From: Nitrospirota bacterium | Lineage (GTDB): Bacteria; Nitrospirota; UBA9217 | Direction: 5' to 3' | DNA: 64,000 nucleotides | Assembly (NCBI GenBank): GCA_963737155.1 | Contig: CAVTRN010000001.1 | Span: 1,024,001 to 1,088,000 of the forward strand | Part shown: piece by piece, positions 1 through 64,000 of the stretch | Position numbering within the stretch: the stretch's first letter is position 1 | Layout of the letters: each line of letters opens with the position of its first letter | The notes under the pieces: model-generated | What the model saw: only the letters and a program-made list of their open reading frames with translations | Database searches by the model: none | Told to the model about the DNA's origin: nothing | Position numbers and translations under genes: made by a program

Positions 1-1
1 T

Positions 2-868
2 GAGGCGAAGAACCCGAGAAAGGATGTTCCTCGCGCTGTGCTTCTGTCTCTCGCGATCCAGGGTGCTGTTTGCTACCTCATCGAGTATTTTGCAGCGAAT
101 TATATGCTGCATAATGGCTACACGATATCGATGGCCGGCGCTTCCGGCGCGCCGCTCGGCGATATGATGGTTCTCGCCGGTACGTGGCTCTTCGGAAGCT
201 ACGCAGCAGGCAAAACGTTCATGCTGGTACAAGCCTTCACAGTGTTCCTGGCACTTATCGGCACCACGCTCTCGTGCCTTTCAACCGGTGCCCGCGTTAC
301 GTACGCCATGGGTCGGGACGAGGAAGTGCCCTCGCATTTCGGCATGTTGCATGGCAAGCACGCATCTCCTCATCGCGCGATTTGGGTCCTAGCCGTGATT
401 TCGGCGATCATCGGGATCATCACGGTGAGCATGTATCTCGGCGGCACCACGCCGGCGCCGCTCGACAAACATAATGTCTGGTACAGTTTCGGCATCTTCG
501 ATCCAGCGACCTATGCGGCGATGCCCAACACGCTACTTATCGTGACCCTTGTCAGCAACTTCGGCACGTTCCTTTTGTACATGATCACCTGCTGGATCGC
601 GATGGTGGCATTCAAGGAGCACCACAGCTTTAACGGGCTTAAGCACATGGTTATTCCCATTCTCGGGTTGCTGGCGAACCTGGTGATCATGATCTTCTAC
701 CTGGTTGGGCCGTTCACGGTAGCGGGCATGAGCTGGAAGGAGCCGTACATCGCTCTCGGCGTCTGCGCTATATGGGGTATCTACGGGGCAGTCTACTTCC
801 TCAGGTCCAGCAAGGCCAAAGGCAAGGAAGTCTTGCTCACGAGTAAACCGGTGCAATCGCACTCGTAG
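2..868 (+). CDS. APC-family amino acid/polyamine permease, 5'-truncated by the window edge
   Basis: The frame is open from base 2 (EAKNPRKDVPRAV, the APC 'E-x-K-N-P' loop). It contains ARVTYAMGRD and several TM helices. Confidence 0.85.
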   Translation, partial: EAKNPRKDVPRAVLLSLAIQGAVCYLIEYFAANYMLHNGYTISMAGASGAPLGDMMVLAGTWLFGSYAAGKTFMLVQAFTVFLALIGTTLSCLSTGARVTYAMGRDEEVPSHFGMLHGKHASPHRAIWVLAVISAIIGIITVSMYLGGTTPAPLDKHNVWYSFGIFDPATYAAMPNTLLIVTLVSNFGTFLLYMITCWIAMVAFKEHHSFNGLKHMVIPILGLLANLVIMIFYLVGPFTVAGMSWKEPYIALGVCAIWGIYGAVYFLRSSKAKGKEVLLTSKPVQSHS

Positions 869-894
869 CCGAAACATCTCAACAAATGCAAGCC

Positions 895-930
895 GGGACG
901 GTCATCCGCATGGGTGGCCGTCCTTTTTTT
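895..930 (+). terminator. Intrinsic terminator after the APC permease
   Basis: GGACGGTCATCC-gcat-GGGTGGCCGTCC stem followed by T7. Confidence 0.8.
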
Positions 931-977
931 CAAACCGCAGACTTCCAATTTCTCGATGAAAATGTTAAAGTGATTTT

Positions 978-2777
978 ATGGAACTGACATACGCTGAGCT
1001 TTCATCACCCGGTCCGGCACGCGAGAACAACGAGGACTTCGTCGGCTTCTGGCAGCCGGAAAAGCTTGAGGAGAAGCGTGGGCGCGGTGCGGTCGCGCTT
1101 CTGGCTGACGGTGTCGGTGGAATGCAGCGCGGCGAAGTGGCAAGCCGCCTAGCGGTTGAGACTGCTATGAAGACCTTCCAGGAGGCGCCCGGCGAGCAGA
1201 CCGCGCAGCATCTTATCACGCAGATGTTTAACGCGGCCAATGTTGCGGTCTACGACATGGGCCTGGAGAATCAAGGCAAGGCCCGCATGGCGACGACCTT
1301 GGCTGTTGTTGTGCTGCGTAATAACGAGATCACGGTGGGCAACGTGGGAGATTCGCGTGTCTACCTAGTGCGCAAGGCCACAATCAAACAGTTGTCCACG
1401 GATCATACCTACGTCGGCATGCAGCAGAAGTTCGGGCTGATCTCCGAACATGAGGCCAAAACCAGCGAGAACCGCTCAATCCTGACACGAAGTGTGGGGA
1501 ATGAACCTGTAATCCGCGTTGATGTTGAGAATGCCCTGGTGTTCAAAGGCGACAAAGTCGTGCTGTGCTCTGACGGCCTGTACGCGCACGTCGCGGACAG
1601 CGAGATCGCCGATATTGTATCTCGTCTTTCCCCGGCCCAGGCCTGCCGTCAGCTCGTGGCCCTTGCAGAGCAGCGCGGTACTGACGACAATCTCTCAGTG
1701 CAGGTCCTGCAGATCAACGAGGTCGAGAAAGTCGCACTATATCGGGGCATAGCCATGTACCAGGAAACGGCAGACCCCACGACCAGATATGCGCTCCGTT
1801 CTGGACAAATTCTGGACAATCGTTTCCAGATCCTCGAAACCATCTCGCGAAGCGGCATGGGGACCATCTTCAAGGCAACGGACCTGAACACCAAGCTGAC
1901 TGTGGCGATCAAGGTCCCACTCATACAGTATGAGAGCGATCCCGGGTTTTACTCGCGGTTTCAGCGCGAGGAGGAGATTGGTAGCCGCCTGGACCATCCC
2001 TATATTCTGAAATTTTATCCCGTTCCCGATGAGCTTCGCACCCGGCCGTACATCGTTACCGAGTACCTCAGAGGGTATACGCTCTCGCATCTCTTGACCA
2101 GCGTCCGGCCGATACCGGAAAAAGACGCCATCAAACTGGCCAGCCACATATGCGAAGCGCTCGCGTACATGCATGAACAGGGCGTGGTCCATCGGGACTT
2201 GAAGCCCCAGAACATCATGCTCTGCAACGATGGAACGATCCGGATCATGGACTTCGGCATTGCTAAGGCAGAAGGCAGGCGGATGACCTTTGCTGGTTTT
2301 ACGCCGGCAGTGGGTACGCCGGATTATATGGCCCCCGAACAGGTCAAGGGCAAGCGCGGTGATGAACGGACCGACATTTACAGTCTCGGCGCCATGCTTT
2401 ATGAAATGGTTGTGGGTGTGACTCCATTTCAGTGCGAGACCGATAACCCCCTTGTGATCATGAACGCCCGCGTGGACTGCGACCCTCTTGCCCCACGGAA
2501 ACGCAATCCGAAGGTGTCACCGCAGATCGAGGAAATCATTCTTCATGCCATGGAGCGTGACCCCAGGAGGCGTTATCAGTCCGCTGCCGCAATGAAGGCG
2601 GAGTTGGATGATCCGGCTTCCGTGCAACTTACGGGCAGGTGCGACCGGCTCCAGGAACCTACACCTTGGAAGCGCGGGTGGAAGAAAGCATCCTGGATTG
2701 TATTGGCGATATCTGTTTCACTTGGCATTCTTACCCTGTTAATCCTGCTGATTATCCATCGCGGCCCTGCGCACTGA
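978..2777 (+). CDS. Bifunctional PP2C phosphatase / Hanks-type Ser/Thr kinase with C-terminal TM anchor
   Basis: PP2C motifs: RENNED, ADGVGG, VGDSR, CSDGL, DN. Kinase motifs: VAIK, HRDLKPQN, DFG, GTPDYMAPE. Hydrophobic C-terminus. Confidence 0.92.
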   Translation: MELTYAELSSPGPARENNEDFVGFWQPEKLEEKRGRGAVALLADGVGGMQRGEVASRLAVETAMKTFQEAPGEQTAQHLITQMFNAANVAVYDMGLENQGKARMATTLAVVVLRNNEITVGNVGDSRVYLVRKATIKQLSTDHTYVGMQQKFGLISEHEAKTSENRSILTRSVGNEPVIRVDVENALVFKGDKVVLCSDGLYAHVADSEIADIVSRLSPAQACRQLVALAEQRGTDDNLSVQVLQINEVEKVALYRGIAMYQETADPTTRYALRSGQILDNRFQILETISRSGMGTIFKATDLNTKLTVAIKVPLIQYESDPGFYSRFQREEEIGSRLDHPYILKFYPVPDELRTRPYIVTEYLRGYTLSHLLTSVRPIPEKDAIKLASHICEALAYMHEQGVVHRDLKPQNIMLCNDGTIRIMDFGIAKAEGRRMTFAGFTPAVGTPDYMAPEQVKGKRGDERTDIYSLGAMLYEMVVGVTPFQCETDNPLVIMNARVDCDPLAPRKRNPKVSPQIEEIILHAMERDPRRRYQSAAAMKAELDDPASVQLTGRCDRLQEPTPWKRGWKKASWIVLAISVSLGILTLLILLIIHRGPAH

Positions 2778-3058
2778 CATCTTAAAGATTTATAAAAAAA
2801 AGGTATAGGAGTATTTCCGCGCCTACCATCCCACCCCGAATCGTCAGATCGGGAACGATCATGTCAAATGGATTTACTGACTTCATCGCTACCTAGTATT
2901 CCGTATACGTTCTTCATCTCGACTGCTGAACTACGAGGCAATCATTGCCAACTGTGGATCGTAGGTCATAAACTGAACCATACGCTCAATTGATCGACTA
3001 GAAAACCCTATAAGTCGGGAAGCTATTGTATATTTGCAAAAAATTATATTTGATTTAG

Positions 3059-3158
3059 GAGCCTGTTGCTCAAACCATTTTTTGTGAAATATGACCATTG
3101 ATTTTATTGAACATATTTTTTACAAAATGATCCAAAAGGCTATTTGTGCAACAGGCTC
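3059..3158. mobile_element. 100-bp MITE with IS5-like ends
   Basis: 16-bp terminal inverted repeats GAGCCTGTTGCTCAAA / TTTGTGCAACAGGCTC (1 mismatch), flanked by a TTAG direct repeat (3055-3058, 3159-3162). No ORF. Confidence 0.75.
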
Positions 3159-3230
3159 TTAGGTATTAGATAAGGAACAAAGAAGGTATTTCTTATGCAT
3201 TAAAATCTGGGCATTGCTGCCTTTAGCCCA

Positions 3231-3266
3231 TGCCTATTTATTAATCATGCGCCTACAATTTCATCT
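3231..3266 (+). promoter_or_regulatory. Tandem enhancer-binding-protein (NtrC-like) site
   Basis: TGCCTATTTATTAATCA-tg-CGCCTACAATTTCATCT, with the same architecture upstream of four other sigma54 promoters. An additional inverted single site lies at 3197-3213. Confidence 0.65.
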
Positions 3267-3361
3267 ATAGTGAAAAAAGTGAAAGCCCCGCAGCATGGCG
3301 ATCCTCCATGTTTAGGCAATAAAATTAGGAATTTTTACGATATTTTTGTTCCGGTCAGGCA

Positions 3362-3377
3362 TGGCATGGGCATTGCA
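3362..3377 (+). promoter_or_regulatory. sigma54 -24/-12 promoter of the ynfA-like-amt-PII operon
   Basis: TGGCATGGGCATTGCA (GG-N10-GC). Confidence 0.85.
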
Positions 3378-3414
3378 TTTAAATTAAAGTAGATAGCGTT
3401 AGGGAGGGTTGACG

Positions 3415-3749
3415 ATGACACTTGCAGCATGGATTGTATTCATTGCCGCGGCATTTCTGGAGGTCGGCGGTGATGCAGTAGTCCGCAAGGGACTTCGCGG
3501 AAGCGGCTTCGTCATCATTATGATCGGTTTCGTCATGTTGGGTTGTTACGGTGTGGTGGTCAACATGGTGAAATGGGATTTTTCGAAAATGCTCGGAGTG
3601 TATGTGGCCGTCTTTGCACTTATCAGCATTTTGTTTGGACGCTTCGTATTCAAGGAAAAAATCCCGGCTGCTACCTGGATAGGGTTGTCCGTAATTTTGT
3701 GCGGCGGAATGATAATACAGTTCGGGGAAATAATAATGATGGATAAACG

Positions 3750-3753
<4 letters not shown>
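3415..3753 (+). CDS. Small 4-TM SMR/YnfA(UPF0060)-like membrane protein
   Basis: About 112 aa with four hydrophobic segments, a membrane Glu in AAFLEVGGD and a GVYVA motif. Its stop overlaps the amt start (ATGA). Alternative TTG start at 3409. Confidence 0.7.
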
Positions 3754-5371
<1,618 letters not shown>

Positions 5372-5552
5372 GTTTCGTATAATAATACATTATCCTGCTG
5401 AGATAATTGAGAGACAGCATGTGCTGGCAAGATTATACCCGTCAGCCCTCCTTTGCTTTGAACTTGTAAATGGTTGATTTTTTTGTTTTGTACGTGATTC
5501 CGGTTTTCGCCGTTAGAAGTTTTAGAAAAAGACCGGTACTATTTTTACTCCA

Positions 5553-5690
5553 TGCCCAATTATTGATCCAATTTCATCTATAGCAAAAATAAGAAAATAT
5601 TCTACAGTTATGATGACAGAATAAGCTTGAGCAATTAAATTGTCCATTTTGCCGGATAGATGTTCCAAGCGAATGTGACACATGCGTTGC
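5553..5690 (+). promoter_or_regulatory. Decayed paralogous copy of the 3231-3377 promoter
   Basis: Shares CATGCCyA..TATTrATC and an exact CAATTTCATCTATAG (3256-3270 = 5569-5583). The -24/-12 element reads TGACACATGCGTTGC (GG mutated to GA). Confidence 0.55.
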
Positions 5691-6005
5691 GTATTATATA
5701 AATAGGACTATATTAAGAATTCTGACGATGCCACCTGCCAGCCTGACTTGATATCACTACTATGATTGGCGCTCCGGGGTTGCTAGGGCGTGGTGGTTAA
5801 TAGCTTCAGGATATGAAACATGACGAACACACGTAAGCGGTGATTTGAGACGTCGCAAGGATATCCTCCCTGGGCCGGTATGTTCCATTGCATACCGGCC
5901 CATTCTCATAACAGTAACGCTGCTGTTATCATTCAGATTATGACATAGTTGGCGAGTGACGAACGCGTGCAAGGATCAACCGCAAGTTCTTAAGTTATCT
6001 ATCGC

Positions 6006-6395
6006 ATGATTATCATAATGCTGGTTCTGATATTGCTTCTGCCCTTGCTCGTAAAAATAAGAGTAGCAAAATCTTGAACTGTTCCTACTCATCATTGGCA
6101 CTGTCACTCTGCTGCTCTCCCATCTGTTGGGCCCCGCGCCGATTCTGTTATTGCATCTTGTCGAGTCATGTTCATAGAACCTGTAAAACCCGCCGTTACC
6201 CCACAGGCATTCGGATTGGCTTTCCGGGCGATACGAGAGTCACCCAAGAAAAAATCGTTGATTTCGAGACCCAGATCGGACCCGGGTCTTCGCCTTTTTG
6301 CTTATCCTCGTTCTCGGTTTGATTTTAAGCGTGATTACCGCCTTTATAGCGATCTTGATCCTCTATGGGGACAATCATCTATGGAGGGCTGTTGA
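6006..6395 (+). pseudogene. Frameshifted remnant of a DUF1646-like membrane protein
   Basis: Hydrophobic fragments in shifting frames: MIIIMLVLILLLPLLVK / NLELFLLIIG / EPVK / VFAFLLILVLGLILSVITAFIAILIL. Family assignment from memory of DUF1646 motifs. The end is approximate. Confidence 0.5.
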
Positions 6396-6668
6396 ACACG
6401 GACAATCTCCGAAAATCATAGCAGCAAACAAGTTGAAATTAGCAAGCAGTGCTTGGGCAGCGACCGGCGTTCCTTTCGGGCTGTTCGTGATGGCGCCCTA
6501 TTTCTCTATCTGCAGTAATTCCCCTCATTTTAAACTTCTTCGATTGATATACCATCAGGCAATGATATTAAAAAAATAAAGCATCTGTGCCTTTATTGTT
6601 ATGATCAGGCATCTGTCGTGAAGTCCGGGGTACGGCATGTATTAGCATTATGAAATAAGCAGAAATAA

Positions 6669-6704
6669 TGCGCAATATTTAATCATGTGCCTAAAATAGC
6701 ATCT
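6669..6704 (+). promoter_or_regulatory. Tandem EBP (NtrC-like) site upstream of amtB
   Basis: TGCGCAATATTTAATCA-tg-TGCCTAAAATAGCATCT. Confidence 0.65.
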
Positions 6705-6813
6705 TATCAAGTGGAATGATTAAGCTTAAGATAGCTGCATATTTTGAAAGCAAAAGTAAAATTGTATAATTAAATTAATATATTAACAACTATTTAGCAG
6801 AGCATTAACTTCC

Positions 6814-6829
6814 TGGCATGTGCCTTGCA
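6814..6829 (+). promoter_or_regulatory. sigma54 promoter of amtB-glnK
   Basis: TGGCATGTGCCTTGCA. Confidence 0.88.
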
Positions 6830-6879
6830 ATTAATCATCTGTACAATAAATAAACAAACTGCAAAAAGGAGGATAGATA

Positions 6880-8247
6880 ATGAAAGAAGTATTCATAAAA
6901 TCAATGGTAGCAGTCATTATGTGTCTCATGCTGGCATCGATACTCTCACCGGCACTGGTCATGGCAGAAGAGGCTGCATCACCCGCTCCGGCCATGGCAG
7001 CCCCGGCTCCGGTAACACCGGTGTCTGCATCGAAGATCGATACTGGCGACACGGCATGGATGACCGTTGCAACCGCACTGGTCATGCTCATGTCCATTCC
7101 GGGGCTCGCGCTGTTTTACGGAGGTCTGGCAAAAAGTAAGGATGCGCTGAACACCATGGCCATGACCTTCGTGACCTTCTGTATCGTCAGCCTGCTCTGG
7201 GTTCTCTATGGGTACTCATTCTCCTTTGTCGGCGATCTCAAAGGAATCATCGGCGATGCTTCAAAAGCGTTCTTAAGCGGCGTTGGACCGAACAGCATAT
7301 CCGATCTGGCTAAGACGATACCTGAGTATACATTTATCGCCTATCAGCTTACTTTTGCGGCTATCACCGTTGCTCTTGCGAGCGGTGCATATATCGAGCG
7401 GATGAAGTTTTCCGCGTGGATCATTTTCTCGATACTCTGGTTGACGGTAGTGTACATTCCTGTGGCGCATTGGGTATGGGGTGGCGGTTTCCTTGCAAAA
7501 CTCGGAGCTCTTGATTTCGCGGGCGGTACGGTCGTTCACGTCAATGCTGGTATTGCAGCGCTAGTAGGCGCCTTGGTCCTGGGCAAGCGGCGTGTCAAGG
7601 CGATCATACCCGGGAACCTGACACTTGTGGTCATTGGAGCTGGTCTTCTGTGGTTCGGTTGGTTCGGGTTCAACGCGGGCTCGGCGCTTGCCGCGAACGG
7701 GCTCGCAAGCGCAGCCTTCATTAATACAAATACGGCGACGGCGGCAGCTGCGCTGGCCTGGATGTTCGTTGAATGGAAGCATTCCGGTAAACCTACGGTT
7801 CTTGGTCTCGCATCCGGCGCAGTCGGTGGTCTCGTTGCCATCACACCGGCTGCGGGCTTCGTGAACATCAGCGGTGCGATCATCATCGGATTAGCTGCTG
7901 GCATAATCCCGTTCTACGCAGTGGCAAAACTCAAGCCGATGTTTGGCTATGACGATACGCTTGATGCTTTTGGCATTCACGGCATTGGTGGGACTCTCGG
8001 GGCGATCCTGACCGGTGTGTTTGCGGACCCGGCGATTAATGCAGCGGGCAAAGGTCTTCTTTACGGTAATCCCGGCCAGGTCTGGATACAGTTCATCGCA
8101 GTGGCATCGACGGTTGTGTACAGCGGCGTCATGACTTTCGTGATCTTCATGATTCTCAAAGCTACGATCGGCATCCGTGTCCAAGCAGAGGAAGAAACTA
8201 TGGGACTCGACGAGAGCCAGCACGGCGAACGGGCGTATAATTCCTAA
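6880..8247 (+). CDS. amtB: Ammonium transporter AmtB (canonical, with signal peptide)
   Basis: DTGDTAW, PGLALFYGG, ERMKF, DFAGGTVVH, GWFGFNAGS, DDTLDAFGIHG. AGGAGG RBS. Confidence 0.96.
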   Translation: MKEVFIKSMVAVIMCLMLASILSPALVMAEEAASPAPAMAAPAPVTPVSASKIDTGDTAWMTVATALVMLMSIPGLALFYGGLAKSKDALNTMAMTFVTFCIVSLLWVLYGYSFSFVGDLKGIIGDASKAFLSGVGPNSISDLAKTIPEYTFIAYQLTFAAITVALASGAYIERMKFSAWIIFSILWLTVVYIPVAHWVWGGGFLAKLGALDFAGGTVVHVNAGIAALVGALVLGKRRVKAIIPGNLTLVVIGAGLLWFGWFGFNAGSALAANGLASAAFINTNTATAAAALAWMFVEWKHSGKPTVLGLASGAVGGLVAITPAAGFVNISGAIIIGLAAGIIPFYAVAKLKPMFGYDDTLDAFGIHGIGGTLGAILTGVFADPAINAAGKGLLYGNPGQVWIQFIAVASTVVYSGVMTFVIFMILKATIGIRVQAEEETMGLDESQHGERAYNS

Positions 8248-8262
8248 GGTATTTAACTATGC

Positions 8263-8644
<382 letters not shown>

Positions 8645-8732
8645 TAAGCCACTGTTTATTCTTCGGTGTATTTTTTGTCGTTCTGACGCAAACAAACTTA
8701 AGTCAGACTTGCCTTTTAATCATAAGGTTTGT

Positions 8733-8766
8733 AGCCGGCATGCAATGGAACATGCCGGTTTTTTTT
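8733..8766 (+). terminator. Intrinsic terminator after glnK
   Basis: AGCCGGCATG / CATGCCGGTT stem followed by a T-run. Confidence 0.8.
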
Positions 8767-8870
8767 ATTATCTCAAGGATGATATTGTGCCGGGTAACGA
8801 ACGAGAGAGGGTGGCATCATGGGGTGGATATTATAGTGGAAGAAGCGCTTAGCCTGGGTAAAACATTTGG

Positions 8871-8981
8871 CTGCAGATAAAATCGGATGAGGGCAGATGA
8901 AGGTAATATTAACTACGTTCATAAATCTTTTTCAATATTGGCACCCGGTCCCCTCTGCGTGAATCTGTGATCCTCTGCGTC
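8871..8981. repeat. Degenerate ~9-nt-period inverted repeat element (GCAGAT... / ...TCTGCG)
   Basis: Left arm CTGCAGATAAAATCGGATGAGGGCAGATG, right arm CTCTGCGTGAATCTGTGATCCTCTGCG, located between convergent genes. Confidence 0.5.
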
Positions 8982-9004
8982 TAAATGCTGTTTTCAGGCA
9001 GTAC

Positions 9005-9574
9005 TTAGCCACCCAGCCTCAACCCCGCCTCATAAGCTTCCCGTAGCGCGGTCGGATGGACCAGGATATCGCCGATCGCGTCAACGCCTCCAAAAAAAAG
9101 CGTTTCATGCTCAGGTACGCTTATGGTCCTGAAAAAACTCTTGGCTATGACATCGGCGGTGTGACGGCCGTCTTCACTTTTCATGCCTCCGACGAGGAGC
9201 AAAAGTCCTTTTCTCCCCCGTGGCCCCGCGAGGATGTTCTTTTTAAGACGATATTTTTCACACCAGAAAGACTGGCACCTGTCAATCATCGCTTTGGCCT
9301 GGGCGCTCAGGCTGTAAAAAAAAATCGGGGAGGCGAGAATGATTCTCTCTGCCTCCCGAATAGCATTATAGATTTCATTCATAGCGTCGGAGTGGATGCA
9401 AAGACCAGTTTTCACGCAGCCGCCGCAATCTTGGCAGGGTTTGATGTTCATGCTGTTAAGTTTGAATACACTTACATCATTTCCAGCCTTCCGCAGGGGC
9501 TTGAGCGCTCCGTCCAGCAGGAGTTCAGTATTCCCGCTCGGACGCGGGCTACCATTGAATGCGATGATCCTCAT
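9005..9574 (-). CDS. Iron-sulfur flavoprotein / NADPH-dependent FMN reductase family
   Basis: GSPRxxGNT, CxxCxxCx5C, ASPIFF, IDR. Confidence 0.88.
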   Translation of the reverse strand: MRIIAFNGSPRPSGNTELLLDGALKPLRKAGNDVSVFKLNSMNIKPCQDCGGCVKTGLCIHSDAMNEIYNAIREAERIILASPIFFYSLSAQAKAMIDRCQSFWCEKYRLKKNILAGPRGRKGLLLLVGGMKSEDGRHTADVIAKSFFRTISVPEHETLFFGGVDAIGDILVHPTALREAYEAGLRLGG

Positions 9575-10069
9575 TTATTCTGTTTTATAGAAAGCTTTCT
9601 TTTTTGCCTTGCAAACGGGGCATTCATCGGGTGCTTCGCCCTCGGCGGTATAACCGCAGACGGAGCAGACATAGTAATCTGTGATGACGTTTTTGCCAAG
9701 ACTTTCGAGGGCCTTCTGGTACAACGCCGCATGGATCTCTTCCACTTCATTGGCCATGTTGAAGCTCCGCAGCGCATAATCCTGGCCTTCCGACTTCGCA
9801 TCGGTAATCATCTGAGGATACATCCTCTGGAACTCGTAAGTCTCTCCGCTAATGGCGGCCAGGAGATTCTCTTGCGTCGATTTTACGCCGCTCAACCCTT
9901 TCAAGTGGTTGTGTGCATGGATGGTCTCCGCTGCGGCTGCGGCGCGGAACAGTTTTGCGGCCTGCAGGTATCCTTCTTCATCCGCTTTTTTCGCAAAAGC
10001 GAGGTATTTTCTATTTGCCTGTGATTCACCGGCAAAAGCATCTTTCAGGTTCTGCTCAGTTTTAGACAT
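9575..10069 (-). CDS. rbr: Rubrerythrin
   Basis: AFAGESQANRKY, ExxH diiron motifs, and a C-terminal CxxC...CPxC rubredoxin domain. Confidence 0.95.
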   Translation of the reverse strand: MSKTEQNLKDAFAGESQANRKYLAFAKKADEEGYLQAAKLFRAAAAAETIHAHNHLKGLSGVKSTQENLLAAISGETYEFQRMYPQMITDAKSEGQDYALRSFNMANEVEEIHAALYQKALESLGKNVITDYYVCSVCGYTAEGEAPDECPVCKAKKKAFYKTE

Positions 10070-10099
10070 GATTTAAGCTCTCCTTTTTTTGATCTTCGA

Positions 10100-10678
10100 T
10101 TAATTTACCCTGGCTTCCGCCGAAGGCCAGTTGATGTTCTTAAAAAAAGCTTCGATATAGTCGGCGCGTTTCAAGCCATAGTCGAGCATGAAGGCGTGTT
10201 CGAAAACATCCATGATGAGGAGTGGAGTACAACCCGCTGGATGGGCAACGTCGTGCTCATTGATCCAAAAATTTATGAGCCTTCCAGTTGCCGTATCCTG
10301 GTACAGGACGGCCCAGCCAATACCGCGCATTGCACCGGTCGCCCTGAAATCTTTTTCCCAAACCTCGACGCTGCCAAAGGTCTCCACCATTTTTTTGGCG
10401 AGCTTGCCGTTTTTGTCGATGCCACCCCTGCCCCCGAGGTTCTCAAAATAATATTCATGCAGCCGCATGCCATTGAATTCCCAGCCGAGCCGTCGCTTCA
10501 GCTCTGCGAATTCATAGGCCGTATTCTTGCCGTCCTTTGCCATCTGGTCGAGCGTATCGAGCACTTTGTTCGTGTTGGTCACATAACCTTGGTAAAGCGT
10601 AAAATGGTTTTTCAAGAGGGTCTCGCTAAAGCCCTCCATTCCGACGAGCTTGGCATAATCTTTTGCCGCGTATGACAT
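10100..10678 (-). CDS. sod: Fe/Mn superoxide dismutase (ChrC-like)
   Basis: H..LYxGY, LHEYYF, GxGW and DVFEHAF metal ligands. Confidence 0.9.
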   Translation of the reverse strand: MSYAAKDYAKLVGMEGFSETLLKNHFTLYQGYVTNTNKVLDTLDQMAKDGKNTAYEFAELKRRLGWEFNGMRLHEYYFENLGGRGGIDKNGKLAKKMVETFGSVEVWEKDFRATGAMRGIGWAVLYQDTATGRLINFWINEHDVAHPAGCTPLLIMDVFEHAFMLDYGLKRADYIEAFFKNINWPSAEARVN

Positions 10679-10812
10679 GGTGTCTCCTCCCTGGATGTTT
10701 GGAAATTTAATACCAAATATTTTTAATTATACCAGAAGTGAAGCTAGGTTTATTATCCGCGTGGAAGATCAGCTACTCATCCCTCGCTCTCGGTCGGTTC
10801 GTCGGAAATTGC

Positions 10813-11001
10813 TTAGTGAATTGTACTTTCATTATCGAAAACGTGGTAATCACAGAATAAACAGACCGTCTCCGGCTGCTTTGACCACAGCTCAATCTCA
10901 CCACCACATTTAGGGCAGGTTGTGATGAACTCAATCACCATCCTCTGCGGTTTTCCGCTGTTTGCTGTTTTTTTCCTATGTTTGAGCAGGCTCCCTTTCA
11001 T
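10813..11001 (-). CDS. Small zinc-ribbon/rubredoxin-like protein (start uncertain)
   Basis: CPKC-x14-CLFC, co-oriented inside the operon. Confidence 0.55.
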   Translation of the reverse strand: MKGSLLKHRKKTANSGKPQRMVIEFITTCPKCGGEIELWSKQPETVCLFCDYHVFDNESTIH

Positions 11002-11428
11002 TTGCCTTTCTCCATCCTTCTCGCGCAAGACGTTCCATGCGGTTGTTTCCCCATGACTTAATTTCCTCAAAATAGCGTTTCCGATCCGTCTTTGCCAGCT
11101 GGGTCAACTGTTCTCGTTCGCGAACGGAGTCAATATGGTCCGAGGGCGTCACACCCCTCCACGTGCAATAGCCCTCGTCGAAAATGAACTCGGGGGTTAC
11201 CTCGCTCGACGTGGCCTTTTTCTGGAGCATGAAACGTGCCACGTCCATATCATACTGGATGATCCATCCATTATCGACAATCATGGTAGCCAAATCCTGA
11301 CTAATCCCCGGAGAGCATTCGGAACAGTACAATTTGGTGACTACCTCGAACGGCAGGATCTCGTCTTTGAAATTAAAACTGGCATGACTCTTACCGCAAG
11401 AACAGTTGATGCTGTGATCTACGCACAT
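10976..11428 (-). CDS. Cys-rich hypothetical protein
   Basis: 150 aa with CSC and CSEC motifs. It overlaps the fur/perR stop and has a GGAGG RBS. Confidence 0.75.
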   Translation of the reverse strand: MCVDHSINCSCGKSHASFNFKDEILPFEVVTKLYCSECSPGISQDLATMIVDNGWIIQYDMDVARFMLQKKATSSEVTPEFIFDEGYCTWRGVTPSDHIDSVREREQLTQLAKTDRKRYFEEIKSWGNNRMERLAREGWRKANEREPAQT

Positions 11429-11850
11429 GGTAAAGCCTCCTTGGCTGATGATATTTTTATGTTATTGCATTTCGGGCAAAGCCCGTAAAATTCTACATGG
11501 CTGCTAATAATCGAGAATTCCTGCCTAGCGTTTTCCGGGAGGTCTAGCTTATACTCGCCATGGATATCGACGATTCTCTTGCAACAAACACACATTAGGT
11601 GGTTATGAAGACTCGTCTCGGGATCATATCGCTTCTTGCCTGGGTCAAGCGTCAATTCAAGTAGGCTCCCTTTTTCTTTGAGGGCCAAAAGTGTGCTATA
11701 TACCGTTGCCAGCGACATTGTCGGAAATTTTTTATGCACTGCGCTATAGATACTTTCTGCCGAAGGATGATCCTTGTTACCCTCGAGATAGTGCAGGATT
11801 GCCAACCGCTGCGGTGTTAATTTTAAACCAATGTTACGATACTTTTCCAT
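11419..11850 (-). CDS. perR: Fur-family regulator, probably PerR
   Basis: TPQR, HPSAE, ATVY, HNHLMCxxC and CPKC. It heads the rbr/sod operon. Confidence 0.88.
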   Translation of the reverse strand: MEKYRNIGLKLTPQRLAILHYLEGNKDHPSAESIYSAVHKKFPTMSLATVYSTLLALKEKGSLLELTLDPGKKRYDPETSLHNHLMCVCCKRIVDIHGEYKLDLPENARQEFSIISSHVEFYGLCPKCNNIKISSAKEALPCA

Positions 11851-11873
11851 TTGTCATCTCTACCGATTGCAAT

Positions 11874-11910
11874 TGAGAATGATTATAATTTAAATAATAT
11901 TATTTGTCAA
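11874..11910 (-). promoter_or_regulatory. Consensus sigma70 promoter overlapped by a PerR/Fur box
   Basis: Minus strand TTGACA (11910-11905)-N17-TATAAT (11887-11882). TGAGAATGATTATAA (11874-11888) resembles TTATAATNATTATAA. Confidence 0.8.
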
Positions 11911-12113
11911 TAATTATTATTGTTTATAATTACAATAAATTTCCAGGTGATTATACAATATAATATCTTACCTGCTTCTGCCTTTTTAAATAAACAACAT
12001 GACTATAAATATTATTATATGATTTTTTATTCGAATGTATCAAGTATCTTACAATTCATTGAAAATCTTAGCAGTAAAATCATAGAATGGAGAATACTTT
12101 ATCTGCTGAAATA

Positions 12114-12149
12114 TGCACAAAAAACAAACAGGTGCCTAAAATATAAGCT
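12114..12149 (+). promoter_or_regulatory. Tandem EBP (NtrC-like) site
   Basis: TGCACAAAAAACAAACA-gg-TGCCTAAAATATAAGCT, starting 130 bp before the -24 GG. Confidence 0.6.
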
Positions 12150-12242
12150 TAAAGAACGACCTATTATGAAATTACGCAATAATATTTCCTCTGATAACTT
12201 AATGAAATCAGTTCTTTTTTTAAGCTATTCCCAGAAAATTAG

Positions 12243-12258
12243 TGGCATAGGCCTTGCT
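12243..12258 (+). promoter_or_regulatory. sigma54 promoter with no recognisable downstream gene
   Basis: TGGCATAGGCCTTGCT. Confidence 0.75.
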
Positions 12259-12339
12259 ACTCAACAGTGTAATCAATTAATAAGGCATAAAACGTACTTA
12301 AAGAAGAATTCAAAGGAGATTGGAGCGCTCTTCGGCAAC

Positions 12340-12405
12340 ATGAAGCAGTTCGCCATCCGGGCAGGAGCCGTTGTGCTTGTCGCTCTCTTTACTCATTCAT
12401 CGTAG
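12340..12405 (+). other. Candidate 21-aa small ORF or signal-peptide remnant (MKQFAIRAGAVVLVALFTHSS)
   Basis: First ATG ORF downstream of the sigma54 promoter. GGAG motifs lie 14-21 nt upstream. Confidence 0.3.
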
Positions 12406-12611
12406 GTGTTGTTATGCTGAAGGTGCTTAATGCTACGTAGGGAGTGCGCGTCTAGGCGGAAAATGAGACGAAGGCTCTCGGCATCAGCCATCACGGCGAA
12501 GTAGGATGCGTAACGTCGCCGCCAAAAGCATCGTGGTGAAGGCATCATTCAAGATTTAACGTGATAATCAATCCCAACAGCATGCAGACGACGGGGAGTC
12601 TCATGAGTGCA

Positions 12612-13490
12612 TCAAAATCTGTCTGGATTTTTTTTTATTTGGACAAGATATACGCCCAGGAGTATGGCAGTCCCGCCGCCAACCTGGGACAACGTGATTT
12701 CTTCGCCCAAAAAAGTGGCGAACAGTACGGCAGCGAAGGGTATGAGATAGTGGTATGCCATAGTGCGGGTGACTCCTAGCTCCTTTACCCCCTGATACCA
12801 GAACACATAAGCGATTCCGGCGGCGATGAATGACGCAAAAACGAGGGATGACCAGGAAAGCAGGGACACGCCGGACCACGACTGATTCAAAAGGCCCGGG
12901 ACGCTGACGGGAAGGAGCAGTAGGCTGCCCGCGAACATGCTGTAGGCTGTGACTTTTAAAGCGGAGTATTTTTCGAGAAGAGGCTTTGCCGTTATGGTGA
13001 AGAGCGCCCAGATTAGCGTTGCGCAGAGGGTCAGGAAATCGCCTGCCATGTGGGATGAGGAAAAACTCGGTTCTCCATGGTTGCTTCTGATGATAAGAAA
13101 AACACCGAATGAGGCAAGTGCTAATCCCGTGCTTATTAGAAGAGTAAGGCGCTCTTTTCCCCAGAAGGCTTGGATCAGCGCAGCGAACAACGGTGACAAT
13201 GAGATGAGTAGGGCCGAATTCGCCGCTGTCGTGTATCGGAGACCGTACATGAAAAATATATTGTACAGTGTGATACCCAGAAGGCCGAGTTTGATGATGG
13301 CAAAGCGGTCCCGGCGATCGATCGAATAAGATTCATGCTTGGCGGCCATGACGGCGATGAGGAAAAGCGAGGCCAGCGCGAACCGGATCACGGCAAAACT
13401 GAGGGGATGGAAATCCGCGAGCGCATATTTGACTAAGGAAAAGTTTATGCCCCAAGCAGTGGCAACGAATAAAAGACGAAGATTAAACAT
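12612..13490 (-). CDS. DMT/EamA family transporter
   Basis: WGINF, RF, GLRYTTAANSA, W..GV..LG and about 10 TM segments. Confidence 0.9.
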   Translation of the reverse strand: MFNLRLLFVATAWGINFSLVKYALADFHPLSFAVIRFALASLFLIAVMAAKHESYSIDRRDRFAIIKLGLLGITLYNIFFMYGLRYTTAANSALLISLSPLFAALIQAFWGKERLTLLISTGLALASFGVFLIIRSNHGEPSFSSSHMAGDFLTLCATLIWALFTITAKPLLEKYSALKVTAYSMFAGSLLLLPVSVPGLLNQSWSGVSLLSWSSLVFASFIAAGIAYVFWYQGVKELGVTRTMAYHYLIPFAAVLFATFLGEEITLSQVGGGTAILLGVYLVQIKKNPDRF

Positions 13491-13637
13491 GGTGGTTATG
13501 AGTGCATGGAGTATGAGGAAGAGAGCATGGAACAAAAAAGTGGATTTTAGTCTGCTCGATGCCCTCAGCTACTTTTCGTATTCGCACTATACAGGAAATA
13601 GCTTGAATACTCAAATTTATTGTGTTATCAATGAGGA

Positions 13638-14750
13638 ATGGAACAATCGAGCAGTCGTATAAATGATATAGCAGCCGACATTCTTACCGCGATTATCGAT
13701 GGGTTCGTCGTGGCTGATGCGGATGGCCGGGTGCTTATCTGGAACAGGGCTGCCGAGGAAATGACTGGGATAGCGGGACCCGATGCGGTGGGCAGGAGCA
13801 TCCATTCTGTCTTTGCCGAAAACCAGCCCGTGATTAGCCAGCTCGAAAAAACCATAACCTCGGGTAGGTCCTATTCTGATTATGAAGCAGAGCTTTCGGT
13901 GAAGCACGGACCGCAGCGTCCCGTGGGACTGATAACGAGTTTACTGACTGATGACGAAGGTCGACCCACAGGCCTGATTCTTACAATCCGTGATCAGGCG
14001 GGCGTCCGTGATTTGAAGGAGCGCATGCGCAGATCGGATCGGCTGGCCACGCTCGGTATGATCGCCGCCGGGATCGCCCATGAAGTGAAAAACCCCCTTG
14101 TGGGGATACGTGGTGCGGCGCAACTTATGAAGTCCGAACTCCGAAATGCCCCTGAGCCGGGCACAGGCAAGAGTTTGACGGAATATCTCGATGTGATCTT
14201 GAAGGAAGCTGACCGTCTGAACAATGTGCTGGAGGGTATCCTCGACTTTACGCGCATCAAGCCCCGCGAGATGAAGGCCTCGAATATTCACAGCATCCTG
14301 GACCGGGTGTTGATTTTGAATGAGGAGAGCGCTCGACAGCGCGGTGTCATTCTTACGAGACTCTACGACCCGAGCCTGCCCGACGTTTACGGCAGCGAGG
14401 ACCAGCTTATCCAGGTTTTTCTTAATATCATTAAGAACGCCATTGAGGCAATGCCCCGGGGCGGGAAGCTTAAGGTTATGACACGCATGTCCGACCTGTT
14501 CACAACCGTGCAGGCCGATGGTAGAAAATACCAGCTCATGGTCGCGAAGGTGAGCGATACTGGCCCGGGGATAAAGCAGGAGCATTTGCAGGACATATTC
14601 ACGCCATTCTTTACGACCAAGGACCGTGGCGTGGGGCTTGGGTTAGCGCTTTCGTATCAGATCGTGCAAGAACACCTCGGTACGATCCGCGTGGAGAGCC
14701 GGGAACACGAGGGAACGACGTTCAGCGTTTATTTGCCGCTCGCGGGATAA
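13638..14750 (+). CDS. ntrB: PAS-domain histidine kinase, NtrB-like
   Basis: PAS domain, AHEVKNPL H-box, YDPSLP, QVFLNIIKNA, DTGPGI, FTPFFTTK, GxGLGL. Confidence 0.9.
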   Translation: MEQSSSRINDIAADILTAIIDGFVVADADGRVLIWNRAAEEMTGIAGPDAVGRSIHSVFAENQPVISQLEKTITSGRSYSDYEAELSVKHGPQRPVGLITSLLTDDEGRPTGLILTIRDQAGVRDLKERMRRSDRLATLGMIAAGIAHEVKNPLVGIRGAAQLMKSELRNAPEPGTGKSLTEYLDVILKEADRLNNVLEGILDFTRIKPREMKASNIHSILDRVLILNEESARQRGVILTRLYDPSLPDVYGSEDQLIQVFLNIIKNAIEAMPRGGKLKVMTRMSDLFTTVQADGRKYQLMVAKVSDTGPGIKQEHLQDIFTPFFTTKDRGVGLGLALSYQIVQEHLGTIRVESREHEGTTFSVYLPLAG

Positions 14751-14826
14751 TGCGGCGGATGGGGGGCGAAGAGCAGAGGGTGTGGGGCAAGCACTAACTT
14801 CTATTCCCGCTGCCAATTGAATAACA

Positions 14827-16284
14827 ATGACTAATGAAAAAATACTTATAGTGGATGACGACGAAAGCGTACGCTGGGTGCTGAAGAAGTCCCTTGAAAA
14901 AGAGGGCATCCAGGCTTTGCTCGCGAAAGACGGAACCGAGGCACTTGAACGGCTCAAAGAGGGCGACATTGCAGTCGTCCTTATGGACATCCGCATGCCT
15001 GGCATAAGCGGGTTAGACGTCCTCGATAAAATCCAGTCCGAAGAACGCGACAGCTCGGTCATCATTATGACCGCCCAAGCCACGATGCAGAATGCCATCG
15101 AGGCCATGCGGCGCGGTGCCTTTGAGTATATCACTAAGCCTTTCGACCTTGACGAGGTAAACATTCTCGTCAGAAAGGCGATCGATGTTAGACGACTTTC
15201 CCAGGAAGTGACGGCGCTTCGCGCCGAGGTGCGGGAAAAATACGAAGGCGGCCTTGTGGGAAACACGGCCGCAATGCAGGAAATCTACAAAACAATCGGA
15301 CGAGTCGCAGAGAGCGATGCCACGGTTTTGATCCATGGGGAGAGCGGCACTGGCAAGGAGCTGGTAGCCCGCGCCATCCATTACCACAGTAAACGGGCTG
15401 GAAGGCCCTTTGTCGCGGTCAACTCTGCGGCAATACCGTCAGAGCTGCTGGAGAGCGAGCTTTTCGGGCATGAGAAGGGTTCTTTTACCGGAGCGATTGG
15501 ACGGAAGATCGGCAAGTTCGAAGCCGCTGCTGGCGGTACCCTCTTTTTGGACGAGATCGGGGATATGAACCTGCCGCTCCAGGGGAAACTGCTGCGTGTG
15601 CTGCAGGAACGAGAATTCGAACGCGTGGGCGGCACTGAGGCGATCAAGACCGACGTGCGGGTCCTCGCCGCCACGCACCACAACCTCGAGAAGATGGTGC
15701 GTGAAAAGCAGTTCCGCGAGGATCTGTTCTACCGCCTGAACGTAATTCAGATCAATATCCCGTCGCTCCGGAAGCGAAAGGACGATATTGTCCCCCTTGC
15801 CGAATTTTTCATGCAGAAATACCAAGCCAGCGACGCGAAGAAAAAAATCCTGACGCCGGAGACACTTAAGGTCCTCCGTGCTTACGATTGGCCGGGCAAT
15901 GTGCGGGAGCTGGAAAACGCGGTGCAGCGCGCCATTACGCTGTCACAGGGCGACAAAATATTTCCCGATGCCTTGCCACCGCAAATCTTCAAGCCGGGGC
16001 AGGGCGCCCATCTTTCTTTCGAGAACTTCCTCGAAGAAAAGCTTGCGGACCTTGTTGAGCGCATGGGCGGGCTCGAACGGGGGGATATTTATACTATGGT
16101 GCTCCAGCGCGTGGAAAAGCCGCTCATCACTCTGGTTCTCAAGAAAACTGAAGGGAACCAGGTCCGCGCCGCTAATCTTCTCGGCATCAATCGGAACACA
16201 CTAAGAAAGAAAATCAAAGAACTGTCTATCAAGGGACCGTTTAGCGGAGAGGGAGAAAAGCCGGAAGAGGACGATGAAGAGTAA
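14827..16284 (+). CDS. ntrC: sigma54-dependent response regulator, NtrC-like
   Basis: Receiver domain (DDD, DIRMP, KPFD), GESGTGKE, GSFTGA, FLDEIG, WPGNVRELEN and a Fis HTH (LGINRNTLRKK). Confidence 0.92.
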   Translation: MTNEKILIVDDDESVRWVLKKSLEKEGIQALLAKDGTEALERLKEGDIAVVLMDIRMPGISGLDVLDKIQSEERDSSVIIMTAQATMQNAIEAMRRGAFEYITKPFDLDEVNILVRKAIDVRRLSQEVTALRAEVREKYEGGLVGNTAAMQEIYKTIGRVAESDATVLIHGESGTGKELVARAIHYHSKRAGRPFVAVNSAAIPSELLESELFGHEKGSFTGAIGRKIGKFEAAAGGTLFLDEIGDMNLPLQGKLLRVLQEREFERVGGTEAIKTDVRVLAATHHNLEKMVREKQFREDLFYRLNVIQINIPSLRKRKDDIVPLAEFFMQKYQASDAKKKILTPETLKVLRAYDWPGNVRELENAVQRAITLSQGDKIFPDALPPQIFKPGQGAHLSFENFLEEKLADLVERMGGLERGDIYTMVLQRVEKPLITLVLKKTEGNQVRAANLLGINRNTLRKKIKELSIKGPFSGEGEKPEEDDEE

Positions 16285-16439
16285 CTCTTGCTGCTTTCCT
16301 CGCCTTACTTGCTTCTATCAAACATATACCGTGACTCTAGATCCAGTATTTAATGCTTCACCCATACCCCGTCACCATGCGTGGCCGAGACTTTTTATAA
16401 GGCTGCTCTCCAAAGACAAGTTTGTCCATCGAAAGAGAA

Positions 16440-16868
16440 CTAAAAGACATCTGTTATGGAAAATGTTCCCATTAGTCCGTTCGACTCCCTGCCATTGCTG
16501 TCCTTTACCGAAGTGAGGAATGTGTAAACTCCTTTTTTCTCCGTGCTGCAATCGATTCCGAAGGCTAGGGTGTCCGATGTCCGCAATGCTGTATCGGTCA
16601 GGGGGACCGTTTCCTCAGCTATCTGTTTGCCTTGAGCATCATACACCACCGTTTTGACCGATGCTGTTTCCCCCTGCGGGTGGATTATGTTGAATGTGCC
16701 CGTGATAGTAAAAACGCCTTTTTCTTCCATTGGAGCCCGCAATGTGGCATAGGTCAGATTTGCGATTTTCGGCCCCTCATCCATCCGGCCTGAACAGCCA
16801 CTCAGTCCGGCAAGTCCGAACCATCCCACGAGCATTATTAGTTGGAAAGTTTTTTTAATTTTTCTCAT
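16440..16868 (-). CDS. Hypothetical lipoprotein
   Basis: Basic N-terminus, hydrophobic core and LSGC lipobox. Beta-rich body. Confidence 0.7.
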   Translation of the reverse strand: MRKIKKTFQLIMLVGWFGLAGLSGCSGRMDEGPKIANLTYATLRAPMEEKGVFTITGTFNIIHPQGETASVKTVVYDAQGKQIAEETVPLTDTALRTSDTLAFGIDCSTEKKGVYTFLTSVKDSNGRESNGLMGTFSITDVF

Positions 16869-17007
16869 GACGAAGCACTCCTTCTCTTCACGATAAAAGC
16901 AATTATTCCAGTCTCTCATTCAAGCCTATCACCTCGGGAAATGTTGTCAAGATAACTGGTCAGGGCTGCAGCGAAGAGTTATACGAAAAAAGTTCGACTT
17001 AAGCCGT

Positions 17008-17631
17008 TTATGTCAGTGATTTGACCTTCATCTCCACCGGCTGTTTTTTTGGTCCACTGCTGATTCTAGCGGGACGCCCGACGGGCACCACTGCCATGAA
17101 CTCTCCTTTAGGCTCGCCGAGAAAGCGGAGCACTTCATCCTTAATGAGATAAAGAACGCCGAGCCAGACCGTGCCGAGACCGAGTGAAGTTGCGGCCAGC
17201 AGCATGTTCTCGACAGCCGCTGCCGAACTCTGGATTTCCATGGTCCGGAAGAAGTCGTGGGCTGTCTCTTGATCAACCTTGAAAAGCTCCGTACCGTGTC
17301 TGATAAGATCTCCCGTGTTCGTAACAGCGATGACGACTGGCGCGGAGACGATGCTCTTTGCCCCCATCCTGAGAAGGGCTGCAGCGGGCCGGGGAAAGGC
17401 TACAGACTTGGCGGTTACGAGCTGCGCAAGTCCCTGCTTTCTCTCTTCGCGAAGAATGATGAAGCGCCATGACTGCTGGTTATGGGCCGAAGGTGCGGCG
17501 TTGGCAGCGTGGAGGAGAATACTGACCTCCTCATCGCTCACTTCGACCGCGAGAAATGTCCTGACGCTGTGGCGCTCATAGATGTTCTTCAGGGTTTCAT
17601 TGTGAATAACGCTAGATTCATTCGTCTTCAT
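17008..17631 (-). CDS. Nitroreductase family protein
   Basis: RHSVRxF, APSAHNQQSW, ENMLLAATSLGLGTVW. Confidence 0.92.
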   Translation of the reverse strand: MKTNESSVIHNETLKNIYERHSVRTFLAVEVSDEEVSILLHAANAAPSAHNQQSWRFIILREERKQGLAQLVTAKSVAFPRPAAALLRMGAKSIVSAPVVIAVTNTGDLIRHGTELFKVDQETAHDFFRTMEIQSSAAAVENMLLAATSLGLGTVWLGVLYLIKDEVLRFLGEPKGEFMAVVPVGRPARISSGPKKQPVEMKVKSLT

Positions 17632-18545
17632 GATTGTTCTCCTTTGAGCTGCACATCGCTGCTGTTTTCGTGAACATATCAGAGGGTATCGGCGAAGTCA
17701 AGCACGTCTGCCGCAACCACGGAAAGGAGGAATAGGCGAAAGATATAAGGTGTAAGAAGAATCCGCCAAGATGGAATGCCTAAACGCCAGCAGGAGGATT
17801 CAGGCAGGTCGCGATGAAAAATCACTGTTTCGATCTCTCTTTGTATCTTTGACACATTCACGTTAATCGTATTAAACATTGTAATTTTTTCTCTTATGAG
17901 AATATTCGCTTTTTTCAATGATCAATAGGAGAGGCCGAATCAGTTATTCTCCATTTATCCATGTTAAGGTTTAGGGATGCCTCGGCAAAATATAGTTGCA
18001 AGAGTTTCTGAGGATAGCCAAGTTTGTGCTAAGTTTATCCCGACAGTTGCATTGGCAGCATGAAGAAGGCGATGAGAAATGAAGATAATATTGCCACTTT
18101 TGACGACAACGGTATTTGTCATTGCTGTTGCTTAGCCTATGATGCTGAGCGTGTGATCTTGAGTATGGACTTGAACGAAAGGTAGTATAATGGTGCTAGG
18201 ACTTTCGATATCCTAGATACACCGTGCGACTATGCGGAGAACTTGATCTTGAAGAATCATATGCAGAAGGGTCAGCGCAGGGAAATTAGTTGGCGGCGCT
18301 AAAGCAATGAAGGAGTCATGGTTATTTATGCCGGTGTTGCAACGATATGTACTACATATATGGCTGCGAAAAAGTCCACTGAAGAGTTGGAATGGTATTC
18401 CGTCTTTTGGTGGTGATCTGGAGATGGCACCTACAATTTATCGTCAAAGATCACAAGAACACTTATGGCAAGTGGACGGTAAGCGGCAATAACTTTTCAG
18501 CAGACTAGGTACGCATATTGCTTTTTTATCTCTACCTTCTGTTCC

Positions 18546-19946
18546 ATGTTCATCAAAGCCGATGTTCCTGCTATAATAAAGATGGAATCAGGAATATTCC
18601 AGCGCACGCAAAACGAGGGGTCTTTGTCTATCCTGAATGAAGCATTGCACCGCGACCTTCCACTGATCCAGGAAGCAGACCTGGATGGAAAGGTTGTGCT
18701 TATCCGGTTCGATCATAACGTTGTGAAGAACGGCGTCATTCGCGACCCCTTCCGCATCGACCGGACCATCGGAACGCTTTTTCATGTCGTTGAGCGGGGC
18801 GGCAGGCCTGTGATGATGACCCACATAGGCAGGCCTAAAGATAAAAAAAGCGGAGCTATAACCTGTAGACCCGAGGAATCCGTTGAGCCGGTTGTGCGCT
18901 ACATCGAGCAGAAACTCCATACGAAATTGTATATTCCAGATTTTCCACAGGAGCCCGGCCGCGGTATTGTCGGGATTGACACGTCCATCAACCTTGCTGT
19001 TAGGGACCTAAGAGAGCGGAAGATCGGAGGTATCTACCTTCCAAATACTCGCTGGTTCCAGGGCGAGGAGGCTGAGGACGGGCTTCGGGAACGCTTCGCT
19101 CTCCAGCTTGCTGGTCTGGCTGATATTTATGTGAATGACGCATTCGGTTCCTGGCAGCCACACGCATCGACATACAACATAACGAGGCATCTTTCCTCCT
19201 ACGCAGGATACTTGCTTCAGCAGGAGATTACGCACTTGGATGGAGTGATGAAGCCCGGGCGGCCTTTCCTTGCTGTGGTCGCTGGCTCAAAATACGATAC
19301 CAAAATCAAACCCCTCAATGCCCTCTATGACAAGGTAGACCGCCTGATTCTCGGCGGCGTTATTTACAATACGTACCTCTGCGCCAAGTATCAGATACGA
19401 ATAAAAGGCGTGACCGACGAGGATAGAGTGCTCGCGCAGGAGCTCGTTGAGAAAGACCGTCTCACCAAGAAGATTGTCGAGCTTCCTCTCATCGTGGAAT
19501 CGGACATCGCAGACAAGCGGGTCGAAGGGAAATACCGGACAATTTCCACCAGGGACTTCAAACCCGGCGGCTTCTACGGATATGTCCTCGACATCGACCC
19601 ACGGTCATTTGAGGAAAGAAGCGTTGCGGAGGCCATTAATTCAGCAAAAACCATCTTTGTCAATGCCGTCATGGGATATACGCCTTACTTTTCCGCCGGT
19701 TCGCAGGCACTCGACAATACGATCGACCGGAATCGCGATGCCATGAAAATGTACGGCGGCGGAGATACTCTTCAGGAATTTAAAAACCTTCTGCCGGGTC
19801 TTTATCTTTCCGTCATGGACGATGCGAGCTACTATTTCTTCACTGGCGGTGGAACAGTGCTCACCGCGATCGAGCGTGGCAGTCCCTATGGTCTTGAACC
19901 CATAGAAGCATTGATGGATGCGAAGAAAAAAAAGCCGGAACGATAG
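18546..19946 (+). CDS. pgk: Phosphoglycerate kinase, divergent type (start may be 18582 or 18624)
   Basis: RFDHNV, HIGRP, VNDAFG, GGGDT, TGGG. Confidence 0.85.
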   Translation: MFIKADVPAIIKMESGIFQRTQNEGSLSILNEALHRDLPLIQEADLDGKVVLIRFDHNVVKNGVIRDPFRIDRTIGTLFHVVERGGRPVMMTHIGRPKDKKSGAITCRPEESVEPVVRYIEQKLHTKLYIPDFPQEPGRGIVGIDTSINLAVRDLRERKIGGIYLPNTRWFQGEEAEDGLRERFALQLAGLADIYVNDAFGSWQPHASTYNITRHLSSYAGYLLQQEITHLDGVMKPGRPFLAVVAGSKYDTKIKPLNALYDKVDRLILGGVIYNTYLCAKYQIRIKGVTDEDRVLAQELVEKDRLTKKIVELPLIVESDIADKRVEGKYRTISTRDFKPGGFYGYVLDIDPRSFEERSVAEAINSAKTIFVNAVMGYTPYFSAGSQALDNTIDRNRDAMKMYGGGDTLQEFKNLLPGLYLSVMDDASYYFFTGGGTVLTAIERGSPYGLEPIEALMDAKKKKPER

Positions 19947-20242
19947 GACAAGACTATGCCAGTCTATAACAGTCTTGCACCGGAAGGATAGGCGGCATAA
20001 TAATTTCAAGCAGAAGAACCTGTAATAAAGAATGAGCGGCTGTTCAATGCTGATGTTAGTCTCAGCCGTTCGATGTACTCTGTATTAGATCTACTTCGTT
20101 TATTACTATCAAACCTCTACGCATGAGCGAAAGATCCTATTCTCTTCTTCATTGATGCGCTCTTCCTATTTCGAAACCAGAAATGGCAAATCAAGCGACT
20201 CCGGTTTGGATACCGCAGCCGCTCTCAAAGCAGGATGATGGT

Positions 20243-22162
20243 TTACGTTGAACGGGCATTCGCGTTTTCGACCATAAGCTTCGCCATTGACTTTGCAAAA
20301 GCAGTGGGCTCCTTGACCTTGGAGCCCTCGAGCAGAAGTGCCTGGTTATACAGAAGGTCGATATATTCCTTCAGGAGCTCGTCTTGCCCGCCCTTGTCGA
20401 TGAGGTTGTTCATAGCCATGAAAACCTGGTGCGCCGCGTTGATTTCCAAGATTCTTTTGTCAGACGGCACTTCCTGCCCCATGGACTTGAGCAGCGTCTC
20501 CATTTGCGGATCGAGCCCGCCCTCGTCGGCAACGAGGCAGCAGGCTGAGTCCGTGAGCCTGCCGGACAGGCGAACGTCCTTGACCTCGTTTTTCAGCTGC
20601 TCTTTTATCATATTGAGCAACTTTCCGAATTTCTCCTTCGATTTTTCCTTTTCCGTGCCGCTGGACGTTTCGAGACTGATGTCACCCTTGATGACCGATT
20701 TAATCTTCTTACCCTTGTATTCCTTCAGGGACGACAGGATGATGTCGTCGATGTCATCGGTCATGACCATGACTTCATAGCCCTTTTCGCGGAACGCTTC
20801 CAGGTACGGCGACTGCAGGATATTCTCGTCGGGCCTGCCAGTGATGTAATAGATCTCGCCCTGAGCAATCGGCATGTTCTGCACGTAATCCTCAAACGTC
20901 GTAAACTTGCCTGCCTCTGTTTTGGTCGAAGGGAACAGCATGAGATCGGCTATCTGCTCTTTCCGTGAAAAATCGAAGTGGATGCCTTCTTTGAGCACCC
21001 TGCCAAACTCTTTGTAAAACGAGACATATGAGTCAAAAGCGCTTTTCTTCATGTCCGACAGTGTGTCAAGTACTTTTTTGGTGATATTTTTCTTGATAAC
21101 CTCAACATGCCTGTTGGACTGTAGGATTTCCCGGGATACGTTCAACGGCAGGTCTGACGAGTCGACCACGCCCTTGATGAAGCGCAGGTACTCTGGGATG
21201 AGTTGTTCGCAGTGATCCATGATCTGGACCCGCTTGACGTACAGTGTGAGACCGAGCTTGTAGTCGCGATATAGGATTCCATAGGGCGCCTTTGCCGGGA
21301 TGTAGAGTAGCGCGGTGAATTCCGACGTGCCTTCTGCGCGATAATGTATGATTTTCGCAGGATCGCCGAAGTCGTGGGATATATGCCGGTAGAACTCGTT
21401 GTACTCATCGGCCTTGACCTCCGAGGAGTCTCTGAGCCAGATGGCCTTACCAGAATTCATCTTTTCTTCTTCGATGACTTTAATCTTTTTGTCCTTTTCG
21501 AGCGGGTTATCTTTTTCCCGTTCAACGTCAATCATAACAGGATGCTCGATGTAATCGGAGTATTTCCTGATGATCGATTTTATTTCCCACTCGTTTAGAT
21601 AATTATTGTCCTCGGCCTTAAGGTGGAGGATGACGTCGGAACCGGCACGCTCTTTTTCGGTCTCTTCGATGGTAAAGGTACCGTCTGCGCTCGATTCCCA
21701 TTTAACCGCTTTTTTTGTCGCTTCCGTCGCTTTTCTTGTTACGACCGTGACCTTGTCGGACACCATGAAGGATGAATAGAACCCCACGCCGAACTGACCG
21801 ATGAGTTCCGGCTTGTCCTTCAGCTCCTTGCTTTGCAGTGCGAGCAGGAATTCCTTGGTGCCTGAATGGGCTATGGTCCCAAGTTCGGTGACGACTTCAT
21901 CATGGGTCATTCCAATCCCATTGTCGCTCACTGTCAGCGTGCCAGCCGCCTTGTCGACAATAATTTTTATTTTCCATTCGCCGGTGTTATCGAGGATATC
22001 CTTGTTCGTGAGCGATTCAAACCTTGCCTTGTCTATGGCATCGGAGGCATTGGAAATGAGTTCCCGTAAAAAAATCTCCTTGTGGGAGTAGAGGGAGTGA
22101 ATCATCAGGTTCAAAAGTTCTTTTACTTCGGTCTTAAATTCCTTCTTTTCCACAGTAGTCAT
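20243..22162 (-). CDS. htpG: Chaperone HtpG (Hsp90)
   Basis: YSHKEIFLRELISNASDA, DNGIGM, IGQFGVGFYS, DLPLNVSRE. Confidence 0.98.
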   Translation of the reverse strand: MTTVEKKEFKTEVKELLNLMIHSLYSHKEIFLRELISNASDAIDKARFESLTNKDILDNTGEWKIKIIVDKAAGTLTVSDNGIGMTHDEVVTELGTIAHSGTKEFLLALQSKELKDKPELIGQFGVGFYSSFMVSDKVTVVTRKATEATKKAVKWESSADGTFTIEETEKERAGSDVILHLKAEDNNYLNEWEIKSIIRKYSDYIEHPVMIDVEREKDNPLEKDKKIKVIEEEKMNSGKAIWLRDSSEVKADEYNEFYRHISHDFGDPAKIIHYRAEGTSEFTALLYIPAKAPYGILYRDYKLGLTLYVKRVQIMDHCEQLIPEYLRFIKGVVDSSDLPLNVSREILQSNRHVEVIKKNITKKVLDTLSDMKKSAFDSYVSFYKEFGRVLKEGIHFDFSRKEQIADLMLFPSTKTEAGKFTTFEDYVQNMPIAQGEIYYITGRPDENILQSPYLEAFREKGYEVMVMTDDIDDIILSSLKEYKGKKIKSVIKGDISLETSSGTEKEKSKEKFGKLLNMIKEQLKNEVKDVRLSGRLTDSACCLVADEGGLDPQMETLLKSMGQEVPSDKRILEINAAHQVFMAMNNLIDKGGQDELLKEYIDLLYNQALLLEGSKVKEPTAFAKSMAKLMVENANARST

Positions 22163-22252
22163 TGATTCACCTCAATAATAATTGTTCTCGGGGGAATAGA
22201 TACCCATTCGTCTATGGTGGAACCGTAACAGTCGCTGCATAAGACAAAAATA

Positions 22253-22282
22253 TTTATACTGGGAAAACCTATTGCTTGTCAA
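22253..22282 (-). promoter_or_regulatory. Probable sigma70-type promoter of htpG
   Basis: Minus strand TTGACA-N18-TATAAA. Confidence 0.45.
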
Positions 22283-22701
22283 GAAGTTTAAAAGAGAAAC
22301 CGGACTATGATCAGGATTGGCTTCTGCGCTTCGGTTTAGAGTTACGTGGAAATAGCACTTCGAGGCCCGGGACGGCGGCTTGTTATCGGAGATACAGAAA
22401 TCAAACGATGACGAAATTCATAATCAGCTGCTTTTAGGGGATCGCAAAAAAACCGCGATCTAGCAGCGAAGCGTTAATGATCAGCGATCATATAATATCT
22501 TAAAAGAAAAATATGCATTGCCCAGATGACTGGGGGAGTAAGGCAAAACTAAAATCGGCAAGAACTATCTTCCCCCTTCTGCCGTTGACTAGCTTCTCGT
22601 CTCAAAGACCAGTCTTCAAAATATAATTTAATTTTTCATCAAAAACAAGATACAAACTCTCATACTTTGAGCGAAACAAAAACATTTTTATTCCGCGCCC
22701 A

Positions 22702-23235
22702 TCACCTCGCGATCGCAACCCGGGCGGCCTGGGGTCCTTCCTTTCCCTGTTCTTCGATGAACGTGACTTCGGTTCCGAATTTCAACCTGCTGAACTCCTC
22801 ATTGAGGACACTGTTGCGGTGAAAATAAATTTCGCGGTTATCCGGTGTTTTTATAAAACCGTAAGCCTCGCCCGGAAATATCCTCGCAATACGGCCGGTC
22901 GGCATCGCTGCATGGAACTTAACTTCGCCCTGTATCCGGCCCGCATGTTCTTCAAGAAGCCTTACAGCGACGTCAAAAGCGTCGCGAACTGATACATAGA
23001 TGTCCTCGTTTTCCTGACGGCTGACAGCCAATTCTTTGCCGGGGACAGTGATGTCGATGCGAATACTGTACAGTTTACCCTGATGGTGCCTACGCTGCGA
23101 TTCCTCCACCGCGACCCTGCAGCTCATAATTCTGTCATAGAATCTGTCCAGTTTCGCAGCTTTTTCGTTGATGTTCGCTTCAATGGCTTCAGATTTTGGA
23201 ATGTTCCGAAACGTAATTTGTAAAGGAATTCTCAT
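22702..23235 (-). CDS. HPF/RaiA ribosome-associated protein fused to a cold-shock domain
   Basis: QITFRN..SEAIE and D.Y.SVRDAFD in the N-terminal part. YGFI...EIYFHRNSV...GPQA in the C-terminal part. Confidence 0.88.
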   Translation of the reverse strand: MRIPLQITFRNIPKSEAIEANINEKAAKLDRFYDRIMSCRVAVEESQRRHHQGKLYSIRIDITVPGKELAVSRQENEDIYVSVRDAFDVAVRLLEEHAGRIQGEVKFHAAMPTGRIARIFPGEAYGFIKTPDNREIYFHRNSVLNEEFSRLKFGTEVTFIEEQGKEGPQAARVAIAR

Positions 23236-23746
23236 ACTTAGCCTCCCGTATCCAAAAAAACATTTTTTCATGTCCTCTTAAATCAAACGTAACACCAAAT
23301 ATTGAAACTGTCAAATGGCGGGACGAAGTGCTTCAATGGAATAATTCAGGGTTCAGAATACAAAAGAGACGATAGGCTAATTGTGCGCTTATCACGCCAG
23401 ATGTTCATCTTCGTGGAACATCCAAAGATAGATAGGGGCGAGGAACAATGCAGGTCCCGAGTGTTAAGCGAACCACCAGAGCGGATCTTCGGCTTTTCCT
23501 GTTTCCGAAGCACCACCCCGATAATGGTCGCGGAGTTCACCGCTGCAATTAGCGGAATTCGACGGTCGATAGATCTTCAGCGGCCCGCGAGTCGAGATTG
23601 TGATGTTGAGGATAATTGTGTGTATGATCTCCTTTTTCGCTATCGTGGCTATCTTTTTTCGATTTCACGGCCAGCTGCAAAACTTCATGGCCTTCTTTCC
23701 TCTCTCAAGAAGACTACGCATTAACTATATTTTTTTATGATGGTTT

Positions 23747-24694
23747 TTAAGCACTCGCCTTGTTCAGCAGCGCAACGGAAAAATCATCTAGATCAAGTCG
23801 TGTGGCGGCAGTAAGATCGTTCAATTGTTCTATGCTCGTAGCGCTGGTAATAGGGGCGGTAATGCCCGGTCGGGCCATCAGCCATGCAAGCGAGATAGTC
23901 GCGGGTTTTGTGTTATATTTTCGGGCAACCTGATCCAAAGCCTCAAGAATGAGGAAGCCCCGCTTGTTCAGGTACAATCTGATCCCTTGCCCGCGGATGC
24001 TCTTGGACAGGTCATTTTCCGAATGGTACTTACCTGTGAGAAAGCCGCTGGCCAGCGAATAATAAGTTATAACGCCCAACCCATATTCGCGGCAGAGCGG
24101 TTCCAGCGATTGTTCATATTCGACTCGGTCATAAAGATTGTATCTCGGCTGCAGGCATTGATAGGCCGGATATCCCCGTTCCTTACTGGTTTGCAAAGAC
24201 TGCGAAATCCGCTCGGTGCTGAAATTGGAAGCGCCGATGGCTCGTACTTTGCCCTGTTTGATCAACTGGGCGTATGCTTCCAACGTTTCCTCTACAGGCG
24301 TGCCGGGATCGTCCTTATGGGACTGATAGAGATCAATAACGTCCGTTTGGAGGCGGCGCAGCGATTCTTCTACGGCGCGGAGGATATAAACTTTTGATAG
24401 TCCTTTTCTGCCCGGCCCCATTTCGCCTCCGACCTTTGTGGCGATCACGACCCTGGCTCGGTTTCCGCTTTTCTTCAACCACTTCCCGATTATGGTTTCT
24501 GATTCACCACCCTTGTGTCCAGCGACCCATGTTGAGTAGGTGTCGGCAGTATCGATCATATTGCCACCCGCACCTACGAAGGCATCGAGGATACCGAATG
24601 CCGTTGGTTCATCCACCGTCCAGCCGAAGACGTTTCCTCCTAGGGCGAGGGGATAAACTTCAATGTCTGAATTTCCCAATCTGCGTTTCTTCAT
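23747..24694 (-). CDS. Aldo/keto reductase
   Basis: LGGNVFG, IDTADxY, IATK, IDLYQSH, GKVRAIGASN. Confidence 0.95.
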   Translation of the reverse strand: MKKRRLGNSDIEVYPLALGGNVFGWTVDEPTAFGILDAFVGAGGNMIDTADTYSTWVAGHKGGESETIIGKWLKKSGNRARVVIATKVGGEMGPGRKGLSKVYILRAVEESLRRLQTDVIDLYQSHKDDPGTPVEETLEAYAQLIKQGKVRAIGASNFSTERISQSLQTSKERGYPAYQCLQPRYNLYDRVEYEQSLEPLCREYGLGVITYYSLASGFLTGKYHSENDLSKSIRGQGIRLYLNKRGFLILEALDQVARKYNTKPATISLAWLMARPGITAPITSATSIEQLNDLTAATRLDLDDFSVALLNKASA

Positions 24695-27600
24695 GATGTG
24701 AGCTCTCCTGTGGAATGTTCTTCAGCCGTCTCCTTTTTTGTATGCTCAGCGGCGAGGAACAGGTACATTGCCGGCACCACAAACAGCGTGAACAGCGTGC
24801 CGATCGAGACTCCGGTCATTATTACCAACCCCATGTTGAAACGGCCCGCCGCGCCCGCACCAGATGCCGTCACTAGCGGCAGCACGCCTAGAACCATCGC
24901 GGCCGTGGTCATCAGGATTGGCCGAAGCCGTATGGCAGCGGCCATCTCAACGGCTTCACGTTTGTTTTTGCCTTCCCGCTGCATATCGTTGGCGAATTGT
25001 ACAATCAGAATGCCATGTTTGCTGATTAGACCGATGAGCGTTACCAAACCCACCTCGGAATAGATGTTCAAGCTTGCGCCGCCGATGCCGATGCTAATGA
25101 AGATCATGGCTCCACAGATCGACATGGGCACGCTCACAAGCACGGTGAAGGGATCGCGGAAACTCTCGAACAGCGCCGCAAGGGAGAGGAATATAATTAT
25201 CAGCGAAAACACGAACGTGACGAGCAGCGCGCTTGATTCCTGCACATATTGCCGCGACTGTCCGGCATAATCGATGCTGTAGTTCTGGGGCAGTACTTCC
25301 GATGCAATTTTTTTGAGCGTCTCGATCGCCTGCCCCTGCGTGACGCCGGGTGCAGTTACACCGGAGATCGTTGCTGAATTGAGCTGCTGAAAATGGTTAA
25401 GTGATTCAGGAACCACGGTTGTTTTAAGGCTGGTGACCGTTGAAAGTGGGACCGTTTCCCCTTCCGGTGTTGTAATGTAGTAGTCCTGCAGCTGTGCGGC
25501 GTTCAGGCGGTCGCGCTGCATCACCTGGGGGATCACCTCGTAGGAGCGCCCGGCAAGGCTGAAGTAATTGACATAGCCGCCGCCGAGCATGGAACCCAGT
25601 GCGCCGCCCACGTCACTCATTGTCAAACCAAGCAGAGCCGCCTTGTCGCGGTTGAACTCCACCGTTGTTTGCGGCTTGTCGATCTTCAGGTCGCTGTCGA
25701 GGAACGCGAACATGCCACTGGTGTATGCCTTGCCCATGAGCGCCAGGGACACGTCGTTCAGACGCTCGAACGGCTCGGTGGTGCCGATCACGAATTGGAC
25801 AGGTAGACCACGTCCTGAACCGGGCAGAGGTGACCGCTGGAAGGCAACACTGCGCAAGCCTGCGATCCGGCCGAGATCCGCCTGCACCAGCGGTTGGATT
25901 TGGTCCGCTGTGCGTTTACGTTCGTCCCAGGGTTTCAGGACCATGCCTGCGATGGTTGAGTTTAGTCCGCTGATGCCGTCGAACTGGAATATATGGTCTG
26001 TTTCCGGGAACGAGACATAGTCCTGATACACTAGCCTGGAGTAGAGCTGCGTCTGGTCAAGACTTGCATCGGGAGCAGCTGTGCCCAGACTGATAATGAT
26101 GCCTTGGTCCTCCAGCGGCGCGAGTTCGCTCTTCGAAGAGGCATAGAGGAAATAGATGCTGATCAAAATGATGGCTCCGAAAACCCCGATGACCGGTAGG
26201 GAATTGAGCGCTCCATGTAGCACCCGTTCATAGGCGCGCCGCAGGGTGTTGAACTGGGTATCGATGAAAGACGCGAACCGGCCCTGCCCGCCGTGGCCAG
26301 CGGGCTTCAGGAACCGCGAACACATCATAGGAGACAATGTCAGGGCGATGATTGCTGATACGGCGACGGCGCCGGCGAGGGTATAAGCGAACTCGGTGAA
26401 TAGCGCTCCGGTGAGTCCCCCCATGAACCCGATAGGCACATACACGGCGATGAGCACCACCGAAATCGCAATAATCGGACCGGCCAGTTCCCGTGCGCCC
26501 TGGATTGCCGCTTGCAGGGGCATCAAGCCTCCTTCCATATGTCGGTGCACGTTTTCCACCACAATGATGGCGTCGTCCACCACGAGCCCGATGGCGAGCA
26601 CAAGCGCGAGGAGAGTGAGCAGATTGATTGTATAACCGAGAATCAGCATGATGAAGAAGGCGCCGATCAGGGAAAGCGGCATGGCAATCGTCGGAATGAT
26701 GACCGACCTGATGGTGCCGAGGAACAGGAATATCACGGCTGTCACAATCAGGAGCGCTTCCGCCAGCGTGATGATCACTTCGTGAATCGAGCTGTTCACG
26801 TACTTGGTGGCGTCGTACACGATGCGCCCTTCGAGGCCCTCGGGCAACTGCTGGGCGATCCCGGGGAACGCCTTGCGAACCCCGTCGATCACCGTGAGCA
26901 GGTTGGCAGTGGGTGCCACTAGGATGCCGACATAGACAGCGCTCTGGCCGTCAAAAGAAACGGCGGTGTCGTAATCTTCCGAGCCGAGCGACACTTTGGC
27001 GACATCACCGAGACGGACAATAGCGCCATCTTTCGACTTGATGGCCAAGTTTCTGAATTCCTCGACCGAATGCAGGCCCGTGTCCGCTGTGAGATCGACG
27101 GTTACCATCTGACCTTTGGTGCGGCCGACAGCTGAGATGAAGTCGTTCGCCGCGAGGGCATTGCTTACGTCTGTGCCGCTAACACCGTAGGCGGCCATTT
27201 TGTCCGGGTTGAGCCAGGCCCGCAGCGCAAAGCGGCGCTGGCCGAGAATCTCGGCTGTCTGCACGCCCTCAACGGCCTGCAGCTTGGGCTGGACCACCCG
27301 GATGAGATAGTCGGTGATCTGATTCGTGGGCAGCACTTTACTGTAGAACCCGAGATACATGGAATCGATAGTCTCACCTACAGCGACGGTGATTACCGGC
27401 TGCTGCGAACCCCGCGGCAGCTGATTCAGAACCGCGTTGACCCTCGTATTGATCTCAGTCAGGGCCTTGTTCGGGTCGTAGTTCAGGCGCAGGCTGGCCT
27501 GGATTGAGCTCACGCTCAGCATGCTCGACGAGGTGAGATAGTCGATGCCGTTGGCCTGGGCGATTGAATTTTCGAGCGGCGTCGTGATGAATCCGGCCAC

Positions 27601-27774
27601 CAGAGCCGGATCGGCTCCATAATATGTCGTCGAAACCGTTACGACCGCGTTCTGGGTCAACGGATATTGGCGAATCGGAAGGACCCCGGCCGAACGCAAG
27701 CCCAGTACCAAAATCAGCAGGCTGACTACGGTGGCGAGCACCGGACGTTTTATGAAGAGATCAGTAAATTTCAT
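24691..27774 (-). CDS. RND efflux permease (AcrB/MexW/MexI-like)
   Basis: 1027 aa with FIKRPV, GLVVDDAIIVVEN and RLRPILMT. Confidence 0.97.
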   Translation of the reverse strand: MKFTDLFIKRPVLATVVSLLILVLGLRSAGVLPIRQYPLTQNAVVTVSTTYYGADPALVAGFITTPLENSIAQANGIDYLTSSSMLSVSSIQASLRLNYDPNKALTEINTRVNAVLNQLPRGSQQPVITVAVGETIDSMYLGFYSKVLPTNQITDYLIRVVQPKLQAVEGVQTAEILGQRRFALRAWLNPDKMAAYGVSGTDVSNALAANDFISAVGRTKGQMVTVDLTADTGLHSVEEFRNLAIKSKDGAIVRLGDVAKVSLGSEDYDTAVSFDGQSAVYVGILVAPTANLLTVIDGVRKAFPGIAQQLPEGLEGRIVYDATKYVNSSIHEVIITLAEALLIVTAVIFLFLGTIRSVIIPTIAMPLSLIGAFFIMLILGYTINLLTLLALVLAIGLVVDDAIIVVENVHRHMEGGLMPLQAAIQGARELAGPIIAISVVLIAVYVPIGFMGGLTGALFTEFAYTLAGAVAVSAIIALTLSPMMCSRFLKPAGHGGQGRFASFIDTQFNTLRRAYERVLHGALNSLPVIGVFGAIILISIYFLYASSKSELAPLEDQGIIISLGTAAPDASLDQTQLYSRLVYQDYVSFPETDHIFQFDGISGLNSTIAGMVLKPWDERKRTADQIQPLVQADLGRIAGLRSVAFQRSPLPGSGRGLPVQFVIGTTEPFERLNDVSLALMGKAYTSGMFAFLDSDLKIDKPQTTVEFNRDKAALLGLTMSDVGGALGSMLGGGYVNYFSLAGRSYEVIPQVMQRDRLNAAQLQDYYITTPEGETVPLSTVTSLKTTVVPESLNHFQQLNSATISGVTAPGVTQGQAIETLKKIASEVLPQNYSIDYAGQSRQYVQESSALLVTFVFSLIIIFLSLAALFESFRDPFTVLVSVPMSICGAMIFISIGIGGASLNIYSEVGLVTLIGLISKHGILIVQFANDMQREGKNKREAVEMAAAIRLRPILMTTAAMVLGVLPLVTASGAGAAGRFNMGLVIMTGVSIGTLFTLFVVPAMYLFLAAEHTKKETAEEHSTGELTS

Positions 27775-27851
27775 GGAAAAACTCTTAATTCTGCTTCATG
27801 TCTCGTTTTTTGAATTGTGGTTAATTAAAAGCTCCCGACTCAAAAACTTTC

Positions 27852-28979
27852 TTACTGGTCCACCGGCTTCGGCGCCGCGTCATTGGAAGGCTGAACCTTA
27901 TTGTCTATGACCACGGGGCTGCCGTTTCTGATCTTTAACTGGCCGCTGGTCACCACCATTTCGCCTTCCTTGAGACCTGTCAGGATCGTCACTTGATCTC
28001 CTCGCTTCTCTCCCACGGAAACGAAGGATTGTTTCACGGTCAGGAGCGGCTTGTTGCCTGGCCCCTTGGAGCCTTCCTCGACAATGAAGATTGTATCGCC
28101 GTAGGGGTTATAGACCACGGCTGTTTGCGGCAGCGTGAGGTATCGCTGTACTGCGCCGGACTGGACCTCGATTGATGCGAACATGCCGGGCAGAAGCACG
28201 CGGCGGGAATTACTGATCAGCGCTTCAGCCTGGAAATTCCTCGTTTCAGGATCCACCTTCGGATCGATCGTCGTTATTTTGCCGCTGAAGGTCCGGCCCG
28301 GGTAGGTGTCGGTATTGACGATAACTGCCTGGCCGATTGCTATATGGGAAAGTTCCTGCTGCGGCACATAAAAATCGACGTACAGTGAATCAAGCGACTG
28401 CAATGTGACGATCTTGTCTCCCGGGTTCAGGTACTGACCGGGGTTAACCGTGCTGATTCCGAGCTTGCCCGCGAACGGGGCGTTTATCGTCTTTTTGTCC
28501 ACGAGCGCCTGCTGTTGATCAACCTGCGCCCGCTTGCTCTTAAGGTCGGCGGCATCGGCGTCGAGTGTTGCCTGGCTTACGGCCTGAACTTCAAATTGTT
28601 TCTTGTCCCTGTTGTTGTTTGTCTGGGCCAGGTCCGCCGCTACCTTCAGCGATTCTAGCTGCGCCCTGTCGGCATCGGCATTGAGTTCGACCAGAAGTTG
28701 CCCCTTCCTCACCTCGTCGCCGGACTTGAAATGAAGTGAGCGTACCAGGCCGGAAATCTCGCAAGTGACGTCCACGCCGAGGACCGCACGCAGGGTTCCC
28801 ACTGCTCTGATCTGCGGCTGCCAAGGTTGATATTCGGCTGTTATCGCGGTTACGGTCGCGGGCGGAAGTTTCATGGACGCGTATTTCTTCATCATCCGGC
28901 CCTGAAATATTTTATATCCGAGAACGCCGCCGAACAGAACGCCGACGACGGCGAGCATGATGATCATTCGCTTGGCCAT
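27852..28979 (-). CDS. RND membrane fusion protein
   Basis: N-terminal anchor, lipoyl/hairpin domains, APFAG, LLPGMF. Confidence 0.95.
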   Translation of the reverse strand: MAKRMIIMLAVVGVLFGGVLGYKIFQGRMMKKYASMKLPPATVTAITAEYQPWQPQIRAVGTLRAVLGVDVTCEISGLVRSLHFKSGDEVRKGQLLVELNADADRAQLESLKVAADLAQTNNNRDKKQFEVQAVSQATLDADAADLKSKRAQVDQQQALVDKKTINAPFAGKLGISTVNPGQYLNPGDKIVTLQSLDSLYVDFYVPQQELSHIAIGQAVIVNTDTYPGRTFSGKITTIDPKVDPETRNFQAEALISNSRRVLLPGMFASIEVQSGAVQRYLTLPQTAVVYNPYGDTIFIVEEGSKGPGNKPLLTVKQSFVSVGEKRGDQVTILTGLKEGEMVVTSGQLKIRNGSPVVIDNKVQPSNDAAPKPVDQ

Positions 28980-29105
28980 GATATCTCCAATTTGACTGTG
29001 AAGTGCCAAAAAGCTATTGATGTCAATCCGGTTTGTCCGAAAAAATCGCTCCTTATGTATAAGACAGCTTTATCGTTACCCTGATTCAGGGGGAACTGGA
29101 GCATT

Positions 29106-30713
29106 TCATTCCTTTTTCGTAACTGTAACCTCATCTGTGCGCGGCGTCCTGTTCCACCATCCGCCCCCCAAAGCCTGGAAAAGCGCAGCGGTATCGGCAA
29201 ACCGCGCAGCTTGTGCGGCAACCAGGTTTATACGAGCCTCCTGGTGTTGGCGCTCCGCGTTGAGCAGCGACAAGTAATTCACCGCTCCGAGCTGGAACTG
29301 TTTTTTTGTAACATAGAATGTCTCGGCAGCCGCCGCTTCGGCGTTCGATTGCGCCTTGAGTGTTCGCGCATCGGTATCGAGCGCGCGCAGTACGTCTGCC
29401 ACGTTCTCGAAGGCGAGAAGCACGGTGGCGCGGTACTGGGCGTTGGCCTGATCGTAGGCGGCCACGGCTGCGCGGCGTTTGGCACTCAGCTCTCCGCCAT
29501 GAAACAACGGCTGCAACAGCCCTCCGGTCAGGCTCCATATTGTTGCGTTGCTGTTGAAGAGATTGCTCGTAGTAGTCGACTCCCACCCAAAGTTGCCGCT
29601 GAGTGTGATCTGCGGGTACATAGCTGCAGTGGCTACGCCGATCTCGGCGCTTGCCGCGTGGAGCAGAGCCTCCGATGCCCGGATATCGGGGCGCTGCCGG
29701 ACTAGGGACGAAGGCAGGCTGACCGGCAGCTCCTGCGGCAGCTGCAGTCCTTCTAGGTTGAATTCAGGCAGTGACGCAGCATCACTCGGCAGTTTACCTG
29801 CCAGTACGGCGAGCTGGTGACGGGTCTGCGCAAGCTCTTTTTCCAAGACCGGTAGCATGGCCTGGGTCTGCGCCACCTGCGCCCGCTGGGCAAGGACGTC
29901 GGTGCGCGCCACCGCCCCGATCTGGAACTGGCGGTCGACTACTTCGAGCTGCTTTTCCTGGTCCGCGATGATCTCCTGGGTTGTCCGAATCTGCGCGCGT
30001 AGCAGAGCTTCCTCGATCGCGGCGGTGACGATATTCGAGGTGATCGTGAGGTAAGCGCCTTCCAGCTGAAAACGCTCATAGTCGACTTGGGACCTGAGCG
30101 CTTCAAGCTCGCGCCGCGCGCCTCCGAACAGGTCGAACGTATACTGTACATTCACCGAAGCATTATAAAGAGTGAAGGGGGGAAACGTGGTAGATGGCTC
30201 ACCGAACTCCGCGCCCGAGATTTTCTGCCGGGAAGCCGAGACATCGGCATCCACGCTCGGGAAGAGCGCCGAACCGACTAACGCGCGAAGGTTTTCCCGC
30301 GCCTGGCGGAGCGTAGCCTGCGCCGAGTCCAGGGTTGGGTTGTCAGCCAGCGCCCGACGGATCAGCTCATCTAATTGCGCTGAATGCAGCAGTGTCCACC
30401 ACTGAGCGGGGATGTCTTTCCCAGGAGCAAAGCACTGCGAAACTCCGCCCGGACCCGGTGAAGAGGCTGTTTCAGGCGGCAGAGCAACCGCTGTGTAAAC
30501 GGTCGTGTCAGGGGCTGCGGGCGCGTGGAAATTCGGTCCCACGGCACAGGCGCTTAATACGATTCCCGTGGCTGCAGCAGCAATCGAAATTTTTCCAGGA
30601 AAACTCGCGCTCACGTTATGACTCTCCGGAATCTCATGTTGTAATGTAATCCTGAGGTGGTAAATTCCATTTTTATCCTTTATATTAAATAGCATACCAC
30701 GGTAGAAAGGCAC
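29106..30713 (-). CDS. Outer membrane efflux lipoprotein (NodT/OprM family); true start probably downstream of 30713
   Basis: LSAC lipobox followed by AVGP, WW..., RPDI, ALGGGW. Confidence 0.92.
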   Translation of the reverse strand: MPFYRGMLFNIKDKNGIYHLRITLQHEIPESHNVSASFPGKISIAAAATGIVLSACAVGPNFHAPAAPDTTVYTAVALPPETASSPGPGGVSQCFAPGKDIPAQWWTLLHSAQLDELIRRALADNPTLDSAQATLRQARENLRALVGSALFPSVDADVSASRQKISGAEFGEPSTTFPPFTLYNASVNVQYTFDLFGGARRELEALRSQVDYERFQLEGAYLTITSNIVTAAIEEALLRAQIRTTQEIIADQEKQLEVVDRQFQIGAVARTDVLAQRAQVAQTQAMLPVLEKELAQTRHQLAVLAGKLPSDAASLPEFNLEGLQLPQELPVSLPSSLVRQRPDIRASEALLHAASAEIGVATAAMYPQITLSGNFGWESTTTSNLFNSNATIWSLTGGLLQPLFHGGELSAKRRAAVAAYDQANAQYRATVLLAFENVADVLRALDTDARTLKAQSNAEAAAAETFYVTKKQFQLGAVNYLSLLNAERQHQEARINLVAAQAARFADTAALFQALGGGWWNRTPRTDEVTVTKKE

Positions 30714-30766
30714 TTTTCTTTTTTAACTGCCCGTAAAATCGAAATTGAGTGCAACGAATTAAAAAA

Positions 30767-30801
30767 GTTCAAAGATAAAGGTTCAGAGTGAAAGGATTCA
30801 A
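30767..30801. repeat. Degenerate heptamer tandem (GTTCARA-like)
   Basis: GTTCAAA GATAAAG GTTCAGA GTGAAAG. Confidence 0.45.
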
Positions 30802-30866
30802 GCTTAGATATAGGATAGAGAGATGTATCCGGATAGCAGAACGTCATTCAGCTTGCAATTATTTCG

Positions 30867-33065
30867 CTATTTCCTGGTGAGCATGGACTCGACTGCATCT
30901 GCCGGAATGGGCTTGCTGAAGTAATAGCCCTGAACCATGTCACAACGCAGGATGTGAAGAATCTTCAATTGGTCCTCGGTTTCGACGCCCTCGGCAATGG
31001 TCTTCAAGTGAAGATTATGAGCCATGGAAACAATACTGGAAACAATTGCGCCGTCGTCGGGATTGTTGGTGATGTCGCGGACAAAGGAGATATCTATCTT
31101 CAGATTGTCCGCAGGCAGTTTTTTGAGGTAGCTCAGGGACGAGTAGCCCGTGCCAAAGTCGTCGATGCTGATGGAGATACCCATGTCTTTGAGTCTGCTG
31201 AGCAGCGCTCTCACTTGCTCGGGATTCTGCATCAACGTGCTTTCTGTAAGCTCGAAGGCTAGATTGCGCGGCTCGATGCCCGACTGCTTGACGGTGGCTT
31301 CGAGGAAATCGCCTAGGTCGGTCTGTTTGAACTGGACTGCCGAAAGGTTCGTTGTGACGGGCACCATGGCGTGCCCCCGGTCCTGCCAGACTCGGATCTG
31401 ACGGCATACTTCCTGGACGATCCATTGTCCCACATCGATAATCATTCTGGTTTCCTCAAGCACGGGTATGAAATTGGACGGATAGACGAAACCGTGCTCC
31501 GGACTTTTCCAGCGGATAAGCGACTCCATGCCCGCAATCTTTCGCGTGTGGACATCGAAATATGGCTGGTAATAGAGCAGGAATTCATTGTTCTTCAGGG
31601 CATGAAACAGGCTTTTCTGGATAAGGGCAAATGTCGATGCCAGGCGGTTCATGTCCGTGGTGAAAAACTGGTAGGTATTCAAACCCTGCTCGTGGGATTT
31701 GGTTAGGGCGACTTCCGAGTTCTTGATGAGGTTGGCTGCGTCCCCCGTATCTTGGGGAGCGACGGAAATCCCGATATGTATGTTCACACTGAGATCCGTT
31801 CCCCCTACCTGCAAGGTCTGTCTGGTTGCGTGGAAAACCTTGTTCACGACGATAACGATGTCCTGGGACTGGGCAACATCCACGAGCAGGATTGCGAACT
31901 TGTTCCTGCCAAGGCGCGCCACGGAGTCTCCTTCCCGCACGATCGCCGAAAGCCGTCGGCCTATTTCTTTCAGAACCTCGTCCCCGACTTCTGCCCCCAA
32001 TGTCTCGTTGATATATGCAATGCGGTCGATGTCGAGGGCGAGTATGACAACGAGTCGCTTGCGGAACTCTCCGCGAGGGATTTCCAGTTTGATGCGATCG
32101 AGCAGGAGCGTCCTGTTCGGTAATCCGGTTAGGCCGTCGTAATAGGCCAGATAGTTCAGCCGGTCCTCGAGCTGCCGCTGGTGGGTCAGGTCTTTTGATG
32201 TTGCGATGAAATGGGTGATCTCGCCCTTCTCGTCCTTCAGGGGTGTTATGGTGTGGTATAACTCGAAGAGTTCGCCGTTTTTTTTGCGGTTCTTCAGGAT
32301 CGCACGATAGGGCTGGCCGGAAATGATCGTTTCCCACATCTCTTTATACACCGCGGGTTCATTCTGGCCGGACTGGAGTATGCGTGGATTTTTGCCGATG
32401 AGCTCCTCCCTGCAGTAACCGCTTATCTCAACAACGGCAGAATTGACATAGTCGATGGTGCCGTTCCTGTCCGTGATCAGGACCCAGTCCGATGTGCCTT
32501 CAACGGCAAGCGACAGCTTTCGCAGTTCCCGTTCTGTTTTCTTGAGGTCCGTGATGTCCGTTAGGGAAGCGACGCTTTTTTTTGTTCCCGGGATCACGGC
32601 CACACTCGCATAAACGTCCCTAAGGGCGCCCTGCTTGTGCCTGATCCTGAATTCGTAGCGCACCGGCGCGGCATCCGACTGCCTGCGCAGTGCATGATAG
32701 GTCATCATTCGTTGCAGGTCGTCGGGATGGACGGCGATTGTCCATGCCAGCTTCCCTTCTATCTCCGCCTTCGTATAGCCCGTCATGGCCTCGAATTTGG
32801 CATTGGCCAGGGAGATGATCATGTTATCTTCGATGATGATCGTTGCCGCCTCGGAATTCTCGAATATGGTGCGGTAGTAGACTTCCGATTCTCGCATCGT
32901 CTGCTCGGTCTGGGCGTGCTCGGCGATTTCCCGTGCGTGCGCTGCATTGGCCGCTTCGAGCTCGGCGGTGAGATTGGCCAGTCTGGCCTGTAGGTCAGAA
33001 TAGTGTTGTTCTTGATTTGCTTTCTCATGCGAATTGAGGGCAGCAGTTTTGTCATCCTGTGTCAT
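30867..33065 (-). CDS. PAS-PAS-GGDEF(degenerate)-EAL protein, likely a c-di-GMP phosphodiesterase
   Basis: The GGDEF site reads GRNKF. The EAL domain has ESL, ELTE, DDFGTGYSSL and AEGVET. Confidence 0.9.
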   Translation of the reverse strand: MTQDDKTAALNSHEKANQEQHYSDLQARLANLTAELEAANAAHAREIAEHAQTEQTMRESEVYYRTIFENSEAATIIIEDNMIISLANAKFEAMTGYTKAEIEGKLAWTIAVHPDDLQRMMTYHALRRQSDAAPVRYEFRIRHKQGALRDVYASVAVIPGTKKSVASLTDITDLKKTERELRKLSLAVEGTSDWVLITDRNGTIDYVNSAVVEISGYCREELIGKNPRILQSGQNEPAVYKEMWETIISGQPYRAILKNRKKNGELFELYHTITPLKDEKGEITHFIATSKDLTHQRQLEDRLNYLAYYDGLTGLPNRTLLLDRIKLEIPRGEFRKRLVVILALDIDRIAYINETLGAEVGDEVLKEIGRRLSAIVREGDSVARLGRNKFAILLVDVAQSQDIVIVVNKVFHATRQTLQVGGTDLSVNIHIGISVAPQDTGDAANLIKNSEVALTKSHEQGLNTYQFFTTDMNRLASTFALIQKSLFHALKNNEFLLYYQPYFDVHTRKIAGMESLIRWKSPEHGFVYPSNFIPVLEETRMIIDVGQWIVQEVCRQIRVWQDRGHAMVPVTTNLSAVQFKQTDLGDFLEATVKQSGIEPRNLAFELTESTLMQNPEQVRALLSRLKDMGISISIDDFGTGYSSLSYLKKLPADNLKIDISFVRDITNNPDDGAIVSSIVSMAHNLHLKTIAEGVETEDQLKILHILRCDMVQGYYFSKPIPADAVESMLTRK

Positions 33066-33347
33066 GATTAAACGACCTCTCGAAAATCCGAAAAGATCTG
33101 CTTGCGGGATAAGGTGAAGCGCATAACGCCTGATGTGCTATTTTTTGTCCGCAGATGGGGGGAAACGTCCTGTTTCAGCGGCTCGATTCTCTACCTGCAA
33201 CTATAGCAAAGAAAAATGCTACAAACAAGGCATCAAGGGAAAAAGCATTAGTCGAACGCACTCGGAAGTCCGATGCTCAAAGTAGAGAGTCATAGGAAAG
33301 TAGGATAAATGCTGATATTCGGTTTACGGACCGTACGCATCTCTAGC

Positions 33348-33383
33348 TGTATAGTTTGCTATCACGTGCCCGCATCTTATTCA
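33348..33383 (+). promoter_or_regulatory. Tandem EBP site upstream of nifH
   Basis: TGTATAGTTTGCTATCA-cg-TGCCCGCATCTTATTCA, starting 89 bp before the -24 GG. Confidence 0.55.
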
Positions 33384-33435
33384 TTCGTTCCTGCATCGAT
33401 CATCGAAAACCCTTGCAAATAAGCATTATTCAAAA

Positions 33436-33451
33436 TGGCACGCCTGTTGCT
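33436..33451 (+). promoter_or_regulatory. sigma54 promoter of nifH
   Basis: TGGCACGCCTGTTGCT. Confidence 0.92.
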
Positions 33452-33460
33452 ATACAGTAA

Positions 33461-34330
<870 letters not shown>

Positions 34331-34335
34331 CGGAT

Positions 34336-34388
34336 GTTCAGGCTGTAAACCGTTTGAACCATTTGAGCTGCTAAACCGGTTTAAACTG
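34336..34388. repeat. Degenerate nonamer tandem (GTTTRAACC-like)
   Basis: GTTTGAACC ATTTGAGCT GCTAAACCG GTTTAAACT. Confidence 0.55.
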
Positions 34389-34404
34389 AATTTAAGGAGA
34401 CTCC

Positions 34405-35832
34405 ATGAGTACGAAGATCAAAGACACCCAAAAAATGATCGAAGAGGTTCTGGACGCATATCCTGAGAAGTCGAAGAAGGAGCGAGCCAAGCACCTCGCA
34501 GCCAACGATCCGACGGGACAGTGCATTACCTGCCAAGTGAAGTCGAACGTCAAATCCCGACCCGGCGTCATGACCGTTCGTGGCTGCGCTTACGCGGGAG
34601 CCAAGGGCGTGGTCTGGGGACCGGTGAAGGACCAGATCACGATCAGCCACGGCCCCGTGGGCTGCGGCCAGTACTCGTGGTGGTCACGCAGAAACTACTA
34701 CAATGGCCAGACCGGCATCGATGCCTTCGGCACTATGCACATTACTACGGACTTCCAGGAAAAGAATATCGTTTACGGCGGCGACAAGGGTCTTGAGGCC
34801 GCTATCAAGGAGCTGCATGCGCTCTTCCCACTTGGCCGCGGCATCGGAATCCTGTCCGAGTGTCCGGTGGGACTTATCGGTGACGATATCGAGGCGGTTT
34901 CGAAGCGAGTGGCAAAGGAGATAAACATCCCAATCGTGCCGGTGCGATGCGAAGGCTTCCGCGGCGTGTCTCAGTCCCTGGGTCACCACATCGCAAACGA
35001 TACAATCCGCGATTACGTGCTCGGCAAGGGCGAACTCAAGCGGTCAACGCCCTATGACGTGAACCTCATCGGGGACTACAATATCGGAGGCGATGCCTGG
35101 GCCTCGCGTAAAATTCTCGAGGAGATGGGCCTCCGCGTGATTTCCCAGTACACTGGCGACTCCACAATCAACGAGATCGGCATTGCGACGAAGGCGAAGC
35201 TGAACATTATCCATTGTTACCGATCCATGAACTACATCTGCCGACACATGGAAGAGACATATGGCATCCCGTGGATGGAGTTTAACTTTTTCGGCCCCAC
35301 GAAGACTTATGACAGTATCAGGAAAATCGCGGCCAAATTCGACGAGAAGATTCAGGCAAATGCCGAGGCGGTGATCGCAAAATACAAGCCACTCATGGAC
35401 AAGGTCGTGGAGTACTACCGCCCCAAACTCGAGGGCAAGAAGGTGATGCTCTATGTGGGCGGTCTCAGGCCTCGCCACACCATTGGCGCTTATGAAGATC
35501 TGGGCATGGAGGTGGTAGCATCGGGTTACGAGTTCGGCCATAGCGATGATTATAAGCGGACCTATCCCGAAATGAAGGAAGGCGCGGTGATTATGGACGA
35601 TGCCACGCTCTACGAACTGGAAGAGTTCACTCGGAGGCTAAAGCCGGACATGGTTGGCTCAGGCATCAAGGAAAAGTATTCGTACCACAAGCTCGGCGTG
35701 CCGTTCCGGCAGATGCATTCATGGGACTATTCCGGCCCTTATCATGGATTCGACGGATTTCCGGTCTTTGCCCGGGACATGGACATGACCGTGAACAGCC
35801 CGACGTGGAGTTTGATACGGAAAAAGAAGTAA
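34405..35832 (+). CDS. nifD: Nitrogenase MoFe protein alpha chain
   Basis: P-cluster Cys (RGCAYAG, GCG, ECP) and FeMo-co ligands (HCYRS, MHSWDY). Confidence 0.99.
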
Positions 35833-35843
35833 TTCCATCTCAT

Positions 35844-35922
35844 ACGGAGCTGCAGAGCATGCAGAGAAATCAAAGAAAAGAGATTAAGTATTGTTTTGAC
35901 TCCGCGTTCTCCACGCTTCTGC
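35844..35922. repeat. Degenerate inverted repeat element (GCAGAG... / ...CTCYGC) between nifD and nifK
   Basis: ACGGAGCTGCAGAGCATGCAGAG ... CTCCGCGTTCTCCACGCTTCTGC. Confidence 0.5.
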
Positions 35923-35958
35923 AAGAAAATTGAAGATTTTGTCCTTGGAGGTTTAATC

Positions 35959-37464
35959 ATGAAAGTCAGAGACCATAGCGAGCTGTTCAAACAGAAAGAC
36001 TACAAGGAGCAGTTTGAACGCAAGAAGGAGTTCGAGAACTGCTGGCCCGCGGAGAAGGTTCAGGAAATCGCCGAATGGACCAAGACAGAGGAATACAAGG
36101 AGCTCAATTTCAAGCGGGAGAATATCAAGATCAATCCCGCCAAGGCATGCCAGCCTTTGGGCGCGGTGTTCTGCGCCTCAGGATTTGCCGGCTCTATGCC
36201 ATTTGTGCAGGGCGCGCAGGGGTGCGTGGCCTATTTCCGGAGCCACCTTTCCCGCCACTTCAAGGAGCCTTTTGCCGCGATCTCCACGTCCATGACTGAA
36301 GATGCGGCGGTGTTCGGTGGCTTAAACAACATGCTCGAAGGCCTGGAGAACGCCTATACCCTGTACAAACCCAAGATGATCTCGGTCTCTACGACATGCA
36401 TGGCCGAGGTGATCGGCGATGACTTGAACGCCTACATCAAAACAGCGCGCGAAAAAGGAGTAATTCCCCAGGACCTGCCGGTGCCCTTCGCGCATACGCC
36501 GAGCTTCGTAGGTTCCCACATCGTGGGCTACGATAACATGTTGAAAGGTATTCTCAAGGCGCTCACAGCAGGGAAAAAGAGTGAGTCGAACGGGAAGATC
36601 AACATCATCCCGGGCTTCGATACATACACGGGCAACTATCACGAGATCAAGCGGCTCATGACCATGATGGGTGTTGAGTTTACACTGCTTGCGGATGTGA
36701 GCGACATATTTGATTCGCCGAACACAGGCGAGTATAAGCTATACCCAGGAGGGACACCGCTTCAAGATGCCATGGATGCGGTGAACGCACAGGCTACCGT
36801 GGCGCTCCAGAAATATTCGACTGTGAAGACCATGGACCAAATCCAAAAGGACTGGGAGCAGAAAACTCTCACGATGCCCTTGATAGGCATCAAGAACACG
36901 GACGCATTTTTCGAAGAACTAAGCAAGCTCACGGGCAAACCAATACCGGCTTCCATCGAAGCTGAACGCGGCAGGGCAGTAGATGCCATGGTGGACTCAC
37001 ATCCCTATGTCCACGGCAAACGCTATGCCCTGGTCGGCGATCCCGACATTCTGTTAGGGATGATGAGCCTCATCATGGAGATGGGAGGCGAACCCATTCA
37101 CGTGGTCTGCACAAACGGGGACAAAAACTTCGAGGCTGAAGCAAAAGGGCTGCTCGCATCTTCTCCCTTTGGAGCAAACGGTACAGTCTACGCGGGTAAG
37201 GACATGTGGCATCTGCGCTCGCTCCTGTTCACTGATCCAGTAGACATCCTGATCGGGAACTCCTACGCGAAATTCCTGACCCGCGATACGGGAACGCCGC
37301 TCGTCAGGATGGGATTCCCGATCTTTGACCGGCACCACTTGCACCGCCAGCCGATTGTCGGGTATCAGGGCGCGCTTAACCTTATTACCATGCTGGTGAA
37401 CACGTCGCTTGACGAACTGGATCGGAAAACCGAGGATTCAGCGAGCTTTGATGTGATCAGATAA
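35959..37464 (+). CDS. nifK: Nitrogenase MoFe protein beta chain
   Basis: NPAKACQPLG, QGCVAY, TTCMAEVIGDD, TPSF. ATG after GGAGG. Confidence 0.99.
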   Translation: MKVRDHSELFKQKDYKEQFERKKEFENCWPAEKVQEIAEWTKTEEYKELNFKRENIKINPAKACQPLGAVFCASGFAGSMPFVQGAQGCVAYFRSHLSRHFKEPFAAISTSMTEDAAVFGGLNNMLEGLENAYTLYKPKMISVSTTCMAEVIGDDLNAYIKTAREKGVIPQDLPVPFAHTPSFVGSHIVGYDNMLKGILKALTAGKKSESNGKINIIPGFDTYTGNYHEIKRLMTMMGVEFTLLADVSDIFDSPNTGEYKLYPGGTPLQDAMDAVNAQATVALQKYSTVKTMDQIQKDWEQKTLTMPLIGIKNTDAFFEELSKLTGKPIPASIEAERGRAVDAMVDSHPYVHGKRYALVGDPDILLGMMSLIMEMGGEPIHVVCTNGDKNFEAEAKGLLASSPFGANGTVYAGKDMWHLRSLLFTDPVDILIGNSYAKFLTRDTGTPLVRMGFPIFDRHHLHRQPIVGYQGALNLITMLVNTSLDELDRKTEDSASFDVIR

Positions 37465-37469
37465 TAATA

Positions 37470-37497
37470 GTTCAAAGTTCAGAGTACAGAGTGTACG
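37470..37497. repeat. Heptamer tandem (GTTCARA-like)
   Basis: GTTCAAA GTTCAGA GTACAGA GTGTACG. Confidence 0.55.
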
Positions 37498-37506
37498 GAG
37501 CATTTT

Positions 37507-40131
37507 ATGACTACGGCAATCGACAGGCTGACGCAGGATGGGTGTTCGACGGACGACAAGCACAAGGTTTGTCGCGCTCGAGGTGGCGAGTCCTGTGCAT
37601 TCGATGGAGCCATGATTGTGCTCCAGCCTATAGCTGACACGGCGCACATCGTGCATGGACCCATAGCCTGCTGCGGCAATTCCTGGGAAGGTAGGGGGAC
37701 GTTGTCAACGAAGGGTGAACTCCATACCATGGGATTCACTACGGACATGAGTGAGATCGACATCGTCTATGGGTCTGAAGAGAAACTTCGGGCCTCGATT
37801 AAACGGACGTTCGAAGCTGTAAAACCCAAGGCGATTTTTGTGTATTCAACCTGCGTGAGCGGGCTTACGGGAGAGGATATCGACGCCGCCTGTAAGCGGG
37901 CGGAGATCGAACTGGGGATACGGGTGATCCCGGTGAACGCGCCCGGTTTTGTGGGACCGAAGAACCTGGGCAACCGCATTGCAGGCGAAGTTTTGCTCGA
38001 AGAGGTGATCGGAACCGGAGAAACGCCGATCATGACGCACAGCGATATCAACCTGATCGGCGAGTATAATATCGCCGGTGACCTCTGGCTCGTGGAACCG
38101 CTCCTCGCAAAGGCCGGCATCCGTATCCTCTCGCGGATTACGGGCGACTCGACCTTCGAGGAGATTACCTGGGCACACCAGGCAAAGCTCAACGTGGTTG
38201 TGTGCAGCCGTGCGTTGATAAATGTAGCGAAGGAGATGGAGCGGAAATACGGCATTCCCTTTGTCGAGGTATCGTTTTACGGCAGCACTGAAATCGCCAA
38301 GGCTCTGCGCGCGATTGCGGATACGTTGCAGCGCAGGGTTGGTCGCGATGAGCCGCCGTTGACCGCAATGGTCGAGGATCTCATAAAAACCGAAGAAAAG
38401 CGGCTGAATCAGCAGCTCAGGCCGTATCAGCATCTTCACGGGAAAAAAGCAGTGCTATACACGGGCGGCGTCAAGAGCTGGTCCTTCATCTCGGCGCTTC
38501 GCGATTTGGGCATCGAGATCGTTGCCATCGGAACCAAGAAAAGTACGGCGGAGGACGAAGAGAAGATGAAAGCGATCCTCGGGCCTGACGCGCCGCTGGT
38601 GGAGGATGTAACGCCGAAGAACCTACTGAAACTCCTGAAAGATCGGAACGCGGACATTCTTGTTGCCGGTGGCCGGAACCAGTATTTGGCAATCAAGGAA
38701 GGTTATCCTTTTGTGGATGTGAACCAGGAGCGGCATACGCCCTATGCGGGCTACCTGGGGCTGGTGAATCTGGCCGAGCAGATAAGTAATGGAATCGATT
38801 TCTATGGACAGGGCAAGGATCAAAGCACAAGATTCAAGGAGAGTAACGCAAACATCGTGCGGACCGAAACTCGAAACTTGAAACAGCACCGCGAACTCTT
38901 GATTGATCCGTTGAAGCATTCACCGTCGATGGGCGCCGCAATGGCGCTCCAGGGAATCGACCGGGCTTTGCCGATTATTCACGGGGCGCAAGGCTGCACG
39001 TTCCTCGGCAAGGTGCTTCTGACCAAACATTTTCGCGACCCTATCGCGCTCGCCACGAGCAAGCTTTTTGTGGAAGACGTGGTCATGGGGAGCGAGGAAA
39101 AGCTTGTTCAGACGATTGAAGGGTTTATCGAGAAGAACGATCCGGCGCTTATCGGCGTCCTGACGTCGGGGTTGAGCGAAGTGAAAGGCGACGACGTATC
39201 GAGTGTGGTCAAACAACTCGGAAGCCGATACCCGAATCGACGAATTATTCATATCCCGACACCGGACTATGATGGCGGGTTGGAAACAGGATATGCTAGA
39301 GTGATTGAGAAAATAGTTTTGAGTCTTGAGTCCGGAGATCGAAGAAGTGAGGGAGAGCAGATCAACGTTTTTGCCGGGTCGCATTGTACCCCTGCAGATT
39401 TCAGCGAGATCCGGCAAATCATCGAATCCTTCGGCCTGAAAGCAATTATGCTCCCCGATCTATCCTCGCTCGATGGCAGCAGGCAGGGTGTTTCTCCTCT
39501 TGCTCTGGGCGGTACGAGCATAGATGAGTTAAGCACACTGGGAGCCTCATCGTTTACGGTCGCTTTTGGAAAGAGTCTGGAACCGGCGGCGCGCCTGCTG
39601 GAAGAGCGGACCGGTGTTCATTACCAGATGTTCGACAGTGCAACAGGCCTTGGCGACACAGACGAGCTACTTCGGACGCTCAGCCGGATCAGCGGCAAGC
39701 CCATTCCGCGGCAATACGACCGGCAGCGAAGGGTTCTGGTCGATGCAATGCGGGATGCAAACTTTTTCTTTGGTGGCAAAAAGGTCTGTCTTGCCTTGGA
39801 ACCGGATCACGCACTCCAGTCCGCAAAATGGATCTCAGCAATGGGCGCGTCCGTAAATCTGGCGATTATTCCAACATTGTCCGTCGCAGCGGAACACATT
39901 TCTGCTCGGGAAGTCCAGATCGGCGATCTGCATTCGATCACCGGAGAGTTCGATGTGCTCGTATCCAATTCTCATGCAGAGGGCACGGCAAAGCGGCTTG
40001 GCATCCCGTTATATGAAATGGGATTCCCAGTGTATAAATCTCTAGGGTATACATCGAAAATCATGAGCGGTTACCGGGGAATGCTGTCGATGGTGAACGA
40101 AATGGCCAATCTACTGATGAAGAAGCATTGA
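37507..40131 (+). CDS. nifEN: Fused FeMo-cofactor scaffold NifEN
   Basis: 874 aa. NifE motifs (CAFDGA, HGPIAC, YTGGVKSWS, NQER) followed by NifN motifs (PLKHS, HGAQGCT). Confidence 0.95.
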   Translation: MTTAIDRLTQDGCSTDDKHKVCRARGGESCAFDGAMIVLQPIADTAHIVHGPIACCGNSWEGRGTLSTKGELHTMGFTTDMSEIDIVYGSEEKLRASIKRTFEAVKPKAIFVYSTCVSGLTGEDIDAACKRAEIELGIRVIPVNAPGFVGPKNLGNRIAGEVLLEEVIGTGETPIMTHSDINLIGEYNIAGDLWLVEPLLAKAGIRILSRITGDSTFEEITWAHQAKLNVVVCSRALINVAKEMERKYGIPFVEVSFYGSTEIAKALRAIADTLQRRVGRDEPPLTAMVEDLIKTEEKRLNQQLRPYQHLHGKKAVLYTGGVKSWSFISALRDLGIEIVAIGTKKSTAEDEEKMKAILGPDAPLVEDVTPKNLLKLLKDRNADILVAGGRNQYLAIKEGYPFVDVNQERHTPYAGYLGLVNLAEQISNGIDFYGQGKDQSTRFKESNANIVRTETRNLKQHRELLIDPLKHSPSMGAAMALQGIDRALPIIHGAQGCTFLGKVLLTKHFRDPIALATSKLFVEDVVMGSEEKLVQTIEGFIEKNDPALIGVLTSGLSEVKGDDVSSVVKQLGSRYPNRRIIHIPTPDYDGGLETGYARVIEKIVLSLESGDRRSEGEQINVFAGSHCTPADFSEIRQIIESFGLKAIMLPDLSSLDGSRQGVSPLALGGTSIDELSTLGASSFTVAFGKSLEPAARLLEERTGVHYQMFDSATGLGDTDELLRTLSRISGKPIPRQYDRQRRVLVDAMRDANFFFGGKKVCLALEPDHALQSAKWISAMGASVNLAIIPTLSVAAEHISAREVQIGDLHSITGEFDVLVSNSHAEGTAKRLGIPLYEMGFPVYKSLGYTSKIMSGYRGMLSMVNEMANLLMKKH

Positions 40132-40187
40132 TACTGCAGTGTCAGGCAGCACGGGCCAAGGAACAAGGACTGTTACAGGAGGAAAGC

Positions 40188-40580
40188 ATGAAAGTCGCAT
40201 TCGCAACGACCGATGGGAATAATGTGGATGAACATTTTGGCCGAGCTGGGATGTTCGCCATTTACGAAATGACGCAGGAAGGCCATCACTTCGTGGAAAT
40301 CCGGAAATTTTCCGACGGCATGGACAAGTCCGTGACGGACACAAAAGACATGGGCCCGCTTCATGATAGCGCGGTCCAGAGCAAGATCGACCGTCTTGCC
40401 GACTGCAAGCTTGTATACCTGACGGAAATAGGCGGGCCCTCGGCGGCTCGGCTAGTGAAAAAAGGCATGATGCCCCTGAAGGTGAAGGAACCGGTTGCTA
40501 TTGAAAGCGCTCTCGTAAAGCTCGAAGAAACGATAAAAAAATCACCGCCGCCGTGGCTGCGAAAAGCGTTGGAAAAGTAA
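40188..40580 (+). CDS. nifX: NifX
   Basis: KVAFAT, HFGRA, IGGPSAARL, PPPWLRKAL. Confidence 0.93.
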   Translation: MKVAFATTDGNNVDEHFGRAGMFAIYEMTQEGHHFVEIRKFSDGMDKSVTDTKDMGPLHDSAVQSKIDRLADCKLVYLTEIGGPSAARLVKKGMMPLKVKEPVAIESALVKLEETIKKSPPPWLRKALEK

Positions 40581-40614
40581 GAGTAGGAGATAATAAATCA
40601 GGAGGAGAGAAGCC

Positions 40615-40932
40615 ATGAAAATGATCAGAGCATTCATACGTCCCGAGAAGGAACAGGAAGTCGTGCTGGCACTGGAAGGCGCCGGTTTTCCGTCGCTCAC
40701 CAAGGTGCCCGTGTTCGGGCGGGGTAAGCAGAAAGGGCTGACCGTCGGGCCGGTGCATTATGATGAGTTGCCGAAAACGCTTATCATGACTGTTATTGAC
40801 GACAAGGATCTGGACAGGGTTTTGAAAGTTATCCAGGACAAGGCGCGGACCGGGTTCATCGGAGACGGCAAGATATTTATCAGCCCGGTGGAGAGCGCGT
40901 ACACGGTCAGGACCGGCGAAGCAGGTTTGTAG
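40615..40932 (+). CDS. nifI1: PII-family NifI1
   Basis: IRPEK, GRGKQKG, YDELPK, GDGKIF. 105 aa. Confidence 0.9.
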   Translation: MKMIRAFIRPEKEQEVVLALEGAGFPSLTKVPVFGRGKQKGLTVGPVHYDELPKTLIMTVIDDKDLDRVLKVIQDKARTGFIGDGKIFISPVESAYTVRTGEAGL

Positions 40933-41049
40933 TAGTATGGCACACTGGTTACTGTGGAAGCGCATAGAGCAGAAGGCGGGGTGCAAAACTTAACGCCGTG
41001 CGTCGTGCTTTCGCGCCTGCGTAGCCTTATCAAAGAGGGGGCCTTAATC

Positions 41050-41466
41050 ATGAAGGAAATCACAGCAATTATACGCCGGGACAAGCTTCCGGTAACTAAA
41101 AAAGCTCTTGAGGATCTCGGCTTTCCATCGCTTACGATTCAAAGCGTCGATGGCCGAGGAAAACAGAAGGGCGCCATGTGCGGTGAGATGGATTCCGAGC
41201 TTCCGGATAGTTACTGCACCTCGGCAAAGCTGAAGCCAACTCCATCAACGTATGCCTTGGAACATTCGCTGCCAAAAGTGGCGCTCTACGTACCAAAGCG
41301 GCTGCTCACGATCATAGTACCCGATGACGTGGTCATGGCCGTGGTAAAATCGCTCATCAAAGTGAACAAAACCGGCAAAGCCGGCGATGGTAAAATATTC
41401 GTATCGCCCATCGAAGGTGCGTTGCGGGTACGCACTGGTGAGAAGAATGGTGAAGCGATAGTGTAA
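41050..41466 (+). CDS. nifI2: PII-family NifI2 with long T-loop
   Basis: MKEI.AIIR, GRGK, PKR, GDGKIF, RVRTGE. Confidence 0.88.
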   Translation: MKEITAIIRRDKLPVTKKALEDLGFPSLTIQSVDGRGKQKGAMCGEMDSELPDSYCTSAKLKPTPSTYALEHSLPKVALYVPKRLLTIIVPDDVVMAVVKSLIKVNKTGKAGDGKIFVSPIEGALRVRTGEKNGEAIV

Positions 41467-41539
41467 TGCTCTGCAGAGGGCAGAGTCATATCCGCCTGTT
41501 TTGTACACTACCCATGCGTCATTCACATCAGGAGGTACC

Positions 41540-41818
41540 ATGTCACCGATTACTGGAAAAACCCGGGGCGGCAAGCCCTGGACTCCAAAATTCATTGATC
41601 AGATCGATATCCATAAGTGCATCGGCTGCGGACGGTGCTACAAGGTTTGCGGTTTCGAAGTCCTTGAACTTATCGAGAAACCTTTCGAAGGTGAGGATGA
41701 GTACGGGGACGATATGGGCAATAAGGTCATGTCCGTTGCACACCCCGAGAACTGCATCGGGTGCGAAGCGTGCAACCGGGCCTGCACCAAGAAGTGTCAT
41801 GTGCATGTGATGGCGTGA
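41540..41818 (+). CDS. fdxB: nif-specific ferredoxin III (2x[4Fe-4S])
   Basis: TRGGxxWTPxF, CIGCGRCYKVC, CIGCEACNRAC. Confidence 0.9.
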   Translation: MSPITGKTRGGKPWTPKFIDQIDIHKCIGCGRCYKVCGFEVLELIEKPFEGEDEYGDDMGNKVMSVAHPENCIGCEACNRACTKKCHVHVMA

Positions 41819-41903
41819 TTGCAGGCTGCTGCTGGTGACAAAGGACGCGAAATCTCCCTCGTCCTTGCTGTAGAGGGTCGTCGGGAGGGACGGGATTACG
41901 TTT

Positions 41904-42356
41904 ATGAACGTCACCATTCGTACTGCCGGGACCGGAGATATCCCCCGGATGAGTGAGCTCCTCGAGAAGCTTTTTTCTCTCGAATCCGATTTTACACCGA
42001 ATAATGAGAACCAGACGCGCGGCCTTGATATGCTGGTCAATGAACCATCGGGAATGAGTCATGTCCTGGTTGCCGTCCATGAGGGAATCATTGTCGGCAT
42101 GGCCACGGTCCAGACGCTAATTTCCACGGCTGAGGGAGGTTGCGTCGGGTTGGTTGAAGACGTGATCGTTGACCGAGAATTCCGGGGTCGGGGCATCGGT
42201 ACGCTTTTGCTAAAATATATTGTGGAATGGAGCAGATCTCGAAACCTAAAGCGTCTCCAACTCTTGGCTGACCATGAAAACCATAGCGCCTTGGCTTATT
42301 ATGCAAAACATGGTTGGAGCACAACCAGCTTGATTTGCCTGCGAAAGACGTTCTGA
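41904..42356 (+). CDS. GNAT acetyltransferase
   Basis: V..EFRGRGIG acetyl-CoA motif and N..A..YY. Confidence 0.88.
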   Translation: MNVTIRTAGTGDIPRMSELLEKLFSLESDFTPNNENQTRGLDMLVNEPSGMSHVLVAVHEGIIVGMATVQTLISTAEGGCVGLVEDVIVDREFRGRGIGTLLLKYIVEWSRSRNLKRLQLLADHENHSALAYYAKHGWSTTSLICLRKTF

Positions 42357-42399
42357 GCATCATCAAAATAAGCAAGTTTTTACTGAAACATCCGCAGTT

Positions 42400-42435
42400 T
42401 GCCTTAAATCTACGCACGTGCCTCTTTTTTCCTTT
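42400..42435 (+). promoter_or_regulatory. Tandem EBP site upstream of nifB
   Basis: TGCCTTAAATCTACGCA-cg-TGCCTCTTTTTTCCTTT, starting 88 bp before the -24 GG. Confidence 0.6.
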
Positions 42436-42486
42436 TCATGCCCCCCCATCTGAAAGGCAACCCATTAATTCTTCTCGGTTTTCTCC

Positions 42487-42502
42487 TGGCAATGATATTG
42501 CT
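42487..42502 (+). promoter_or_regulatory. Internal sigma54 promoter of nifB-hesA
   Basis: TGGCAATGATATTGCT. Confidence 0.82.
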
Positions 42503-42534
42503 ATAGTCATGAGTATTAGTGCAAGGAGGTTGCT

Positions 42535-43422
42535 ATGAAAAACCCAGTTCATGTTAATAAAGAGTTCATCAAGGTACACCCTTGTTTTACCGAGGAGGCG
42601 CATGAGAAGTTCAGCAGAGCCCATCTGTCAGTTGCGCCTGCATGCAATATCCAATGCCGCTATTGCGTCAGAAAATTCGACTGCGCCAATGAGTCCCGGC
42701 CCGGGATAACGAGCAGGGTCTTGACGCCGGACGAGGCGGTCGATCGCACCCGGGTGCTTGTCGAGCGGAGTGACCGCCTGAGCGTGATCGGGATCGCTGG
42801 CCCCGGAGATCCGCTTGTGAATGCGCCGACGTTCGTCGTGCTCAAGCACATCAACTGGGAATATCCGGACCTCACGCTTTGTCTTTCCACGAATGGCCTC
42901 CTCCTGCCTGACAAGCTGGAGGAGCTTCTCAAATCGGGCGTCCGCAGCTTGACCGTCACGATCAATGCCGTGAACCCTGAAATTGCTGAGAAGATCTATT
43001 CCTGGGTCAATTATCATGGGCGGCGATATGAGGGAAAAGATGCTGCGGAACTGCTCCTGGCGAACCAGTGGCGGGGGCTGGAGGCCGCGATCGATGCCGG
43101 TTTAATCGTCAAGATAAACACCGTCTTCATCCCCGGTGTCAACAACGGTGAACTGCCCCTTATTGCAGAGCGGGCCGGGAAACTCGGCGCGGATCTTATG
43201 AACATCATACCCCTTATCCCGCAAGCCGAGTTTGCCCACCTCGCGCGGCCGTCTCATGCTGAGCTCAACAGGATGAGGGAGCAGTGCAGGCCGCACATCC
43301 GGCAGATGACGCACTGCAAGCAATGCCGGGCCGATGCGTGCGGCATCCTCGGTGAGGACAAGGACATGGAACTCGAAGTGCTCATGCAGCGGATCGGCGA
43401 GGAATACTGCGAATCGGTGTAA
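42535..43422 (+). CDS. nifB: Stand-alone radical-SAM NifB (no NifX-like domain)
   Basis: HPC, CNIQCRYC, ESRPG, AGPGD, TVTIN, CKQCRADACG. Confidence 0.92.
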   Translation: MKNPVHVNKEFIKVHPCFTEEAHEKFSRAHLSVAPACNIQCRYCVRKFDCANESRPGITSRVLTPDEAVDRTRVLVERSDRLSVIGIAGPGDPLVNAPTFVVLKHINWEYPDLTLCLSTNGLLLPDKLEELLKSGVRSLTVTINAVNPEIAEKIYSWVNYHGRRYEGKDAAELLLANQWRGLEAAIDAGLIVKINTVFIPGVNNGELPLIAERAGKLGADLMNIIPLIPQAEFAHLARPSHAELNRMREQCRPHIRQMTHCKQCRADACGILGEDKDMELEVLMQRIGEEYCESV

Positions 43423-44174
43423 TGATCATGGAACAACAACTTGCGCATACTGAACAAGAGCGCTACCGCCGCCAGTTGATGCTGCGAGGATTTACGGCTG
43501 ACCACCAGCGGTGGCTCAGAAATTCCACCGCACTTGTCGCCGGCGTGGGCGGACTCGGCGGCACCGCGGCGCTCTATCTCGCCGCCGCGGGTGTTGGCAA
43601 GCTGATCCTTGCGCACTCGGGAAATCTGACACTTTCGAATATGAACCGTCAGATTCTGATGAAGAACAGCGGGATAGGCAAGAGCAGGGTTGTCCAGGCG
43701 AAAAAAACTATCCAGGAAATGAACCCCGATACCGATATTGAGGTGCGGGACGAAAGGATTACAGACGGCAATGTCGGGCCTCTGCTTCGCACGGCGAAGG
43801 TAGCCTTGTCCGCACGGCCGAATTTTGACGAACGCAGGATCCTGAACCGCGCCTGTATTGAAAAGGGCGTTCCCATGGTGGAGGCGGCGATGAACGGGAT
43901 GGAAGGATATATCTTTAACGTTATTCCCAGGGTGACGTCCTGCGTTCATTGTGTCTACCCCGAGGACGATCCATCATGGGAGGAGCTGGGTTTTCCAGTC
44001 CTTGGAGCTGTATCGGGTATGCTCGGGTGTATGATGGCGATTGAAGCGATCAAGCTGCTAACCGGATACGGAAAGCCACTGATTTCCGAAATGCTCCTGT
44101 TCAACACCTTGGATATGGATTTCCGGAAAGTAAAGATTCCCCGGAATAACCGTTGCCAGGTTTGCGGGACATGA
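43422..44174 (+). CDS. hesA: HesA/MoeB/ThiF family adenylyltransferase
   Basis: RYRRQ, GVGGLG, SNMNRQ and two CxxC motifs. nif-linked. Confidence 0.85.
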   Translation: MIMEQQLAHTEQERYRRQLMLRGFTADHQRWLRNSTALVAGVGGLGGTAALYLAAAGVGKLILAHSGNLTLSNMNRQILMKNSGIGKSRVVQAKKTIQEMNPDTDIEVRDERITDGNVGPLLRTAKVALSARPNFDERRILNRACIEKGVPMVEAAMNGMEGYIFNVIPRVTSCVHCVYPEDDPSWEELGFPVLGAVSGMLGCMMAIEAIKLLTGYGKPLISEMLLFNTLDMDFRKVKIPRNNRCQVCGT

Positions 44175-44356
44175 TAGATGCGAGAGCTCTTAGACTCACT
44201 GTTGAAGTGAAGAGGGGAGTGGTCCATGATGGCCATGGGTAGCTGATATTCACAACAGCGACCTTTTTATAGCTTTTTCTGATCGGGAAAGAAAATGCCC
44301 ATGACAGGGAATGATTGCAGCTTACCCGGCGTTCGCCACGGCCGCGCAACAGGCCG

Positions 44357-44980
44357 CTATAATTTTATTTCGTTGTACGAGGTATATATGAACAGGGTAA
44401 AGTCGTTCGGGATGCGGTCATGCCTTAGGACGACAGACGGGGACAGGGTTTCAATAGCGAATTTTACCATGTCCTCAGGTGACGTAAAATTGAGCTCCGC
44501 ATCCTTGACCGGCGAGTGTGACGAAAGGGCGCTCAGGGCCATTGCCTTGTTGCAATGCTTGAAGAGCGTAATGAGCGCGTTCCGAAGGTCGTCCTGGACG
44601 CCTGGCACCCGCAGGTTGAAGACCCCGCAGATGAAAATATAATCGTAATACCCTTCCAGATCTTCGTCGTCGATGTCCATCACCCTGAACGTACATTCGG
44701 GATATTTCTTCTTTGCCGCATTGATGAAGTTTTCGTTGATGTCGACGCCAGTGTACTGGACATTGATGCCCCGACGCTTCAGAAATTTATAAAAATCCGC
44801 CATACCACAGCCATAATCGAGGATCTTCTGGCTGTTCAGGTCCGGAGCGATATCTAGAAACGTGTGGTAACGCCTGAGTTGCCCTTGCGGTGTCCAGCGA
44901 AGCGCCTCCGGCCGGTCGCCAAATTTTTTATAATGCATATTGTAAAACGATAACAACTGCTCCTTTGAAAAGGGATCCAT
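44357..44980 (-). CDS. Class I SAM-dependent methyltransferase
   Basis: ILDYGCG, YTGVDIN, GVFN. Confidence 0.88.
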   Translation of the reverse strand: MDPFSKEQLLSFYNMHYKKFGDRPEALRWTPQGQLRRYHTFLDIAPDLNSQKILDYGCGMADFYKFLKRRGINVQYTGVDINENFINAAKKKYPECTFRVMDIDDEDLEGYYDYIFICGVFNLRVPGVQDDLRNALITLFKHCNKAMALSALSSHSPVKDAELNFTSPEDMVKFAIETLSPSVVLRHDRIPNDFTLFIYTSYNEIKL

Positions 44981-45100
44981 ATTCCCCCTCCATGCCGTCA
45001 TTGTACTTTATCAGTCGGACGAAAACAAGTAGGTGCGAATTATTGCCGCGCTCTTTTAACGAAACAACATATCCCGATATGGTGGTATAACTCTTTTTTA

Positions 45101-45129
45101 TTGACAAACGTTTTGAGTTGTCTTATCAT
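45101..45129 (+). promoter_or_regulatory. sigma70 promoter of the nuo operon
   Basis: TTGACA-N17-TATCAT. Confidence 0.75.
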
Positions 45130-45190
45130 GCATGCGCTTGAGAAGTTATGATAATTTAAAATTTAATACCAGCGTAACAGGGAGAAGCGT

Positions 45191-45555
45191 ATGACTCCAA
45201 GCAGCTATCTTCCGGAACACTTTTTGCCCGTAGTGGTGTTTCTTCTTCTAGGTACCGTGGTAGGCCTTGGGATGCTATTCGCCAGCTGGATTCTCCGGCC
45301 GCGAAATCCTTACCCTGAAAAGCTCGTCACCTATGAGTCCGGCATCATCCCCTTCATGGACGCCCATCAGAAGTTCTCCATCCGGTATTACATCATCGCA
45401 ATGCTGTTCCTCATCTTCGATATAGAAGCCGTGTTCCTCTATCCCTGGGCAGTAGCGTACAACTATTTAGGTCTCTATGGTTTTGTGGAAATGGTGATCT
45501 TCGTCGCCATCCTGGTCGTGGGGTACGTTTACGCATGGAAGAAAGGGGCCCTCGA

Positions 45556-45565
<10 letters not shown>
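45191..45565 (+). CDS. nuoA: Complex I subunit A
   Basis: [27 protein letters not shown]. Confidence 0.96.
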
Positions 45566-46035
<470 letters not shown>

Positions 46036-46121
46036 TAAGACACGAATAGCTAAATACCGCAAACAGAAATAGGAACCACGCACCACGAGCGTTCAGCAGG
46101 TGCGCTTGGGAACGAGGAAGT

Positions 46122-46592
46122 ATGGACCCCTCTCAGATCGCAAAGATGGTAGAAGAAAAATTTCCCGACCAGGTCCTTGGGATATTGAATTATGCCGGAC
46201 AGGTTGGAATTTTGCTCAGGAAGGACAGGATTCAGGACATCTGTCTCTTCCTCCGTGATGAACCCTCCCTCCGGATGGATCACCTCGCCGACCTCGCTGC
46301 TGTTGATTATTCGAAGTATCCCGGCGATGCGGGGCCTCGATTCGAGGTTGTCTACAACATGATTTCCATGGTGCATCACCACCGGATTCGCCTGAAAGTG
46401 AGGGTTACGGAGGAGGACCCACGGGTGGATTCGATTTCCTCGCTCTGGCACACGGCCGATTGGCATGAACGCGAGGCTTTCGACCTCATGGGGATCAAGT
46501 TTGACGGCCACCCCGACCTTCGCAGAATCCTGATGCCTGAGGATTGGGAGGGGCACCCGCTCAGGAAGGAATATCCACTGAAAGGATATTGA
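46122..46592 (+). CDS. nuoC: Complex I subunit C
   Basis: W.ERE.FDLMGI.F.GHPDLRRIL, HPLRK. Confidence 0.96.
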   Translation: MDPSQIAKMVEEKFPDQVLGILNYAGQVGILLRKDRIQDICLFLRDEPSLRMDHLADLAAVDYSKYPGDAGPRFEVVYNMISMVHHHRIRLKVRVTEEDPRVDSISSLWHTADWHEREAFDLMGIKFDGHPDLRRILMPEDWEGHPLRKEYPLKGY

Positions 46593-46703
46593 TAAAACAA
46601 GTCCAAAGTGCAAAGCACTAGAAGGATTTCCATCGCGGAAAGATTTTATATTGCTTTTTGATTTGAACTTTGGATTTCGAAATTTGTCATATATGGTGAT
46701 TTT

Positions 46704-47897
46704 ATGTCCGCTACTGAAACCAAGGAAATAGTTCAAAAAGAAATTACTCTGAACATGGGCCCGCAACATCCGGCCACGCACGGTGTTCTGCGGCTGGTTG
46801 TCGATCTCCGGGGAGAAACCGTGGTCGGCTGCGATCCTCGTCCCGGCTATCTTCACCGCGGGATTGAGAAATGGATGGAGAGCAGAACCTATCACCAGAT
46901 CATTCCCATGACGGACCGGCTGGAGTACATCACTGGAATGAACAACAATCTCGGCTGGGTTGTTGCGGTGGAAAAGCTCGCTGGCATCACGGTTCCCGAA
47001 AGGGCACAATTCATCAGAACGCTGACCGCCGAGCTGTCCCGGCTTTCGGGCCACCTGGTGTGGCTCGGCACCCATGCGCTCGACATCGGTGCCATGACGG
47101 TCTGTATGTATACCCTGCGCGAACGGGAGCTTGTCCTCGATCTCCTGGAAATGGTGACAGGGGCGCGACAGACCGTAAGCTATGCTCGAATCGGCGGCGT
47201 GCGCAACGACGTGCCGCGTGACTTCATCGACAAGTGCAGAGAGTTCACGGAAATCTTCCCGAAGCGTCTTGAGGATTACGATACGCTCATCCGGCAGAAC
47301 CGCATCTGGCTGAAGCGTACCGTGGGCATCGGCGTAATGACAGCAGAAGAGGCGATCAACTATGGATTGACCGGAGGTTCCCTGCGCGGATCGGGTGTGA
47401 ACTATGATCTCCGAAAAGTGGAGCCTTATGCAGCCTATGACAAGGTTGAGTTCGATGTCCCTCTCGAGAAGGATGGCGATGTCTATGCCCGATACGTTGT
47501 GCGTATCAATGAGATGCGTCAGAGCAACCGGATCATCAAACAGTGCCTCGACATGATGCAGCCCGGTCCCATAACGACCGATGACACGCGTTATGCCATA
47601 CCGGAAAAAGTGAACGTGATGCAGAGCATGCAGTCGCTTGTGCACCAGTTCGTGATTATGAGCAAGTGGGTTCCCATGCCCAAGGGAGAAGTATATGTAG
47701 CCACTGAAGCGCCGAAGGGCGAACTCGGTTTTTATATTGTAAGTGACGGGAGCGGCAGACCCTATCGCGTCAAGATCCGTGCCCCATCGTACGTGCATGT
47801 GAGCGCCCTGCCGAAAATGGTGACCGGCCATATGGTGGCGGATGTGATCGCCTGTATCGGAACCATTGATATCGTGCTTGGTGAATGCGATCGGTAA
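46704..47897 (+). CDS. nuoD: Complex I subunit D
   Basis: GPQHPATHGVLR, HRGIEK, DRLEY, EAPKGE, GECDR. No NiFe CxxC motifs. Confidence 0.97.
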   Translation: MSATETKEIVQKEITLNMGPQHPATHGVLRLVVDLRGETVVGCDPRPGYLHRGIEKWMESRTYHQIIPMTDRLEYITGMNNNLGWVVAVEKLAGITVPERAQFIRTLTAELSRLSGHLVWLGTHALDIGAMTVCMYTLRERELVLDLLEMVTGARQTVSYARIGGVRNDVPRDFIDKCREFTEIFPKRLEDYDTLIRQNRIWLKRTVGIGVMTAEEAINYGLTGGSLRGSGVNYDLRKVEPYAAYDKVEFDVPLEKDGDVYARYVVRINEMRQSNRIIKQCLDMMQPGPITTDDTRYAIPEKVNVMQSMQSLVHQFVIMSKWVPMPKGEVYVATEAPKGELGFYIVSDGSGRPYRVKIRAPSYVHVSALPKMVTGHMVADVIACIGTIDIVLGECDR

Positions 47898-47913
47898 GCA
47901 AGAGGGAAACCGC

Positions 47914-48270
47914 ATGAAACTAAGAGAGATTGCCAGTCTTCTCCAGGCGCAGGTGCTTGTCGGAAATGGCCTCCTTGATGAAATCGAAGTGGACCAGTGC
48001 TTTAGTGCGGACCTGATGAGCGATGTGCTTGGCCGCTCGTATGCGAACGGCATCCTGATCACGGGGCTTACGAACCCCCAGGCGGTGCGGACTGCCGACA
48101 TAGCCGACATCAGGGCGGTCTGCGTCGTGCGTGGGAAACTGCCGGAACCAGACACTGTGGCATTGGCTAAACAGAAGGAAATCCCGCTTTTCACCACGAA
48201 GCTGACTATGTTCGAGGCCTGCGGTATTCTCTATCAAGGCGGCCTCAGGGGGGTTGCCGAACGGCAATAG
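47914..48270 (+). CDS. DRTGG-domain protein
   Basis: ADLMSDVL, LITGL.N.Q..RTA, VRGK. Confidence 0.85.
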   Translation: MKLREIASLLQAQVLVGNGLLDEIEVDQCFSADLMSDVLGRSYANGILITGLTNPQAVRTADIADIRAVCVVRGKLPEPDTVALAKQKEIPLFTTKLTMFEACGILYQGGLRGVAERQ

Positions 48271-48274
48271 GCTG

Positions 48275-49228
48275 ATGGCATTGCAGGGAAAAGAGCCGGA
48301 CACTCTGGACAGGGTGACCAAGACACAGGAAATGGCCTATGAGGTCACCGTCGGCGAGGTAATGGCCCCCAAGATGGTGACTGTAAGCCCGGAGCAGACC
48401 ATGGCGGAGTTCAGGTTTATTCTCCGGGACAACCGAATCTCCGGAACGCCGGTGGTCGAGTACGGCAGGCTCGTGGGCATGGTCAGTATTGAAGACTTGA
48501 TCAACGCTCTGTATGACAACGCTATCAATGCTCCCATCCGGGAGAGAATGAAAACAAATGTTCAATGTCTCTATGACGACGAACGCCTCGTTCACTGCAT
48601 CGCCAAATTTTCCAAGCTGGGATACCGACGGTATCCCGTACTGAACCGGAAGGAAGAGCTGGTCGGCATCATCACCAAGGGGAGTATTGTCGAGGGACTG
48701 CTCAAGATGCTTGAAATGGAGTATGAGCAGCATGAGACAAATACAGCCATTACTCGCCAGCGGCCCACGGTGCGAAAGTTCTTTGAAGATGTGACGGCCG
48801 ACGATATCAGCTTCACATTCAAATACAATGTTGCTGGGCAATCCCTGAAGGTGGCGGGTAAAGCTGCGAGCGAGCTGAAAAGCGCACTAAAAAAATTAGG
48901 TGTCTGTCCTCCGCTTCTCCGAAGAATCGGAGTGGCAACCTATGAAGCGGAGATTAATCTCGCATCCTATACCAAAGGGGGAGAGATTCGTGCCCAGGTA
49001 GAGAAATGGGGGGTCACGATAGAAGCTGTCGATTACGGACCAGGGATTCCCGATATCGAGCTGGCCATGCAGCCGGGATATTCCACGGCGCCTGACTGGG
49101 TGAGGGAGCTGGGTTTCGGAGCGGGGATGGGCCTGGTAAACATGAAGAAGTGCGCCGACGAAATGACCCTGAAATCCACTGTACCCGACGGAACGCACCT
49201 GACCATGCAATTCTATTATACAACGTGA
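48275..49228 (+). CDS. CBS-pair + RsbT-like Ser/Thr kinase (GHKL ATPase) fusion
   Basis: Two CBS domains (SGTPVV, RRYPV), then YEAEIN, DYGPGI.DI..AMQPGYST, GAGMGL. Confidence 0.85.
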   Translation: MALQGKEPDTLDRVTKTQEMAYEVTVGEVMAPKMVTVSPEQTMAEFRFILRDNRISGTPVVEYGRLVGMVSIEDLINALYDNAINAPIRERMKTNVQCLYDDERLVHCIAKFSKLGYRRYPVLNRKEELVGIITKGSIVEGLLKMLEMEYEQHETNTAITRQRPTVRKFFEDVTADDISFTFKYNVAGQSLKVAGKAASELKSALKKLGVCPPLLRRIGVATYEAEINLASYTKGGEIRAQVEKWGVTIEAVDYGPGIPDIELAMQPGYSTAPDWVRELGFGAGMGLVNMKKCADEMTLKSTVPDGTHLTMQFYYTT

Positions 49229-49316
49229 TCCCGTGGCTGGGATCGTTCGAGTGCTAGCGGGGAGCATCGTGAAAGGAACCTGCGCTGATCGCCGGAGGGG
49301 CTTCATAGAGTCAGAC

Positions 49317-49658
49317 ATGACCCTGAATGATTTAGTAAAAGAATTCGATCTTCAAGTGAAAGCTGGCACCGGCCTTCTCGACCGGGAAGTTGCCGGTGGA
49401 TATGTAAGCGATCTTCTTTCGGATGTGCTAGCCCACGCCGAAGATGGGGTTCTGTGGGTCACGCTCCATGTTCATCAGAACATTGTCGGCGTGGCTTCTC
49501 ACAAAGGGTTGGCGGGCATCGTGCTGGTGCAAGGAAGAGTTCCCGAAAAAGATACGGTGGCAAAGGCCGAAGAAGAGGAGATCCCGATTATGGTCACCGA
49601 CCTTTCGGCCTTCGAATTCGTAGGCAGGCTCTATAAGGCGGGGATCCGTGGCGCTTAG
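49317..49658 (+). CDS. Second DRTGG-domain protein
   Basis: GGYVSDLLSDVL, WVT...H.N.V.VA. Confidence 0.83.
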   Translation: MTLNDLVKEFDLQVKAGTGLLDREVAGGYVSDLLSDVLAHAEDGVLWVTLHVHQNIVGVASHKGLAGIVLVQGRVPEKDTVAKAEEEEIPIMVTDLSAFEFVGRLYKAGIRGA

Positions 49659-50394
49659 GCGCATAAAGGCCGATCTGCACGTGCATACCTGCCTGTCCCC
49701 TTGCTCCGGTCTTGATATGTCGCCTCGTGAAGTGGTGAGCGCAGCGATGCGCAAGGGAATGGATCTGATCGGTGTGTGCGATCATAATTCGGCGGAAAAC
49801 GTTCTAGCCGTAAAAAAAGCAGGCGAGCGGAACGGTCTGATGGTGCTCGGCGGGATGGAAATCGCTTCTTCCGAAGAAGCGCACATCCTGACGTTCTTTG
49901 ACGATGACGACGATCTCCTAGTTTTCCAGGAATACGTCTATGAACACCTCGAGGGCAGAAATGATGAGCGTGCCTTTGGCCTGCAGGTCATCGCCGATGA
50001 TGAAGACGGCGTGACCGGTTTTTGTGACCGCCTCCTGATTGCAGCGACAACGCTTCCCGCGGAAGCAATCGTCGCGCAGGCGCGCGCGGCAAGAGGCGAG
50101 AGCCTGGTGATCGCCGCGCATGTGGACCGCGAATCTTTCAGCATTATCGGTCAGCTTGGATTCATCCCACCTTCGTTGGCCTTGGATGCCGTTGAAGTCT
50201 CAGCACACATGAGTGTGGACGAGGCGAGAAAGCGTTTTCCTGATTGCAGACACTACCCGGTGATTACCGGTTCCGATGCGCACGGGCCCGAGGACATTGG
50301 TAAACGATTTACCTGCTTCACCGTTGACGGTGGTACGGCGTCTGAAATCAAAAAGGCGCTTGCGGGCAGGGACGGTAGGAAGGCGGTATGCTGA
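49648..50394 (+). CDS. PHP-family phosphoesterase
   Basis: DLHVHTCLSPC, CDHN, GME, AHVDR, SDAH. Confidence 0.9.
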   Translation: MALRRIKADLHVHTCLSPCSGLDMSPREVVSAAMRKGMDLIGVCDHNSAENVLAVKKAGERNGLMVLGGMEIASSEEAHILTFFDDDDDLLVFQEYVYEHLEGRNDERAFGLQVIADDEDGVTGFCDRLLIAATTLPAEAIVAQARAARGESLVIAAHVDRESFSIIGQLGFIPPSLALDAVEVSAHMSVDEARKRFPDCRHYPVITGSDAHGPEDIGKRFTCFTVDGGTASEIKKALAGRDGRKAVC

Positions 50395-50398
50395 GGCG

Positions 50399-50935
50399 GT
50401 GGAAGATATCTCGCTCCATATTCTCGATATCGCCGAAAACTCAGTCCGCGCCGATGCTAGAACAATAGAGATCACGGTAACGAGGGATATTCGGCAGGAT
50501 TTGCTTTTGGTCGAAGTAATCGACGACGGCAGGGGAATGGATTCAGCGACGCTTGCGAGGGTCCGGGACCCGTTCTTTACAACGAAGCACAAGAAAACCG
50601 GCTTGGGAATTCCACTTCTGTCCCAGACAGCGGAGCAGGCTGGCGGGAAAGTAACGGTAGAGTCCGCGCCGGGAAAAGGGACGAAAGTACTGGCCATCTT
50701 CGGCTGGAGCAACGTAGACCGGCCGGCGATCGGAAACGTGGCCGATACACTGATGACCCTCATAGCGGGGCATCCTGATCTCGATATCGTTTATACCGAA
50801 CAGGATGGCGAGCGGGTTTTCCATTTCGACACACGGGAGATTAAGAGCGAGCTCGAAGATGTCCCGATCAGCGCACCGGAGGCGCTCAGCGCGGTGCGAG
50901 ACCTGCTGCGGGAAGCGATACGAATCAAACAGTAA
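50399..50935 (+). CDS. Stand-alone histidine-kinase-like GHKL ATPase
   Basis: DISLHILDIAENS, DDGRGM, DPFFTTK, GLGIP. No sensor domain. Confidence 0.85.
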   Translation: MEDISLHILDIAENSVRADARTIEITVTRDIRQDLLLVEVIDDGRGMDSATLARVRDPFFTTKHKKTGLGIPLLSQTAEQAGGKVTVESAPGKGTKVLAIFGWSNVDRPAIGNVADTLMTLIAGHPDLDIVYTEQDGERVFHFDTREIKSELEDVPISAPEALSAVRDLLREAIRIKQ

Positions 50936-50963
50936 TATTTTACGGGAGCGGAAGAGGTAGATC

Positions 50964-51476
50964 ATGAGTAACGATGCTGTTGCACAGCCGCCTGTCAGTG
51001 AAGATGTGGATATCATAACGTCAGATATGTACCAAAAAATCGACGTGATCATCGAAAAGTACAAGGACAAACCCGGTTCGCTCATCCCGGTACTCCAGCA
51101 GGCGCAGGATGTTTGCGGCTATCTACCCCATATCGTTCAGCGTTATATCGCGAAGGGGCTCAAGATGTCGCCGAGCGTGGTTTTCGGCGTAGCAACCTTC
51201 TATTCCTTCTTCACGCTGGTACCTCGCGGCAAGCACGTGATTCGCGTCTGTCTCGGAACGGCATGCTACGTGAAGCGAAGCGAGGAAATTCTCGATAAAA
51301 TTAAGGACGAGCTGGATCTTGAGGTCGGAGAAATCACGAGAGACAAGAAATATTCCCTGGAAGCTGTGCGATGCCTCGGCGCCTGCGGCCTAGCCCCCGT
51401 TGTGGTTGTGGGCCAGGATACCTACGGCGACGTGGTAGCCACAAAAGTTATGGACATTATCAAGAAGTACGAATAA
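50964..51476 (+). CDS. nuoE: NuoE/HydC/HndA-like [2Fe-2S] subunit
   Basis: VATFY, CLGTAC, CLGACGLAPV. Confidence 0.93.
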   Translation: MSNDAVAQPPVSEDVDIITSDMYQKIDVIIEKYKDKPGSLIPVLQQAQDVCGYLPHIVQRYIAKGLKMSPSVVFGVATFYSFFTLVPRGKHVIRVCLGTACYVKRSEEILDKIKDELDLEVGEITRDKKYSLEAVRCLGACGLAPVVVVGQDTYGDVVATKVMDIIKKYE

Positions 51477-51500
51477 AAGTACGGAAAATACAGGTGAGCC

Positions 51501-51884
51501 ATGGCTAAACTGACGATTGCAGACTTGAAAAAAATCAAGGAAAATTATCACGCGAACCAGGCGCTGCGCGAGGGCGGTTTCCGCGTAAAGGTCACTGTAC
51601 ACATGGGGACCTGCGGGATTGCCGCTGGCGCCCGGAGCATCATGAACGTGGTGATGGAAGAAATGGCGAAATCCAATCTGAAGGATGTCGCGGTCACCAC
51701 GTCGGGCTGCGCCGGACTCTGCAGTAAGGAACCCATGGCAACCATCGAACTTGCCGGCGAACCGCCCGTGAAGTATATCTCTCTTACGGAAGACAAGATG
51801 CGTAAAATTTTTGCCGAACATGTCATCGGCGGGAAACCGGTGGCTGACTTTGCCCTGGTTATGGGGCATGAGACGACGTATTAA
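51501..51884 (+). CDS. HndB/HydD-like thioredoxin-fold ferredoxin
   Basis: MGTCGIAAGA ... GCAGLCSKEP ... EHV.GG.PV. Confidence 0.85.
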   Translation: MAKLTIADLKKIKENYHANQALREGGFRVKVTVHMGTCGIAAGARSIMNVVMEEMAKSNLKDVAVTTSGCAGLCSKEPMATIELAGEPPVKYISLTEDKMRKIFAEHVIGGKPVADFALVMGHETTY

Positions 51885-51891
51885 GACGTCG

Positions 51892-51927
51892 GTTTGAACC
51901 GTTCGGACTGCACAAACAGCTTAAACT
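51892..51927. repeat. Nonamer tandem related to 34352-34387
   Basis: GTTTGAACC GTTCGGACT GCACAAACA GCTTAAACT. Confidence 0.55.
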
Positions 51928-51947
51928 GCTAAATGGAGTAAGATATC

Positions 51948-53738
51948 GTGGAGACAACTTATCGCTCAAACATAATGATCTGCGCGGGCACGGGCTGCGT
52001 GGCAAACGGGTCACTTAAGGTCAAAGATGCGCTCGAGACCGAGCTTATCAAACGAAACCTTCAGAACGAGGTCAAGATCGTACTGACCGGGTGCAACGGA
52101 TTTTGCGCCAAGGGGCCGGTCATGGTGGTCTATCCCGAAGACATTTTTTACCAGGTCGTGAAGCCCGAGGACGTCCCGTATCTTGTAGAAGAACATTTCA
52201 TCAAAGGCAGACCAGTACAGAAATTCCTCTACACACCGCCGGCGGAAAAAAAGACGATTCCGGTGATGAACGAGATTCCCTTCTTCAAACACCAGGTGCT
52301 CCGCGCACTGCGAAACCGGAGTCTTATCGACGCCGAAAAGATTGAGGAATACATCGCCCGCGACGGTTATTTGGCTGCTGCTAAGGCACTCACCGAGATG
52401 ACTTCTGAACAAATCGTAAACGAGGTGAAGAAGTCAGGCCTCCGCGGACGCGGTGGCGCGGGATTTCTCACTGGCCTCAAGTGGGAACTTTGCGCGCGCG
52501 TTCCGGGGGAAGTCAAGTACATCCTGTGCAATGGCGACGAAGGCGACCCGGGAGCATTCATGGACCGTAGCGTCATGGAAGCCGATCCGCATTCCGTGCT
52601 TGAGGGAATGATCATTGCTGCAAAGGCTATCGGCGCCCATTTTGGCTATATCTATGTCCGGGCCGAGTATCCTCTCGCAGTGCACCGTCTCCAGCTTGCG
52701 ATCAATCAGGCCAAGGAGAATGGTCTGCTGGGGAAGGACATCCTAGGCACCGGGTTCGATCTCGATATTGAAATCTACCAGGGCGCCGGCGCGTTTGTCT
52801 GTGGCGAGGAAACGGCCCTTATGGCCTCCATCGAGGGGAAGCGCGGCATGCCGAAGCCCAAGCCGCCGTTCCCGGCAGTCAAAGGTCTGTGGATGAGGCC
52901 GTCAGTGCTCAATAACGTTGAGACTTTTGCGAACGTGCCGCCGATCATCCTGAACGGGGCTGACTGGTTTGCGAGCCTCGGAACTGAGAAGAGCAAGGGG
53001 ACAAAGGTCTTTGCGCTGTCCGGCGCTCTCAATAATATCGGCCTTGTCGAGGTGCCCATGGGCACCCCGCTCAAAACCATTATCTTCGACATCGGCGGTG
53101 GCATCAAGAACAATCGGAAGTTCAAGGCCGTGCAGATGGGTGGCCCGTCGGGTGGGTGTATCCCCAATACGCTAATCGATACGCCCGTGGATTTCGAGAA
53201 CATCAACAAAACCGGCGCTATCATGGGCTCAGGCGGGATGGTTGTCATGGATGAGACCACCTGCATGCCTGCCATGGCTAAATTCTTTCTCGAATTCACC
53301 GAGGACGAGTCCTGCGGCAAGTGTGTGCCCTGCCGCATCGGAAACAAAACGCTTCTCTCGATTCTCACCCGCATCACGAACGGAGAGGGCCGCGAAGGTG
53401 ACCTTGAGTTGCTGCTCGCCCTCTCGCAGCAGATCAAGGACACGTCGCTCTGCGGTTTGGGCCAGACATCGCCGAACCCGGTTTTGACGACGATCAAATA
53501 CTTCCGTGACGAGTACGAAGCTCACATCAAGGAACACAAGTGTCCTGCACGGGTATGTACGCCGCTGGTCAAGTTCGTGGTGGACCCGAACAAGTGCAAG
53601 AAATGCGGCCAGTGCTTCAAGGCCTGCCCGGCCGGTGCGCTTAAATGGGAAAAGGGCCAGGTTGCCTACATCGATCCGGAGAAGTGCACGAAGTGCAAGT
53701 CCTGCATCAAGGCGTGCCGGTTCTGGTCGATTGACTGA
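51948..53738 (+). CDS. nuoF: Long NuoF of HydB/HndC type (FMN/NADH site, N-terminal [2Fe-2S], C-terminal 2x[4Fe-4S])
   Basis: CAGTGC..GCNGFC, GRGGAGF, DEGDPGAFMDR, GAGAFVCGEETAL, GGPSGG, ESCGKCVPCR, H..EHKCPARVC and two CxxCxxCxxxC motifs. Confidence 0.93.
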   Translation: METTYRSNIMICAGTGCVANGSLKVKDALETELIKRNLQNEVKIVLTGCNGFCAKGPVMVVYPEDIFYQVVKPEDVPYLVEEHFIKGRPVQKFLYTPPAEKKTIPVMNEIPFFKHQVLRALRNRSLIDAEKIEEYIARDGYLAAAKALTEMTSEQIVNEVKKSGLRGRGGAGFLTGLKWELCARVPGEVKYILCNGDEGDPGAFMDRSVMEADPHSVLEGMIIAAKAIGAHFGYIYVRAEYPLAVHRLQLAINQAKENGLLGKDILGTGFDLDIEIYQGAGAFVCGEETALMASIEGKRGMPKPKPPFPAVKGLWMRPSVLNNVETFANVPPIILNGADWFASLGTEKSKGTKVFALSGALNNIGLVEVPMGTPLKTIIFDIGGGIKNNRKFKAVQMGGPSGGCIPNTLIDTPVDFENINKTGAIMGSGGMVVMDETTCMPAMAKFFLEFTEDESCGKCVPCRIGNKTLLSILTRITNGEGREGDLELLLALSQQIKDTSLCGLGQTSPNPVLTTIKYFRDEYEAHIKEHKCPARVCTPLVKFVVDPNKCKKCGQCFKACPAGALKWEKGQVAYIDPEKCTKCKSCIKACRFWSID

Positions 53739-53892
53739 TTATTGAACGATCTGGAACCTCAGATCCGGCGCAGACGCATGACACACAGTGAAGCGAATAT
53801 CAGATCCAACGTTCGAAACCGCGGGCATCGGCGTATCCTATGACGAAGTCAGGATTCGTGGTTTCATAATATACAAAAAAAGGTAGAAATCT

Positions 53893-56013
53893 ATGCAGAA
53901 GATATCGGTTACAGTTGACGGAAAAAAAGTTGAAGTGCCTCTCGGAGCGACGATTCTCGAGGCGGCGAATGCTGCGGGATCGCGAGTCCCGACGTTGTGC
54001 CACGACAACAAACTCCACCCCTTCGGCGCGTGCAGGATCTGCCTCGTCGAAGTGGAAGGCACACCGCGCAAGTTCACGCCCTCCTGCACGACGCCGGCGA
54101 CGGACAACATGGTCGTGAAAACCTCCACACCGTCGCTCATCGAGGCGCGGAGGATGGTGCTTGAACTGCTGCTGATCAAGCATCCCCTTGACTGCCCGGT
54201 CTGCGACAAGGCAGGCGAGTGCTCACTCCAGGATTTGGTGCATGAGTACGGGCTGGGTACGAGTAGATTCGACGCGGAGAAGGGCTACCTTCCGCCGGAT
54301 TATGAAAGTGCAATTATCGAGCGCAACATCAGCCGGTGCATCCTTTGTGGAAAATGCGTCCGTATCTGCGACGAACAAAATGCCGTGGGCGAGTGGGCCT
54401 TCACACGGCGTGGAACGCGGGCACGGATTAGCACCGATTTCGACCGGCCCCTGGACTGCGAGTTCTGCGGAGAATGCGTGGAGATCTGCCCGGTGGGCGC
54501 GCTAACCACGCGCCAGTTTAAGTACAAGGCCCGGTCATGGAATCTCGAAGCGACCTCGTCGGTCTGCAATTACTGCGGCTGCGGCTGCAATGTTTCCTAC
54601 GAGACCCGTGACGGCAAAATCATGAGGGTGGGCCCCGCGAAAAACAATTATCTCTGCACCAAGGGGAGGTTCGGCTGGGATGCAACGCATCATGCCGATC
54701 GTCTCACCACGCCGAAGATGCGCGTGGGAGGAGAGCTCGTGGACTGCACATGGGAAGAGGCGCTGTCGGTCATTGCGACCAATCTCAACGTGATCAAGGG
54801 CAAGGGCGGTGCTGACAGCATCGGAGGTTTGGGATCGGTTAGGACCACGAACGAGGACAGCTATGTGTTCCAAAAATTCCTGCGCTCTGTCGTGGGGACT
54901 GCCAACGTAGACATGCTTGCAAGGCTCAAGACGCCGAAAGGACTTAATACGTCCTTCTTTTCCGGGGAACTGAACAGGATTATTGAGCATGAAGTTATTC
55001 TCGTGCTTGACCCGAATGTGGGTGAGATTAACCCGCTTACGGGCATCGAGATCGTTCGTGCGGTCAACAAGAAAGATCGGAAACTGATTCTCGTGAACGA
55101 CGACTATAACAAGTTCAATAAGATCGCGACTGTCGTGCTTCCTATGAGCACGGACAAGGCGCTCGATGAGCTCCTTTCGGCGCTCGCCTCACGGGTTGGC
55201 AATGAAGCAGACAAGGCCGTCCAACTGCTCAAGGGAGCAAAGAATGTGGCGGTCATTGTACCTGCGCAGCTTTCGGACAAAGCACACATGGGGATCAGGG
55301 ATTTGGCAGGAAAGCTCCAGAATGTTACCTTCTATCCCCTGGTGCGGAGGAGCAATTATCAGGGTTCGCTTGATATGGGTATCGTTTCCGGTTATCTCCC
55401 CGGTTACCGAAAAATGGATAAGCCGGGCATGAACGCCGTTGAAATGCTCGATGCGGCCAAGACCGGCAAGCTTGTCTCTCTCTATATCATGGGAGACGAT
55501 CCTGTGGGAAGCGATCCGGGCCTGAAGCAGACCCTCGAGAAGCTCGAATTTCTCGTGGTCCAGGACATCTTTATGACCGAGACCGCGAAGCTCGCCCATG
55601 TCGTGCTGCCCGCTGCCAGTTCAGCGGAGAAGTCAGGGACCTTCACCAATGTGGAGCGCAGGCTCCAGCAGTTGAACAAAGCGGAAGAACCTGTCGGGGA
55701 ATCGCGCTTGGACTGGGAGATCATCCAGGATATTGCGAAAAGGATGGGTGGCTCCTTAAGTTATGTGTCCGACCGGGACATCCTGAAGGAGATCCGGTCT
55801 GTCGTGCCGTCTTACGCCGATCTCGCTGTGGGTGCCTGCTGGGCGCGCGAAAAGTCACCAATTGCCGGCTCGTCAGAGGACCTCTCCCTGGAATCGGATA
55901 CAATCATGAAGCAGGAAGTAATCACCGCGGAACGGCTGCTTTTTTCCTCAGGGGTCAGCATCACGCGTTCTCACGAAATAGGAACGATCAGACATTACAA
56001 GATCGAAGTGTAG
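53893..56013 (+). CDS. nuoG: NuoG-like subunit (Fe-S relay plus non-catalytic molybdopterin-oxidoreductase fold)
   Basis: [2Fe-2S] motif, HPLDCPVC, CILCGKCVRIC, CEFCGECVEICP, CNYCGCGC..LC. No Fdh catalytic Cys/Sec. Confidence 0.88.
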   Translation: MQKISVTVDGKKVEVPLGATILEAANAAGSRVPTLCHDNKLHPFGACRICLVEVEGTPRKFTPSCTTPATDNMVVKTSTPSLIEARRMVLELLLIKHPLDCPVCDKAGECSLQDLVHEYGLGTSRFDAEKGYLPPDYESAIIERNISRCILCGKCVRICDEQNAVGEWAFTRRGTRARISTDFDRPLDCEFCGECVEICPVGALTTRQFKYKARSWNLEATSSVCNYCGCGCNVSYETRDGKIMRVGPAKNNYLCTKGRFGWDATHHADRLTTPKMRVGGELVDCTWEEALSVIATNLNVIKGKGGADSIGGLGSVRTTNEDSYVFQKFLRSVVGTANVDMLARLKTPKGLNTSFFSGELNRIIEHEVILVLDPNVGEINPLTGIEIVRAVNKKDRKLILVNDDYNKFNKIATVVLPMSTDKALDELLSALASRVGNEADKAVQLLKGAKNVAVIVPAQLSDKAHMGIRDLAGKLQNVTFYPLVRRSNYQGSLDMGIVSGYLPGYRKMDKPGMNAVEMLDAAKTGKLVSLYIMGDDPVGSDPGLKQTLEKLEFLVVQDIFMTETAKLAHVVLPAASSAEKSGTFTNVERRLQQLNKAEEPVGESRLDWEIIQDIAKRMGGSLSYVSDRDILKEIRSVVPSYADLAVGACWAREKSPIAGSSEDLSLESDTIMKQEVITAERLLFSSGVSITRSHEIGTIRHYKIEV

Positions 56014-56022
56014 GAGCAGAAT

Positions 56023-57108
56023 ATGCCCGAAATGAACCAAATACTTCACCTTCTCTTCACTATAGGCATCCCCGCTGTTATACTGCTGGCATTCATCTTG
56101 GCCAACGCCATGTACCTGCAGCTCATGGAGCGCAAGGTGCTCGCGCATATGCAAGGACGTCTGGGGCCGATGCGTACCGGCTGGCATGGGATCCTTCAGC
56201 CGATCGCCGATGCCGTCAAGTTCATGATGAAAGAGGATATCATTCCTGCGAAAGCTGACAAGTGGGTGTTCAGCATAGCTCCCCTGATCCTGCTTGTGAT
56301 GGCGTTTGGTGCCATGGTGATAATTCCCTTTGGTCCGCCCACGAACTTCTTCGGACTTTTGTCGAAGAAGGTTCCGCTCTGGGTATCTAACCTGAACGTA
56401 GGCGTGCTTTTCATCCTTGCTTTTTCAAGCGTGGGAACCTACGGTGTGATCATGGCGGGTTGGTCTTCGAACAATAAATACTCGCTTATGGGCGGTTTCC
56501 GCTCTGCGGCGCAGATGATCAGCTACGAAATCCCGATGGCATTTTCGATTCTGACTGTGGTCCTCATGGCGGGATCGCTTAATTTATCCGATATCGTAAA
56601 CGCGCAGGCTCACCGGTGGTTTATCGTGGCACTGCCCGTCGGGCCGGTGGCCTTTTACCTCTACCTCATGTCGGGCATTGCCGAAACGAACCGCGTGCCC
56701 TTTGACCTGCCGGAAGCGGAGAGCGAACTGGTGGCGGGGTATTTCACCGAGTACAGTGGTATCCGGTTCGGTATATTCTACATGGCCGAATACATGAACA
56801 TGATCGTCGTTTCGCTGCTTGTTTCCATCATGTTCTTGGGCGGCTGGCTTCCGGTCCAGATTTTGCCGCACACACTCGGCCATATCGCCCCGATTGCATT
56901 TATCAACAAGATGCTTGCGGCCATCCCGCCGACGATCTGGCTGCTTGGAAAACTGTATTTCTTTATCTTCTTCTATATGTGGCTGCGCGCAACACTTCCG
57001 CGATACCGGTACGACCAGCTCATGGCGATATCCTGGAAGATCATGCTACCCATTTCTCTGGTTACGTTGCTGGTTGCAGCGGGCATGAAGCAGATAGGAT
57101 GGCTGTAA
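56023..57108 (+). CDS. nuoH: Complex I subunit H
   Basis: ERK..A..Q.R.GP, QPIADAVK, RSAAQMISYE, PFDLPEAESEL. Confidence 0.97.
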   Translation: MPEMNQILHLLFTIGIPAVILLAFILANAMYLQLMERKVLAHMQGRLGPMRTGWHGILQPIADAVKFMMKEDIIPAKADKWVFSIAPLILLVMAFGAMVIIPFGPPTNFFGLLSKKVPLWVSNLNVGVLFILAFSSVGTYGVIMAGWSSNNKYSLMGGFRSAAQMISYEIPMAFSILTVVLMAGSLNLSDIVNAQAHRWFIVALPVGPVAFYLYLMSGIAETNRVPFDLPEAESELVAGYFTEYSGIRFGIFYMAEYMNMIVVSLLVSIMFLGGWLPVQILPHTLGHIAPIAFINKMLAAIPPTIWLLGKLYFFIFFYMWLRATLPRYRYDQLMAISWKIMLPISLVTLLVAAGMKQIGWL

Positions 57109-57150
57109 AACAGTTCGGTGATCAGCGTTCGGAGTCAGGAGTATAAAACG

Positions 57151-57621
57151 ATGAGTAAAGTGAACAAGCTGCTCAAAACGATCTTTCTGGTCGAAATAGC
57201 TCAAGGCATGGTATTAACGCTTAAGACCATGTTGACCCCAGCCATTACACGGCAGTATCCAACGTTCAAGCGCAAACCGATCCCCGGATCGCGCGGACTC
57301 CACGCCATGAGGCGCGACGATTCGGGCCAGAAAGAGCGCTGCATCGGATGCGGCCTGTGCGAAGCAGTCTGTCCCTCGAAAGCCATCACGGTGGTGACGT
57401 CCGAGGGCGTGGAGCACGAGAAAGTCATAAACTCATACGAGCTCGACCTACTCCGTTGCGTATTTTGCGGTTTCTGCATCGATGCGTGCCCCGTATCGGC
57501 CATCATCATGACGCCTGAGTTCGAGCTGGCCTGCTATTCAAGAAAAGATGCGTTCTATACCAAGGATCGGCTTATCGCAGTGGGCGATCACTACCTCGGC
57601 GGGAAGGCGGTAAAAAAGTAA
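57151..57621 (+). CDS. nuoI: Complex I subunit I
   Basis: CIGCGLCEAVCP, CVFCGFCIDACP. Confidence 0.96.
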   Translation: MSKVNKLLKTIFLVEIAQGMVLTLKTMLTPAITRQYPTFKRKPIPGSRGLHAMRRDDSGQKERCIGCGLCEAVCPSKAITVVTSEGVEHEKVINSYELDLLRCVFCGFCIDACPVSAIIMTPEFELACYSRKDAFYTKDRLIAVGDHYLGGKAVKK

Positions 57622-57622
57622 T

Positions 57623-58129
57623 ATGATGAACCAGCTTATTTTCCTCTATTTTGCCACGGTCATCTTGGTATCTGCCGTGCTCACGGTCACACGCACTAAT
57701 CCCGTGCACAGCGTGATGTTCATGCTGCTCCTATTTTTCCACATTGCCGGGATCTTCGTGCTTCTGAATGCGGAGTTTCTCGCGGCGGTACAGCTGATCG
57801 TCTATGCCGGAGCCATTCTGATCCTGTATCTCTTTGTCGTGATGCTCCTGAACGTTGACCGGGAAAGCTCCGCCGCTCGGGCGAACCGTTTCTGGCCCTG
57901 GATGGTAGGCTTTGGCCTGTTGATCTCCGGTGAGGTGATGCTCCTTGTAGTGCGGGGCACGTTCCCGGCAGAGGAAGGGATTACCATGAGGCCTGCCGGC
58001 AGCGGCATTAAAGAGCTCGGCATAACGCTTTATCAGAATTACCTGGTGCCCTTCGAAGCTGCGTCCATCATTCTGCTTGTGGGCCTGGTGGGGGCGGTGA
58101 TGCTGGCGAAGAGAAGGGCGAATGATTAG
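57623..58129 (+). CDS. nuoJ: Complex I subunit J
   Basis: NPVHS, AEFLA.VQLIVYAGAI, PFE. Confidence 0.95.
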   Translation: MMNQLIFLYFATVILVSAVLTVTRTNPVHSVMFMLLLFFHIAGIFVLLNAEFLAAVQLIVYAGAILILYLFVVMLLNVDRESSAARANRFWPWMVGFGLLISGEVMLLVVRGTFPAEEGITMRPAGSGIKELGITLYQNYLVPFEAASIILLVGLVGAVMLAKRRAND

Positions 58130-58135
58130 AGTATT

Positions 58136-58634
58136 AAGAGTCTGATGCGTTTGTAGAGTTTACTGAGTTGATAGTGTCCGGGATTTTGGTTCCAATCCTA
58201 TGATCTCTTTAGACACTCAGATCCATTCTGGAGGTTTTATGATTCCCTTGTCCTGGTATATCATGCTGAGCGCGGCGTTGTTCACCATTGGTGTCGTGGG
58301 CGTGCTGAGCCGACGCAATATTTTTATCATCCTAATGTCCATTGAACTTATGCTGAACGCCGCGAATATCAACCTTGTGGCGTTCTCGCATTACCTGCAG
58401 TCACTTACGGGTCAGATTTTCGTTATGTTCGTAATCACCGTGGCCGCAGCCGAGGCCGCCGTGGCGCTGGCAATCATCATCCTTCTCTCGCGCAACCGCG
58501 GGAGCGTTTATGTGGATGAGTTCAATATCATGAAAGGATGAGATGAGTCGATAATGTCTAAAGAGCAACTTCGGCAAAAGTCCATCATCTCAAACCATAA
58601 GACTCCACAAACTCTTTAAACCCTTCAGGCTCTT
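58136..58634. repeat. Nested inverted repeats flanking nuoK
   Basis: 58136-58168 vs 58602-58634 (25/33 reverse-complement identity) and 58205-58215 vs 58555-58565 (11/11). Confidence 0.6.
58239..58541 (+). CDS. nuoK: Complex I subunit K
   Basis: [17 protein letters not shown]. Confidence 0.96.
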
Positions 58635-58675
58635 GGGACTGATCGGACTCTATAGACTCACAACCGGGAGTGTTT

Positions 58676-60610
<1,935 letters not shown>

Positions 60611-60660
60611 CCGTTCCACGATCAAGATATAAAGTTCATAGTAAATAAAGGAGCTTCTCA

Positions 60661-62199
60661 ATGCTCGAATTAAAACCCGATCAGCTGGGGTATCCATTGC
60701 TGAGCTTTATGATCTTTCTACCCATACTCGGGGCGTTTCTGCTTCTGTTTGTCAGGAATGCATCCATGGCGCGCTGGTTCGCGCTTGGTATTTCGGTAGC
60801 CGAACTTGCTCTTTGTATTCCGCTTCTGGCGAACTTCGACGCGACCATCCCTCACATGCAGTTCGGCGAGAGCATGTCCTGGATCGCGGCATGGAACATC
60901 AATTACCGCCTCGGCGTCGATGGCATCAGCGTTCTGTTCGTGGTCCTGACTTCGCTGCTGACGACAATATCCATCATGGTGTCCTGGAGGGCCATTCAGG
61001 ACCGGGTCAAGGAGTTCATGCTCTCGCTGCTGTTCCTGGAAGCGGCGATTATTGGCGTGTTCGTGTCCCTGGATCTTTTCCTTTTCTATATCTTTTGGGA
61101 AGCCATGCTCATTCCCATGTACCTCCTGATCGGCGTCTGGGGAGGGCCGAACCGGCTGTATGCGGCGATTAAGTTCTTCTTGTATACCCTTGTGGGAAGT
61201 GTGCTCATGCTCGTCGCGATCATCGCGGTGTATTTCGCGGCGGGACATACATTTGACGTGCTGGCACTCATGAATTACAAATTCGGCCGTACATTCCAGA
61301 TGGTAGCGTTCGCCGCTTTCTTCGCGGCATTTGCGGTCAAAGTGCCTATGTTCCCGTTCCATACGTGGCTGCCGGATGCCCATGTGGAGGCACCGACAGC
61401 CGGCAGTATCATCCTGGCAGGTATCCTTATCAAGATGGGAGCCTATGGGTTCCTCCGCTTCTCGCTGCCCTTTTTCCCCGATGCGGCACTTGCCTGGACG
61501 CCTGCCATCATGACCCTGTCCGTGATCGCCATCATCTACGGGGCGTACATGGCCTTTGCGCAGACGGACTTCAAGAAACTTATCGCCTATTCAAGCGTGA
61601 GCCACATGGGATTCGTCACCCTCGGTATTTTCGCGTTGAACAGCCAGGGGCTCGAAGGTGGCATTCTCCAGATGCTGAACCACGGAATTTCAACGGGTGC
61701 TTTGTTTCTCGCCGTGGGCGTGATCTATGAACGGACGCATACAAGGCTGATTGCTGACTACGGCGGAATTGCGTCCCGGGTCCCGGTATATGCGACCTTT
61801 CTGCTGATCATCGTTTTTTCATCGATCGGTCTTCCGGGGACCAACGGTTTTATCGGTGAGTTTACGATCCTGCTTGGCGCATTCCTGCACGACAAGCCAT
61901 ACGCCGTGATCTCGTCCCTCGGTATCATCCTTGGCGCGGGGTACATGCTCTGGCTGTACCAGCGCGTGGCGTTCGGCAAGATAACCAACCCGCACAATGA
62001 ACACCTTGCCGATATGAACCTTCGTGAGGTGGCCGCGGCGCTGCCGCTCGTGCTGCTGGTGTTCGTGATCGGTCTTTATCCGAACGCGGCTTTCGGCATA
62101 ATGCATGTGTCCGTATCGAACCTGATTCAGCATATGCAAGCTAAGGCGGAGTCAGCGCCGGCTATGGCGCAGACGCTCGGTACGATATTAGGAAAATAA
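60661..62199 (+). CDS. nuoM: Complex I subunit M
   Basis: FWEAMLIPMY, KVPMFPFHTWLPDAHVEAP, AYSSVSHMG. Confidence 0.97.
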   Translation: MLELKPDQLGYPLLSFMIFLPILGAFLLLFVRNASMARWFALGISVAELALCIPLLANFDATIPHMQFGESMSWIAAWNINYRLGVDGISVLFVVLTSLLTTISIMVSWRAIQDRVKEFMLSLLFLEAAIIGVFVSLDLFLFYIFWEAMLIPMYLLIGVWGGPNRLYAAIKFFLYTLVGSVLMLVAIIAVYFAAGHTFDVLALMNYKFGRTFQMVAFAAFFAAFAVKVPMFPFHTWLPDAHVEAPTAGSIILAGILIKMGAYGFLRFSLPFFPDAALAWTPAIMTLSVIAIIYGAYMAFAQTDFKKLIAYSSVSHMGFVTLGIFALNSQGLEGGILQMLNHGISTGALFLAVGVIYERTHTRLIADYGGIASRVPVYATFLLIIVFSSIGLPGTNGFIGEFTILLGAFLHDKPYAVISSLGIILGAGYMLWLYQRVAFGKITNPHNEHLADMNLREVAAALPLVLLVFVIGLYPNAAFGIMHVSVSNLIQHMQAKAESAPAMAQTLGTILGK

Positions 62200-62209
62200 G
62201 GAGAAACCG

Positions 62210-63664
62210 ATGTCCAGCTTGCCTCAGGAATTCATGCAATTTCTCGCTCCGGTGCTGCCCGAGGCCGTTGTCCTTATTACGGCAATCCTCGTTCTTCTCT
62301 TCGATCTTTTCATCGAGAAGGAGGGCAAAGCACTCTTGGGCTGGTTGAGCGTGGCGGGAATCGCGGTCGCGGCCGTAGTCACTTACCACTCGATGGGATT
62401 GAATGAGGCCGTATTCAATGGCACCTTTCTCGTCGACCCCTTCTCAACGTTCTTTAAATTCGTTTTTTACATCGCCTGCGGGCTTGGGATATTAGTGTCC
62501 ATCAATTATCTGAAGGTTGAGGACATCCATCGAGGTGAGTACTATGCACTCATGCTATTCGCCACGAGCGGTATGATGCTCATGGCGTCGGCAGGCGACC
62601 TCATAACCCTCTATCTCGGTCTTGAGCTTATGGCGCTTTCGATTTACATCCTTGCGGGCTTCATGCGCCAGGATAACCGGTCGAATGAAGCCGCCATCAA
62701 GTATCTGGTTCTCGGTGCGTTCTCGTCGGGAATCATGGTCTACGGTATGTCGCTCGTCTATGGTCTTACCGGAACAACAAATCTTGGGCAGATTCTCGCG
62801 TTTCTGCATGACGCCAATCTCAATAATCCTGTCCTCTACTTGGCCATGATTATGCTGATCGTGAGCTTCGGCTTCAAGGTCGCGGCCGTACCGTTTCATA
62901 TGTGGGTGCCCGATGTATACGAGGGGGCGCCGACTTCCGTTACGGCCTTCATGTCCGCGGGCCCCAAGGTCGCGGGATTTGCCGTTCTGCTTCGGGTATT
63001 CCTGTATGCCTTCGAGCCGCTCCATGCTCATTCAACGGTCATTCTTTCGGGACTGGCTGTGCTCACCATGGCTGTGGGCAACATCATGGCATTGTCCCAG
63101 ACCAATATCAAGAGGATGCTTGCTTACTCGTCCATCGCCCATGCGGGCTATGCACTAGTCGGACTGGCTGCCGGCGGTCCTGAAGGAGCGGCCAGCGTGA
63201 TGCTTTATGTCTGTATCTACGCGCTCATGAACATGGGGGCATTTGGAGTAGTGATCATGCTTAGAAAGGCCGGCGCGCGGGGTGAGGAGATCACCGACTT
63301 CGCAGGGCTTGGCAAGACCAATAAGACTGCGGCCCTGCTCATGCTCATATTCATGTTCTCGCTTACCGGGATTCCGCCCACCGCGGGATTTATTGGCAAG
63401 TTCTACATCTTTAAATCAGCGATCCAGGCAGGACTCTTGTGGCTTGCAATCGCGGGTGTTCTCTTTTCGGCCATTAGCGCCTTCTTCTATCTCCGCATCA
63501 TCATGGTCATGTATATGAATGAACCGAAAGAGAGCATTGAACTCTCCATTTCGCCGTCCCTCGCGCTGGCGTTGGCGATATCGGTTACAGCCGTCATTGT
63601 CATCGGTGTCTATCCCGCCGAGCTCCTTAATTATGCGCGCGCGTCGATTTCGGGGATATTGTAG
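62210..63664 (+). CDS. nuoN: Complex I subunit N
   Basis: EAAIKY, FKVAAVPFHMWVPDVYEGAP, KRMLAYSSIAH. Confidence 0.97.
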   Translation: MSSLPQEFMQFLAPVLPEAVVLITAILVLLFDLFIEKEGKALLGWLSVAGIAVAAVVTYHSMGLNEAVFNGTFLVDPFSTFFKFVFYIACGLGILVSINYLKVEDIHRGEYYALMLFATSGMMLMASAGDLITLYLGLELMALSIYILAGFMRQDNRSNEAAIKYLVLGAFSSGIMVYGMSLVYGLTGTTNLGQILAFLHDANLNNPVLYLAMIMLIVSFGFKVAAVPFHMWVPDVYEGAPTSVTAFMSAGPKVAGFAVLLRVFLYAFEPLHAHSTVILSGLAVLTMAVGNIMALSQTNIKRMLAYSSIAHAGYALVGLAAGGPEGAASVMLYVCIYALMNMGAFGVVIMLRKAGARGEEITDFAGLGKTNKTAALLMLIFMFSLTGIPPTAGFIGKFYIFKSAIQAGLLWLAIAGVLFSAISAFFYLRIIMVMYMNEPKESIELSISPSLALALAISVTAVIVIGVYPAELLNYARASISGIL

Positions 63665-64000
63665 CTCTGATGAGCGAAGCCTTTCAACTGTTTGTGTTCA
63701 TCTAGTGCTGTTACATGACAGTTCGGGTTAACATCGCGCCGGTAGCGCTTCTCTCTCTCCGACGTTCTCCGCGTTCGCGGGGGACTTATCCGCCAGGAAC
63801 CTCTTCTGGACTACCATGAAATCTTCCCCAGGCTGTAAGGCTGAACCCCCAGCTAGGTACAACAGTCTTTCTCCCGACCAGAGATATTTTCCGTTCTTTT
63901 ATTGGCGACCCGAAAGAGCCGAGATTCTATCCCCGCTTCACGGTTTCAATAAGATAGCATCTATGTCGCGCGGTTACGCAACGCTTTCTACGATATGCAA

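Follow-up and report, generated by a model that had tools for sequence, protein, structure and literature searches.

A five-gene cassette accompanying the predicted Bfu electron-input module of a Nitrospirota complex I is a likely phosphorylation-based control system

Introduction

Complex I of the Nuo-Bfu type, with BfuABC as its input module, is itself a prediction, made by Schut et al. 2022 for clades 38 and 39, of which clade 39 comprises Planctomycetes and Nitrospirae (PMC9304861). Fig 3 of that paper draws "processing or regulatory" genes, and the cassette described here may be among them; the word "kinase" is absent from the main text, and both "DRTGG" and "kinase" are absent from one text supplement. 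The three-state exchange with plain NuoEF that we describe below was not found in the available parts of the paper. For tetrameric bifurcating [FeFe]-hydrogenases, neighbouring "histidine kinase", serine/threonine kinase and phosphatase genes have been noted (available parts of PMC3492117 and PMC8163306). Homologues of the cassette beside bifurcating hydrogenases are thus mentioned in the literature, and a characterisation of them was not found in the available portions of these sources. The partners of the group D sensory hydrogenases (HydS) were still termed unidentified in 2026, in the accessible part of PMC13104023. No account of on/off or reversal control of bifurcating enzymes of the Bfu/HydABC type was found in a literature sample that covered few subscription papers.

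Results

In the window, by which we mean the whole 64,000-nt stretch of DNA analysed, five ORFs, all on the + strand, fill the interval between nuoD and a nuoE-like gene. The intergenic gaps from nuoD through the five cassette genes to nuoE were 16, 4, 88, -11, 4 and 28 nt. An earlier note on this DNA had described five co-oriented, tightly packed genes at this place, and all of the ORFs are indeed present. The operon has the following features.

45101..45129, + strand: best sigma-70-like site, upstream of nuoA (11/12, a consensus match only)
45191..47897, + strand: nuoA, nuoB, nuoC and nuoD (Pfam PF00507, PF01058, PF00329, PF00346)
46704..47897, + strand: nuoD
47914..48270, + strand: DRTGG-1, 118 aa, D33 and S36 invariant; putative phosphate acceptor, pairing with the kinase
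48275..49228, + strand: CBS-CBS pair fused to a SpoIIAB/RsbT-type GHKL kinase domain, 317 aa
49317..49658, + strand: DRTGG-2, 113 aa, with invariant D32 and S35
49648..50394, + strand: PHP-family metallo-phosphoesterase, 248 aa
50399..50935, + strand: GHKL protein standing alone, 178 aa, with a predicted ATPase domain of MutL/gyrase type
50964..51476, + strand: BfuC, a HydC-type NuoE
51501..51884, + strand: stand-alone thioredoxin-like protein of HydD/BfuD type, with H34, C38, C70 and C74
51948..53738, + strand: BfuB, a HydB-type NuoF, 596 aa
53893..56013, + strand: NuoG (BfuA role), 706 aa
56023..63664, + strand: nuoH-N, by order and synteny with the family loci

The ORFs which we take to be nuoH-N were named from their sequence and order, by family features. 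The scan for promoters and terminators gave counts no higher than those of shuffled sequence: sigma-70-like sites numbered 8 in total against 6.3 +/- 2.9 in the shuffles, hence there was no excess, and two weak terminator-like matches within the GHKL gene were set aside. According to the ORF list and Pfam, no DNA-binding protein is encoded in the window's operon.

Because the genes downstream of the cassette encode BfuC, BfuD and BfuB (HydC/D/B type), we predict that the operon specifies a Nuo-Bfu complex I. The "nuoE" product, BfuC, shares only 31-34% identity with the plain NuoE of sister operons, and downstream of its gene come an additional thioredoxin-like gene of HydD/BfuD type and then the gene for the 596-aa HydB/BfuB-type NuoF. 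In BfuB, PF01512, PF10589 and two copies of PF00037 scored above the cut-off and SLBB matched weakly (E 0.005); an N-terminal 2Fe-2S domain and two C-terminal 4Fe-4S motifs were also present. The top PDB match of BfuB was NiFe-HydB with 848 bits, compared with ~380 for plain NuoF. The B2 cluster ligands of A. mobile HydB are C438, C476 or Thr, H525, C531 and C536 (PMC9304861), and the alignment to HydB placed C439, T477, H526, C532 and C537 of BfuB at these positions. The signatures given by Losey 2020 for bifurcating beta subunits (A/E..M, F and GGPSG), which we located by motif and not via alignment to T. maritima numbering, were found as A/M, F and GGPSG in 24/25 family BfuB rows, the exception (G172) matching no pattern; the short NuoF rows had T/K and Y and lacked GGPSG in 12/12 cases. 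As the assignment expects, the nuo cluster contains BfuC together with a BfuA that has 2Fe-2S and ferredoxin-type domains. The host is a complex I operon, as had been proposed, but not a canonical one, a point missed in the earlier note: it includes a BfuD-type gene and a BfuB-type NuoF. The absence of a hydrogenase catalytic subunit, noticed earlier for the window, extends to the whole genome (rated 100% complete), in which the [FeFe]-hydrogenase domain PF02906 had no match while control genomes were matched; a gene for the HydS H-cluster domain is accordingly absent from the cluster. Two further Bfu-type modules are encoded in this genome, and neither is adjoined by the cassette.

The 56 family loci fell into three states: cassette with Bfu genes (44 loci, of which 38 were visible through BfuB and 6 were truncated by contig ends), plain NuoEF without cassette (8), and both modules (2, having the same cassette order with extra genes); 2 were uninformative. 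The suggested neighbourhood check is thereby answered, since the cassette order is conserved in nuo context in 44/56 family loci and so is no accidental arrangement. Where nuoF was visible, 40 loci had the cassette and BfuB, 8 had neither, and 0/48 were discordant. The GHKL profile found no match in 8/8 cassette-less family genomes, and the control genome was matched. Across 401 genomes of the phylum, PHP and stand-alone BfuD occurred together in 109, each without the other in 4, and neither in 284; the relatives compared are kin, so these counts are not independent samples, and the state changes counted across genomes numbered 4. PHP was absent from 10/11 genomes in which BfuD matched solely in a long fused frame.

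The trees indicate that an eight-gene block was inserted upstream of the native nuoG and that it was repeatedly lost or exchanged. We rejected the idea that NuoG arrived with the cassette, as NuoG is native and common to the cassette-less sister operons. Within the family the cassette proteins share 58-96% identity and retain their catalytic residues; one assembly (G009) has frameshifts in the cassette, but across its nuo genes as well. BfuB homologues of 48-56% identity occur in cassette-less family genomes, and the proposal that every Bfu enzyme needs the cassette was rejected, since cassette-less Bfu modules exist. The earlier note had made complex I the partner of the cassette. Such a complex I-specific regulator was also rejected: the cassette follows the Bfu module instead, and the plain-NuoEF sister operons lack it. 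The cassette belongs to the electron-input module and not to complex I as such.

Outside the family, the cassette adjoins hydrogenase or formate-dehydrogenase-like enzymes. In complex I operons of the deltaproteobacterial type, DRTGG-2 and GHKL stand before the Bfu genes, and DRTGG-1, the kinase and PHP come after nuoN. No BfuB/BfuD was seen in the fetched DNA of 24/61 non-family loci (16 of these with at least 5 kb downstream), and a free-standing copy (L123) combines the cassette with BfuC/D/B, the catalytic partner being absent. Many Nitrospirota copies adjoin two-component and sigma-54 genes, namely those for sigma-54 response regulators and HAMP-HisKA kinases. BfuC itself carries a fused receiver domain in other Nitrospirota, an arrangement in keeping with protein-level control. 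A plasmid search returned two records, one with an adjacent PHP gene.

Among the cassette proteins, two CBS domains with HATPase_c_2, PHP, and HATPase_c passed the Pfam cut-offs, and the two small proteins matched DRTGG with 24 and 21.6 bits, slightly below the cut-off of 25.2; neither matched STAS in Pfam. The structure model of DRTGG-2 matched DRTGG and HPr-kinase N-terminal folds (HPrK-N and DRTGG chains, TM 0.7-0.77), with no STAS chain among the matches listed, and also the CBS/DRTGG regulatory insert of pyrophosphatases (3l2b), which, according to the accessible part of the source, binds adenine nucleotides. Both small proteins carry the common D-L-x-S-D-V-L motif that had been noticed before, as D33-L-M-S36-D-V-L in DRTGG-1 and D32-L-L-S35-D-V-L in DRTGG-2, where S35 sits on the initial turn of a predicted helix (34-40). 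The serine is near-invariant (35/35 and 97/97 locus sequences; 149/150 library representatives). D-x-x-S at a helix start in DRTGG proteins may, on the other hand, be a structural cap or a ligand site.

The profile of the kinase domain had SpoIIAB as its best relative with a solved structure (E 4e-11). The catalytic E/N pair of SpoIIAB aligns to E49/N53 (numbered in the domain starting at 48800), which is invariant in 97/97 rows, and D78, G80 and G82 are invariant as well; the RsbT-like kinase of the first description is thus borne out as a serine kinase of SpoIIAB type. DRTGG-1 directly preceded the kinase in 67/68 non-family loci having DRTGG-1, and 150 matches included natural fusions, two of DRTGG-1 with the kinase and one of DRTGG-1 with a hydrogenase-like protein. 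The tie of DRTGG-1 to the kinase is supported by this adjacency and by these fusions. Inputs to the kinase are exchangeable, and the CBS pair is one of them: the CBS-kinase fusion reported for this locus is real, but as a fixed part it fails, since only 7/61 non-family loci have the pair. A ferredoxin-bearing ORF of ~450 aa separates the kinase from DRTGG-2 in 23/80 loci. CBS pairs are known to bind adenine nucleotides; the second repeat here has Ser at what we take to be the usual ribose-binding Asp position. Three stand-alone STAS proteins are encoded in this genome, and these, rather than DRTGG, could be the substrates of the kinase. A complex prediction with the kinase domain, GHKL, DRTGG-2 and ATP, run without folded controls, gave a score of 0.02 (mark 0.32) and was counted neither for nor against binding.

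The metal ligands of PHP are intact, with H11, H13, D45, H46, E71, H79, H158, D210 and H212 invariant; its matches to models of nucleoside-bisphosphate phosphatase and RNase RNM were weak and far under the cut-off. By Pfam, this PHP-family enzyme is the phosphoesterase of the cassette, and no phosphatase of PP2C/SpoIIE type is found there. The GHKL protein has invariant H7, D10, N14, D42, G44 and G46, the Asp10 replacing Glu at the position of the catalytic base. Its model (residues 1-169) was nearest to ATPase domains of MutL, ParE, TopoVI-B and Hsp90 type, with 145 residues aligned to MutL (Z 13.7, rmsd 2.8), whereas histidine kinases matched over the first ~105 residues only (Z 8-9). The protein starts at the N-box helix and had no HisKA/DHp match. 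With a full MutL-type ATPase fold in the model and no DHp, we rejected the identity of the 50399 gene as a "histidine kinase" and predict, from this model, a MutL/gyrase-type (GHL) ATPase domain, which refines the sensor-less GHKL ATPase seen originally. By sequence, the ATP lid scored best with histidine kinases, and the protein, though lacking DHp, could act as a histidine kinase in trans. Its length of 178 aa leaves no space for a separate transducer or client domain.

Discussion

The five genes are likely an ATP- and phosphorylation-based control system of the Bfu input module, since in this operon and those of its relatives the cassette always accompanies a bifurcating-type input module. 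The complete explanation, in which cassette and Bfu genes form one travelling block and a serine-phosphorylation switch for the module, seems to us evenly balanced between right and wrong. BfuC-BfuD-BfuB and the cassette would be a single block, likely placed before the native nuoG. The CBS-fused kinase would phosphorylate, with ATP, an invariant DRTGG serine, probably that of DRTGG-1, and the PHP enzyme would strip the phosphate off again, a reversal that we slightly favour for DRTGG-1. The DRTGG state would then control the predicted MutL-type ATPase, which would act on Bfu subunits; that DRTGG-2 is the partner of this ATPase is a tentative assignment. By analogy, the CBS pair fairly plausibly reads adenine nucleotides and may occupy here the place that a hydrogenase-like sensor or a two-component input takes in other copies. 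As for the output, we lean somewhat towards post-translational control of how active the BfuD-containing module is, in which direction it runs or which subunits it contains. A bolder version, which we regard as doubtful, makes DRTGG a second phospho-acceptor fold of partner switching and lets a DRTGG-run MutL-type ATPase remodel the BfuD module, with adenylate charge setting the direction.

The cassette could instead be a signalling relay to the transcription of the redox operon via a two-component/sigma-54 regulator, the enzyme being untouched. The two-component and sigma-54 genes beside copies in other Nitrospirota families point this way, as does the frequent distance of copies from Bfu genes, and the available parts of Rydzak 2012 (PMC3492117) and Land 2020 (PMC8163306) interpret hydrogenase-linked copies so. 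However, the operon has no DNA-binding protein, the genes moved mid-operon together with BfuC/D/B, DRTGG-2 and GHKL directly precede the Bfu genes in deltaproteobacterial-type operons, and the "histidine kinase" lacks DHp and is modelled as a GHL ATPase, all of which makes such a relay unlikely.

Alternatively, the cassette may be an assembly or repair machine of the BfuD module, with the GHL-type ATPase as chaperone, the DRTGG proteins as adaptors and the kinase merely tuning. The nearest relatives of the GHKL model fit this, and stand-alone BfuD is the tightest partner of the cassette. In the available part of PMC4694547, Caldanaerobacter tte0891, located between hydC and hydD, is not among the subunits of the purified complex; its orthology to GHKL is assumed from position. 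We nevertheless judge this proposal improbable, as many Bfu modules do without the cassette and exchangeable sensors (the CBS pair and the ~450-aa ORF) speak more for a regulator than for a constitutive factor.

Small-nucleotide signalling, in which CBS and DRTGG bind AMP/Ap4A-like ligands that PHP hydrolyses, with the serine touching the ligand, could draw on the likeness of the DRTGG-2 model to the pyrophosphatase insert and on the weak PHP matches, but it accounts neither for the DRTGG-kinase fusions nor for the two GHKL ATP sites, which are conserved, and is very unlikely. That the genes are passengers of a Bfu block that appears inserted, now without a role for complex I, as the partnerless L123 copy might suggest, is hardly credible when no in-operon BfuB lacks the cassette among the family loci examined and the proteins have kept their identity and catalytic residues.

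If the bolder version is true, adenylate charge would decide whether complex I takes electrons from NADH and ferredoxin or runs in reverse, and the input end of complex I would be an exchangeable cassette bringing along a nucleotide sensor: the bifurcating module would come with a CBS-kinase circuit, the plain module with a cNMP-binding protein. This circuit would, on that version, also supply the output so far missing for the hydrogen-sensing group D hydrogenases. The cassette is an obvious candidate both for the control of Bfu/HydABC-type enzymes and for the group D partners, with S36, S35, E49 and D10 as candidate key residues. The three-state operon offers a natural experiment in the change of complex I electron input and links the cassette to one subunit, BfuD. 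Reading the "histidine kinase" as a predicted GHL-type ATPase alters which experiments matter.

In comparison with GHL ATPases (MutL, GyrB/ParE, TopoVI-B, Hsp90), the GHKL model matches their whole N-terminal domain, and the acidic residue four positions ahead of the N-box Asn is shared, whereas the protein is only 178 aa long, has Asp for the catalytic Glu and a histidine-kinase-like lid sequence. With the partner-switching modules SpoIIAB-SpoIIAA-SpoIIE and RsbR-RsbS-RsbT-RsbX, the cassette has in common a kinase of SpoIIAB type that keeps the catalytic E/N pair, two small paralogues with a conserved helix-start serine, a phosphoesterase in the operon and a candidate acceptor gene directly before the kinase; it differs in that DRTGG takes the place of STAS and PHP that of PP2C, the operon encodes no sigma factor, and a GHL-type ATPase is added. 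The accessory genes of tetrameric bifurcating [FeFe]-hydrogenases belong to the same families in near-identical order beside HydC/D/B, as in the Caldanaerobacter/Thermoanaerobacter hyd cluster and in C. thermocellum Cthe_0338-0342 (group D HydS); here, in contrast, the genome has neither hydrogenase nor HydS, the kinase bears a fused CBS pair, and complex I is served. Closest is the Nuo-Bfu of Schut 2022, which likewise places the Bfu genes midway in a nuoA-N cluster and has the BfuB domains, the B2 ligands and a Nitrospirota host, and to which the present operon adds a fourth, BfuD-type gene and the five-gene cassette.

Cassette genes and their predicted activities

The five co-oriented, tightly packed ORFs that an earlier note had set between nuoD and a nuoE-like gene were borne out in position. 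Its domain names stood in Pfam for the CBS pair with HATPase_c_2, the PHP protein and the HATPase_c (GHKL) protein, and less firmly for the two DRTGG proteins, both matches being slightly under the cut-off; the AlphaFold model of DRTGG-2 (pLDDT 97) resembled HPr-kinase N-terminal and DRTGG chains. The features of the window are as follows:

33488-44174: nitrogenase cluster (nifH, D, K, fused nifEN, nifX, two PII-like genes, nif ferredoxin, short nifB), closely 5' of the nuo operon
44357-45001, - strand: SAM-dependent methyltransferase gene, divergent from nuoA
47914-50935, + strand: cassette (DRTGG-1, CBS-CBS-kinase, DRTGG-2, PHP, GHKL)
48800, + strand: start of the kinase domain
49648-50394, + strand: PHP gene

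The closest solved relative of the kinase domain was the serine kinase SpoIIAB, and its E49, N53, D78 and G boxes were invariant in 97/97 rows; kinase relatives carrying names were from Nitrospirota. The DRTGG serine (S36 in DRTGG-1, S35 in DRTGG-2) was conserved in every locus row (35/35 and 97/97) and in 149 of 150 library representatives drawn from 2431 profile matches. In the AlphaFold model of DRTGG-2 this serine belongs to a helix, at its first turn, as does the phosphoserine of STAS proteins. DRTGG-1 lay directly 5' of the kinase gene in 67 of 68 loci, with two natural fusions of the pair, and DRTGG-2 directly 5' of the GHKL gene in 12/94, PHP intervening in 72/94. Every metal ligand of PHP was conserved (36/36 rows). 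Conservation extends past the first metal motif to PHP residues 13-19, H-T-C-L-S-P-C, where C19 is invariant and C15 almost so; this stretch might have a redox role or bind an additional metal.

In passages of two papers the GHKL protein, or what we assume to be its orthologues, is called a histidine kinase (PMC3608648, PMC8163306). A DHp domain was not found in the protein. Its model (pLDDT 92) aligned over the full length to the ATPase domains of MutL (Z 13.7), ParE and TopoVI-B, whereas alignment to histidine kinases covered only the first ~105 residues (Z 8-9); by sequence, the ATP lid was nearer to histidine kinases.

A predicted Bfu-type complex I

Judged from its genes, the complex I of the window is of a non-canonical type. 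The cassette is followed by a HydC-type NuoE (BfuC), a stand-alone thioredoxin-like protein of the HydD type (BfuD) and a 596-aa NuoF (BfuB), for which the closest solved structure was the bifurcating NiFe-hydrogenase HydB, with 848 bits versus ~380 for plain NuoF. The B2 ligands are retained in this protein, as are the three bifurcating beta-subunit signatures in the relevant portion of Losey 2020 (PMC7311640). This enzyme type is already predicted in print, as a 'Nuo-Bfu' complex I of Nitrospirae, in a section of Schut 2022 (PMC9304861), and in the tetrameric Caldanaerobacter enzyme HydD is described, in an excerpt, as a genuine subunit (PMC4694547). The earlier note had seen no hydrogenase catalytic subunit in the window; in the whole host genome, no [FeFe]-hydrogenase domain was detected.

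The host genome (G000) has one cassette copy and, at another site, a second complex I operon of plain type. Two further Bfu-type modules, both without a cassette (G000:C1:332000-352000 and C2:1332000-1352000), adjoin acetyl-CoA synthase/formate-dehydrogenase-like and CO-dehydrogenase-family genes; in the first, a NuoG-like gene is broken into two ORFs. Two ~535-aa frames with weaker PF00346 matches (G000:C2:1652341-1660718) are probably membrane-bound hydrogenase-like large subunits. The Bfu-type complex could be a ferredoxin source for the adjoining nitrogenase; against such a link, a nifB-like neighbour was present in only 4 loci of the host's Nitrospirota family.

Three operon states in the family

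Orthologous NuoD was present in 56 of 64 family genomes, and the locus was examined in all 56. As the earlier note had expected, the cassette was conserved in nuo context: 44 loci read nuoA-D, cassette, BfuC/D/B, nuoG, nuoH-N, with BfuB visible in 38 and six contigs stopping earlier (one of the 44, in G209, has a contig break between nuoD and the cassette). Eight loci carried plain NuoE and a short NuoF (~420 aa) with no cassette, two (G018, G206) carried both input sets in tandem, and two stopped at nuoD. Among the 48 loci with nuoF visible, none had a cassette but no BfuB, or BfuB but no cassette. In the eight cassette-less genomes (85-100% complete) the GHKL profile, PHP and BfuD had no match anywhere, with a positive control. 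The plain module, judged by Pfam, has its own small sensor-like gene, encoding a cNMP-binding protein (PF00027; L081:6385-6864, L031:15349-15825), between nuoD and plain nuoE in 7/8 cassette-less and both dual operons.

The dual loci (L031, L097) are single operons with alternative plain NuoEF and BfuC/D/B inputs and one NuoG. In G021 (L215, L117) one complex I operon adjoins another: a divergent one, ending in the cNMP gene, nuoE, F and G, comes first, and the cassette-bearing operon directly after. The methyltransferase gene is kept in most family loci, in all three states.

In FastTree trees, some inner branches of which are weak, the short NuoFs formed one clade, whose sister group was the plain NuoF found in other Nitrospirota, and the family NuoGs a single clade with plain-type copies basal. 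The BfuB of the window clustered with other Nitrospirota BfuB and with that of L123, a free-standing cassette-BfuC/D/B locus (76% identity, no adjacent catalytic partner). These placements make it most likely that the eight-gene block entered the operon between nuoF and native nuoG, and that one set was lost afterwards except in the two dual genomes. At L123:3314-6448 the free-standing block is split by small genes resembling, in sequence appearance, nucleotidyltransferase/HEPN toxin-antitoxin genes.

On a tree built from eight further Nuo subunits, the plain state fell in three places with well-supported branches between (33/74 rows in one of the analyses), and at least four state changes were required. 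Grouping all 8 plain-state genomes was rejected (p-AU 2e-49), as was grouping G181 with six g7/g11 genomes (p-AU 0.0003; group picked after the tree was seen). The short NuoF and NuoG of G181 nevertheless cluster with those six, which points to a swap back to the plain module.

Wider distribution

Among 401 phylum genomes, PHP occurred in 113 and a BfuD match in 124. Eleven genomes whose sole BfuD match is a long fused frame (at least 635 aa) were left aside; PHP is absent in 10 of them. PHP and stand-alone BfuD occurred together in 109 genomes, PHP only in 4, BfuD only in 4 and neither in 284, the genomes being related and no statistical test applied. A GTDB search with the GHKL alignment gave at least 586 confirmed relatives, of which the best 80 were retained. 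Of 61 non-family loci, 37 had BfuB or BfuD in the fetched DNA and 24 had none there; nuo genes occurred in 14 and a CBS-fused kinase in 7. Partners there include [FeFe]-hydrogenase (Pfam check on L053 only) and formate-dehydrogenase-like chains.

The link to complex I appears in several arrangements, with Bfu genes in each, as seen from the gene layouts: in Deltaproteobacterial-type operons DRTGG-2 and GHKL separate nuoD from the Bfu genes (8 loci, plus L153), with DRTGG-1, kinase and PHP 3' of nuoN in 3/7 regions examined, and in another Nitrospirota lineage (L046) the cassette lies between nuoG and nuoH. A ~450-aa ORF between kinase and DRTGG-2 (23/80 loci) is read as a putative HydS-like sensor because of its size, ferredoxin-like matches and a fusion that joins DRTGG-1 with a hydrogenase-like domain; part of a 2026 paper states the HydS partners as unidentified (PMC13104023). 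At L037:4356-5213 and L046:3052-3981, as in many more loci from Nitrospirota, BfuC is fused to a response-regulator receiver domain; its neighbours there are a cassette lacking CBS and a HAMP histidine kinase.

A proposed switch and its rivals

Cassette-type genes are recorded as neighbours of hydrogenases in a passage of PMC3492117; a characterisation of the cassette was not found in the literature searched. We favour reading the cassette as a partner-switching type of serine-phosphorylation switch, all of whose enzymatic steps are predicted. The CBS pair would give adenylate input in the version of the window, and the GHL-type ATPase would be the likely output, acting on the BfuD-containing module; energy-charge gating would suit a complex I that could use both NADH and ferredoxin, or run in reverse.

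Bfu adjacency is not universal, some Bfu modules lack a cassette and the host genome has three stand-alone STAS proteins, all of which counts against this reading. So does the position of many copies beside two-component and sigma-54 genes, which favours a transcriptional relay, a serious rival that we consider unlikely. That the cassette is an assembly factor is also a serious proposal, though an improbable one. In the preferred serine-phosphorylation switch, DRTGG would take the place that STAS has in known partner-switching modules, and PHP that of PP2C.

Follow-up and report, generated by a model that had tools for sequence, protein, structure and literature searches.

Results

Within the window (the whole 64,000-nucleotide stretch of DNA from an uncultured Nitrospirota bacterium that was analyzed), we find a 20-gene complex I operon, comprising 14 nuo genes, a gene for an HndB-like protein, and five cassette genes, all on the forward (+) strand. 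A sigma-70-type promoter-like site (TTGACA-17-TATCAT; 45101..45129, +), with 11/12 consensus matches, lies upstream of nuoA. A like site precedes nuoA in 27/27 regions checked (21 Bfu-type and 6 classical-type).

The operon begins with nuoA (45191..45565; PF00507), nuoB (45535..46035, likely start 45556; NF005012 and TIGR01957 above cut-off), nuoC (46122..46592; TIGR01961 above cut-off), and nuoD (46704..47897; TIGR01962, 559 bits against a cut-off of 459). NuoA has E49, D77, and E79, which correspond to E. coli E51, D79, and E81, and NuoB has C45, C46, C111, and C140 for cluster N2. The 3′ part of the operon comprises nuoH (56023..57108; PF00146), which starts 9 bases past nuoG, followed by nuoI, nuoJ, and nuoK (57118..58541) and the antiporter-like nuoL, nuoM, and nuoN (58670..63664; PF00361). 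NuoH keeps its acidic residues, NuoJ keeps Y61, and NuoK keeps E49 and E85; in NuoL/M/N, 24 of 24 compared positions are identical to E. coli. The first-pass annotation had described nuoAHJKLMN as complete and the quinone-site His and Tyr of NuoD as retained. Both statements hold: profile searches recover all of nuoA-D and nuoH-N, and NuoD keeps the motifs GPQHPATHGV (H22 and H26) and RLEY (Y75). Thus, the locus encodes NuoA-D and NuoG-N with the N2, quinone-site, and pumping residues of a proton-pumping complex I, as in the classical enzymes of E. coli (Nuo) and T. thermophilus (Nqo).

The NADH-input head is of a different type. The nuoE/BfuC/HndA gene (50964..51476) encodes 170 amino acids (PF01257, E 7e-50), with C1 [2Fe-2S] ligands C96, C101, C137, and C141 that are invariant in 40 sequences. 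The nuoF/BfuB/HndC gene (51948..53738) encodes a 596-residue protein with FMN and NADH sites and sites B1-B5, whereas classical NuoF has ~420-445 residues, lacks B2-B5 and GGPSG, and carries T-x-K and Tyr. Profiles and motifs bear out the extra N-terminal thioredoxin-like domain, the H-x5-C-x4-C site, and the C-terminal 2x[4Fe-4S] domain that had been noticed earlier. PF01257 matches residues 6-82, and PF01512, PF10589, and two copies of PF00037 are also found, the latter within a C-terminal 4Fe-4S dicluster domain; SLBB was unscored by Pfam, and GGPSG is present (398-402). The remaining motifs are AFM at the NADH site (203-205), the FMN-site Phe F283 within GAFVCGEE (281-288), H526-x5-C532-x4-C537, C550-C560, and C580-C590. 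E. coli K-12 NuoF does read PGTYKDR and GRYICGEE, as had been claimed. A/E-x-M at the NADH site, Phe at the FMN site, and GGPSG are the bifurcation criteria of Losey 2020. Across 40 sequences, the B2-B5 ligands show little or no variation, as do AFM, the Phe, and GPSG, and BfuB is 76-97% identical within the family.

Site B2 comprises C439, T477, H526, C532, and C537 (Cys438, Cys/Thr476, His525, Cys531, and Cys536 in Acetomicrobium mobile numbering); the three Cys and the His are invariant in the 40 sequences, and T477, where A. mobile HydB has its ligand C476, is the majority variant. Site B5, in the N-terminal domain, comprises C12, C17, C49, and C53, which are invariant in 40 homologues and could hold either Fe-S or Zn. 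Both B2 and B5 carry Zn in one archaeal Bfu, according to the available text of PMC12018979, and cluster numbers read from sequence are therefore upper bounds.

A search of solved structures with BfuB returns, as best relatives, nine beta subunits of Bfu type, all full-length (679-848 bits), while the best classical Nqo1/NuoF reaches only 385 bits, and all 15 of the top 15 structural matches are Bfu enzymes. The closest are HydB of A. mobile NiFe-HydABCSL (7t2r_B, 848 bits) and its counterpart in the tetrameric Hnd/HydABCD of A. woodii (7q4v, 807 bits). These hydrogenases, in contrast to complex I, are soluble, with H2 at a NiFe site or H-cluster as third substrate. The classical NuoF model TIGR01959 gives 499 bits, below its cut-off of 559, which places the subunit outside the classical N-module; a homologue search returned only close relatives with automatic names. 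At the level of sequence, it is thus confirmed that BfuB has all the published Losey/Schut hallmarks of electron-bifurcating BfuB/HydB. Every sequence criterion examined likewise supports a head of the BfuBC/HndABC type, in agreement with the first-pass assignment. The further first-pass proposal, a three-way NADH/ferredoxin/quinone enzyme that might run in either direction, is supported in part and would be a prediction as to reaction and direction.

An HndB/HydD-like ferredoxin gene had also been placed between nuoE and nuoF. The gene is there (51501..51884), encoding a thioredoxin-fold protein of 127 amino acids with a weak PF01257 match, but the full four-Cys cluster set is not: C38, C70, and C74, invariant in 40 sequences, are accompanied by H34, which makes the presence of a cluster uncertain. 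Its top PDB matches are the N-terminal domains of NfnB/StnB. Predicted pairing with BfuB plus BfuC scores 0.49 (best control 0.00), with at least 81% of contacts agreeing between runs and partner pLDDT of at least 75. This is weak support: the pairing-score mark is reached by 116/157 solved pairs and 2/215 mismatched pairs, and scores of 0.60 or less include only 18/157 solved pairs yet both passing mismatches. Perhaps the protein binds loosely as an accessory subunit.

NuoG/BfuA (53893..56013) has 706 amino acids, compared with 868-886 in full-length copies from deltaproteobacterial operons and from those of another Nitrospirota family (f10), and scores 444 bits against TIGR01973 (cut-off 470). 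It contains five Fe-S motifs (A1, A2, two CxxCxxCxxxC, and N7/A5) and an empty molybdopterin-like domain. Its best PDB matches are formate dehydrogenases, but it reads ARLKTPK where these have ARVCHSP. NuoG was found to have neither the marks of Fdh-Bfu (type 1), namely a catalytic Cys/Sec-His and, at the C terminus, the molybdopterin domain PF01568, nor the H-cluster domain PF02906 that marks FeFe-Bfu/Hnd. Without a catalytic Cys/Sec-His and that C-terminal domain, the module would have no soluble substrate of its own. The arrangement is that of the predicted Nuo-Bfu: BfuABC genes lie midway in a full nuo operon, and BfuA has A3 (and A4) but no catalytic domain.

Between nuoD and nuoE, five signalling-type genes (47866-50935) that the first-pass annotation did not mention travel together with the head module. 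The small DRTGG-like protein 1 (47914..48270; PF07085, E 5e-5, below cut-off) has a D-L-M-S-D-V-L motif conserved in 35 loci. The next gene (48275..49228) encodes a protein in which two CBS domains are joined to a SpoIIAB-like kinase/ATPase domain of the anti-sigma type (two PF00571, PF13581; TIGR01925, E 1e-12, below cut-off). Its ATP-binding motifs are conserved across 37 loci, and its solved-structure matches are to CBS domains only. DRTGG-like protein 2 (49317..49658; PF07085, E 1.5e-4, below cut-off) is a paralogue of protein 1 with 37% identity and has no solved relative at E <0.04. It is followed by a PHP-family phosphoesterase (49648..50394; PF02811, PF13263), with metal-site motifs conserved in 37 loci, and by a stand-alone HisK-like HATPase_c protein (50276..50935, start probably near 50399). 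The latter matches PF02518 only, and no phospho-acceptor domain was detected by profile search. Judging by domain content, the products of the five genes likely regulate the head through a kinase and a phosphatase, and the CBS domains likely sense adenine nucleotides.

The closest known systems for the cassette are SpoIIAB/RsbW-type partner-switching modules. Like them, the cassette combines a GHKL-type kinase and sensor domain, a phosphoesterase, and small putative partner proteins that share a conserved Ser; unlike them, the putative partners are DRTGG-like rather than STAS, the phosphatase is PHP rather than PP2C, and there is no sigma factor. The A. mobile operon also has hydD and hisK, and both products are absent from the purified enzyme (PMC8880783). 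The available text of PMC12142623 and PMC10553843 does not describe an arrangement of this kind. Nor did our literature search, which covered few subscription journals, find a study linking DRTGG proteins and kinases with bifurcating hydrogenases.

Heads are exchanged within the family. Of 56 family genomes, 40 have the Bfu head and, in every case, the cassette kinase as well, 10 have classical NuoF as sole head, and 2 have both heads in tandem ahead of a single nuoG. Family-type classical NuoF was not seen in 29 of the 40 Bfu-head genomes. With NuoG as query, the order nuoD-cassette-BfuC-HndB-BfuB-nuoG recurs in 35 of 73 loci, and in 9 of the 73 the same NuoG family is paired with classical NuoEF in orthologous operons. 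The backbone is near-identical across head types (NuoD 81-95% identity, same promoter, same NuoG family). The 10 genomes with only a classical head indicate that the Bfu head is dispensable for this backbone.

All of our trees are quick trees. With NuoD plus NuoH, monophyly is rejected for both classical heads (p-AU 8e-8) and Bfu heads (p-AU 3e-5), and at least three head changes on one backbone are required. We therefore reject a simple history of a classical ancestor with a single insertion; a two-headed ancestor with repeated loss would fit, with transfer as the alternative. Family NuoG does not group with NuoG of other Nitrospirota complex I (p-AU 9e-4). For BfuB, placement in one clade with Geobacter-like 14-gene BfuB (p-AU 2e-6) or with f10 14-gene BfuB (p-AU 1.6e-5) is rejected, with both groups, proxies for published clades 38/39, named post hoc. 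In other Nitrospirota families, close relatives of this BfuB sit outside nuo operons, and so do sister modules in those families and in deltaproteobacteria.

Elsewhere, the genome encodes a second, E. coli-like complex I, Rnf, two PF02621 proteins (futalosine menaquinone pathway), ferredoxin-linked 2-oxoacid oxidoreductases, CODH/ACS, and DsrA. One NiFe hydrogenase large subunit exceeds the PF00374 cut-off, and no FeFe-hydrogenase domain (PF02906) was found in this genome, which is 100% complete by markers. The formate dehydrogenase (FDH) and CODH loci have BfuBC genes of their own. Because Rnf and the second complex I are also present, the role of the operon cannot be read from the genome. 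A set of nif genes located 1-12 kb upstream, in the same orientation, suggested a link with nitrogen fixation, which we reject since nifD matches occur in 22/40 head-bearing and 9/16 other family genomes. Control by the repressor Rex is likewise unsupported: no PF06971 gene was found in the genome, and Rex-like sites (4 mismatches) occur in 4/27 upstream regions and nowhere in the window.

Discussion

The idea of a complex I with a bifurcating head is not new. It was published in 2022 as the prediction "Nuo-Bfu" (Schut et al., PMC9304861). The available text of that paper describes a type 3 Bfu of 14 subunits, exemplified by Geobacter sulfurreducens, and counts 51 Nuo sequences, including Nitrospirae, with BfuB clades 38 and 39 contributing 26 + 16. 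The operon resembles Nuo-Bfu in that BfuABC replaces NuoEFG mid-operon, BfuB has all its motifs, and menaquinone is the predicted third substrate. It differs in the extra HndB-like gene and the five signalling-type genes, and in its BfuB, which lies off the branch of operons with the G. sulfurreducens-like BfuB tail and off that of the f10 14-gene operons. Exchange with classical NuoEF is also unmentioned in the available parts of PMC9304861. By the AU test (p ~1e-5), the BfuB lineage thus appears distinct from the groups of 14-gene Nuo-Bfu operons, although it may overlap with the 51 published sequences.

We propose, with a probability of roughly 55%, that the enzyme is a proton pump that confurcates NADH and reduced ferredoxin, with menaquinone as the acceptor. 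The sequence shows the head cofactor motifs and the pumping residues, together with the quinone site and the motifs of an Fe-S chain in NuoG/NuoI/NuoB. The BfuB/BfuC head would dock on NuoG of a complete core complex I, a likely step for which the argument is strong. Membership of the head in complex I is very likely, because NuoG lacks the catalytic residue and because its family also partners classical NuoEF. In the head, the electrons of both donors are predicted to converge, with ferredoxin use being obligatory at moderate confidence. Electrons would then pass along the unbroken NuoG/NuoI/NuoB motif chain to menaquinone, and the membrane arm would pump protons, with moderate confidence in the forward direction. 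Using potentials from the accessible portion of PMC9304861, we calculate that the drop to menaquinone would rise from 0.21-0.25 V with NADH to ~0.30-0.32 V on averaging both donors, yielding at 150 mV ~4 H+ per 2 electrons with both donors versus ~3. Strict coupling is reported in that portion for Wor-Bfu, despite two downhill reactions. Our literature search found no Nuo-Bfu assay and no characterized bifurcation-coupled complex I.

The same enzyme might instead run in reverse, with the proton motive force (pmf) driving menaquinol electrons to NAD+ and to ferredoxin, which would feed nitrogenase and the Wood-Ljungdahl pathway. CODH/ACS, the nearby nif genes, and the single NiFe hydrogenase large subunit are compatible with this, the second complex I could carry the forward flow, and Bfu enzymes are described as reversible in the available text of PMC9304861. 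We nevertheless regard it as unlikely: more than ~150-160 mV would be needed at 4 H+/2e-, nifD does not track the head, and Rnf could supply reduced ferredoxin. A Fix-like bifurcation, in which NADH electrons are split uphill to ferredoxin and downhill to menaquinone, is thermodynamically feasible (compare EtfABCX in the accessible text of PMC10734219) and would also supply nitrogenase. We give it hardly any credence, since nifD shows no association, and characterized Bfu enzymes, as presented in the available parts of the papers cited, keep NAD and ferredoxin on one side of the reaction.

It is also improbable that this is a plain NADH dehydrogenase with bifurcating anatomy that can do without ferredoxin or uses its extra clusters for regulation. 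NADH to menaquinone is downhill by itself, and the two head types have been interchanged on one backbone at least three times. In the BamGHI Bfu module, NADH alone reduces 68% of clusters (available text of bioRxiv 10.64898/2026.04.10.717634), so ferredoxin might be dispensable when the acceptor is downhill. However, the B2-B5 ligands and NADH- and FMN-site motifs are retained across the 40 sequences of this well-conserved BfuB, while the non-bifurcating homologues already known lack B2-B5. Two genomes, moreover, retain both heads in one operon, which fits different functions. Sister modules outside nuo operons, together with the resemblance of NuoG to formate dehydrogenases, could mean that the cassette, BfuC, HndB, and BfuB, perhaps together with NuoG, make up a soluble module that works for CODH, FDH, or a hydrogenase and is simply housed in the operon. 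This seems very unlikely: the FDH and CODH loci already own BfuBC genes, the complete genome yielded no FeFe-hydrogenase domain, removal of the head would leave an operon without NuoEF, and most head-bearing genomes showed no family-type classical NuoF.

A further, rather doubtful idea is that one NuoG socket takes either head, and that the cassette and HndB-like protein set the working head or its direction as a phospho-switch. Were this so, and were flow reversed, a single membrane enzyme would make NADH and low-potential ferredoxin from menaquinol, driven by pmf. Whichever reading holds, the family provides matched pairs, in which a near-identical backbone carries either type of head or the two together. 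With these pairs, it could be tested directly whether ferredoxin raises the H+/e- ratio when menaquinone is the acceptor, and how complex I swaps its input module. A widespread and apparently unstudied kinase cassette is now also tied to a defined enzyme.

Operon structure

The complex I studied here, which combines a hydrogenase-type NADH/ferredoxin input (the Bfu head, BfuC plus BfuB) with a five-gene cassette, is real and well conserved; its bifurcating function is predicted from sequence. Available sections of Schut et al. 2022 (PMC9304861) already predict Nuo-Bfu, a complex I with BfuABC in place of NuoEFG and the same mechanism. The enzyme is thus a variant of an already predicted kind, not a new kind. 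In the literature searched, we found no second paper using the term Nuo-Bfu and no assay of such an enzyme.

The operon comprises twenty genes on the forward strand (45191 to 63664): nuoA, B, C, D, five cassette genes, BfuC, an HndB-like gene, BfuB, nuoG, and nuoH-N. This order confirms two claims of the first-pass annotation, namely an extra HndB/HydD-like gene between nuoE (BfuC) and nuoF (BfuB), and a complete membrane-arm gene set (nuoAHJKLMN). Intergenic gaps are at most 154 bases throughout, and GC content is 50-56% without a step. A near-consensus promoter lies upstream of nuoA (45101-45129), and terminator-like sites are no commoner than chance (11 observed; 12.8 expected), which makes a single transcript plausible. 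The promoter is common to Bfu-type and classical-type operons (27/27 upstream regions). Between it and nuoA, at 45137-45167, an AT-rich element (TTAGAAGTT..TAATTTAAAATTTAAT-like) is kept in most of these regions in both operon types and could be an operator or second promoter.

The Bfu head and NuoG

The long NuoF (BfuB, 596 aa; 51948..53738) had been proposed to be of the bifurcating HydB type, and comparisons support this. Against solved structures, nine bifurcating chains score best (679-848 bits), followed by a sharp fall to at most 387 bits for non-bifurcating FdsB, Nqo1, and NuoF. The 15 best structural matches to an AlphaFold model (mean pLDDT 78.7) are all Bfu enzymes. All B1-B5 site ligands are present, with Thr477 at the B2 site where A. 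mobile has Cys476; this Thr variant occurs in 1055 of 1558 BfuB sequences in the available sections of Schut et al. 2022 (PMC9304861). BfuB also agrees with all three residue criteria in the accessible text of Losey et al. (PMC7311640). Its Cys/His ligands and its AFM, Phe, and GPSG motifs show little or no variation among 40 homologues.

At one locus (L098/L172), two copies of the BfuB gene (83% and 75% identical) stand in tandem. The second, like the single BfuB of locus L095, has GGSAG instead of GGPSG and does not match the NADH/FMN motif patterns, and is possibly an altered or inactive head.

In the HndB-like protein, three Cys are invariant and one His almost so. Complex prediction with BfuB and BfuC (score 0.49 versus 0.00 for the best control) weakly supports an association. 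The products of the similar A. mobile genes hydD and hisK were not co-purified with the enzyme, according to the available part of the source (PMC8880783).

NuoG has five Fe-S motifs. As read from its sequence, it could only be an electron wire, since Lys-Thr stands at the catalytic Cys-His position of formate dehydrogenases and a domain search detected no molybdopterin-binding domain. The N2 ligands and all 40 compared membrane-arm residues (NuoL 10, M 8, N 6, K 2, J 1, A 3, H 9, plus NuoD His26) are identical to those of E. coli.

Proposed mechanism and energetics

By analogy with NiFe-Bfu, as described in the available sections of PMC9304861, NADH would enter the head at FMN and reduced ferredoxin at B3/B4. 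The merged electrons would exit via B1 and pass through NuoG, NuoI, and the N2 clusters to menaquinone. With the redox potentials given in that source, we compute 40-48 kJ per 2 electrons for NADH alone to menaquinone (2.7-3.3 H+ at 150 mV), and 57-61 kJ (3.9-4.2 H+) for the mean of NADH and ferredoxin.

We favor forward confurcation of NADH and ferredoxin to menaquinone, with a probability of roughly 0.55. Use of the head with NADH only is improbable. It draws on BamGHI, in which NADH without ferredoxin reduced 68% of clusters (accessible part of bioRxiv 10.64898/2026.04.10.717634), counting against obligatory coupling; Wor-Bfu stays strictly coupled although both of its reactions are downhill (available sections of PMC9304861), which counts for obligatory coupling. 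Reverse operation of the enzyme seems equally doubtful. That the head serves a soluble partner enzyme is quite unlikely, and Fix-like splitting is more unlikely still.

The cassette

The five cassette genes (47866-50935, forward strand), absent from the first-pass annotation, encode two DRTGG-like proteins, a CBS-kinase fusion, a PHP phosphoesterase, and a lone HATPase, and their catalytic-type motifs are conserved (35-37 loci). Of 56 other family genomes surveyed, all with a completeness of 80% or more, 40 have the CBS-kinase gene, and set comparison finds orthologous BfuB in the same 40 (39 at 76% identity or more, plus one frameshifted copy), counted over kin that are not independent. The cassette and Bfu head behave as one unit. 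From its domains, we infer that the cassette may be a control system. In the PHP protein, a conserved H-T-C-L-S-P-C motif (49648-49720) adjoins the metal-binding histidines and could be a redox-sensitive site.

Exchange of heads

With NuoG as query we found 73 loci, which partly overlap another locus set of the same analysis. Between nuoD and nuoG, 35 carry the full cassette and Bfu head; in nine, this place is taken by a short classical NuoF, which has T-x-K and Tyr and lacks the C-terminal domain. Another six consist of nuoEFG standing alone, and the remainder are incomplete or in other contexts. Family-type classical NuoF occurs in 21 of the 56 genomes, 10 without and 11 with a Bfu head; 29 have only the Bfu head, and neither was found in six. 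NuoG falls into a single clade whatever the operon type (20 rows, SH-aLRT 100), and classical-head and Bfu-head operons interleave in a NuoD+NuoH tree, with at least three changes. Two genomes of one genus (G018, locus L041; G211, locus L223) have dual-head operons, ordered nuoD, classical nuoE and nuoF, cassette, BfuC, HndB, BfuB, and one nuoG. Natural operon pairs that match in backbone but differ in head, together with the dual-head operon, give the finding its value.

In the G018 operon, a cNMP-binding protein (PF00027; L041:18364-18912) is encoded between nuoD and classical nuoE. Classical-head operons have a similar-sized gap at this position.

Wider distribution

In trees, the BfuB clade clusters both with modules that other Nitrospirota families carry outside nuo operons and with deltaproteobacterial operons sharing its Hnd-type layout. 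A search of 301 deltaproteobacterial genomes gave 30 matches, and four of the 20 top loci are in nuo operons. Long NuoF also occurs in 14-gene operons, in another Nitrospirota family (f10; 55-56% identical) and in a second group (7/20 loci), six of whose seven sequences end like the G. sulfurreducens sequence in the Schut et al. supplement. Tests on quick trees, with some long or partial rows excluded and groups named post hoc, rejected a single clade of BfuB with the f10 sequences (p-AU 1.6e-5), with the seven-locus group (p-AU 2e-6), and of the full set of 25 operon-borne long NuoF. Complex I and Bfu heads thus seem to have come together on more than one occasion.

The f10 proteins (L064, L159, L160) keep AFM and every extra domain, but their FMN site has Tyr (GAYVCGEE), the non-bifurcating residue by Losey's criteria (accessible text of PMC7311640). 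Loci L178 and L229, from family members without a nuo-borne head, combine HndB/HATPase/PHP/DRTGG genes with a BfuB fusion of 1026 aa and a short-matching BfuA; the fusion is probably hydrogenase-linked. Four loci (L058, L059, L060, L062) have nuoB, C, D, G, and I clustered without intervening membrane or EF genes.

Genomic context

Judged by markers, the source genome (4.84 Mb in two contigs) is 100% complete. Besides the complex I described here, it encodes a second one that is E. coli-like (C1:1132420-1147671). An FDH-linked BfuBC adjoins CODH/ACS genes in a Wood-Ljungdahl cluster (C1:336000-349500: ACS, corrinoid proteins, methyltransferase, BfuCB, FDH, FTHFS, GltD-like gene), whose FDH gene has one in-frame TGA, likely selenocysteine. 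A third BfuBC adjoins a CODH/prismane-family gene (C2:1339192-1346554), with a 201-aa NADH_4Fe-4S/dicluster protein and a 733-aa NuoG-like protein, possibly a Codh-Bfu variant. Genes for RnfC, DsrA, heme-copper oxidase-family proteins, menaquinone synthesis (two PF02621), and one NiFe hydrogenase are present; no FeFe-hydrogenase domain was found in the genome. By its predicted gene content, the genome has both sources and sinks of reduced ferredoxin. Two group-4-hydrogenase-like (Hyf/Ehr-type) membrane clusters are neighbors at C2:1646000-1661500.

One kilobase before the nuo operon, on the same strand, lies a complete-looking nif cluster (33488-44174: nifH, D, K, fused EN, NifX-like, two PII-like ORFs, ferredoxin, GNAT, NifB-like radical SAM, ThiF). 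Presence of nifD in family genomes does not track the Bfu head. In translation, 978-2777 reads as a fusion of a PP2C-like phosphatase with a Ser/Thr kinase, lying after an amino-acid permease gene. Two presumed ammonium-transporter-like genes and an NtrB/NtrC-like pair (3750-8247 and 13638-16284), also assigned from translation, mark a predicted nitrogen-regulation region before the nif cluster.
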